From a virus (Duplodnaviria > Caudoviricetes): a DNA stretch of 37,153 nucleotides. Positions 1 to 37,153 of this stretch are shown one piece after another. The stretch spans positions 1-37,153 of the IMG/VR virus record IMGVR_UViG_3300005077_000052. One strand, written 5' to 3'. How positions within the stretch are numbered: position 1 is the stretch's first letter; each line of letters starts with the position of its first letter. The translations under genes and the position numbers were made by a program. Under the pieces are notes generated by a model. That model was not told where the DNA came from. It did not search any database and saw nothing but the letters and a program-made list of their open reading frames with translations.

Positions 1-90
1 GATGGTCTTCTCCTTGGTCCGAATCAGGATGCCGAGGCCCTTGAATATGCTGGCAATCCCAAAGCAAATATTTGAGAGGGTGATTCTCAT
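1..90 (-). CDS. Partial ORF running off the window edge (MRITLSNICFGIASIFKGLGILIRTKEKTI...)
   Basis: ATG (88-90) overlaps the TAA stop of the 782-aa gene (TAATG coupling); frame is open to the window edge. Confidence 0.5.
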   Translation of the reverse strand, partial: MRITLSNICFGIASIFKGLGILIRTKEKTI

Positions 91-2438
91 TATCGCCCTA
101 TGTACAGCATTCCGCCGCCTGATCTAGGAAGCAATACCGTTCCAGTTCCGTTCGGCGTGAATTGGTTAAGGGTTTTTGATTTGAGCTTAACCGTGATAAT
201 GTCATCTGCGTCAGTATCGGCAAGACCTGAAAGATCAACATGACCACCGCCTTTAAGGATTAAAGTTGCCCCGGCCCGAACTGCATAATCTGCCGGAGCG
301 TAGTCGTCTTCGGTGATTGTCAAAGAAGTCCTGCCGTCATAGGCTCCGATGTTCGGGGTAAAAAGAACGTCACGGCCAAGGATATCGGTTGCTGGAGTTG
401 CTTGATTGTGGATGCCATCAATTATTGTTCCAGCTCCGTTTGCTGGAGAAGTGGATAATGGTATAAAATTGTAAGTATCATCCCATGTTACAGTACACAC
501 ACGATCCACAACTGTACCACGGGATCGAAGATCAGTAATTAATCCTCTTAAAGAGTAAAATACATTTCCAGTTGCCGACTTTACTCCAGCTATAATATCT
601 AACCAGTTCTGCACACTCAATTCATTGACGTGCCCATAAAAAACGCAAACCCCGCCTGACCAAGCCATAAACTCTCCCAGGGCCGCAGAATCCCTTTCTA
701 TTTCATCTGTACCTATTAACCCTCCATATGTAGTCGGGCCGTAAAGGTTGTATAAATCAACTCCGGTTGACGTGTTACTTTGTTCATCCGCCACAGCACC
801 CCTTGCGCCCTTATAAGCCGTGACCCCCAATGGTGAGAAGTTGCTGTCATCAGCCAAAAAAGCCCGTAGATCAGCAGAGGTGTCGTTATATGGGTGTATA
901 AATACGTCGCAAGTCCAGCCAGAAACATATGCGCTTAAAGCCTGTTCAATTAAATATTTGGGATAAACTGTTTCCATGTACCAGAATTTATTTTGGTTAA
1001 GTGGGGTTGTAGTAGGTGCTGCATTAAAATCATCAATGCAAACAGCATGAACAGAAGCAAGGTTTGCGTTTGTGCCAGTGTCGAGAGTAACAGTCCAGTT
1101 AGTTGAATCATAGGCATCAACGAGCGTTTCGAGTTGGGCCAATGATGTTGCATCGGCTGGTATATTAATCACATAGGGTTCAACATTTACATTGTCTGAC
1201 AAGGTGATAGTGCCACTCCAGTTTGTCGGATCGGGATCTGTTCTATTCATAGATATTGCGACATTTGCCCCCGCACGAGTTGATGAAAACAAAACTCCGT
1301 CCAAAACTGTTAATTTGGGGTGATTAAGAGAATTACAGGCAACATCATCAGTGTCTAAGTATGTGCTAAGTTCTTCCCAGGTACCATAAGCATCAAAATA
1401 ATCATCTGCCCCATCAACGGCAAAAGTAATAGGTACATTTGTAGCATCCGCAAGGCTTTTAAAAAAAGCATAACTGCGGGAATCATCAATCACGATTGAA
1501 AAGAACCCTTGCCTACGGGATTCTTGCCATTTAGGGCTTACATATTGGCTGTTTGTGATTGTGACATCACCAGTATATAAATAATCTTCTATGGTAGCGT
1601 TTGGTAAAATATTACAATAGTCAGCGGTTATTGCCCCGGTCCCGTCTAATACCCGGTAACCATGAAATCCAGATCCGCCAACAATAGAATTTTTAAGGTT
1701 TATTGAGCCAGCAGCATTGGATGCCCAGATTGAACGAGCACCAACTCCCCAAACGACTGAATTATATAGATGCGCTATCCCGGCGGACACAACAATACCA
1801 GATATATTACTGCCATAGAAAATGGAGTTTGTTCCAGTAAGAGTGCCCGAACCTGTTTTATAAACAAGCCGAATGGTTACATCAGAAAAGAAACTATTTT
1901 TTACAGCCACCGTACCTGTGGAAGTGTCGTATAATCCAAAAGCAAACCCGGTTATATCCATGTCCTCTATAGTTACAGCAGAAGCATTCCGTATGTACGC
2001 ACCATATTCGCCGGCAGCGGGATTTGTATGCCGTATGGTGAACCCTTTTATTGTAGCCGTCGCATCAGTTGCTCTAAAGCCGTATGTCTTGGCAGTTAAT
2101 TCCCAGGTTACTGGACCAGAATGGGAGGCATAATCTGTGTCACTTGGAACGGCGGCTCTTACGGTTATACCATTATTTAGTACAAAGTAATCGCTAGAAG
2201 TGACATCAGCATCAACATAAGTAATACCCGAAACACCACCACCTATCACAAGCTCAGTGGAAGCATTAGCGGCAACCTGTAAAGTACCGGAAGTGTCGGC
2301 AGCCGTGGGCCAAGCTCCTGCTTTATAACGTACCGTTCCGGCTATCTTTTCAGCATAATAAGTCGCCCCCCACCCATTCCCGGCCAGGGAGAAGAAAAGG
2401 AGGATGATTGATAAAATTGCAAGAGAGAGTTTTTTCAT
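90..2438 (-). CDS. Signal-peptide protein: right-handed beta-helix (pectin-lyase-like) plus NodB/CE4 polysaccharide deacetylase-like domain
   Basis: N-terminus MKKLSLAILSIILLFFSLAGNGWGA is Sec-type; parallel beta-helix-like repeats (TIKGFTIR, AVKNSFF, NLKNSIVG); CE4-like motifs FSIVIDD, NSLNHPKL, FIHPYN, YKGARG, VFYGH. Confidence 0.7.
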   Translation of the reverse strand: MKKLSLAILSIILLFFSLAGNGWGATYYAEKIAGTVRYKAGAWPTAADTSGTLQVAANASTELVIGGGVSGITYVDADVTSSDYFVLNNGITVRAAVPSDTDYASHSGPVTWELTAKTYGFRATDATATIKGFTIRHTNPAAGEYGAYIRNASAVTIEDMDITGFAFGLYDTSTGTVAVKNSFFSDVTIRLVYKTGSGTLTGTNSIFYGSNISGIVVSAGIAHLYNSVVWGVGARSIWASNAAGSINLKNSIVGGSGFHGYRVLDGTGAITADYCNILPNATIEDYLYTGDVTITNSQYVSPKWQESRRQGFFSIVIDDSRSYAFFKSLADATNVPITFAVDGADDYFDAYGTWEELSTYLDTDDVACNSLNHPKLTVLDGVLFSSTRAGANVAISMNRTDPDPTNWSGTITLSDNVNVEPYVINIPADATSLAQLETLVDAYDSTNWTVTLDTGTNANLASVHAVCIDDFNAAPTTTPLNQNKFWYMETVYPKYLIEQALSAYVSGWTCDVFIHPYNDTSADLRAFLADDSNFSPLGVTAYKGARGAVADEQSNTSTGVDLYNLYGPTTYGGLIGTDEIERDSAALGEFMAWSGGVCVFYGHVNELSVQNWLDIIAGVKSATGNVFYSLRGLITDLRSRGTVVDRVCTVTWDDTYNFIPLSTSPANGAGTIIDGIHNQATPATDILGRDVLFTPNIGAYDGRTSLTITEDDYAPADYAVRAGATLILKGGGHVDLSGLADTDADDIITVKLKSKTLNQFTPNGTGTVLLPRSGGGMLYIGR

Positions 2439-2451
2439 CTTTCAACCACTC

Positions 2452-2823
2452 CTACTGTTTAATAGTATTGTAATAAACTTTATATGTAACAGTTCCTGCT
2501 GTTGTTACATCTATATAAATTCCATCATTCATTTTAATAGGAGGTAAAAAACTTAATACGTGATTAGTATTGTCAGCAGGATCAAAAACTATTGTGGGAA
2601 TTATCTTAGTCCCCGAAGTCGATGTACCATCATAGATATCAACTGTAACTGTGTTTGAACCGTCAGTTATAATTAAAATGCCTGTGAAATTACTATAACC
2701 TGTGTAAATTAAAGCATCAGCTGTTTTATCTGTTGAATAAATTAAGTTGTTAGCTGACACAGTTGCAACTGTTGATGAAATGATTAAAAAGGTGAGGATG
2801 ATTGAAAGGGTTAATTTGAACAT
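2452..2823 (-). CDS. Small signal-peptide-bearing beta-rich protein (hypothetical)
   Basis: ORF 2452..2838; the GGAG RBS favours the ATG at 2823 (MFKLTLSIILTFLIISSTVATVSA), a hydrophobic leader with an Ala-ending cleavage-like site. Confidence 0.65.
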   Translation of the reverse strand: MFKLTLSIILTFLIISSTVATVSANNLIYSTDKTADALIYTGYSNFTGILIITDGSNTVTVDIYDGTSTSGTKIIPTIVFDPADNTNHVLSFLPPIKMNDGIYIDVTTAGTVTYKVYYNTIKQ

Positions 2824-2873
2824 AATTTTCTTCTCCATTTAAATTAAATTTAAATTTAGATTTAGATTCATTG

Positions 2874-2896
2874 CTGTATGCATAAAATGCATACAG
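2874..2896. repeat. Dispersed palindrome copy 1 (CTGTATGCA TAAAA TGCATACAG)
   Basis: Read directly; intergenic. Confidence 0.95.
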
Positions 2897-3008
2897 GGAT
2901 CAGCCAATTTCTAATGAAAATTAACTGTGCTTATGTTGAGATGATTGCGATGGTGATAGTGTTGACGTAGATCTCGATGTTGGTCTCGTCACTTGCGTGA
3001 CCTGTAAA

Positions 3009-3587
3009 TCACCCATTTTTCCCTAACACCTCAACAGCTCTCATCTTCATCTCATCTAACTCTTCTTTAGTAAAATGAAGATTAATGTTTTGTGTCTTAA
3101 TGTTCTGTGTCGGCTTGCCCATATATCTATCCAACAAATTGTTGAACTCTTTAACCCTCAATCTTTGGGAGACCGGCTCATTGTCTAATGATCCTGAGTT
3201 TATAATCTCACTCAGGCCAAGAAGAACTTTTGGCACAAGATTTTTAATCTGTTTATTAATGTCAATAATCTCACCTTCAGCAGCAGCGTGCATTAAAGCC
3301 AGTTGGTCTTTAATAATTGGTGAATTTTTAACTGTGGAAACAAGATGGGGTGAACAGTTGAGAGTTGCACAGATTTCCTCATTACTATAGCCAAGAAAGA
3401 GGAGATCTTTAATCTGGTGGTGGCGGTTCTGAATTTCAGTAACCTGCCACTTATGCTCACCAGTTAAACTTGGCCTGCTCTCACCTTTACTTTTCTTAAC
3501 TTTATCTGGCGTTAAGAAACTTCGCTGCTCTTCAACGAAGTCATTATAAAGTTCAGCACAATCTTCATCCATCAATTCAGATAACAT
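3009..3587 (-). CDS. HTH protein, probable terminase small subunit
   Basis: HTH-like RHHQIKDLLFLGYSNEEICATLNCSPHLVSTVKNSP; C-terminal LLDRYMGKPTQ typical of TerS-like proteins; first gene of the leftward operon. Confidence 0.6.
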   Translation of the reverse strand: MLSELMDEDCAELYNDFVEEQRSFLTPDKVKKSKGESRPSLTGEHKWQVTEIQNRHHQIKDLLFLGYSNEEICATLNCSPHLVSTVKNSPIIKDQLALMHAAAEGEIIDINKQIKNLVPKVLLGLSEIINSGSLDNEPVSQRLRVKEFNNLLDRYMGKPTQNIKTQNINLHFTKEELDEMKMRAVEVLGKNG

Positions 3588-3631
3588 TTCAAGCTCATTT
3601 AAATTAAAAGGGTTAGTTTAATGATAATTCA

Positions 3632-3660
3632 ATTATGAATTAAAAATAAATTGATGTCAA
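3632..3660 (-). promoter_or_regulatory. Sigma70-type promoter for the leftward operon
   Basis: Minus strand TTGACA (3660-3655), 17-bp spacer, CATAAT (3637-3632), just upstream of the 3587 start. Confidence 0.65.
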
Positions 3661-3994
3661 TAGGCAAATTTAAAATGAAATAAAATTTACAAAGCTCAAC
3701 CTTCAGTTAAATTCTAAATTAGTTTAACTGTTGAATTAGTTAGGTTAACTTAATCCCTTTAAGGTAAGTGGGTGATTTGAAACAAATTTATCATTTCCAA
3801 AACTTCGTCCTAAATGTAGTTAAAAGGTATGAATAATTTCCAAGTCACCTTCCCCCATTCGCCTTTAACTCTTCAAACAAATTTTCAACTTCATCCAACC
3901 TACATTCAACCTATTGAATGAACTTCGTTCAGTTAGTTAATGACATTTAATTAGTTTATCCAACCTATTCATTCAATGAATGGCTTTCAGTCAG

Positions 3995-4044
3995 TTGTCA
4001 TTATTTTGACAAGCTGTCAATATTTTGGCGTTAAGTTTTTGACA
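3995..4044. promoter_or_regulatory. Three tandem TGTCA-N6-TGACA-like palindromes; putative upstream activator sequences
   Basis: TTGTCA-TTATTT-TGACAA (3995-4012), TGTCA-ATATTT-TGGCG (4015-4030), CGTTA-AGTTTT-TGACA (4029-4044), about 90-135 bp upstream of the predicted sigma54 start. Confidence 0.6.
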
Positions 4045-4063
4045 CATTTTTTAATTGATTTTA

Positions 4064-4076
4064 TAACCAGTTGATT
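4064..4076 (-). promoter_or_regulatory. IHF binding site
   Basis: Reverse complement AATCAACTGGTTA matches WATCAANNNNTTR; lies between the UAS and the -24 box. Confidence 0.6.
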
Positions 4077-4103
4077 TTATTCAATATTTTTTTAATTCAT
4101 ACC

Positions 4104-4120
4104 TTGGCACAATGATTGCA
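4104..4120 (+). promoter_or_regulatory. Sigma54 (RpoN) -24/-12 promoter
   Basis: TTGGCACAATGATTGCA: GG (4106-4107), 10 nt, GC (4118-4119), matching TGGCAC-N5-TTGCW. Confidence 0.75.
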
Positions 4121-4148
4121 ATGATTATTTTCAACAATGTTTCAATCC

Positions 4149-4171
4149 CTGTATGCATATTTTGCATACAG
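4149..4171. repeat. Dispersed palindrome copy 2 (CTGTATGCA TATTT TGCATACAG)
   Basis: Read directly; between the sigma54 promoter and the first RBS. Confidence 0.95.
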
Positions 4172-4198
4172 CAATTCAAATTAAAAGGAGATTAAACC

Positions 4199-4546
4199 AT
4201 GAAAAAAGACATTACTATGAAATTGAAAGTTACAGGTACAGGGAAAGATGATCCAAGTTATAAAATCACCTTGGATTTCAATTTTGACAATTGCTCAAAT
4301 GAGCAAATGATTGATTGGGCACTGGCCAATCGGGTAGTTGTTTGGCAGAATGCTAACAGAGACCTGACAGTTGATGAACTTCTGGCTATGGATGGAAAGA
4401 CCGTTGATGTAACTAATATGGGATCAAAGAAGGCTAAAACGGTCAGACCTATGACTTTTGAAGAAATGATAGCTTATATTAAAACCCTACCCGAAAATGA
4501 AAGGGCTGTAGCAATCAACAAATTGATGGATATAGATAAAAATTAA
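4199..4546 (+). CDS. Hypothetical early protein
   Basis: 115-aa ORF with a strong AAGGAG RBS. Confidence 0.8.
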   Translation: MKKDITMKLKVTGTGKDDPSYKITLDFNFDNCSNEQMIDWALANRVVVWQNANRDLTVDELLAMDGKTVDVTNMGSKKAKTVRPMTFEEMIAYIKTLPENERAVAINKLMDIDKN

Positions 4547-4609
4547 TCTAATGATTGAATAGGTTAAGTTTCAAGCGAAGCTTAACCTATTTAAATGATT
4601 AGATTAGTT
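4541..4609 (+). repeat. Long imperfect inverted repeat (about 32-bp arms); RNA hairpin or terminator/processing site
   Basis: AATTAATCTAAT..TTGAATAGGTTAAGTTTC / GAAGCTTAACCTATTTAA..ATTAGATTAGTT; several mismatches are G-U pairs on the + strand. Confidence 0.75.
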
Positions 4610-4644
4610 AAAATCTTAGTTCTTTGATAAGTTCTTTGAATGAT

Positions 4645-4850
4645 ACAAATGTTACATTGTTTTTATATAAAAAATGTAATATTGTCATATCGTCACATTG
4701 TATCAACGTCACATTGTTGTATGTTCCTCCTATTTTTCATTTTGGGTGCACACAGCAAGGGAGTCGCCTCCTTAGCCTATTACAAGTAAGTCTCTTATAA
4801 GGAAGGTGGGGCGATGGGGACACATGCCGTTGTTGTGACAAATGTTACAT
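4645..4850. repeat. Iteron-like short repeat region
   Basis: Six tandem 8-mers YGTnnnAW (4675-4722); CGTCACATTGT twice (4691, 4707); ACAAATGTTACAT twice (4645, 4838). Confidence 0.65.
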
Positions 4851-5051
4851 AATTGCATTGTGGCCTTTCAACCAGTTCAAAACCTAACACTATGTTGTAT
4901 AAAGGTAATGAAATGAATCTTTTAACTAATTTAGGTGATTTATTAAGTGAATTTCCTGGGGAATTTTTCCTCTGGCTTTTCATCTTACTTTTTATTCACA
5001 TTTCAACTAAACTTAAAGTTAAATCTAAACTTAAATCAAGGAGATAAATTT

Positions 5052-5546
5052 ATGAATAATGATCGGGTCATCACAGATGACAAGACCACAACTTCAATCA
5101 ATCAACCAACAGTTAACAATGAAATCACAAGTTTCAACAATCCAACTTTAAACAATCCAAATAATTCAATTCAACCTTCAGTTGACCTTCTTAAACAAAC
5201 TCAAAATGGTCTTGAAGTTGAAATTGACACCCTTAAATTTAAGAGATTTCAGCTCCTGACAGAGCTTGAAGATGTTGAAAAACAACTTAAGCCATTAATT
5301 AAAAAACATAAAGATGTAATTAAACAAATTTATATAGATGAAGGTAAAGTTACAATTTGCCCTGATTATTCAAGAGGTAAAATTGAATCAATTTCATCTG
5401 AATGTGAAATTAAAAAGGTTGAAAGGAAGAAGGAAATTAAAACAATGAATTTTGAGCAGATGGTTAAATCTGCTCAGACTTTGTCTGAATTTGATAAAGT
5501 TAAACTTTTAAAAACATTAGCTGATTTGAAAATTAAACTTAATTAA
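5052..5546 (+). CDS. Hypothetical coiled-coil protein
   Basis: ORF 4947..5546; GGAG RBS at about 5040 favours ATG 5052. Confidence 0.75.
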   Translation: MNNDRVITDDKTTTSINQPTVNNEITSFNNPTLNNPNNSIQPSVDLLKQTQNGLEVEIDTLKFKRFQLLTELEDVEKQLKPLIKKHKDVIKQIYIDEGKVTICPDYSRGKIESISSECEIKKVERKKEIKTMNFEQMVKSAQTLSEFDKVKLLKTLADLKIKLN

Positions 5547-5558
5547 AAGAGGTTAAAA

Positions 5559-5906
5559 ATGAAAAAACATTTGACTAATTTAGAAAGATTCAACCTGTAC
5601 AAATTTATTGAGGAGAATAAAGAGAAAATTGAATCAGGTGAAATTACCTCAACAATGATTCAAGAACAATTCAACCTCAGATCAAAATTTCCAATTCATG
5701 ATGCATTCAAAGTATTAGGCATTAAAGATAAGAAGGTTGTAGTTAGGGTGGCTTTAAAAAAGAATGATATTAAACAGATTCATAAATGGATAAGGAGTTT
5801 GGCCATAGCCATTAATGAAATGTCTGATGATTGTGGGAGCAAGCCATTTCAATCTGTTTTAAACATTATAAATGAAACATATTATTTAATTGAAGATGGA
5901 AATTAG
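5559..5906 (+). CDS. Hypothetical protein
   Basis: 115-aa ORF with GAGG RBS. Confidence 0.75.
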   Translation: MKKHLTNLERFNLYKFIEENKEKIESGEITSTMIQEQFNLRSKFPIHDAFKVLGIKDKKVVVRVALKKNDIKQIHKWIRSLAIAINEMSDDCGSKPFQSVLNIINETYYLIEDGN

Positions 5907-5921
5907 ATAAAATGTGAATTG

Positions 5922-5944
5922 CTGTATGCATTTTTTGCATACAG
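5922..5944. repeat. Dispersed palindrome copy 3 (CTGTATGCA TTTTT TGCATACAG)
   Basis: Read directly; perfect 14-bp arms when extended to 5917-5949. Confidence 0.95.
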
Positions 5945-6028
5945 CAATTAAACTTTTGACTTAATTAAATTAAGGAGATTTAAAAATGTTGAAAATGAAA
6001 GATAACTATAAAATTAAGAGGAGGTTAA

Positions 6029-6394
6029 ATGAGTCCAACTATCACAATTAGCTGTAGGGTGAATGTAAGATCACTTGCCCAAGTTGTCCTCTTCCTTGAA
6101 AAAGCAGGAGGGAAAATTAACTCAGGATCAAAGGCAGTTTATCTGTCCATTGAATTTCTATCTGCCCAACTTGACAAAAACCATTACTATAAACCTTCAA
6201 CAATTGAGGAGGCAGTTAAAATCATCAGCCCTTATTTAAATAACAGAAACAGGTCAAAAAAACTGTTAAATGCATTAGGTGAGGAAAATTTAAAATTTGA
6301 CCCTCTCCTCAATGTAGATAAAACTTGTGTTGAGAAGAAGGAGGAAATTGATCCATCTATGTTTAACGAAGTATTAAATAAATTGAAGGGGTAA
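6029..6394 (+). CDS. Hypothetical protein, possible ribbon-helix-helix N-terminus
   Basis: GGAGG RBS; alternating beta pattern TITISCRV followed by two helices. Confidence 0.6.
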   Translation: MSPTITISCRVNVRSLAQVVLFLEKAGGKINSGSKAVYLSIEFLSAQLDKNHYYKPSTIEEAVKIISPYLNNRNRSKKLLNALGEENLKFDPLLNVDKTCVEKKEEIDPSMFNEVLNKLKG

Positions 6395-6397
6395 ATT

Positions 6398-6754
6398 ATG
6401 AAATTTAAAGGTGTTAAAGTAATTCCATTTCCAGAAATAGAAAATGCCTATGTAGTTATATCAGCAAGATATAATGAAGAAAAATGCAACAAATGTGAGC
6501 CAATTATGTCTTTTCTCTATGCTAATGAGACAAGAGGTGTAGAATGGGAGCCAAGTTATGGTCCTATAACACTTCTTATTTCATGTGGTAACAGACACCC
6601 AGAAGCAAGAGAACATTTCTTCTTTCCTTACATAACAGGATATGGAAATTGGACACAGTTAGGCGTAAATGATAATCTTTTAGGAAGAAGATTTTCAAAA
6701 GGAGATTATGAAGGAATCTTTAATGTATTGAAAAGTTATATAGAGGAAGAATAA
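6398..6754 (+). CDS. Hypothetical protein
   Basis: 118-aa ORF packed in operon. Confidence 0.75.
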   Translation: MKFKGVKVIPFPEIENAYVVISARYNEEKCNKCEPIMSFLYANETRGVEWEPSYGPITLLISCGNRHPEAREHFFFPYITGYGNWTQLGVNDNLLGRRFSKGDYEGIFNVLKSYIEEE

Positions 6755-6866
6755 ATTATGAATACTTGTGCTAAATGTATTTACTATGGTAAACAATGTC
6801 CTGGTAATTATGCCGTAAGTGGAATCTTATAGTGTACGCTTTTTACTTATAACTCAGAAGGAGAAA

Positions 6867-7085
6867 ATGAAAATGAGAACCTCACACACCGAGCAAGTTA
6901 TTGATGGATTAAGTAGATTAATCTATCAAATAGCAGAAAATTTAAGCTCTGAACAGTATTATCCAGGACAAGATCCAGATAAAATGGATTCTGATATCGC
7001 AGATTTAACTAAACAGTTTAAAGCCTTAACTAAAATGCGTACAGATTTTGAAATAATCTGCACAAAATGTATAATTAAGGAGTAG
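6867..7085 (+). CDS. Hypothetical protein
   Basis: AAGGAG RBS before ATG 6867/6873 within ORF 6819..7085. Confidence 0.7.
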   Translation: MKMRTSHTEQVIDGLSRLIYQIAENLSSEQYYPGQDPDKMDSDIADLTKQFKALTKMRTDFEIICTKCIIKE

Positions 7086-7088
7086 AAA

Positions 7089-7268
7089 ATGAAAAACACA
7101 AAACACGAAGATATAAGACTTTTCACTAACCTTTACTACTTCGAAGACGGAGATGAATACTACACAGGTGATATTTATTCTTCAAAAGAAGAAGCTATGG
7201 CGAGTAAAGCAGCTTTTAAAACTTACATCTTCACGGCAGAACTTATGCATGTTGAAGAAAGGAGATAG
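7089..7268 (+). CDS. Hypothetical 59-aa protein (MKNTKHEDIRLFTNLYYFEDG...)
   Basis: Translated by hand; AAGGAG RBS; fills the gap between neighbours. Confidence 0.7.
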   Translation: MKNTKHEDIRLFTNLYYFEDGDEYYTGDIYSSKEEAMASKAAFKTYIFTAELMHVEERR

Positions 7269-7269
7269 G

Positions 7270-7479
7270 ATGAAATCTATCATCCTCTCTGCCTTGTTCG
7301 TCCTCATACTGTCCAGTTCAACCAGTACGAAGACGCCAGGCCAGTTCAACTACATGAACACATTCAAATCTTCAGGAGTAGGAATAAATCCTGTTTATGA
7401 AGCAAATAGAGAGTATAAGAAACCAAATGCACAGCTTAAGAAGAAAAACTTTATTCCAAGAAAATATAGGAGAAAATAA
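7270..7479 (+). CDS. Small protein with hydrophobic N-terminus and basic tail
   Basis: AAGGAG RBS before ATG 7270 (MKSIILSALFVLILSS...). Confidence 0.65.
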   Translation: MKSIILSALFVLILSSSTSTKTPGQFNYMNTFKSSGVGINPVYEANREYKKPNAQLKKKNFIPRKYRRK

Positions 7480-7481
7480 AA

Positions 7482-8081
7482 ATGGAAATAACTGAGAAAG
7501 ATATCGGAAGAAGGGTTTTGGTAAATGGTAAAGTAGACGAAGAAACTTTCACTAAGGAACTTGGAACAATTAAGTATATTGACAGCTGTTATAACATAGG
7601 TGTTGAATTTGATAAAGCAAGAAACAGTTTACATACTTGTAGCGGTTTTACTGAAGAAAACCGTGGCTGGTGGGTAAGAGAAGAACATATAACCTTTGTT
7701 GAAGATGAGAAGAAAACAGAAAAAGCATATTCTGGCCTTGACGTTGACTTGCCTGAAGTCCAGGCGTTGATTGGAAAGGAAGTGATGTTTTCAGATAATG
7801 GTATTAAGTGGTTAGGACCATTTAAATTGAAAAAATTTGATCCTTTAGACAATTATAAGTTTGTAAAAGAATTTCTTGTAAATTATAACTACATCAAAAC
7901 AATTCCAGAACCATTTATTTCTAATTGTTATTTCTGTGGTTCTTCAGCTACTTCTGTAATTACAACATACACAAGTGTCAAAGACAAAGTTGACGTTAAT
8001 GTAAGATGTAAAGCTTGTGAAGCAGATGGACCAAGAAAACCAACTAAAGAAGCTGCTATAAAAGCTTGGAATAAGGATTAA
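7482..8081 (+). CDS. Multidomain protein with C-terminal Lar (restriction alleviation)-like Zn domain
   Basis: CYFCG...VRCKACEADGP...TKEAAIKAWN is the Lar family pattern; N-terminal SH3-like IGVEFD...HTC..GWWV. Confidence 0.65.
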   Translation: MEITEKDIGRRVLVNGKVDEETFTKELGTIKYIDSCYNIGVEFDKARNSLHTCSGFTEENRGWWVREEHITFVEDEKKTEKAYSGLDVDLPEVQALIGKEVMFSDNGIKWLGPFKLKKFDPLDNYKFVKEFLVNYNYIKTIPEPFISNCYFCGSSATSVITTYTSVKDKVDVNVRCKACEADGPRKPTKEAAIKAWNKD

Positions 8082-8101
8082 AAATAGAAAAACATCAATT
8101 G

Positions 8102-8124
8102 CTGTATGCAGAAAATGTACACAG
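8102..8124. repeat. Dispersed palindrome copy 4 (CTGTATGCA GAAAA TGTACACAG)
   Basis: Read directly; variant right arm. Confidence 0.9.
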
Positions 8125-8162
8125 CGATTGAGCTTTAACTTAAATTTAAAAAAGGTGAATAA

Positions 8163-8396
8163 ATGAAAAAAGAAATGGTAGAGGTCATGAAAGAAAGCTT
8201 CAATGGAAGCGACGAAGAGCTTGCGGCCTATAGACAAGGCTTTTATACCGGATGGCTAAAGGCATTACAAAAAATAGACCAAGATAAGCATCCGTGCGGA
8301 ATATGTTTGAGGCTACTTGATGATCAACACAAAGGGCCTTGGTTGGTACACTGCCCAAACTGCGGCAGGAAATTGGAGAAGGAGAAGGAGGATTAA
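8163..8396 (+). CDS. Small zinc-ribbon protein
   Basis: CGIC...HCPNCGRKL. Confidence 0.7.
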   Translation: MKKEMVEVMKESFNGSDEELAAYRQGFYTGWLKALQKIDQDKHPCGICLRLLDDQHKGPWLVHCPNCGRKLEKEKED

Positions 8397-8683
8397 AATG
8401 TTTTATTTAAAAATGTATATTACTATTCAATTATGTGTTCATTTTATACTTGCAATTCTTTATTTAATATATGCTTTTCTTATATTTATTGAATATTTTA
8501 CGCAGTCATAAAGGAGGAATAGCTAATGATTAAAATAATTGTAGATAGTCTATTAGTCTTACTTGCTATGATAATGTTTTTACTTATCGGAGCAACTTTA
8601 CACGAAGCTGATATGGCAAGAAATTATAAAGAAACTGGTGATGCAAAAGCATGATTCTTTGAAATTAAGCAGTAAGGAATAAA

Positions 8684-8920
8684 ATACTCTCAATAAATTT
8701 AACAAAAGAAGAAAAAGAAAATTTTTCTTTAAAGAAGAAGGAAGTTAATTGGAATCTAAAAACTTGGATAACTTTCTTTAACTCAGAAGGTTATTTATGC
8801 AGGGAGTTTGAAAACAACGAAGATGAATATATAAGAAAAGGTGATTTAGAATCAGCTGAAAACATTTGTGAGGAGTTTTTCGGTCTTGAGCCAGATTATT
8901 TGATGGAATTATTGGATTGA
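8684..8920 (+). CDS. Hypothetical protein with atypical ATA start (or decayed gene)
   Basis: 78 open codons after an AAGGA RBS, ending ...ICEEFFGLEPDYLMELLD; no ATG near the 5' end. Confidence 0.45.
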   Translation: MLSINLTKEEKENFSLKKKEVNWNLKTWITFFNSEGYLCREFENNEDEYIRKGDLESAENICEEFFGLEPDYLMELLD

Positions 8921-9060
8921 AATGATGATCAAAATATCCAAAATTCGGTGGTTGTCGTTTGATTTGGCAATGAATTGGATTTTTCAAATGTGATAATATT
9001 GATTGAAAATCAACCGTTTAAATCGATTAAAAATAAATGAAAAAATTTTAACATTTTTTG

Positions 9061-9089
9061 TTGACAAAACCAAAAAATAAAATTAAAAT
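9061..9089 (+). promoter_or_regulatory. Strong sigma70-type promoter
   Basis: TTGACA, 17 bp, TAAAAT with A/T tracts upstream. Confidence 0.75.
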
Positions 9090-9157
9090 GAACTCAAATT
9101 GAAATTGAATGATTGTCATTCAACTTTACTTAACTTAAAAAATGAAGGAGAAAGAAA

Positions 9158-9520
9158 ATGGAGTTTAAAACTAAAATAGCTACAGAAGAACTTGATGGTA
9201 ATGGTAAGAAAGTTTATGTTGAGGTTAATTCATCTTATGACCTGACTGAGAATTTGAAAAGCTTCGTCAAAACCTATGGCGAAGATGTAGCATTTAGCTA
9301 CGTAACTGCCCAGGCTAAGGTAGTGTTGCAAGCAAGAGTAAGGGCATTGAAAGCCGCAGGTAAAACTGACGAAGAGATTCAAGCTGACTTGAATGCCTAC
9401 AAACTTGGCACAATTGCTCCTCGGGTTAGAAAAGAAACCAGCTTTGAGCAGATTAAGAATGACTTTAAAAATTGGTCTCCTGAGAAACAGAAGGAGTTCC
9501 TTGCCAGTTTGGGTGTTTAA
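9158..9520 (+). CDS. Hypothetical protein with its own promoter and terminator
   Basis: 120-aa ORF, AAGGAG RBS. Confidence 0.8.
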   Translation: MEFKTKIATEELDGNGKKVYVEVNSSYDLTENLKSFVKTYGEDVAFSYVTAQAKVVLQARVRALKAAGKTDEEIQADLNAYKLGTIAPRVRKETSFEQIKNDFKNWSPEKQKEFLASLGV

Positions 9521-9541
9521 TTAGTTAATTTAACTTAAGTT

Positions 9542-9574
9542 AAAAAAGGACAGGTATAAAAGCCTGTCCTTTTT
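9542..9574 (+). terminator. Rho-independent terminator, possibly bidirectional
   Basis: AAAAAAGGACAGG-TATAAAAG-CCTGTCCTTTTT. Confidence 0.85.
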
Positions 9575-9616
9575 AAAAAACTTAAAAATGATAAAAAATT
9601 TACAAAGGAACATCTA

Positions 9617-9754
9617 ATGTTATTTAAACTCAAAGTTAAAATTATCCAGGTTATAATTAAAGTTATGATTAAACAAGTTGTAGATCATGAAGTTAAATAT
9701 AACTTGGCTATTGCCAGCAACTGCTTTGATCAAATAGTTGAGAGATTAAAATAA
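9617..9754 (+). CDS. Hypothetical 45-aa protein
   Basis: AAGGA RBS; stop overlaps the ligase start (TAATG). Confidence 0.5.
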   Translation: MLFKLKVKIIQVIIKVMIKQVVDHEVKYNLAIASNCFDQIVERLK

Positions 9755-10599
9755 TGATGAATGATTATAGTGAAAAGGAAAGAAACAATATAATACTGTG
9801 TTATCCAATGGACTATAATAGGTTGAAAAAGTGGGGCTTTCCTGTCTTCATCCAACCAAAGCTGGACGGTAACCGCTGTCGTTATAGCGCTGCTGATCAA
9901 TGTCTTTACAGTTCAACAAGTGAGATTATAATCAGTGTTCCCCACATAAATGAGGTATTAATCCACCTCCCATTCAACATTCATCTTGATGGTGAACTAT
10001 ACATTCACGGCATTGAACAGAATGAAATCAATTCAATTGTATCCAGAACTGTAAACATATCTGAAGATTTTGAAAGTATGGAATATCACATCTTTGATTT
10101 AATAACTGATGATCCTCAATATTTAAGGTTAAAAGATCTTTATAAATTGAAAGAGGATATAAAAAGCGATAAAATTAAATTTGTTGAAACTAAGTTAATA
10201 TATTCACTTGAAGAACTTAACTCTGAATACCTAAACTATCTAAACAATGGTTATGAAGGCATAATCCTCCGCCACCCTTCAAATAAATACATAACAAGAA
10301 GATCAACTTATTTAATGAAGTTCAAACCTAAAAAGTTTGACTATTATAAAATAGTTGGATATGTTCAAGAGGTTGACAAACATGGAAATTTAAAGAACAG
10401 CCTCGGCTCATTAATATGTTCAGGTTTTAATGGTGAAGAATTTGGTGTTGGTTCTGGCTTCACAAGAAAACAAAGAGAAGACCTGTGGAAAGTTAAAGAA
10501 AAATTGATTGATAAATTTTGCAAAGTTGGCTATCAATCAATATCAAGTAAGAAAAAAGTTCCTCGCTTCTCCGCTTTCATTGAAGTAGTTGACCTTTAA
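9754..10599 (+). CDS. ATP-dependent DNA ligase
   Basis: Motif I QPKLDGNR, motif III LDGELY, YHIFD, motif IV YEGIILR, LMKFKP, OB-fold VGSGF and PRF. Confidence 0.92.
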   Translation: MMNDYSEKERNNIILCYPMDYNRLKKWGFPVFIQPKLDGNRCRYSAADQCLYSSTSEIIISVPHINEVLIHLPFNIHLDGELYIHGIEQNEINSIVSRTVNISEDFESMEYHIFDLITDDPQYLRLKDLYKLKEDIKSDKIKFVETKLIYSLEELNSEYLNYLNNGYEGIILRHPSNKYITRRSTYLMKFKPKKFDYYKIVGYVQEVDKHGNLKNSLGSLICSGFNGEEFGVGSGFTRKQREDLWKVKEKLIDKFCKVGYQSISSKKKVPRFSAFIEVVDL

Positions 10600-10602
10600 T
10601 CC

Positions 10603-10625
10603 CTGTATGCATAATATGCATACAG
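10603..10625. repeat. Dispersed palindrome copy 5 (CTGTATGCA TAATA TGCATACAG)
   Basis: Read directly; 3 bp after the ligase stop. Confidence 0.95.
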
Positions 10626-10659
10626 TGATAATTGAATAAGATAAAAAATGGAGCATTAA

Positions 10660-11643
10660 ATGAATCTGAATGAAAATTTAAATTGGCCCATACCTTTCAA
10701 CAACTGTTGGAATGATCTTGACAGTTCAAAGATTCAAGATTACATAGAATGTCCAAGAAAATTCTTCTATCGTCATGTCCTTGGCTGGCAAACTAACAGT
10801 CCTAACAACCATTTAATTTTTGGTCAAGCTGTCCATATTGCCATGGAACATCTTTACATCAATGGCTTTTCACCTTCAACTGTTGTTGACGCTTTTCAAC
10901 TATTTCTAAATGAATATAGAACATACTTCCCTGAACATACAGATGAATGGTTTGAGCCTAAAACACCCAACCGCTTCTTCGCTTTCCTTTCAGAGTACAT
11001 CCAAAAGTATGCAGACGACTTCAGACGTTACAAGGTGTTATACACCGAAGTGACTGGCCGAGTTAATTTAACTGAAGATGAAAATATAATCTTCAAAATT
11101 GATGCAATTATTGAAAATAAAAATAATAACAGAATTAAAACCCTCGAACATAAGACTAAACAAGGTGATTTCAATTCAACTTGGGATAACCAATGGACAT
11201 TAGGTATTCAAGCCGGAACTTACACCCATGCTTTATACTCAATCTACCCACCTAACCTGGTCGATGGTGTCCTCATCAACGGTCTCGGCTTTAAGAAAAC
11301 TAAAAGCTATATGTTTAGTTTCACAAGAGTGCCTGTTTATAAGAATAATAAACAGATGCAAATTTGGCTAACAACTATTTTAAGTTGGATAGATTTAATT
11401 AAAGCAGATTTTGAAAAGTTAAGCAATTCAAAGGACATTGACCCAGTAATGGCAGCATTTAGATTGAATCCAAAAAGCTGTACAAACTATGCAACAACTT
11501 GTACCTATCACGATTTCTGCTGCAACTGGACCAACCCCCTTCAAGAAGCCTTCAGCCCACCATTGGGTTATGAAGTTAAGTTTTGGGACCCATTAGTTGA
11601 GTTACATTCAACTACAAATATTGATGAGATTAAATTAAAATAA
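10660..11643 (+). CDS. PD-(D/E)XK Cas4/RecB-like exonuclease
   Basis: ECPRKF, FGQAVH, KID...LEHKT, QAGTY and C-terminal Cys cluster (SCTNYATTCTYHDFC) consistent with Fe-S binding. Confidence 0.85.
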   Translation: MNLNENLNWPIPFNNCWNDLDSSKIQDYIECPRKFFYRHVLGWQTNSPNNHLIFGQAVHIAMEHLYINGFSPSTVVDAFQLFLNEYRTYFPEHTDEWFEPKTPNRFFAFLSEYIQKYADDFRRYKVLYTEVTGRVNLTEDENIIFKIDAIIENKNNNRIKTLEHKTKQGDFNSTWDNQWTLGIQAGTYTHALYSIYPPNLVDGVLINGLGFKKTKSYMFSFTRVPVYKNNKQMQIWLTTILSWIDLIKADFEKLSNSKDIDPVMAAFRLNPKSCTNYATTCTYHDFCCNWTNPLQEAFSPPLGYEVKFWDPLVELHSTTNIDEIKLK

Positions 11644-11654
11644 AAGGAGAAAGT

Positions 11655-11864
11655 ATGAAAAATTGGATAGACATTGAAAGCTTATGTGTTGAAGTTGACA
11701 CCTCAATTTTAATCAAAGAACCTCCCTGCTCTAACTGTTTAAATTGGAAGCCTCATAAAGATATTCAACAATTTGCTGATGGATCAATAGTTGTTTGTGG
11801 AATAACTTGTTGTACAGCATCTTCAATGTATAAAGATTTTTCCTGTTATGAAGGTAAAGAATAA
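11655..11864 (+). CDS. Small Cys-rich protein
   Basis: AAGGAG RBS; CSNCLNW...CC...C. Confidence 0.65.
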   Translation: MKNWIDIESLCVEVDTSILIKEPPCSNCLNWKPHKDIQQFADGSIVVCGITCCTASSMYKDFSCYEGKE

Positions 11865-11890
11865 AAGAATAATAAATAAAAAGGTGAATT

Positions 11891-12709
11891 ATGACTGAAA
11901 ATTTAAATGAGAATAAAGAATTTCTCGAAAGTAAGAAAACAGCGGCTGACCTTCTAAATCTATACAAAAATGATCCTCGTCAGAAAACTTTCAACCTCCT
12001 CCTCTTAGGTGAAATGGGGACAGGTAAAACTTTTCTCGCTCGAACTGCTCGCAAACCTATCCTCTTTCACAGCTTCGATCCTGGTGGAACTAAGAGTGTT
12101 CGTGATCTAATTGAAACCGGAGATATAATTGCCGATACTCGATATGAATCTGAAAACCCTATGCGCCCAACTATGTTCCCTATCTGGCAAAAAGAAATGG
12201 ATAGGTTGGATAAAGAAGGTGTGTTCAAGCATTTTGGAACATTCATAATTGACAGCTCAACTTCATGGGCTGAGATGATCATGAATGACATTTTGAAGAA
12301 GGCTGGAATACCTGGTCAAGCGCCACGTTTCACCCACGACTATACACCTCAAAAGACATTAATCCGTAATTTCATCCGCCAGTGTCTCGACCTGCCTTGT
12401 GACTTCATCTTAACTGGCCATCTGGCTATGCATACTGATGAGGTCAGCAAGCGTATATCATACAGGTATGCAACTACGGGTCAGGGAACTGTGACCATCC
12501 CCACTTTGTTTGATGAAGTGTGGGTGATGGACCCTAAAACTGGTTCAAATGGCACAACATATAGAATTCTAACACAGAGTACAGGAACTCACGCCTGTCG
12601 TAGTCGTCTCAGTTCAACTGGAAAGCTTGAGCAATATGAAGAGCCGAACATTAAGAATATTTTGAAAAAGGTTGGCCTTGAATATAATGATAAACCTAAG
12701 TTAGTTTAA
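11891..12709 (+). CDS. Sak4-like / AAA_24 P-loop ATPase (recombinase)
   Basis: Walker A GEMGTGKT, Walker B FIIDS, ILTGH, CRSR; context between a Cas4-like nuclease and an SSB-like gene. Confidence 0.8.
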   Translation: MTENLNENKEFLESKKTAADLLNLYKNDPRQKTFNLLLLGEMGTGKTFLARTARKPILFHSFDPGGTKSVRDLIETGDIIADTRYESENPMRPTMFPIWQKEMDRLDKEGVFKHFGTFIIDSSTSWAEMIMNDILKKAGIPGQAPRFTHDYTPQKTLIRNFIRQCLDLPCDFILTGHLAMHTDEVSKRISYRYATTGQGTVTIPTLFDEVWVMDPKTGSNGTTYRILTQSTGTHACRSRLSSTGKLEQYEEPNIKNILKKVGLEYNDKPKLV

Positions 12710-12719
12710 ATTAAAGGGG

Positions 12720-12923
12720 GTGAATAAATTGGCTGGTAAAAAGGAATCATTTCTAAATGACGGTGATGAACAGGAGAAGAAAGAAGAAGTTGAATTAACT
12801 GACATTGAAATCGTTCAAGAAATTGAAAGGTTAATTCAAACATTGATGAAAAAGAAAGGAGACAAATACATCCTCTCAATTGGTAAATTAAAAGGTTGTA
12901 TTGAAAAACTTAATGTTAAATAA
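12720..12923 (+). CDS. Hypothetical protein
   Basis: 67-aa ORF in operon. Confidence 0.6.
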   Translation: MNKLAGKKESFLNDGDEQEKKEEVELTDIEIVQEIERLIQTLMKKKGDKYILSIGKLKGCIEKLNVK

Positions 12924-12935
12924 AAGGTCTTGAAT

Positions 12936-13022
12936 TGGCCCTTAGCTTAATAATTGTCTGAGGCATCAGCGGTAAAGCATACTCGGCGGGGTAAGTTATC
13001 GGTTCGAATCCGATAGGGCCAA
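12936..13022 (+). ncRNA. tRNA-like RNA with enlarged D-loop and a 4-nt loop in place of the anticodon loop
   Basis: Acceptor TGGCCCT/AGGGCCA, D stem GCTT/AAGC, stem TACTC/GGGTA with loop GGCG, T arm ATCGG-TTCGAAT-CCGAT. Confidence 0.75.
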
Positions 13023-13070
13023 TAAAATAATATACGATATGTTAAATTAAAAAAGGAGGTGAATGAATCG

Positions 13071-13093
13071 CTGTATGCAAAAAATGCACACAG
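13071..13093. repeat. Dispersed palindrome copy 6 (CTGTATGCA AAAAA TGCACACAG)
   Basis: Read directly; intergenic. Confidence 0.95.
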
Positions 13094-13188
13094 GAAATTA
13101 AAAAAAATCTAAAATTAAAATCTAAAAAAAATTGAATTGAATTAAAGTTAAAATTAAATTAAAATTAAAATTAAAGGAGATTAAAATC

Positions 13189-13587
13189 ATGGGATTTCTT
13201 GACATCAACACAACAGAAGCAGTAGAACCTTCAATCGCAGATGCAGGTGAAGCAAAACTTCGTATCATTGGCTATGTAACTGATGAAAATGACAATGCTA
13301 TACGCAAGGATAAGAATGGCAACAGCTACTTCATGCCACTATTCGAGATTGTTGACAATCCTACAGCCAAAGAATTGAATGATTTCATGGGTCTGCCTTC
13401 ACCTACTATGACTGATAAAGAAAGAAACAAAGCATTGTGGAAAATTGCTTCATTTGAAAAGTGTTTCTCAATTGAAGAGTGTAAAGATCACAATGAAAGC
13501 ATTGGTCATGAAGGCTATGTCATGCTTGGTCAGAAGGTGAATAAAATGTCAGGTGAAGAAGAGAACTTCATTAAACGGTATATGTAG
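13189..13587 (+). CDS. Putative single-stranded DNA-binding protein (DUF669-like)
   Basis: Follows the Sak4-like gene; OB-fold-like pattern with KNGNSYFMPLFEI and C-terminal NFIKRY; no acidic tail. Confidence 0.55.
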   Translation: MGFLDINTTEAVEPSIADAGEAKLRIIGYVTDENDNAIRKDKNGNSYFMPLFEIVDNPTAKELNDFMGLPSPTMTDKERNKALWKIASFEKCFSIEECKDHNESIGHEGYVMLGQKVNKMSGEEENFIKRYM

Positions 13588-13599
13588 TTGAATTAACTT

Positions 13600-13799
13600 G
13601 GTCTTGTGGCGGAATAGGTAGACGCAAAGCAAAAGAATGTAGGAATGATCGAGAGGTTAGTTAATGCCTTTAGCTATAACAAGTACCTATTTAACATTTG
13701 CTGTGAGGAGCCGGTATCGGTTAGATTAATTACCTAACATGATAAACGTGATTAGCTTCGGAAGCTACAACTGCAAGGTGCAAATCCTTGCCAAGACCA
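13600..13799 (+). ncRNA. About 200-nt RNA with class II tRNA-like ends and a large structured insert
   Basis: Acceptor GGTCTTG/CAAGACC; Leu-type D arm TGGCGGAATAGGTAGACGC; variable-arm-like TAGCTT-CGG-AAGCTA; T arm GCAAGG-TGCAAAT-CCTTGC. Confidence 0.75.
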
Positions 13800-13809
13800 A
13801 GAAAAACAT

Positions 13810-13893
13810 ACCCACCTCGCCTCTGTCTTATGGCAAGCGCACCAGGTGACCTGAATTAACAGGTATCGTTCAGGAGACGTCTTGAAAGTGGGT
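13810..13893 (+). ncRNA. Putative multi-hairpin structured RNA
   Basis: Closing ACCCAC/GTGGGT enclosing TGTC-TTAT-GGCA, ACCTG-AATTAA-CAGGT and TTCAGGA-GACG-TCTTGAA; GC-rich in AT-rich background. Confidence 0.5.
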
Positions 13894-13921
13894 TTCTTTA
13901 ATAAATCAAAGAAGAAAAATT

Positions 13922-14206
13922 ATGTCTTTTGACATTGATCAAGGGTGTCTCGGATTATCACCACAAACAAGCAGTCTTAGAGAATGCAGGCCGGATTATG
14001 AGGCCCAAGCTGCAAATGTCAAGAAACAATTAGACAGCACGGAAGCTCTTGAAAGCGCGTTGTTTAACTTTGCTGAATCGCATAACACTTATCAGTTTAA
14101 TAAAATTTCTTCATTTGCAGAAATGCTTGGAGGAGTTTCTCTGGTAAAACACAACCTAACCAAAATGTACGAAGAACTTTTAAAGCGTATCGAAAAGGAA
14201 AAATAA
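13922..14206 (+). CDS. Hypothetical protein
   Basis: 94-aa ORF. Confidence 0.7.
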   Translation: MSFDIDQGCLGLSPQTSSLRECRPDYEAQAANVKKQLDSTEALESALFNFAESHNTYQFNKISSFAEMLGGVSLVKHNLTKMYEELLKRIEKEK

Positions 14207-14216
14207 CCATCACAAA

Positions 14217-14305
14217 GGAAAGGGCCGCACCGGATAGGCCGGGAGAGAAAATAAAGAGAAATTAACGTATCTCCAGACTTCACGCACTCTCGCGCGGTCC
14301 TTTCC
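14217..14305 (+). ncRNA. Putative structured RNA closed by a 12-bp stem
   Basis: GGAAAGGGCCGC (14217-14228) pairs with GCGGTCCTTTCC (14294-14305) with one G-U; internal CCGG/CCGG and GGAGA/TCTCC stems. Confidence 0.5.
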
Positions 14306-14326
14306 CAACTTTAAAAGGAGTTAAAA

Positions 14327-14488
14327 ATGCAAAACCATTTATATAAATACAAAAACAACTTTTACAAACAGGCCAAAACAGGCCAATGGATGATAGGTGT
14401 ATACAACACCGATTGGACTTGGTTCAACTACAAAAATCAGTCAGTAATAGAAAACGTAATTAAGTTTGGAGAGAAGGAGCTAAAATGA
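14327..14488 (+). CDS. Hypothetical 53-aa protein
   Basis: Translated by hand; AAGGAG RBS; ATGA overlap with the next gene. Confidence 0.7.
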   Translation: MQNHLYKYKNNFYKQAKTGQWMIGVYNTDWTWFNYKNQSVIENVIKFGEKELK

Positions 14489-14661
14489 AATACTTAACAA
14501 CTGTAGTAAGAGAATATACTATTATACTAACTGCAGGTGAATATGAATGGTTAAAAGGAGTTATGCAAAATCCTTTACATGGAGAAACTCCTGATCAAGA
14601 ATCAGAAATTAACAAAAAATACCGTAGAATTTTTTGGGATGCACTTAATAGGGAGAACTAA
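14485..14661 (+). CDS. Hypothetical 58-aa protein (…WLKGVMQNPL…)
   Basis: Translated by hand; AAGGAG RBS. Confidence 0.7.
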   Translation: MKYLTTVVREYTIILTAGEYEWLKGVMQNPLHGETPDQESEINKKYRRIFWDALNREN

Positions 14662-14675
14662 GAGGTAAAAATGAA

Positions 14676-14933
14676 ATGAATAAAAAAGATACGCAAAGAA
14701 TAACTTGTGAAGTTTCAGATGAATTAAAAATGAGAGTCGTTAACACCTTTGACCATGGTGAGGTTAAAAGGCTGATTAATGTATTCCTAACTAAATTCTT
14801 CGAAGCTTATGACAAATACGGTGAAGTGGTGAAGTTCACAATGCTCGCTGGAGATATAAATGTCTTAGACATTGTGAAAGAATTGAAACCTGTTGAGAGT
14901 AAAAAGAAAAAAAATAATAAAAAGGAGAATTAA
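14676..14933 (+). CDS. Putative ribbon-helix-helix DNA-binding protein
   Basis: TQRITCEVSDELKMRV...VKRLINVFL resembles an RHH beta-alpha-alpha pattern. Confidence 0.55.
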   Translation: MNKKDTQRITCEVSDELKMRVVNTFDHGEVKRLINVFLTKFFEAYDKYGEVVKFTMLAGDINVLDIVKELKPVESKKKKNNKKEN

Positions 14934-14936
14934 ATC

Positions 14937-15212
14937 ATGGAAATTATAGCTAAAACTGATTTAGGTGTGTTAATATCTGCTACTAAAAAAGAGGTAGAAG
15001 AAATTTTAACTGCTGTTAATGGTATAAAACCTAGTGAATTAAAAATAGGTATGAAAATTCCTGCTATTGATTATGCTTCTACTATTTTAAAAATAAAAAA
15101 TTTACCTGAAAATATTATAATTAAAAATTTATATTATGAATCAGAAAAATTTAATAATCTTATAAATAGTTTAAAGGAAGTTATAGATTCTACTAAATTA
15201 TTAGAAGATTAA
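14937..15212 (+). CDS. Hypothetical protein (very AT-rich)
   Basis: 91-aa ORF, AAGGAG RBS. Confidence 0.7.
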   Translation: MEIIAKTDLGVLISATKKEVEEILTAVNGIKPSELKIGMKIPAIDYASTILKIKNLPENIIIKNLYYESEKFNNLINSLKEVIDSTKLLED

Positions 15213-15222
15213 AAGGTAAATA

Positions 15223-15462
15223 ATGCCTACAATTCACACCTTACATAAATCAATAACTGAAATGGATAGAGTGAATGTCTTTAATTTAATTGAAGAGATT
15301 AAAGTGCGTAGAAAGGTGCCAACTAAAACTGTTGAGCAGAGGGAGAAGATAGTTAAAAGTAAAAAGCCTAAAACATCTGACCCATTAGCATTAGCTAAAA
15401 GTTTAAATGCAGATGAAAAGGAAAAATTAAAACAGGCTTTACTTTCTTTGATGAATAGTTAG
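15223..15462 (+). CDS. Hypothetical basic protein
   Basis: 79-aa ORF directly upstream of the ParB-MTase gene. Confidence 0.7.
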   Translation: MPTIHTLHKSITEMDRVNVFNLIEEIKVRRKVPTKTVEQREKIVKSKKPKTSDPLALAKSLNADEKEKLKQALLSLMNS

Positions 15463-15493
15463 TTAAACTAAAAACAGATGGAGAATAAATAAA

Positions 15494-16846
15494 TTGATTG
15501 ACTATATCTTGAAAACTGTACCTCTTGATGACATTGAACTGGGTGTGAGATACAGAAAAGATTATGGCGACTTGGATGAAATGTGTTATTCAATTAAGAA
15601 GAATGGCCAGATCAGTCCAATAACCTTAGGCCTCAACCCTGATCGAGCTTCATCTAAACCATACATCCTTGCAGCTGGTGGTAGAAGATTTTCTGCCTTT
15701 ACAAAAATGGCAGCTGTTGATGGGAAGTTTAAACAGATTGATGCTAAAATTTACAATAAAATCTTATCTGACCTTGAAATTAGATCAATTGAACTGTGCG
15801 AAAACATTCATCGTAAAGACTTTGATTATGCTGAAAAATTAAAAATAACAGCTGAGGTTCAAAGGCTACAAGTCATGATTCACGGTGAGAAGGTTTCCAG
15901 AGATCCTGACGCACCTGGCTGGTCACAGGCAGATACAGCCAAGCTCCTTGGAAAGTCTGCAAGTTCAATAGCCGCTGATTTAAAACTCGCTAAAGCCATT
16001 GAACAGATACCTGAACTGGCTAATTGTAAGAATAAAAATGAAGCCTTTAAAAAATTACATAACATTGAGTCAAGTATAATTAACTCACAACTTTCTAATA
16101 ATTATAAAAAGGCATTGAAGAATGAAGATAGTATCCAATCTAAATTAATCAACGCTTACATCCTTGGAGACTTTTTTGAAGTTGTTAAAAAAATTCCTGA
16201 CAACACAGTTGACTTCTGTGAAATTGACCCACCTTATGCAATCAACCTTAATGATCTTAAAAAGAAGGAATATAATAGTAGTGTAAAAACATACAATGAA
16301 ATTGATGTTAGTGAATATATTGACTTTATGAATAAAACCTTTAAACAATGTTATAGAATTATGAAGCCTGATTCTTGGTTAATTTGCTGGTTCGCACCTG
16401 AACCCTGGTTCAATACAATTTATGAATTATTAACTTCTAACGATTTCAAAACTAATAGAATGGTAGGAGTTTGGAATAAGAATGTAGGTCAAAATATGTC
16501 ACCTACAACCCGTCTAACTAATGTCTATGAAATGTTTTTCTATGCAAGAAAGGGTAGTGCAACTTTAAATAAACCTGGAAGTAATAATATGTTTAACTTC
16601 TTACCTGTCCCTGCAGGTGAAAAATATCACCCAACACAAAGACCTAACACATTGATTAAGGAAATTTTAAGAACCTTCTGCAAACCTAACAGCAATATCT
16701 TCATCCCCTTCCTTGGCTCAGGTCAAACTATTTTATCCGCTCACGAACTTGACATGACAGCTTATGGAACTGAACTTTCTAAAGACTTTAAAGATGAATA
16801 TATAATTAGAATTAGAGAAGAAATTAAAACTCAATCACAGGAATAA
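15494..16846 (+). CDS. ParB N-terminal domain + HTH + beta-class N6A/N4C DNA methyltransferase fusion
   Basis: ParB motifs GQISPI, AGGRR, ENIHRKD; HTH WSQADTAKLLGKSASSIAADLKLA; MTase DPPY, HPTQRP, PFLGSG. Confidence 0.88.
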   Translation: MIDYILKTVPLDDIELGVRYRKDYGDLDEMCYSIKKNGQISPITLGLNPDRASSKPYILAAGGRRFSAFTKMAAVDGKFKQIDAKIYNKILSDLEIRSIELCENIHRKDFDYAEKLKITAEVQRLQVMIHGEKVSRDPDAPGWSQADTAKLLGKSASSIAADLKLAKAIEQIPELANCKNKNEAFKKLHNIESSIINSQLSNNYKKALKNEDSIQSKLINAYILGDFFEVVKKIPDNTVDFCEIDPPYAINLNDLKKKEYNSSVKTYNEIDVSEYIDFMNKTFKQCYRIMKPDSWLICWFAPEPWFNTIYELLTSNDFKTNRMVGVWNKNVGQNMSPTTRLTNVYEMFFYARKGSATLNKPGSNNMFNFLPVPAGEKYHPTQRPNTLIKEILRTFCKPNSNIFIPFLGSGQTILSAHELDMTAYGTELSKDFKDEYIIRIREEIKTQSQE

Positions 16847-16850
16847 TTTT

Positions 16851-19319
16851 ATGTTCAAAACCTATGTACCACCTTCTGGTGATCCAAAATCTTGTAAATA
16901 TATAATAGTGGGTGAACAGCCTGGACGTGTGGAAGTCATACGCCAAAAACCTTTCATCGGCCCTGATGGTCAACAGCTGGATCAAATTCTACAAGATGCT
17001 AAAGTTAAACGGTCTGATTGTTATCTAACTAATGTCTTCAAAGATATTGATCACCCTCTAAACTTCTACATGACTTTTAATAAGAATAAACCACCTACTA
17101 TTTCAAAAGAAGGTCAGGAACAGATAGATAATTTAATAAAAGAAATTAATGCCTGCTCTGCTTCAATAATCATAGCAACTGGCAATGTACCTTTATACGC
17201 CTTAACCCAGCGTTATGGTATAACAAAGTGGAGAGGCTCAATCTTATACCCAATAGACACGCCAGGTAAAATACTAATCCCTACTCTCCATCCAGCAACT
17301 ATCATTCCACCTAAATTTCAATATAAAAATAAACATCTAATCTACTTCGACGTGAGCAGGGCGAAGGAAATAAATGAAGGTAGTTTTAAACAGATAGCTA
17401 AAAACTGTATAATCTCCCCTACTTACACTCAATGTATGGACTTTTTAACTTCATGTTTAAACAGGGGTAGGAATAAAGAAGTTAGATGGATCGCTTATGA
17501 TATCGAAGTAACTAACCTCGAAGTCAGTTGTATCTCTTTCTCATATCAAGAAAATGAAGCCATTTGCATCCCATTCAATGGACCATCCGGTGATTACTTC
17601 ACAACTGAGCAGGAAGTAAACATATGGTTGAAAATTGCTGAAATTCTTGAAGATGAAAGCATACCTAAACTTGGTCAAAACCTGACATTTGACGCCCACT
17701 TCCTCCTTCGCAAGTACGGCATTCACATTGCTAATATTCACGACACTATGATCATGCAAAGGTTGTTAATGTCTGAGTATAAAATTGGCCTTGATTTCAT
17801 CGCCAGTATTTGGACTGATATAGCATATTACAAAGATGAAGGTAAATTCTGGTTGAAAGGTCTCGGCTCATTCGATCGTGGTTGGGAATATAACTGCCTT
17901 GACAGTCTTGTCTGTATTCAAGCTGCTCCTAAACAGTATAAAGAGATTGAAGAAAGGGGGTTAATTGAAACTTATAACAGAACAAGAAAAGTAATCTTCC
18001 CTCTAATCTACATGATGGAACGTGGGACTAAGATCAACTTATCTGAAATGCAAAAAGCTTATGATGAAAGTGGAATTAAAATTCATGAAACTAAGCTTAA
18101 ACTTAATGAGATGTGTAAGAAGGAATTGAATGCCAACTCACCTAAACAACTTGCTGATTATTTTTACAAAGAAAGGGGAATCAAAGCTTATGTAAATAAA
18201 AAAGGTGGTGACTCAACAGATGAAGAAGCCATGAAGAGAATTGCAAGACGTGGTTTTCCTGAAGCAGAAGTTGTTCTTGAAATTAGAAGGATGGTTAAAG
18301 AGAGGTCAACCTATCTTGACACTTCAAAGGTTGATAAAGATGGTAGGATGCGTTGTAGTTATAACCCCGCCGGCACTCGTTACAGTAGATTAAGTTCAAG
18401 TGAGAGTATATTTGGAACTGGTAATAATTTACAGAACCAACCACATTCAGTTCTTAAACATTTCATCTCTGATGATGAGTATGTAGCTTATGAAATTGAC
18501 TTGAGTCAGGCCGAGAATAGAATTGTCGCCTATGTCGGGCGTGTAACAGCGATGATTAACGCCTTTGAAACTAAACAAGATGTTCATAGCCTAACTGGTG
18601 CATTAATCAGTGGTAAGACACCTGAAGAAATTGCATATGAAGATAAGAATGACATAAAGTGTCCAATCGCTGGAGGTCAGAAAACCTGGCGTTATTGGGG
18701 GAAGAAGGCTAATCACGGCTTCAACTATGACCTTGGCCCTGACAACTTCGCTTTACATTATGAAATAGATGTAAGCTCTGGCCGGTTGATTTATAAAAAC
18801 TATCACAAGGCTTATCCTGAAATTCAAAACCACTATCACGGTTATGTCAAAACTTGCTTATTAAAAGATAGAACATTAACAAATTTAATGGGCAGGAAAA
18901 CTTACTTCATGGATAATTTAAGTGACTTTCGTGGCCGTGATCAAACCTTTAAAGCTGCCTACAGTTGCATTCCACAAGGAACCGTAGGTGACGTGATCAA
19001 CGAACGAGGACTAAACTACATCTATTATTCAAAACATTTAGAAAAAGTTGAACTATTAATGCAAGTTCATGATTCAATTAAGTTTCAAATACCTTTAAAC
19101 ATTGGTTGGCTGAATCATGCAATTCTTTTAACTGATATTAAGACTAACCTTGAACAACCTTTAACTACACATTATGGACGTCAGTTCATAATCCCTGCTG
19201 ATATTCAAATAGGTAAGAATTTTGGAGATATGGAGAAGATTAAAGCAGATGAAGTTAGTTCAAATTTAAATGAGTTTGCTACTTTGCTTGAAGAAAGATA
19301 TAATGAAACTAAAAATTAA
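16851..19319 (+). CDS. polA: Family A DNA polymerase with N-terminal family-4 uracil-DNA glycosylase-like domain and 3'-5' exonuclease
   Basis: UDG motifs VGEQPG, PFIG, LHPA; Exo DIE, NLTFD, YNCLD; Pol RLSSS, NLQN, DLSQAENR, KKANHGFNY, QGT, QVHDS. Confidence 0.92.
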   Translation: MFKTYVPPSGDPKSCKYIIVGEQPGRVEVIRQKPFIGPDGQQLDQILQDAKVKRSDCYLTNVFKDIDHPLNFYMTFNKNKPPTISKEGQEQIDNLIKEINACSASIIIATGNVPLYALTQRYGITKWRGSILYPIDTPGKILIPTLHPATIIPPKFQYKNKHLIYFDVSRAKEINEGSFKQIAKNCIISPTYTQCMDFLTSCLNRGRNKEVRWIAYDIEVTNLEVSCISFSYQENEAICIPFNGPSGDYFTTEQEVNIWLKIAEILEDESIPKLGQNLTFDAHFLLRKYGIHIANIHDTMIMQRLLMSEYKIGLDFIASIWTDIAYYKDEGKFWLKGLGSFDRGWEYNCLDSLVCIQAAPKQYKEIEERGLIETYNRTRKVIFPLIYMMERGTKINLSEMQKAYDESGIKIHETKLKLNEMCKKELNANSPKQLADYFYKERGIKAYVNKKGGDSTDEEAMKRIARRGFPEAEVVLEIRRMVKERSTYLDTSKVDKDGRMRCSYNPAGTRYSRLSSSESIFGTGNNLQNQPHSVLKHFISDDEYVAYEIDLSQAENRIVAYVGRVTAMINAFETKQDVHSLTGALISGKTPEEIAYEDKNDIKCPIAGGQKTWRYWGKKANHGFNYDLGPDNFALHYEIDVSSGRLIYKNYHKAYPEIQNHYHGYVKTCLLKDRTLTNLMGRKTYFMDNLSDFRGRDQTFKAAYSCIPQGTVGDVINERGLNYIYYSKHLEKVELLMQVHDSIKFQIPLNIGWLNHAILLTDIKTNLEQPLTTHYGRQFIIPADIQIGKNFGDMEKIKADEVSSNLNEFATLLEERYNETKN

Positions 19320-19323
19320 ATCG

Positions 19324-19346
19324 CTGTATGCATTTTATGCATACAG
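19324..19346. repeat. Dispersed palindrome copy 7 (CTGTATGCA TTTTA TGCATACAG)
   Basis: Read directly; 4 bp after the polymerase stop. Confidence 0.95.
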
Positions 19347-19382
19347 CAATCAGTTAAATTACTAATTAAAAAGGAGGGTTTA

Positions 19383-19592
19383 ATGCAAGAAGAATTTATT
19401 AATAAATTAAAAGATGAAAAATTAAAAGAATTATATACTAATTTATTTCATCTTAATAAAGAAGTAAGTAAGATTGAAAAAGCTATAAAGGCATTACAAG
19501 AAATCTGTAATCATAAATTTATTGATAATGGTCATGACTCACATTATTCATATAGTATATGTATATTTTGTGGTTATGAAAGAAGAGATTAA
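19383..19592 (+). CDS. Small coiled-coil/Zn-finger protein
   Basis: GGAGG RBS; CNH...CIFCG. Confidence 0.7.
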   Translation: MQEEFINKLKDEKLKELYTNLFHLNKEVSKIEKAIKALQEICNHKFIDNGHDSHYSYSICIFCGYERRD

Positions 19593-19623
19593 AATTAATT
19601 ACTAATTAAAAGGAAGTTAAAAT

Positions 19624-19886
19624 ATGGGAATACATATTACATTAACAAATAGTAATTGTGAAGATCATCCAGATTGGGATCATTTAAGACAAGCTAATGA
19701 TTATAATTTTTATAATTTAATATCTACTATAGAAGATATTAATTATGAAGAACCTTTTAGGATTACAAGATTTGATAAAATTAGAGAAAAATAAATATTA
19801 CAAATTGGGAAAATAAAGATAGATATTTACATCTTTTAAATTTATTAGAAGGTTATGAAGAATATAAATTATATTTTTCATTTTAA
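19624..19886 (+). pseudogene. Frameshifted hypothetical gene
   Basis: MGIHITL...DKIREK stops at GAAAAATAA (about 19786-19794); one extra A continues as INITNWENKDRYLHLL...LYFSF to 19886. Confidence 0.55.
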
Positions 19887-19921
19887 TTTAAATCACTATT
19901 TTAAAAAGAAGGAGAAATAAA

Positions 19922-20509
19922 TTGGAACTATTTTTCGACACTGAAACAACAAATTTTTTATCTGACAAGTTAACCCCTGACGATCCAAAACAGGGGAGGG
20001 TTCTTCAACTTGGCTACATCCTTTCAACTAAAGATAGAATCTATCATGAGGGGTGTTTTCTAATTAACATCAACAACTGTGAGATTAATAATTATGTATT
20101 TGAAGCTCATGGGATAACAGCTGAAGAGTCGAATAAGTTTGGCATTGATGAAGTTAATGTTTGGGAAATCTTCTACAACACACTTTGTTTACAACCAACT
20201 TTAATTGCCCATAACTTCAACTTTGACATTAGGTTTTTAAGAATCTTATCACAATCTTATATGGGTGATCAAGGTTTAATTAACTCATTACCGGCTATCT
20301 GTACTATGCTTGAATCTACTAATTATTGCAAGCTGCCTAAAGCCAGAGGTGCTGGATACAAGTGGCCGAAGCTCGAAGAACTTCACAAAATTCTCTTCGA
20401 CTATGACTTTGAAGGTGCTCATAATGCTTTGGCTGATTGTCACGCAACAAGGAAATGTTTTTATAAACTGGTTGAAATGGGAGTGATTAAATATGAATTT
20501 CAAAGTTGA
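19922..20509 (+). CDS. DEDDh 3'-5' exonuclease (DnaQ-like)
   Basis: FFDTETT, HGIT, AHNFNFD, CTM, AHNALAD. Confidence 0.9.
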   Translation: MELFFDTETTNFLSDKLTPDDPKQGRVLQLGYILSTKDRIYHEGCFLININNCEINNYVFEAHGITAEESNKFGIDEVNVWEIFYNTLCLQPTLIAHNFNFDIRFLRILSQSYMGDQGLINSLPAICTMLESTNYCKLPKARGAGYKWPKLEELHKILFDYDFEGAHNALADCHATRKCFYKLVEMGVIKYEFQS

Positions 20510-20657
20510 AAGATATTTATTTATAATAGCATCAATTATCTGGCTGATTGCAGCCATAGTTAATTTTAAACATCTTAACCTTGAACTAACTGTATCACAA
20601 ATAATTAACACAATTTTATGTTTATACATAACTTATTTATTAAAGGAAATTGATTAA
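20493..20657 (+). CDS. Small two-helix membrane protein (54 aa)
   Basis: Translated by hand (MNFKVERYLFIIASIIWLIAAIV...); GGAG RBS; TAATG coupling to the MazG-like gene. Confidence 0.6.
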   Translation: MNFKVERYLFIIASIIWLIAAIVNFKHLNLELTVSQIINTILCLYITYLLKEID

Positions 20658-20998
20658 TGAACTTTGACTTATATCAAAAAGAGGCGTTAAAAACAGCAGT
20701 TTTTCCTGACTTCGATTCCAACTATGTTGAAGGTTTAATTTATCCAATTATAGGATTGGCTGGTGAGTGTGGGGAGTTGTCTAATAAATTTAAAAAGGTG
20801 TTGCGTGACCACAATGGAGTTGTAACTGGTGAGATGAATAAACTCCTCTGCGATGAACTGGGTGACTGCTTATGGTACATAGCTATAATAGCTCATAAGT
20901 TGAACATTAACTTAAACACAATAGCTACTAACAATATCTATAAACTTGAGCAGAGGAAACTTAAAAATACGTTGAAAGGAGATGGAGATGGAAGATAA
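20657..20998 (+). CDS. MazG-like nucleotide pyrophosphohydrolase
   Basis: YQ..A..TA, GLAGECGE, KK, DELGDCLWY, N..KL..R, GDGDGR. Confidence 0.9.
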   Translation: MNFDLYQKEALKTAVFPDFDSNYVEGLIYPIIGLAGECGELSNKFKKVLRDHNGVVTGEMNKLLCDELGDCLWYIAIIAHKLNINLNTIATNNIYKLEQRKLKNTLKGDGDGR

Positions 20999-21173
20999 TG
21001 AAAAACTTGCTTGGGATCATTGGAATTACATTGAAGGAGTCTTAAGAACTCAAGGCATTGAAGTTAAACAACTTGAAACAATTAAATATCACTACACAAC
21101 AGCCTTCATTCATGGCTACAAACATGGAGTTGAAGATTCAACAAATATTAATAGAAGTAAAAAGAGAAGTTAA
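20982..21173 (+). CDS. Hypothetical protein (HW.Y...AFIHGYKHG)
   Basis: 63-aa ORF with GGAG RBS. Confidence 0.7.
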   Translation: MEMEDNEKLAWDHWNYIEGVLRTQGIEVKQLETIKYHYTTAFIHGYKHGVEDSTNINRSKKRS

Positions 21174-21185
21174 ATAAGGTTAAAA

Positions 21186-22391
21186 ATGCCTCGCATCTTA
21201 TCTGACTGGATTGATTCCTTTCTCGACTATACAAGTTCAACAGAGCCAGCTGAAATGTATAGAATGTGGGTGGCGATCTCAACAATTGCAGCAGTTCTTA
21301 AACGTAAATGTGTTTTGAATTGGGGAACTGTGAGAGTCTTTCCTAATATGTACATAGTATTAGTCGGCCCCCCTGCTGCAAGAAAAGGAACAGCAATGGG
21401 CTTTGGGATTGACTTTTTATTTCGTGCTGAGATCGCCCTATCCGCAGACTCAACAACTAAAGAAGCATTGATACTTTCAATTAAGGAGAATTATGAAAAC
21501 TCAATAGATTTAAATTCAAATATGTGTCACCACTGTTCCTTCACAATCTGCTCACCTGAATTTAGTGTCTTAATCGGTCATAATGATCCTCAGATGTTGC
21601 GCTATCTAACTGATTGGTTTGATTGTGGGAAGGGGCCTGAAGGTGTATGGGAGCATAAAACTAAAACTCAAGGTGTGGATAAAATCAGTGGAATTTGGGT
21701 GAACTTAATCGGAGCTACAACACCTGAACAAATTGGAATGTGTCCTGATATGGTTGGAGTTGGTCTTGCCTCAAGGATAATTTTTGTCTTTGAAGAGAAA
21801 AAAGGTAAACTTCAACCTTATCCCTTCCTTTCAGAATATCAAGAAGATTTGCGTGAGAAGCTGTATAAAGACCTTGAACAAATCCTCCTCCTTCAAGGAG
21901 AGTTTAAACCTACAACAGAGTGGATAGATGCTTGGGGTCCTTGGTATATTTCAGCTAATACAAACCCTCCATTTAAAGACCGGAGGTTGTCTAAATATTG
22001 TGAGCGTAGACCACTCCACATTTTAAAACTATGCATGATATTATCTGCCTCAAGAAGTGATGATATGATAATAACACTTGATGACTTAAATAGAGCGGTT
22101 GATATCCTTGAAAGGACCGAGATTAAAATGCCTCAGGCATTCGGCTCTATGGGAGATGATCCTGATGCTAAACTCCTCAATAATATAATGAGAGATATTA
22201 TAATTGAAGGTGAAATTGACCGACAAGAGTTATTAACTCGTCATTACTTCGATGCTACTAACCCAAGAAAGTTTGAAGCAATCATTACAACATTGCAGAG
22301 CATGGGATTTCTAACTGTGAAAAGAAGTGTGGGAGAAGGTGGAAGTGTAGTTGAAAAGATAATTCATGTTAAAAAGAAGGAAGATTGTTAA
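21186..22391 (+). CDS. DUF3987/YfjI-like P-loop ATPase, putative replicative helicase
   Basis: FPNMYIVLVGPPAARKGT, EF, GATTP, GLASRIIFV, possible C-terminal winged helix; last gene of the replication arm. Confidence 0.7.
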   Translation: MPRILSDWIDSFLDYTSSTEPAEMYRMWVAISTIAAVLKRKCVLNWGTVRVFPNMYIVLVGPPAARKGTAMGFGIDFLFRAEIALSADSTTKEALILSIKENYENSIDLNSNMCHHCSFTICSPEFSVLIGHNDPQMLRYLTDWFDCGKGPEGVWEHKTKTQGVDKISGIWVNLIGATTPEQIGMCPDMVGVGLASRIIFVFEEKKGKLQPYPFLSEYQEDLREKLYKDLEQILLLQGEFKPTTEWIDAWGPWYISANTNPPFKDRRLSKYCERRPLHILKLCMILSASRSDDMIITLDDLNRAVDILERTEIKMPQAFGSMGDDPDAKLLNNIMRDIIIEGEIDRQELLTRHYFDATNPRKFEAIITTLQSMGFLTVKRSVGEGGSVVEKIIHVKKKEDC

Positions 22392-22393
22392 AT

Positions 22394-22424
22394 AAAAAAG
22401 GGAGGACTTAACATCCTCCCTATT
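22394..22424. terminator. Terminator between the convergent arms
   Basis: AGGGAGGA-CTTAACA-TCCTCCCT, with a T-run on the minus strand. Confidence 0.8.
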
Positions 22425-22432
22425 CACCCTAA

Positions 22433-25400
22433 TCACCTTCTCCTCTCAGGCAATCCTTTCTTACCTTTCTTACTTTCATCATACCTACCAAGCAGCGCAC
22501 CTAAATTATCTTCCCCTCTCATCTTCCCTCTCACAAACTTAACAGCCTGACCAGTCCCAGGAACTCCAGTAACCTTACCAATCATCTCAGCAAGTTTCAA
22601 CCTGGCCTTATCATCTCCATTAATTGCCCTTGTAATTAAATCATCTGAATAACCATCTTGCTTATTCAACTGTTTAAAAATTTCCCCTATAAATTCAATC
22701 CCAGGACCAAACGGATGAGAGCCAAATTTAACTGAACCACCAAAGGGCATGGCTTCACTAACCTCTTTCAAAGATTTTAAAACAATGGCTGAGGTCTCAT
22801 CACCTTTCTCCAACCCATCAACTATAGCTTTAATTGGTGCAGGTGATGGACTCTGAATGCCTAAATAATCTTCATAAAAGTTATTAATCAAAGCTGTGCC
22901 GACTGTGAAGTAGACAACCCTTCTTGCAGTATCAAGTGGATTTCTCTCTGGATGATTTATACTTAATACTTCCCTCGCAATAAACTGAGCATTGTTAATT
23001 GTGAATGTCTGCCAAAGAGTCATAGCCTTACCAAAACCACTCATTTGTATAGGACTTAAATCACTGGCTTTGCCTGAACCTTGTGTTCTAACAACTGCCT
23101 CATCAGCAAACTTAATTGCCCGAATCTCACTCATCCTACCTTTAACAGAATCATAAGCAGTTCTCCAAGTAGCTTCAGCCATTATGTAATCAACCATCTT
23201 CATGGGCCACATAGATGTTTGCTTAACAGTTTCAACACCCTTTCTAAACTTGCCTGCCCCAAACTGTTGAGCCACAACATCTAAAATCGGATCACCTATT
23301 CTCCCCTTCAACACATTACTTTTCCCAATTGGAGCATCGTTAAACTTCCTACCAATAACAGTATCAACCAATCCTTTAGCAGTCCTAACTGGCCCAAATA
23401 CAGTAGCTGTGTTCCAAAGAGAGACTGGCTGAACTAAAACAGTTCTTAAACTCCCACCTAAAATTGACATAGTTAAATTTTCACTTAACTTTGTAAACGC
23501 TTTCTCCAACGGTCTTAAACTTTCACCTAATATAACATTAGGAACACCTGCTAACTTATTACTCCACCTTGAAAGAAATTCAGCAAGTTCAGGATTGCCT
23601 CCAATCTCTTTCATCTTATAAATCTTACCACTTTCAGGATCTTTTAAACTTCTTGAAACTATCTCCTTAATAAAACTATTAATCGGACTCATGTGAATGT
23701 GTCTTAATGCAACCTTACTATATTCACCCAACAGTTTAACTGGATCAAGCTTAAGAACAACGCCAGGTTTTAACCCACCCCTCTTTGTGAATTCAAAAGC
23801 TGCTTTCTCCACAGTGCCTAAGTCATGCCTGTGAATTATCTCATTCAATGAATCTGTAATTAAATTAGGAAGTTCAATCTCCTCTTTAGTCCCCTTCAAC
23901 AAATCTCTAACCTTAGCCATGAAACTTTCTTGAGCTATGAAAGGTAGATATATATTATTACCATCAGCATCTCTTATAGCTTTTATTGGCTCCTGACCGA
24001 TACTAACTCTAACTTCATTAATCTTGTTGAACAGGCTTTCAAAAATTGGCTCTACACGTTCCATCAACTTGTCATATTTAATAGTTTCAGGAGCCGTCTT
24101 ATTCAACTTCTTCATAGCTTTGGCACCAGACTCACTTCTCATCATCTGTTTAATGCCCGCCTGTTCTCTCAACTTAACATTAGAAAACTCTTTCTCAATA
24201 TCTCTAATTGTCTTAACAATGTTGTTCATATCTTTATTCATAGCAACTTCAGCAGCATTAGCTCGATGCCATAAATCTTTAACAAACTGAGATTTAAATT
24301 TATCTATAGTGTGAATAGTTGGGATAAATGGCTTGAACAACTTTCCAGTTATTGGAACCTCAGCAGCTTTAATTGCTTTTAAAGTTTCAAGGCCTATAGG
24401 TACAGATGGATTTGAAAGCTTTGAAGTATTAACCCTCACATCACCTACTTTAAACTCAATAGGATCAGCCCCTTCAATATATTTAAGTGGACTTTCCCCT
24501 GCCATTTTAAATGGATCAACCACCTTCAAACTTTCATGAACTTTAACTATGTCAGCAACTTGCTTTTTGCTCAGCCCTTGACCTTCCAACAACTTTTCAA
24601 TTGTAGTTTTATTCCTCTCAGCAAGTTTACCAACTTGAATAATTTTATCAATTTCAGTCTGATTAAACTTCTCCCTAACCTCCTTAGAACTTCTACCTAC
24701 ATTAACTTCCCCCCTCTCATTCATAAATGGTCTAAGGAGTAGTTCACCTACTGATGTCTTTCCCCCTTCAAATGTTTCACCTTTTTTATACATCTCTCTA
24801 ACTTTATCAGTTAATGGAAAGTGCCATAAACTACCTTCACCCTCACCCACTCTCTCAGCCTTAACACCTAATTCATTCTCAAGAAACTTTTTATACTTCC
24901 CATCATAAATAGGTTCATAGTTATATCCTCTCTCCCCCATCTGATCCCAAGCAGCCTTATGAACATCAGCAGTTGACATTGTAATACTATCTTTACCTTC
25001 TCTGACTGCCTGACCGATCTGATCTCTCAAGACTGACTTATACCAACTTTCTTTAAGTGGTGGTTGTGTAAATTTAGGTTCTTCAATATTATAAAGATAT
25101 TCATTCATCTTTGTAATTATATCTTCACATTTAATAGTATCTAATTTACCTTGCCACATTAACTGATCTACATTATATTTTAATTGTTCTATAGTATCTA
25201 AATTATATTTCTTTGTATATACATCTCTTTTAGGTGTAAATTTAGTTAACTCAGCCAGCCTTTCAATCTCCCTCTCAATCCCTGCCTCCTTCCTAACATC
25301 ATTCATCCAGTCACTTTGAACTTCGTGAATGTGTCTACTATCCTCAACTTTATCCCCCAACTTAAATTTATAAGAATCATAAACTCTTGCAAATGCTAAG

Positions 25401-27193
25401 TTGTTAACAGGTCTTTCATTTGGAAAGTGAGGTTTAGGTCCTTTATAAAATGGCTTAGAAGGTTCAAAATTGTAGAGGTGTTCAGAATAAGTTTCATTAA
25501 ATTCAGCCGGTTTAAATGGAGCATTTCTATGTTCTGTTTTAACATTAATTGAATTTTTAGCGATATCAGCTAACTGACTTTCAACATCTTCTTTTTCCTT
25601 AAGTAAATTTCTTCCTTCTTCAGTTTTAAACTGTTTAAAAGTCCCTTCATTATCCAATATATTCTCTATTTCTGTAAGTCTTTTAAAAAGTCTACTTTCT
25701 AAATCTATCTGTTTATAATATTCCTTATTATCCAAAACCTTCTTCTCAACAACAGGAGAATATTCATCCAACAACTCCTTAAACTTCTTATGGTCAATCT
25801 TCTTATCCTGATTGTCCATTAAGAATTGTTTAATGCCTGAAAGCTCAAGATCAGTTTCTGATGTCTGCTTCTTCAACCTATTCCAAAGATCACTACCTTT
25901 AACTCCCCAGCCAAATGTCTTTCTTAACAGGTCAAGAGAAACTGCTCCACTTTCATTTTTAAGCGGATCAACTACAATTTTCCAGACCTGCTTCTGTCCA
26001 GGAATTTCTTCAACTAGTTGAGGCTTGCCGAATTGATCAATTTTAAATTCCTTCCTCGCACTAACATCTTCAACCTTAACTGGCTTACCATCTTCTCCAA
26101 TTTTATAACTTGTTCTTGGAATAGTTTCAACCAGCTCTGGTCGGCCACCAAGTTTAACTTCCTCAACAGTTCCTGACCTTCCAGAAGCTGTTAAACCCTC
26201 TTCAGCTTTTGAAGGAATTCTAACTCCACCTTCATCAAATCCCTTTGACCTTTGACTCAGTTCAGATAATGTTGGAGATGGTGATTTAACTCTTGGCAAA
26301 TCAATGGCTGAAAAACCTTCCGATGCATCAATGATTTGCTGATTCTTCTGAAGTCTATCTCTAACTAAATTGTTAAGTTCAGGATTCTCTTTCAACACAT
26401 TATCTAATGCATCTACAACTGAAACACCATCCTTTTTATTCAAAGCATTTTTCAACTCTGATCTACTTTTCTTACTTCCATGAAGCATAGAGAATGTTAA
26501 TAGCTCTGTAAATATTCCTGCTGTGTTACCTAAATTAGGCCACCCATGTTTTGTGAAGAATTCATCAACCTTATCTGCAGGTAATAAGATACCTTCAAAG
26601 ATATTAGATATTAATTCAGTAGCTGCTTTTCCAGTCTCTGTCTTAGTTTCAGGTAATAAATTAGGTAAGAAACTTCCAACTTTCTCCCTAACTTCATCAG
26701 ATTTCTTAGCTATATCTTCAGAAGAAATTACATTCTCATCCCCTTCAATAATCTGACCTAATTGAATAGCTTTACCAATTCCAGTTGTAGCTAAATTGGA
26801 AAGTACAGATGGAAGGTAACTAACAGCGCCTGCACCAAAGTTAAGAGCAGTTTCACCTAATCCAGTCTTAACCTTACTCAAACCTGAATCTGTTTGAGCC
26901 TCTTTAATTATAGTTCCAGGAAGATTTTCAATTCCTTCAAATACTCTACTCTTAATTTCACCAGCTTCTTGAAATATACTTTTTGTATCTGAAGTAGGTT
27001 GTTCATAGTTGGATTTTGAATCGCTGTATGCATTTTTTGCATACAGCAACCCATCATTATCTTGAAGTTTAATCTTATTTAAATCTAACCTCAATCCACC
27101 AGAAGGTCCAACACTTACTTCATCCTCACTTTCAGTTGAATCAGAATTTGAACTTGAACTATTAATTTTATTTAGGTCTAAAATCATCTCCAA
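22433..27193 (-). CDS. Large internal virion / ejection protein (large polyvalent-like)
   Basis: 1586 aa, helical, last gene of the virion operon as in podoviruses; central HF...LAFAR...IHEVQSDW module. Confidence 0.65.
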   Translation of the reverse strand: MEMILDLNKINSSSSNSDSTESEDEVSVGPSGGLRLDLNKIKLQDNDGLLYAKNAYSDSKSNYEQPTSDTKSIFQEAGEIKSRVFEGIENLPGTIIKEAQTDSGLSKVKTGLGETALNFGAGAVSYLPSVLSNLATTGIGKAIQLGQIIEGDENVISSEDIAKKSDEVREKVGSFLPNLLPETKTETGKAATELISNIFEGILLPADKVDEFFTKHGWPNLGNTAGIFTELLTFSMLHGSKKSRSELKNALNKKDGVSVVDALDNVLKENPELNNLVRDRLQKNQQIIDASEGFSAIDLPRVKSPSPTLSELSQRSKGFDEGGVRIPSKAEEGLTASGRSGTVEEVKLGGRPELVETIPRTSYKIGEDGKPVKVEDVSARKEFKIDQFGKPQLVEEIPGQKQVWKIVVDPLKNESGAVSLDLLRKTFGWGVKGSDLWNRLKKQTSETDLELSGIKQFLMDNQDKKIDHKKFKELLDEYSPVVEKKVLDNKEYYKQIDLESRLFKRLTEIENILDNEGTFKQFKTEEGRNLLKEKEDVESQLADIAKNSINVKTEHRNAPFKPAEFNETYSEHLYNFEPSKPFYKGPKPHFPNERPVNNLAFARVYDSYKFKLGDKVEDSRHIHEVQSDWMNDVRKEAGIEREIERLAELTKFTPKRDVYTKKYNLDTIEQLKYNVDQLMWQGKLDTIKCEDIITKMNEYLYNIEEPKFTQPPLKESWYKSVLRDQIGQAVREGKDSITMSTADVHKAAWDQMGERGYNYEPIYDGKYKKFLENELGVKAERVGEGEGSLWHFPLTDKVREMYKKGETFEGGKTSVGELLLRPFMNERGEVNVGRSSKEVREKFNQTEIDKIIQVGKLAERNKTTIEKLLEGQGLSKKQVADIVKVHESLKVVDPFKMAGESPLKYIEGADPIEFKVGDVRVNTSKLSNPSVPIGLETLKAIKAAEVPITGKLFKPFIPTIHTIDKFKSQFVKDLWHRANAAEVAMNKDMNNIVKTIRDIEKEFSNVKLREQAGIKQMMRSESGAKAMKKLNKTAPETIKYDKLMERVEPIFESLFNKINEVRVSIGQEPIKAIRDADGNNIYLPFIAQESFMAKVRDLLKGTKEEIELPNLITDSLNEIIHRHDLGTVEKAAFEFTKRGGLKPGVVLKLDPVKLLGEYSKVALRHIHMSPINSFIKEIVSRSLKDPESGKIYKMKEIGGNPELAEFLSRWSNKLAGVPNVILGESLRPLEKAFTKLSENLTMSILGGSLRTVLVQPVSLWNTATVFGPVRTAKGLVDTVIGRKFNDAPIGKSNVLKGRIGDPILDVVAQQFGAGKFRKGVETVKQTSMWPMKMVDYIMAEATWRTAYDSVKGRMSEIRAIKFADEAVVRTQGSGKASDLSPIQMSGFGKAMTLWQTFTINNAQFIAREVLSINHPERNPLDTARRVVYFTVGTALINNFYEDYLGIQSPSPAPIKAIVDGLEKGDETSAIVLKSLKEVSEAMPFGGSVKFGSHPFGPGIEFIGEIFKQLNKQDGYSDDLITRAINGDDKARLKLAEMIGKVTGVPGTGQAVKFVRGKMRGEDNLGALLGRYDESKKGKKGLPERRR
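27024..27046. repeat. Dispersed palindrome copy 8, intragenic (CTGTATGCA TTTTT TGCATACAG)
   Basis: Read directly; encodes LYAKNAYS in the 1586-aa ORF. Confidence 0.95.
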
Positions 27194-27956
27194 GAACTCC
27201 TAATTTTCTGAGAAATTCTTTCTCACTGATACCATTAGCTGCAGCGGTCTCAGCTATATCTTTAGCCTTGAGTTGGTAAGGTTTACCTTCATAATCAATA
27301 ACTGGAAGACTTAACTTCTTACCTTTAACATTCTCTCCAAAAAGTTTTCCTGGCTCTCTCCACTGATAAATAAATTCAGGCTGTTCACTAATAGTATTTA
27401 TAAAGTTAATCTTACCTAAATTTTCAGCCTTATCATACTCACCAGCTAAATCAGCTTCAACCTTAGCTAAATCATAAAGTTGGTCAGCCCTATCTTTCTT
27501 CAAAGTATTATTTAACCTAATTCTATATAATTCAATTCTTTGTTCCTCAGAAGGTTTAACTCCTCCAGTTTTTTCAAGAATTTCAGTCTCTTTACCTGTC
27601 TTCCTTTCCCCAGCTTCAGCCTGTCTAGCTCTCGCATTAGCAAGTGTAATATTAGCATTCAATTCTTTAAGTGCATTAGGATCATTTAACTTCATAGTTA
27701 AAAGAGCCTTATCATTATCAAAGCCAAGTTTAGCCAACTCCTTCTTAGCTTCAATGTCCATCTTATTCCATTCAGATTGAGTTTGAAGTTTAGTCAGTTG
27801 TAGTTGAACATCTTGTTTTAACTTCTCTCTCTCCAAATCTCTACTATAAACATCCTGAATATTTTTACTCATAAGGTTAGCAACATTAAGTTGATTACCT
27901 AAAAGAGATTGAATATCCTCTGGATTAAGGCCAGCCAAATCAGAGGCCGTTAACAT
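27168..27956 (-). CDS. Putative internal virion (ejection) protein
   Basis: Coiled-coil-rich; position before the largest virion gene. Confidence 0.55.
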   Translation of the reverse strand: MLTASDLAGLNPEDIQSLLGNQLNVANLMSKNIQDVYSRDLEREKLKQDVQLQLTKLQTQSEWNKMDIEAKKELAKLGFDNDKALLTMKLNDPNALKELNANITLANARARQAEAGERKTGKETEILEKTGGVKPSEEQRIELYRIRLNNTLKKDRADQLYDLAKVEADLAGEYDKAENLGKINFINTISEQPEFIYQWREPGKLFGENVKGKKLSLPVIDYEGKPYQLKAKDIAETAAANGISEKEFLRKLGVLGDDFRPK

Positions 27957-27964
27957 TGGCTGGC

Positions 27965-28453
27965 TTACAGTAAAGGGCGGTCAATACCTTTCAAACTCTC
28001 AAGAGGTTTTTCCTCCTGATAACCAATAACCTTAGGATCTCTAATCCCACCAGAAAGTGTATAACTACCATCACCTTTAAGTGTTAATTGATTAGCTGTA
28101 TTCATATCTTCTTTAGGCCCGACAATCTTACTCACATCACCTTTACCAGTAATAGCATCTATAATCATCTTATGCAAATTACTCTGCTTCTCACCTGCTT
28201 TCTGCAACTGTTGATTTCTAACTAGATTACTAGCTCCAGTCCCAACAGCTTCACCAAAACTTCCTTCCCCACTCAACTTAGCACCTACATCTCCCATTGT
28301 TCTAATAATATTAGGATCTTTCAATACATTAATCAACATATCCATAAAATTGCTTCCACCACCTCCACTATTAATTGGTGCAGTGGCTACATCATAAGCA
28401 GGTAAATTATTCATATTCTGTCCACTCCTACCTAAAAAACTGAAATCTAACAT
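27965..28453 (-). CDS. Putative internal virion protein
   Basis: Gly/Asn-rich; GGAG RBS; position. Confidence 0.5.
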   Translation of the reverse strand: MLDFSFLGRSGQNMNNLPAYDVATAPINSGGGGSNFMDMLINVLKDPNIIRTMGDVGAKLSGEGSFGEAVGTGASNLVRNQQLQKAGEKQSNLHKMIIDAITGKGDVSKIVGPKEDMNTANQLTLKGDGSYTLSGGIRDPKVIGYQEEKPLESLKGIDRPLL

Positions 28454-28472
28454 TTTAAATCTCCTTTAAATT

Positions 28473-29339
28473 TTAAAGAAATCCACCAGCTAAACCTAAA
28501 ACTCCACCTACAGCAGCACCAATAGGATTACCTCCTGAAAGTTGAGCACCCATAGCAGCTCCACTCATAGCTCCACCTAAAGCCTTTTGAACTTTACTTG
28601 TCTCACTACCACCTACACTCTTTGAATTGGTAGCTCCTTGCAACGCTCCTAATGCAGCCCGTTCATAATCAAGAACAGTGAAAGGCCATAACTTATCTTT
28701 AACAGCCATTTCAAAATTTGTCTCACCCTCATCCATCTTAGCTGCAAAATAAAGTTTGAAAATCTGAGCATACATTTCAATGGTAACTTTATTCCAATCT
28801 AATGTAGTTTTCCATCTTTCAAAGACCACAGGAATTAACTTATATCTAAGCTCAGCACTAAACTTACTCAAGTTTCTAACCTTCTCAGCTTCAATTAAAG
28901 ACTTACCAATCACAAAGGTTGAACTCACAACTGCATTAACATCCCTCGCACCAATCATAAATCTTGGGAGTGTTTCATTTTCAATTTCATAATTCAGGTC
29001 AGCAGCTTGAGCTGATATTAAATCACTAACATGTTGAGAATTTGTGACTTGCTCAAATATTGTATTATAAGCTGACTCTATATCATAGTTTAAAAGTAAC
29101 GTCTCATAACTATCAAACAATGAAGAGAAACTTGTAATAGCTACACCAGCGCCTAAGAAAGCTGTATCTACATCAATATCCTCAAAAGAACTGTAAGGTG
29201 AATCACCAACTAACAACGTTCTATAATTAGCAACATTGGCTAAAAAGGTTGTATGTCTATCTTCAATATAAGGTGCATATCTTATATAATTAGTCTGAGT
29301 GCCATTCCCAGAACCACTTCCACCTGACCCACCACCCAT
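28473..29339 (-). CDS. Putative ejection / DNA pilot protein
   Basis: MGGGSGGSG start and C-terminal glycine zipper (GGAMSGAAMGA...GAAVGGVLGLAGG). Confidence 0.6.
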   Translation of the reverse strand: MGGGSGGSGSGNGTQTNYIRYAPYIEDRHTTFLANVANYRTLLVGDSPYSSFEDIDVDTAFLGAGVAITSFSSLFDSYETLLLNYDIESAYNTIFEQVTNSQHVSDLISAQAADLNYEIENETLPRFMIGARDVNAVVSSTFVIGKSLIEAEKVRNLSKFSAELRYKLIPVVFERWKTTLDWNKVTIEMYAQIFKLYFAAKMDEGETNFEMAVKDKLWPFTVLDYERAALGALQGATNSKSVGGSETSKVQKALGGAMSGAAMGAQLSGGNPIGAAVGGVLGLAGGFL

Positions 29340-29348
29340 AACAACCTC

Positions 29349-29783
29349 CTATAAATCAATCTTATAATTAACATTAACTGGTTTAAAACCATACTTCAAT
29401 GCCAACTCTTTAACTCTCTCATTGGCTGTAGTCATAGAAATAAATGAACAATTTTCCTTCTTAGCATATTCATAAATCTTCAAACTCTCACTTGCCCAAT
29501 CATCATCTGACCCACTAACAAAGCTGTAGAGAGTTTTAAAAAGCATACCTTTCTTATTTCCTACAAAATCAATTATGAAAGATATGATTAAAATTCTTTG
29601 AATCTGCCTACTGTCTTGATCAAAGCTGATGAAACAAATATCTTTACCATTCAAAAGATTGAGCAACAGATTAATTGAATAACTTCCAACATCATCCTTC
29701 TTAATCCCATCAGCTGAAGTTGAGGCAAACTTTATAGCCTCCCAATAATTTTGAATCTGATCTACTTGCAACTTAATAATCAT
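29349..29783 (-). CDS. GNAT-fold-like virion assembly protein
   Basis: EYAKKENCSFISMTT...LALKYGF resembles a GNAT C-terminus; position matches podovirus acetyltransferase-like genes. Confidence 0.55.
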   Translation of the reverse strand: MIIKLQVDQIQNYWEAIKFASTSADGIKKDDVGSYSINLLLNLLNGKDICFISFDQDSRQIQRILIISFIIDFVGNKKGMLFKTLYSFVSGSDDDWASESLKIYEYAKKENCSFISMTTANERVKELALKYGFKPVNVNYKIDL

Positions 29784-29790
29784 AAACCAC

Positions 29791-30999
29791 CTATTTCATT
29801 TGAATAGTATCTAAAAAACTGAAGCCATGAATCACTCCATTAATCTTAATATAATCAACAGTAAAACTTTCAGTTGTTTCAAGTGCATCAACTTTAACTT
29901 TAAAATCTATTCCATAACAAGGAAGGTTAGCTTCATAGTTAGGTTTAAAAGTAATGGTTGGTGTAGATGCAAATGTACTTGAAAGTGGTGTATTGTAGTA
30001 AATTGTACCCTGTAAATTCTTACTATAAGATGAACCTACTTCAATACTAAAGATAGTTTTCTCCTTTCTGGTCCCAAAGTCATAAATGCCTGTAGTGATT
30101 GAAAATGCATCTTTAACAACATCTTCATCACTGATCAGATAACTATTACCATCTTGATATGAAAATGAAGTTACACCTACATACCCTCCAACAAGGGCAT
30201 TATCTTTAATTGAATAAACATAACCAGTAGTTCCATCACATATGTGAAGTAAACTTTCTTTAACATCAGCAGAGATAATAACTGTTTCCATTGAAGAGAA
30301 ATATCTCTTATACCCAATAAGCTCCTTACCTTTATTTGACAGTTTCCAAAACTCACCATTATTTAAAATGAAATAGTGTTCTTCATTATTAGTGAACAGA
30401 GCACCTTTATTCTTCAACCCTACATTAAACAATCTCCTTTCACCGAAGAATTTATCTTTAGCAATCAACTGTGAAATACCATTAGCACCGTAAACAATAG
30501 GAGAGTTATCTAACATACGAATTGCATAGGTAAACCCTTTCCAAGGTAAAGGCATCTTACCAGCAACATTATCATGGGAGATGATGAAATCTACTGACCC
30601 AACACCTGACCATGCCACAGCGTTGTTATCAGGAGAGATTATAACTATAGAACTATCAGCTCTAATCCCAATACCTATAGGACCACCAGCTACAACAACG
30701 CCAGGAACAAATGTACTATAAGCACCTAATCCTAATCCAACTAAAAATTGACCTCCAAACTCTTCAAAGGAGCCATAAGCACCTATTGCAATTCTTGGAA
30801 AATCAGCTCTGGCAAATAGATCTATATTAATATCAAGCTCTGGAATCCTCGGCTTACCAGGAAGTGAACTTAATACAGCGATAGGTCTAATTAAAATACC
30901 TACTTGCGCTGTACTAAGATCAACAGTTATCTCAGCAGCATCAACTCCAAAGAGTCTATCACCGTAAGAATATGATCCTAATAAAATTGAACCATACAT
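29791..30999 (-). CDS. Tail nozzle / DNA stabilisation protein-like (C-terminal part)
   Basis: Beta-propeller-like sequence from NAVAWSGVG onward; C-terminal TGIYDFG...KTIFSIEV. Confidence 0.5.
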   Translation of the reverse strand: MYGSILLGSYSYGDRLFGVDAAEITVDLSTAQVGILIRPIAVLSSLPGKPRIPELDINIDLFARADFPRIAIGAYGSFEEFGGQFLVGLGLGAYSTFVPGVVVAGGPIGIGIRADSSIVIISPDNNAVAWSGVGSVDFIISHDNVAGKMPLPWKGFTYAIRMLDNSPIVYGANGISQLIAKDKFFGERRLFNVGLKNKGALFTNNEEHYFILNNGEFWKLSNKGKELIGYKRYFSSMETVIISADVKESLLHICDGTTGYVYSIKDNALVGGYVGVTSFSYQDGNSYLISDEDVVKDAFSITTGIYDFGTRKEKTIFSIEVGSSYSKNLQGTIYYNTPLSSTFASTPTITFKPNYEANLPCYGIDFKVKVDALETTESFTVDYIKINGVIHGFSFLDTIQMK

Positions 31000-31037
31000 A
31001 ATATATCCTTATACATTTTCTAATGCAATTATCTTGT

Positions 31038-31922
31038 TTATATATTAGAATTACAATACCAAGTGTTAGTAGATGAATTATTATAATCTAAACAAGCCTG
31101 ATTCTTTGTATGTAAAGAACCTATAACATTATTCATCAAAGCATCAGATTTAAAAATATAACTCCTACCTCCATTGGCCCAATCAAGATCATGCTCTTTG
31201 TTGTTAATGAAAGTACCATATCTACCAGATAATTTATAACATCCTTTAAAACCATTTGCTACAGTAGTACACTGGTGGTGATTATTAACAGCAGTTAAAG
31301 TATGAACTTTACCTGAAGACTCAACATCACAAAGGCATTCATTAAACACGTTGTTAAGAATAGAGACTCCATTGATCGATCCAAAGTTGCCATCAGGCCG
31401 AGCGTTTATATTTATAGCTTGATCAGCATCTTGAAACCAACAGTTCATAACTTTTGCAAAGAATATAAAAACATCTTGTTGAACTGCAAGATTAACACAG
31501 CATCCCCTTCTTTCCACGTTTCTGTTAATACATCTAACGCTATCAAGTATAAAATTCCGGTTCCAATGTGTTGCATCTATAAAAGGTTGTAGATGTCGAA
31601 TATTAAAGAAAGTGGATATCCCATTAGAATCTTGGTAACTCACACTAAAATTCTTTGCAGAGAAATAACCGTATTTCAGGTCATGTCGAAATAGATCACC
31701 AACTCCCTTAACCCACACTGTAGTGGATAAAGCATCCATCCCAACTAAAGATATTGGACCATTAAAGGTTATTGAATGGTCTATCTCCCACTCACCTGTA
31801 GGTATTAAAACTGATTTTCCATTTGCTGCAGTTAATGTATCTAAAAGCGCCTGCTTATTAACTGCCCCAGAACCATTTAAACTCCACCCATAATCAGCAG
31901 GATTAAATAAATCATTTCCCAT
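31038..31922 (-). CDS. Pectate-lyase-like beta-helix tailspike / depolymerase
   Basis: FNPADYG...VLIPTGEW...ISLVG N-terminus and Asn-rich beta-helix rungs. Confidence 0.65.
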   Translation of the reverse strand: MGNDLFNPADYGWSLNGSGAVNKQALLDTLTAANGKSVLIPTGEWEIDHSITFNGPISLVGMDALSTTVWVKGVGDLFRHDLKYGYFSAKNFSVSYQDSNGISTFFNIRHLQPFIDATHWNRNFILDSVRCINRNVERRGCCVNLAVQQDVFIFFAKVMNCWFQDADQAININARPDGNFGSINGVSILNNVFNECLCDVESSGKVHTLTAVNNHHQCTTVANGFKGCYKLSGRYGTFINNKEHDLDWANGGRSYIFKSDALMNNVIGSLHTKNQACLDYNNSSTNTWYCNSNI

Positions 31923-33095
31923 TTATGCCTCCATTGCAATTACAGTAAATGCCTTATCAGCTGCTGTCCAAGATGTATCAAAAGTTAGAACAGTACAACT
32001 ATCTACACTTACAGAACTTACATAAGTATAACCTGTCCCACCTAAAAGAGAGGATGATACTGTATAATTAGTGGTTTCAAAATCTGTTCCCCAAGTTACA
32101 GTGTAATTTCCAGTACTATTTTTCACAGTAGTTGCATTGTATCCAGATATAAAAGTACCTGCACTATTAGCTCTTGCAAAACCTTTTGGAATTGCAGCAA
32201 GGGTTGATGATCCAAGAGATGAATAGGTAATCTTACCTATACCACTGGTTACTACTATCTTCTCAGCAGTTAAATCATCTGAAACAATTGTAGTCGCAGC
32301 TCCAGTAATTGTAGCCTGCTTACCATTCAACTGAGTTTGAATTGCGCTTATCACCCCACTAAGATAACCCACCTCAGTAGGAGTTACACCTTGAATATTT
32401 TTCCCATTCATATCCAAGTTACCACCTAACTGAGGTGTAGTATCTTCAACTACATTGCTGAATAATGTAGTTTTAAATGTTCCTAATATCCAACCACCTG
32501 CAGCACTGTCAAGAGTGGCATCATAAAAGACTGAGCTAAACATACTATTAGCAATGTCGCCTGAACCAATAACTGAATAGGAACCATCTACAAACTTATA
32601 AATCTTTTTAGCACCTAACGCATTTACATTTAAAGTTGAGGCGCCTGTACTTGCATTTGTAAACTTAACATTAACTACAATTCCAGTTGCATAAGCTGTA
32701 AGAGCTGGATCAAGTGTGACAGCATAAGTATTAGTGCCTGTAGCAGTTCCAAAAGCCAGACTTGAATTCTGCACTGCCTTTTCCAACTCATCCATTTTTC
32801 CAGCAGTTAAAACAAGTGCAACATTATCATCGGCCGCCCACTCTTTAGCTACCGTACCTTCTTGTGCTCTTGTTATTGCAAATGTATCACCTGATGTAAG
32901 TGTAGCTTTAACCAACTCCCTCGTTGAGTCAAGACAGGGGGATGGATAAGTTGCTCCATAAATAACCATCATGAAATCACCAGTAGCTGGAAACAGCGCA
33001 CCTTCACCTGTAGCTACAGTTAAAGAAGCAGCACCTATCAACACAGTGCCTGCAAGCGTTGAATAAGCAAAGTTTTTATTCTTCAAAAGTCCCAT
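31923..33095 (-). CDS. Tail fibre protein
   Basis: ITRAQEGT, STLNVNALGAK, DTTPQLGGNLD, YLSGVISAIQTQLNGKQ, TGNYTVTW modules. Confidence 0.75.
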   Translation of the reverse strand: MGLLKNKNFAYSTLAGTVLIGAASLTVATGEGALFPATGDFMMVIYGATYPSPCLDSTRELVKATLTSGDTFAITRAQEGTVAKEWAADDNVALVLTAGKMDELEKAVQNSSLAFGTATGTNTYAVTLDPALTAYATGIVVNVKFTNASTGASTLNVNALGAKKIYKFVDGSYSVIGSGDIANSMFSSVFYDATLDSAAGGWILGTFKTTLFSNVVEDTTPQLGGNLDMNGKNIQGVTPTEVGYLSGVISAIQTQLNGKQATITGAATTIVSDDLTAEKIVVTSGIGKITYSSLGSSTLAAIPKGFARANSAGTFISGYNATTVKNSTGNYTVTWGTDFETTNYTVSSSLLGGTGYTYVSSVSVDSCTVLTFDTSWTAADKAFTVIAMEA

Positions 33096-33106
33096 AATTT
33101 ATCTCC

Positions 33107-33568
33107 TTATGAAGAAATAGTAATATCTTCACCAGTTAACATAATATTTGAGATTGTAAGAGCAGCCCCTTCTGCCACAGTTTGAACACCATTAGCATCG
33201 AAGAATGCACAAATTGCGTCAGTTTCATCATCACCACTACCAGTAGCTGTAGAATCATTATAAATAATTGCACCTACTGTTGAGAGTGGTCCACCAGTAG
33301 CTGTCCATTGAACATTTTGAAAAGTTACCTCACATCTATTCTGAACATTATCAGTAGTAACTGCAACAAGGGTAAGTGTAGCACCTCCAGCTGTATATCC
33401 ATTACCTGTAGGAAGCTCCCAAGTTTTCACATCATCATAAGCATTATCAGCAGCCTTATTAAAAGTATAACCAAGATCCATCAAAATTATCTTAAAAGTA
33501 TCAGAAGCTGCTGCAATCTGCCCTTTCCACAACATCGTTTTAAAACTATTAGGTACCTGATTAGCCAT
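33107..33568 (-). CDS. Virion structural (tail-associated) protein
   Basis: DTFKIILM, GNGYTAGG, WTATGG, GAIIYND pattern common in phage tail regions. Confidence 0.6.
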   Translation of the reverse strand: MANQVPNSFKTMLWKGQIAAASDTFKIILMDLGYTFNKAADNAYDDVKTWELPTGNGYTAGGATLTLVAVTTDNVQNRCEVTFQNVQWTATGGPLSTVGAIIYNDSTATGSGDDETDAICAFFDANGVQTVAEGAALTISNIMLTGEDITISS

Positions 33569-33588
33569 CTTTAAATCTCCTTTTTAAA

Positions 33589-34074
33589 TTAAATATAACC
33601 TGCATCTGGTGAACCGATTAACAACTGACCATTAAAATTACATAACGCCATCCCTGTTGGAATAGTTGTTGACATTGAATATTCTTTACTTTCAGCATTT
33701 CTTACAACTGTCTGTCTTCCATTTGAAAGTATTATATAATCATGAAAGTCAAGAACTTCCCAAGTTGATCCTGGCGTTGAAGTATATTTTAATGTCCAGG
33801 TTTCATTTTCATATTCATAAATTTCAGTTTCATTACATCCAATAATTAAATTGGTGAGAGTGAAAACCTGTGGATAAGGAAATGATCCTCCAATATCTGA
33901 TGTGTCAAGCTGATCTATATCTACAACAGTCTGCATAACACCATCTTTAATGATCATTCCTAATGAGCTTGTCAGAAAATTACTATTCCTAATGTCTGCA
34001 TTAGTCTTACTCAATCCTAAATTCAATTGAGTAATTACTTGAGAAAATTTTCCATTTCTTAAAACTTCCATCAT
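33589..34074 (-). CDS. Beta-propeller fragment, nozzle-like (N-terminal part)
   Basis: Repeated beta blades (DFHDYIILSNG, CNFNGQLLIG). Confidence 0.45.
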   Translation of the reverse strand: MMEVLRNGKFSQVITQLNLGLSKTNADIRNSNFLTSSLGMIIKDGVMQTVVDIDQLDTSDIGGSFPYPQVFTLTNLIIGCNETEIYEYENETWTLKYTSTPGSTWEVLDFHDYIILSNGRQTVVRNAESKEYSMSTTIPTGMALCNFNGQLLIGSPDAGYI

Positions 34075-34430
34075 ATTGCTCCATTATCACTATCAATTGA
34101 AACAATTAAATTATCAACAGCTGGTTTAACTACTGAATTTAAATCAACCTTTTCAACAATCTTCAACTGCCTTCTAATTTCAGGAACAGCTTTATTTAAA
34201 ATTTCAGTTGAACTTAACCCAACATTTTCACCCTCCACTTTCTCAATAACTCTTGCAACAACTTCAGAATGGTTATTAAATTCTGGAAACCTCTCCTTAA
34301 ACTCTCTCTTAACTTTAGCCATATTAGCATGATGACTCATTAAGTTTCCTATAACCTCAGGCATCTTCAACAGCACCTGTTCTATAACATCTTTAATCAA
34401 CTCATTCTTTTCATCAACAGTTAACATCAT
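34071..34430 (-). CDS. Hypothetical protein
   Basis: 119-aa ORF with ATGA overlaps on both sides. Confidence 0.7.
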   Translation of the reverse strand: MMLTVDEKNELIKDVIEQVLLKMPEVIGNLMSHHANMAKVKREFKERFPEFNNHSEVVARVIEKVEGENVGLSSTEILNKAVPEIRRQLKIVEKVDLNSVVKPAVDNLIVSIDSDNGAI

Positions 34431-35152
34431 CCCTCCATTTGATCTACATCTGCAATCTCTTCTTCAACTATATCCCTCTCAATCAACATCACATCTGTTT
34501 CAATAGCACTGAGCCAATTCTTAGCATTTTCCGTCCCCCTACTAAAACTTTCAAGTTGATATAAACTGGCACGGAGGAGAAGAGCTGGATGTTCAATAGT
34601 CCAAAAGTTTTCATCTGTGTTATTTGTAAGAACAAACTGATCAAAGAGACCACTAACTTCAATTACATAAGATTCATCAGCCGGAGGTGCTATAACTATG
34701 CCACGATAATCATATTTTGTATCTGATTCAGCCCAAGTTTTATCAATGAAAGTTGCTAAACTCCCCTTAGCTGTAGTTTCAAGAGCCATAAGTTCAGCAG
34801 GAGCGTAATAAATAGGTGCACCATTTGTAGTTGCTGATGCTGCCGAGCTGTATAATTCCTTCAACTCACTCAAACTTTTCTTTTCAAGTTTATATCTTTC
34901 AGTAGTATTAGTAGCCCAAACTTCCTTAATAGCCCTATTATGATATTGCCAAGTTAATGAATATTCTCCAGAACTTAAAGGGAGGTAGATTCTTGCAAAG
35001 GTGTTAGGAACTGAAACTAATCTATCCAATAATTTCTGTCCAGCATTTATATAAAAGTCAGCCCCATTATCTGCATATGCACTTGTGTTAATAACAAGAT
35101 CATACCTCCCTGAAAGTTTCACAAATTGAGTTCTTAAACTTAATAGATTCAT
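34427..35152 (-). CDS. Head-tail adaptor (tail tubular protein A-like)
   Basis: MNL..LR, YINAGQ, GAPIYY, IAPPADESYVIEV, HPALLL; position after the capsid gene. Confidence 0.65.
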   Translation of the reverse strand: MNLLSLRTQFVKLSGRYDLVINTSAYADNGADFYINAGQKLLDRLVSVPNTFARIYLPLSSGEYSLTWQYHNRAIKEVWATNTTERYKLEKKSLSELKELYSSAASATTNGAPIYYAPAELMALETTAKGSLATFIDKTWAESDTKYDYRGIVIAPPADESYVIEVSGLFDQFVLTNNTDENFWTIEHPALLLRASLYQLESFSRGTENAKNWLSAIETDVMLIERDIVEEEIADVDQMEG

Positions 35153-35160
35153 AATTAACC

Positions 35161-35376
35161 TTACAATTTCTGATTAATTGCCATAGTAATTATACGATCA
35201 ATTTCAGCTTCAGATGGATTACTTACTTTACTATACTTATTAACAATAACTCTCTTCCATTCCATAGCTTCAATCAACCAACCTTTTTCAGGATTCTGTG
35301 CATACATCTGAACAACTCTGGGAAGCTTGCCCAACTTACCATATTTTTGTTTGAGGTATGAAATTATCTTGTCCAT
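35161..35376 (-). CDS. Hypothetical protein
   Basis: AAGGA RBS favours ATG 35376; the listed upstream start lies within the palindrome. Confidence 0.6.
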   Translation of the reverse strand: MDKIISYLKQKYGKLGKLPRVVQMYAQNPEKGWLIEAMEWKRVIVNKYSKVSNPSEAEIDRIITMAINQKL

Positions 35377-35398
35377 AAAAATCCTTAAATTTTGGTTG

Positions 35399-35421
35399 CT
35401 GTATGCAGAAAATGCACACAG
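35399..35421. repeat. Dispersed palindrome copy 9 (CTGTATGCA GAAAA TGCACACAG)
   Basis: Read directly; arms extend TGGTTG/CAACCA; just past the capsid stop. Confidence 0.95.
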
Positions 35422-35442
35422 CAACCATTTTAAAAGTTAAAG

Positions 35443-36756
35443 TTAAACTGCGTTGTTAGAGCCGAGACCAGTAAGATATGCCCAACCAATAGGGTGGTGA
35501 TATTCAAGACCAGCTTCAGTCAGGAACTCTTCCTTAATGGCATCCCTTCTTGCCCACGTACCAGATTTCATCGAAGGATCGGAAATGAAGTGGGTGTCAC
35601 GATTGGTCAGAGGACGATACTTAACATTTTCAGGTTCAAAGATAACCATGTTATTAGTCAATGTAGTTTCATGGCTCATCAAGGGATGGGTCATCAAACT
35701 AATTTTCCCCAACGGAGTTACCCATTCAACTACATTAATGCCATAAGATTTGGTTGTCGGAGTGAAGGTATAATCCCCACCATTTTTCACAATCTTGTTA
35801 AGGGCCATAAGAGCACCATCACCACAGAAGGCCAGTTTATCTCTCTTCCCATAACGGAAGACAGTCTGCAACTGTGTATCAAGCCAATCTTCACCACCCT
35901 GTAGCCAGGTCTGTCCAGACCATGCAGCAGCAGTTGGATAGTTAGAAGTAGTACCAGCACTTCCACCAGCACCAGTGTAGCCGCCTTTAATTGCAGGGAT
36001 CAGGCCAAGAGTAGTTCTCAGTGGTTTACCATTAGTACCAATACCAGAAGAACTTACACCAAACAGGAATGCCTTCTCCATCTCAATGGAATGAAGTTCG
36101 AGGATTTCCCTCTTTAGTTCCTGATAAGCTTGAGGATTGGTTCTAAGTTTAGTTTCAAGAGCCGTACCAGTAATTTCAAGCGGAGTTCTGAAAATCTGCG
36201 TATAATTATACCATTCAGTAGGATCATAACTAACCACATCAGGAACAGCAGCACCTTCAGCATTAGCATTACCAATTACTATAATCCGATCACAGTCGCT
36301 CAAGTCATTAGTTAATGAATTATCATCAGCTTCAAGCAACTGACATTTTGCATAGCTACTTGCACCATTAGCAACACGCTCAGTAACAAGAGCATTAACT
36401 CCAACAGCAAGGTTACTTGTATACTGAAGCAGGACCTGATGACCAACTCTAATTTCACCTACCAAAGATTCAGCCATTCTAACATAAAGATTTGAGCCAG
36501 CAACACCTCCACTTACATAAGCTACAGAGAGAGCAGCATCAGTGTAAACACCAGTAACTGCACCAGCCTGAGTAGGCAGGGATTTAGTCCACCAATGGAA
36601 AACAGGATCAGTCACAGTTTCAGATTTCATCTTGCTCATCATTGCAGTTAGAGGAGCCGCACCGTTGGGGTATAGATAAAGAATCATCTCCCGCCAAGAT
36701 TCAGGTCTCTGATTAGCAACCCAATCACCAGTTCCACGCATACCGAAAAAAGCCAT
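35443..36756 (-). CDS. Major capsid protein (SU10/DUF5309-like)
   Basis: 437 aa; NYTQIFR, EMEKAFLFG, RTTLGL, TPLGKI, EFLTEAGLE; strong RBS. Confidence 0.8.
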   Translation of the reverse strand: MAFFGMRGTGDWVANQRPESWREMILYLYPNGAAPLTAMMSKMKSETVTDPVFHWWTKSLPTQAGAVTGVYTDAALSVAYVSGGVAGSNLYVRMAESLVGEIRVGHQVLLQYTSNLAVGVNALVTERVANGASSYAKCQLLEADDNSLTNDLSDCDRIIVIGNANAEGAAVPDVVSYDPTEWYNYTQIFRTPLEITGTALETKLRTNPQAYQELKREILELHSIEMEKAFLFGVSSSGIGTNGKPLRTTLGLIPAIKGGYTGAGGSAGTTSNYPTAAAWSGQTWLQGGEDWLDTQLQTVFRYGKRDKLAFCGDGALMALNKIVKNGGDYTFTPTTKSYGINVVEWVTPLGKISLMTHPLMSHETTLTNNMVIFEPENVKYRPLTNRDTHFISDPSMKSGTWARRDAIKEEFLTEAGLEYHHPIGWAYLTGLGSNNAV

Positions 36757-36795
36757 TTTATTTCTCCTTCAAATTTATTAAAAATTAGTTAAAAA

Positions 36796-37077
36796 TTAAG
36801 CATCAGTTACAGCATCAAAGTTACAAGCAGCTGTAGTTCCTACATTTACATAGAGACCTGTAGTTGCAGCTGCGACATCTGTATCAATAAATAAACAACC
36901 TTTAGCATATCCTTTTGTGGAATCAGTAGGAACACCAGTTCCAGTAGCCCACAAGATATACCCACTTCCATCACGAACCAAGACGTTAACTGCAGCAGCA
37001 GAGCCAGCAACTGCAGCTGAAATACTCTGACCTGCCACCCTTAAAACGTCTTGAACTTTACTTCCTAATGCAGCCAT
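36796..37077 (-). CDS. Small Ala/Gly-rich virion (decoration-like) protein
   Basis: GVPT...YAKGCLFIDTD...LYVNVGT; GGAGG RBS; upstream of capsid. Confidence 0.55.
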   Translation of the reverse strand: MAALGSKVQDVLRVAGQSISAAVAGSAAAVNVLVRDGSGYILWATGTGVPTDSTKGYAKGCLFIDTDVAAATTGLYVNVGTTAACNFDAVTDA

Positions 37078-37102
37078 TTAAACCCTCCTAAAAGCTTATT
37101 CC

Positions 37103-37125
37103 CTGTGTGCAAAAAATGCACACAG
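37103..37125. repeat. Dispersed palindrome copy 10 (CTGTGTGCA AAAAA TGCACACAG)
   Basis: Read directly. Confidence 0.95.
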
Positions 37126-37153
37126 CAATTTATTGATAACCTGATTTCCACTC

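Follow-up and report, generated by a model that had tools for sequence, protein, structure and literature searches.

Site-loaded clamps of the ParB family that act outside partition, fusions of ParB to DNA methyltransferases (MTases) and dispersed palindromes with a ParB-like candidate binder are already known. KorB of plasmid RK2 (PMC11790492) is a ParB-family dimer that reads the palindromic operator OB through a helix-turn-helix (HTH), lacks the Box II glutamate and forms a site-stimulated clamp acting at a distance, and the available part of that report further describes a C-terminal dimer domain, a peptide that interacts with the ParA protein IncC and promoter repression together with KorA. 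Similarly, BisD of ICEclc is a ParB-like CTP clamp on a mobile element, and from its two bisS sites it carries an extra effector, a transcription-activator domain, along the DNA (PMC12409273). Fusions of ParB to N6/N4 methyltransferases are frequent in phages, where an anti-defence role has been suggested, the accessible text giving no binding site, recognition rule or activity for them (PMC12704722). A ParB-MTase of algal transposons, for example Sola1-1_Ec32, has been suggested to bind and epigenetically modify its own element, with no sites or clamp mechanism named in the sections available (PMC12477816). In Cluster O mycobacteriophages, finally, 34 palindromes with an AT-rich centre are scattered over the genome, mostly at a distance from promoters, and Corndog gp90 is one of three candidate binders named for this repeat, whose binder was not identified in the portion of the report at hand (PMC4351075). 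A search of the literature, mostly open-access, returned no sites, recognition rule or loading-dependent activity for any ParB-methyltransferase.

The whole stretch of DNA analysed here (the window, 37,153 nt) is most of a phage genome by Pfam and PHROGs, and one of its genes encodes a fusion with the same domain pair as the phage proteins of PMC12704722 and the eukaryotic transposon protein of PMC12477816. The gene, its parts and its upstream neighbours are as follows:

15494-16846, + strand: ParB-HTH-DNA methyltransferase fusion gene, 450 aa, TTG start, intact ORF
15506-15829, + strand: ParB NTPase-fold domain, residues 5-112, with RxR box I, GGRR box II and ENxxR box III
15869-15922, + strand: pre-HTH loop, residues 126-143; residue 136 is the best predictor of motif bases -11 and -10
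15923-16003, + strand: helix-turn-helix, residues 144-170; residue 156 (15959-15961) is the best predictor of base -6, residue 157 of base -5
16142-16828, + strand: beta-class N6A/N4C methyltransferase domain, residues 217-445, including the predicted dimer interface (302-366, 394)
14676-14933, + strand: 85-aa gene, ribbon-helix-helix (RHH)-like by eye and without family match, upstream neighbour and possible partner of the fusion
15223-15462, + strand: 79-aa gene directly 5' of the fusion

Pfam, PHROGs, NCBIfam, AlphaFold2 and Foldseek concur on the domain order, which runs from a ParB NTPase fold through an HTH and a long helix to a beta-class MTase. Pfam places N6_N4_Mtase at residues 239-434 (E 5e-23) and matches ParB_N (21-106, E 9e-4) and KorB (142-178, E 6e-3) under their curated cut-offs; PHROGs ParB-like families match with E-values of 4.5e-15 to 5.6e-12. 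The AlphaFold2 model (mean pLDDT 90.4) resembles CcrM and other beta-class MTases, Noc (7nfu) and ParB (6sdk) in Foldseek. The NTPase fold carries boxes I-III, as do the ParB, Noc and KorB clamps, with AGGRR at residues 61-65 and ENIHR at 103-107. In the MTase domain motif IV (DPPY, 245-248) precedes motif I (FxGxG; FLGSG, 406-410) with catalytic residues intact, the arrangement of beta-class N6A/N4C enzymes, and the best matches to named MTase profiles lie far under their cut-offs. Residues R64, R65, E103, N104, R107, D245, G408, S409 and G410 show no variation across the 72 family proteins. The fusion shares with KorB (PMC11790492, as far as available) the ParB-family HTH, the missing Box II glutamate and a palindrome as probable operator, and a dimer that forms a site-stimulated clamp acting at a distance is predicted for it; Pfam gives a weak match to KorB. 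Unlike KorB, it has a C-terminal methyltransferase, no ParA that was found, a site of ~25 bp and a phage as host.

The fusion protein has no canonical ParB C-terminal domain. Its two-copy model dimerises through the MTase domain with a score of 0.75, versus 0.01 for the best of three controls, and the model runs show at least 65% contact agreement and a partner pLDDT of at least 77. Among proteins of solved structure, 20 of 30 one-chain pairs and 1 of 23 single chains attain the mark set for a homodimer. Solved beta-class MTases are dimers, and the model may pass the mark through its likeness to them. If the modelled interface is right, dimerisation of the MTase domain would replace the C-terminal dimer domain of ParB as the hinge of a clamp.

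Other genes of the window encode an SU10-type major capsid protein, a ligase, a PD-(D/E)xK nuclease, a Sak4-like ATPase and a primase (Pfam, PHROGs). The fusion gene immediately precedes the gene for a family A DNA polymerase with an N-terminal uracil-DNA-glycosylase-like domain (16851-19319). At 3009-3587, far from the large terminase, lies the gene of an HTH protein whose homologue in Desulfofustis phage MD01 is annotated as small terminase, and 7482-8081 encodes a protein with a C-terminal Lar-like restriction-alleviation domain. Four small early proteins (4199-4546, 4947-5546, 9158-9520 and 15223-15462) have, by eye, a similar C-terminal module without family match, in which a basic segment precedes two short helices that fit F-E-x(7-9)-L-(S/P)-x-x-(E/D)-(K/R)-x-x-L-(L/I); the module is possibly a shared interaction tag. 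A scan of the 43 window ORFs with Pfam and PHROGs detected no ParA, and the ParA profile PF13614 exceeded its cut-off in 0 of 50 records that are at least 90% complete (two weak P-loop matches; control, 14 of 14). With no ParA, the locus is not a partition system. The tyrosine integrase profile PF00589 was likewise found in 0 of 50 near-complete records, and lysogeny by this route was set aside; MD01, the nearest GenBank record, is a metagenome-assembled phage predicted to be lytic in the available text of PMC10370329.

The window contains ten exact copies of the 23-bp palindrome CTGTRTRCA-N5-TGYAYACAG, each with 0 mismatches, nine of them at gene junctions and one within a 1586-codon gene, separated by gaps of 1.3 to 8.4 kb:

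2874-2896, unstranded: palindrome 1, core 23 bp, at a gene junction
4149-4171, unstranded: palindrome 2, upstream of ORF 4199
5922-5944, unstranded: palindrome 3, 3' of the stop of ORF 5559-5906
8102-8124, unstranded: palindrome 4, between ORFs 7482-8081 and 8163
10603-10625, unstranded: palindrome 5, between the ligase and exonuclease genes
13071-13093, unstranded: palindrome 6, upstream of ORF 13189
19324-19346, unstranded: palindrome 7, just 3' of the DNA polymerase stop
27024-27046, unstranded: palindrome 8, within the 1586-codon gene
35399-35421, unstranded: palindrome 9, just downstream of the major capsid gene
37103-37125, unstranded: palindrome 10, upstream of ORF 36796-37077

No further copy appears in the window at up to 3 mismatches, and 100 shuffled versions averaged 0.05 copies, never with more than 1. 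The sequence-only reading had listed intact-looking ParB motifs, a KorB-like HTH, a complete beta-class MTase, ten dispersed palindromes and no ParA in the window; the domain assignments are borne out by Pfam, PHROGs, AlphaFold2 and Foldseek, and the palindrome count and the lack of ParA by the scans just given. Around palindrome 6 (13050-13100), a ribosome-binding-like sequence and an ATG opening a 12-codon frame overlap the repeat. Runs of AT-rich repeats of 5-6 nt lie at 2845-2870, 4998-5037, 13094-13189 and 35422-35449, three of which adjoin palindromes. Searching viral contigs for the exact motif returned 17 distinct loci, two of which (L013 and L008) are family members, the remaining loci having one match apiece; L013 matches the sequence around palindrome 10, has one more copy and continues into portal and terminase genes.

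Relatives of the fusion protein number 1,924 at E <=0.001 among 7,534 candidates; a single-protein search of viral contigs returned no relative, and an alignment-based search was needed. The family search pattern is matched by ~1,000 IMG/VR stretches, and the fusion is present in 42 of 45 records found via primase or capsid, independently of the fusion itself (31 of 32 near-complete ones). We analysed 81 records, namely the window, 7 GenBank phages, 34 of 40 records in one set and 39 of 45 in the primase/capsid set. The fusion is present in 72 of the 75 close family records, and each of these 72 has dispersed palindromes of the same design, a half-site extending from ~12 to 3 bases from the centre around an AT-rich spacer whose length deviates by one base in a few records, with a lineage-specific sequence. 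A de novo scan giving <=0.3 false matches per shuffle found 5-23 sites each in 70 of the 72, almost none near threshold, and a position weight matrix (PWM) scan found 13 sites in G023 and 9 in G072, which the symmetric scan misses because their half-sites are asymmetric. MD01 (OP947158) has 9 sites. The site of G023, with two unlike halves and a shorter spacer, is asymmetric though a homodimer is expected. G072 (43823-45250) and G078 (2522-3940) encode a divergent fusion with GERR, without the pre-HTH loop and with its own site family. Compared with the two sites and activator domain of BisD (PMC12409273, as far as available), the fusion family has 5-23 sites and a methyltransferase. Many family motifs also share the centre offsets of the Cluster O repeat, which has a GTTC core (PMC4351075, in the part available); Cluster O phages are unrelated to this phage family, and gp90 of Corndog (L527 925-2433) has ParB_N and an HTH with a different C-terminus, without a methyltransferase domain by Pfam.

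The three close relatives without the fusion (G073, G075 and G076) are also without the site family, with <=2 palindromes de novo and 2-5 in a relaxed scan versus 3-5 in shuffles. In G073 and G076 an SSB-like gene lies ~600 bp from the polymerase, so that the fusion is missing from the position where it normally lies, rather than being cut off by a contig end. Since the three form one clade, its absence counts as one loss event. In G075 (L451 and L395) the RHH-like gene is followed directly by the primase, with the exonuclease, Sak4, SSB-like, fusion and polymerase genes undetected, and this is possibly a reduced or defective phage. Beyond the family, the distant fusion-less phages PaP2, Tiera and Kuura showed no site family (<=4 matches, in GC-rich Kuura), and the distant fusion-bearing phages Mel-JY34, VS-ABTNL-3 and MW202489 none above background. 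The latter three, together with the fact that gene loss was a single event, are counter-evidence; the sites may be clade-limited or too degenerate elsewhere to detect.

Joint presence could also arise if another core protein read the palindromes, most plausibly the HTH-bearing small terminase (3009-3587 in the window). We compared protein distances with motif distances in 68 records (near-duplicates G015 and G045 dropped), using partial Mantel tests that control for core-gene distance. The correlation was 0.44 for ParB residues 126-192, 0.04 for the MTase domain, 0.07 for the RHH-like protein and 0.43 for the small terminase (57 records), the last ranging over 0.43-0.47 overall and reaching 0.58 versus 0.42 for ParB at the outer motif bases. 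At the level of whole proteins ParB and the small terminase are not separable, and it is the column-level and presence tests that separate them. Within CT-type and AG-type genomes the terminase signal drops to 0.17 and -0.06, compared with 0.28 and 0.36 for the HTH. G050 and G061 have near-identical terminase HTHs and differ at ParB residue 156 and at base -6. Moreover, all three fusion-less records keep the small terminase and have no sites, and G075 also retains the RHH-like gene, which argues against that protein too. The small-terminase alignment contains no conserved stretch usable as a search query. Reading by another protein is on these grounds very improbable.

A scan of 5,074 alignment columns from 18 core families in the 68 records, to which ParB residues 126-192 contribute 66, resolved the signal to individual positions. 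ParB 156 is the best predictor of base -6 (adjusted R2 0.64, next 0.38), 157 of base -5 (0.46, next 0.33) and 136 of bases -11 and -10 (0.76 and 0.65). A ParB loop or HTH residue ranks first at 4 of 11 motif positions and second at two more; the small terminase holds the top column at offsets -12 and -8, and elsewhere other proteins lead. By register, residue 156 corresponds to R173 of Caulobacter ParB (Q145/G153/K154/S155 pairing with Q162/G170/K171/S172), a match made from the residue numbers in the available part of PMC7383237 and not by superposition. There R173 hydrogen-bonds a parS guanine, and the residue in this register is the main specificity switch in ParB-parS and Noc-NBS (PMC7383237), with which the fusion also shares the NTPase fold and the HTH. 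The differences are that the fusion sites, unlike parS, have half-sites split by a 5-nt AT-rich spacer, that the base tracked by residue 156 lies 6 from the centre and the one read by R173 directly beside the dyad, that the pre-HTH loop tracks outer bases, that no ParA accompanies the fusion and that a single phage family has undergone many switches of specificity.

The pairing of His or Arg156 with a guanine at -6 is seen in 16 of 20 records, versus 1 of 48. On the core-gene tree (FastTree; G081 excluded for uncertain register) G(-6) changes 11 times, and across 10 independent pairs residue 156 agrees with it 9.4 times and opposes it 0 times (median p 0.002). As column 156 had been picked after the scan, we tested held-out loci, comprising 74 partial loci of which 65 have >=3 sites; 36 of them, with standard spacing, >=4 sites and <85% identity to any training HTH, were used. 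The pairing was seen in 8 of 8 versus 0 of 28 of these loci (p 3e-8), the held-out motifs having been seeded from training PWMs, such that a few 4-site calls could be background. G023, with Arg156, has the GG half-site that the rule predicts. The rule is partial, and the rare A(-7) and G(-5) of the window's own motif are unexplained by it. Because palindrome and reading residues change together across relatives, the protein very likely binds the sites, and we are confident from this comparison that its HTH docks on the palindromes as a dimer, as in clamps whose HTH reads a cognate palindrome. The sequence-only reading had offered the protein-motif link as a mere co-occurrence and had proposed looking for fusion and palindromes together in relatives and for HTH residues covarying with the motif. 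Both are found, the former in 72 records with both and 3 with neither, the latter in the pairing of residue 156 with base -6, and through joint presence and absence, the residue-base rule, the tree and the held-out loci the link now has strong comparative support. The case that it had named as contrary, palindromes kept in relatives that lack the gene, was sought and not found in the 3 of 3 fusion-less records, which stand for one loss.

Sites occupy gene junctions or edges in 737 of 843 cases, though ~90% of the DNA codes, and they make use of existing stop codons and ribosome-binding sites, consistent with economical use of space. Most lie between a stop codon and the next ribosome-binding site, where RNA hairpins (terminators, processing or translation control) or cruciform DNA might be expected, and two window copies are terminator-like, on the antisense strand. 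Against hairpins, sense-strand G-U mismatches (216) are rarer than A-C (367), arm complementarity is 77% versus 81% for randomly paired halves (z -11.5, in part a score-thresholding effect), 106 of the 843 sites lie deep in coding sequence and the site sequence tracks HTH residues, leaving this explanation barely credible. Sites number 2.7 per 10 kb, one per ~3.7 kb, with a median largest gap of 7.3 kb. The coefficient of variation (CV) of their spacing is 0.55, compared with 0.90 for uniform and 1.02 for gene-start controls, and is lower in 49 of 49 near-complete genomes; the sites are thus more even than random in all 49, unlike the centromere-like clusters of ParABS, whose cognate ParA is also lacking here. 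Genes >3 kb contain 14.3 in-gene sites per 100 kb versus 1.3-1.4 in mid-size genes, so that the giant gene, where no spacer is available, is about ten times denser in them. Sites fall on both genome arms, even the most frequently used core-gene junction carries one in at most 37 of 68 records, and the fusion gene has one ahead of it in 1 of 68. This pattern fits genome coverage better than control of particular promoters, and lends indirect support, through even spacing, junction turnover and giant-gene enrichment, to the earlier proposal of dispersed loading sites that serve coverage.

Binding and even spacing fit equally well, though, with what we regard as the main rival, in which binding and spreading of the ParB-HTH part serve a structural or transcriptional role and the activity of the methylase has no link to the sites. 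Such a clamp might coat, compact, organise or separate the genome, or regulate at a distance with the neighbouring small proteins in the manner of KorB (PMC11790492) and BisD (PMC12409273), which the available texts describe as clamps for long-range gene control. The RHH-like and 79-aa genes do lie upstream of the fusion in most family members (both were undetected in G072 and G078, which have sites, and the 79-aa gene in the three fusion-less records), and the MTase domain does not covary with the motif. On the other hand, ParB and MTase domains stay fused in 72 of 72 members with near-invariant catalytic residues in both, the MTase supplies the predicted dimer interface, and the junctions occupied by sites turn over, with few sites ahead of the fusion gene. 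A crude hexamer count shows no accumulation of consensus promoters at the sites, and a sigma-70 promoter scan of window positions 2400-20000 was at chance level (78 versus 72.7). We consider this rival unlikely, at roughly one chance in four.

The explanation that we favour has three steps. First, the fusion dimer would bind the palindromes through its HTH, which the comparisons above make highly probable. Second, given binding, a nucleotide-gated clamp would close and slide over a few kilobases, which we think probable by analogy with the loading and sliding of ParB, Noc and KorB. Third, given both, the methylase, presumed active on a target unrelated to the palindrome, would be delivered only to address-bearing DNA and modify phage DNA in cis in a site-dependent manner, a step we rate as somewhat more probable than the second. 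The likely purpose would be to protect or mark progeny genomes while host DNA stays unmodified. Dimer binding, nucleotide-gated sliding and in-cis methylation of a site-unrelated target, taken together as the whole explanation, have in our estimate an even chance of being right, and we judge sliding combined with site-dependent self-methylation to be equally balanced. The fuller proposal, an address-gated sliding methyltransferase that tells self from host by a private 25-bp address every 3-4 kb, is loaded there as a nucleotide-gated clamp and methylates the whole genome in cis, we put forward more tentatively, at a little under even.

Bearing against the second step, the nucleotide may be other than CTP, according to the accessible text of PMC12704722, and Box II reads GGRR in the fusion instead of the canonical GERR, with G in 79% and E in 21% of the family, and hence is without the catalytic Glu in most members. 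This form of Box II would suit a static dimer that does not slide and methylates or regulates nearby DNA only, as would the junction placement of most sites and the precedent of a phage ParB that activates a T-dioxygenase without needing its NTP residues (PMC13229309, as far as available). However, all three NTPase boxes retain invariant residues, the even spacing of the sites and their presence inside the giant gene point to action over a distance, and KorB, with GARR and also without the catalytic Glu, is still a site-stimulated CTPase that slides (PMC11790492, in the part available). A static dimer is in our view improbable.

As to purpose, protection from restriction had been suggested by the sequence-only reading, and this receives no support from restriction-site avoidance. 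Fusion-bearing genomes avoid palindromes with a mean log2 of -0.37 (4-bp) and -0.58 (6-bp), and the 3 fusion-less records at -0.16 to -0.23 (4-bp) and -0.24 to -0.90 (6-bp), such that avoidance of restriction sites is not relaxed in the former. Undiminished avoidance does not fit broad protection against restriction, and is a further point for a structural or transcriptional role with a site-independent methylase. CGCG, CTAG, GATC and CATG are strongly depleted in 70 fusion-bearing records; for GATC, methylation by the host or pressure from restriction may be the cause.

In a phage family that is large and for the most part uncultured, one of the core genes now has a cognate DNA site and a residue-to-base rule, so that its function can be tested with one protein and one oligonucleotide, and Corndog is a cultured phage in which the same idea is testable. 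The repeated changes of HTH specificity within the family also form a natural series. Should methylation turn out to require loading, the fusion would be a new way of modifying self DNA only and the first ParB clamp found in our literature search with an enzyme as cargo, and it could possibly serve as a tool with which methyl marks are written over kilobases, starting at an address of choice. If the address-gated sliding methyltransferase is true, self-recognition in these phages would be uncoupled from the methylated sequence, and the address would be reprogrammable via a few HTH residues.
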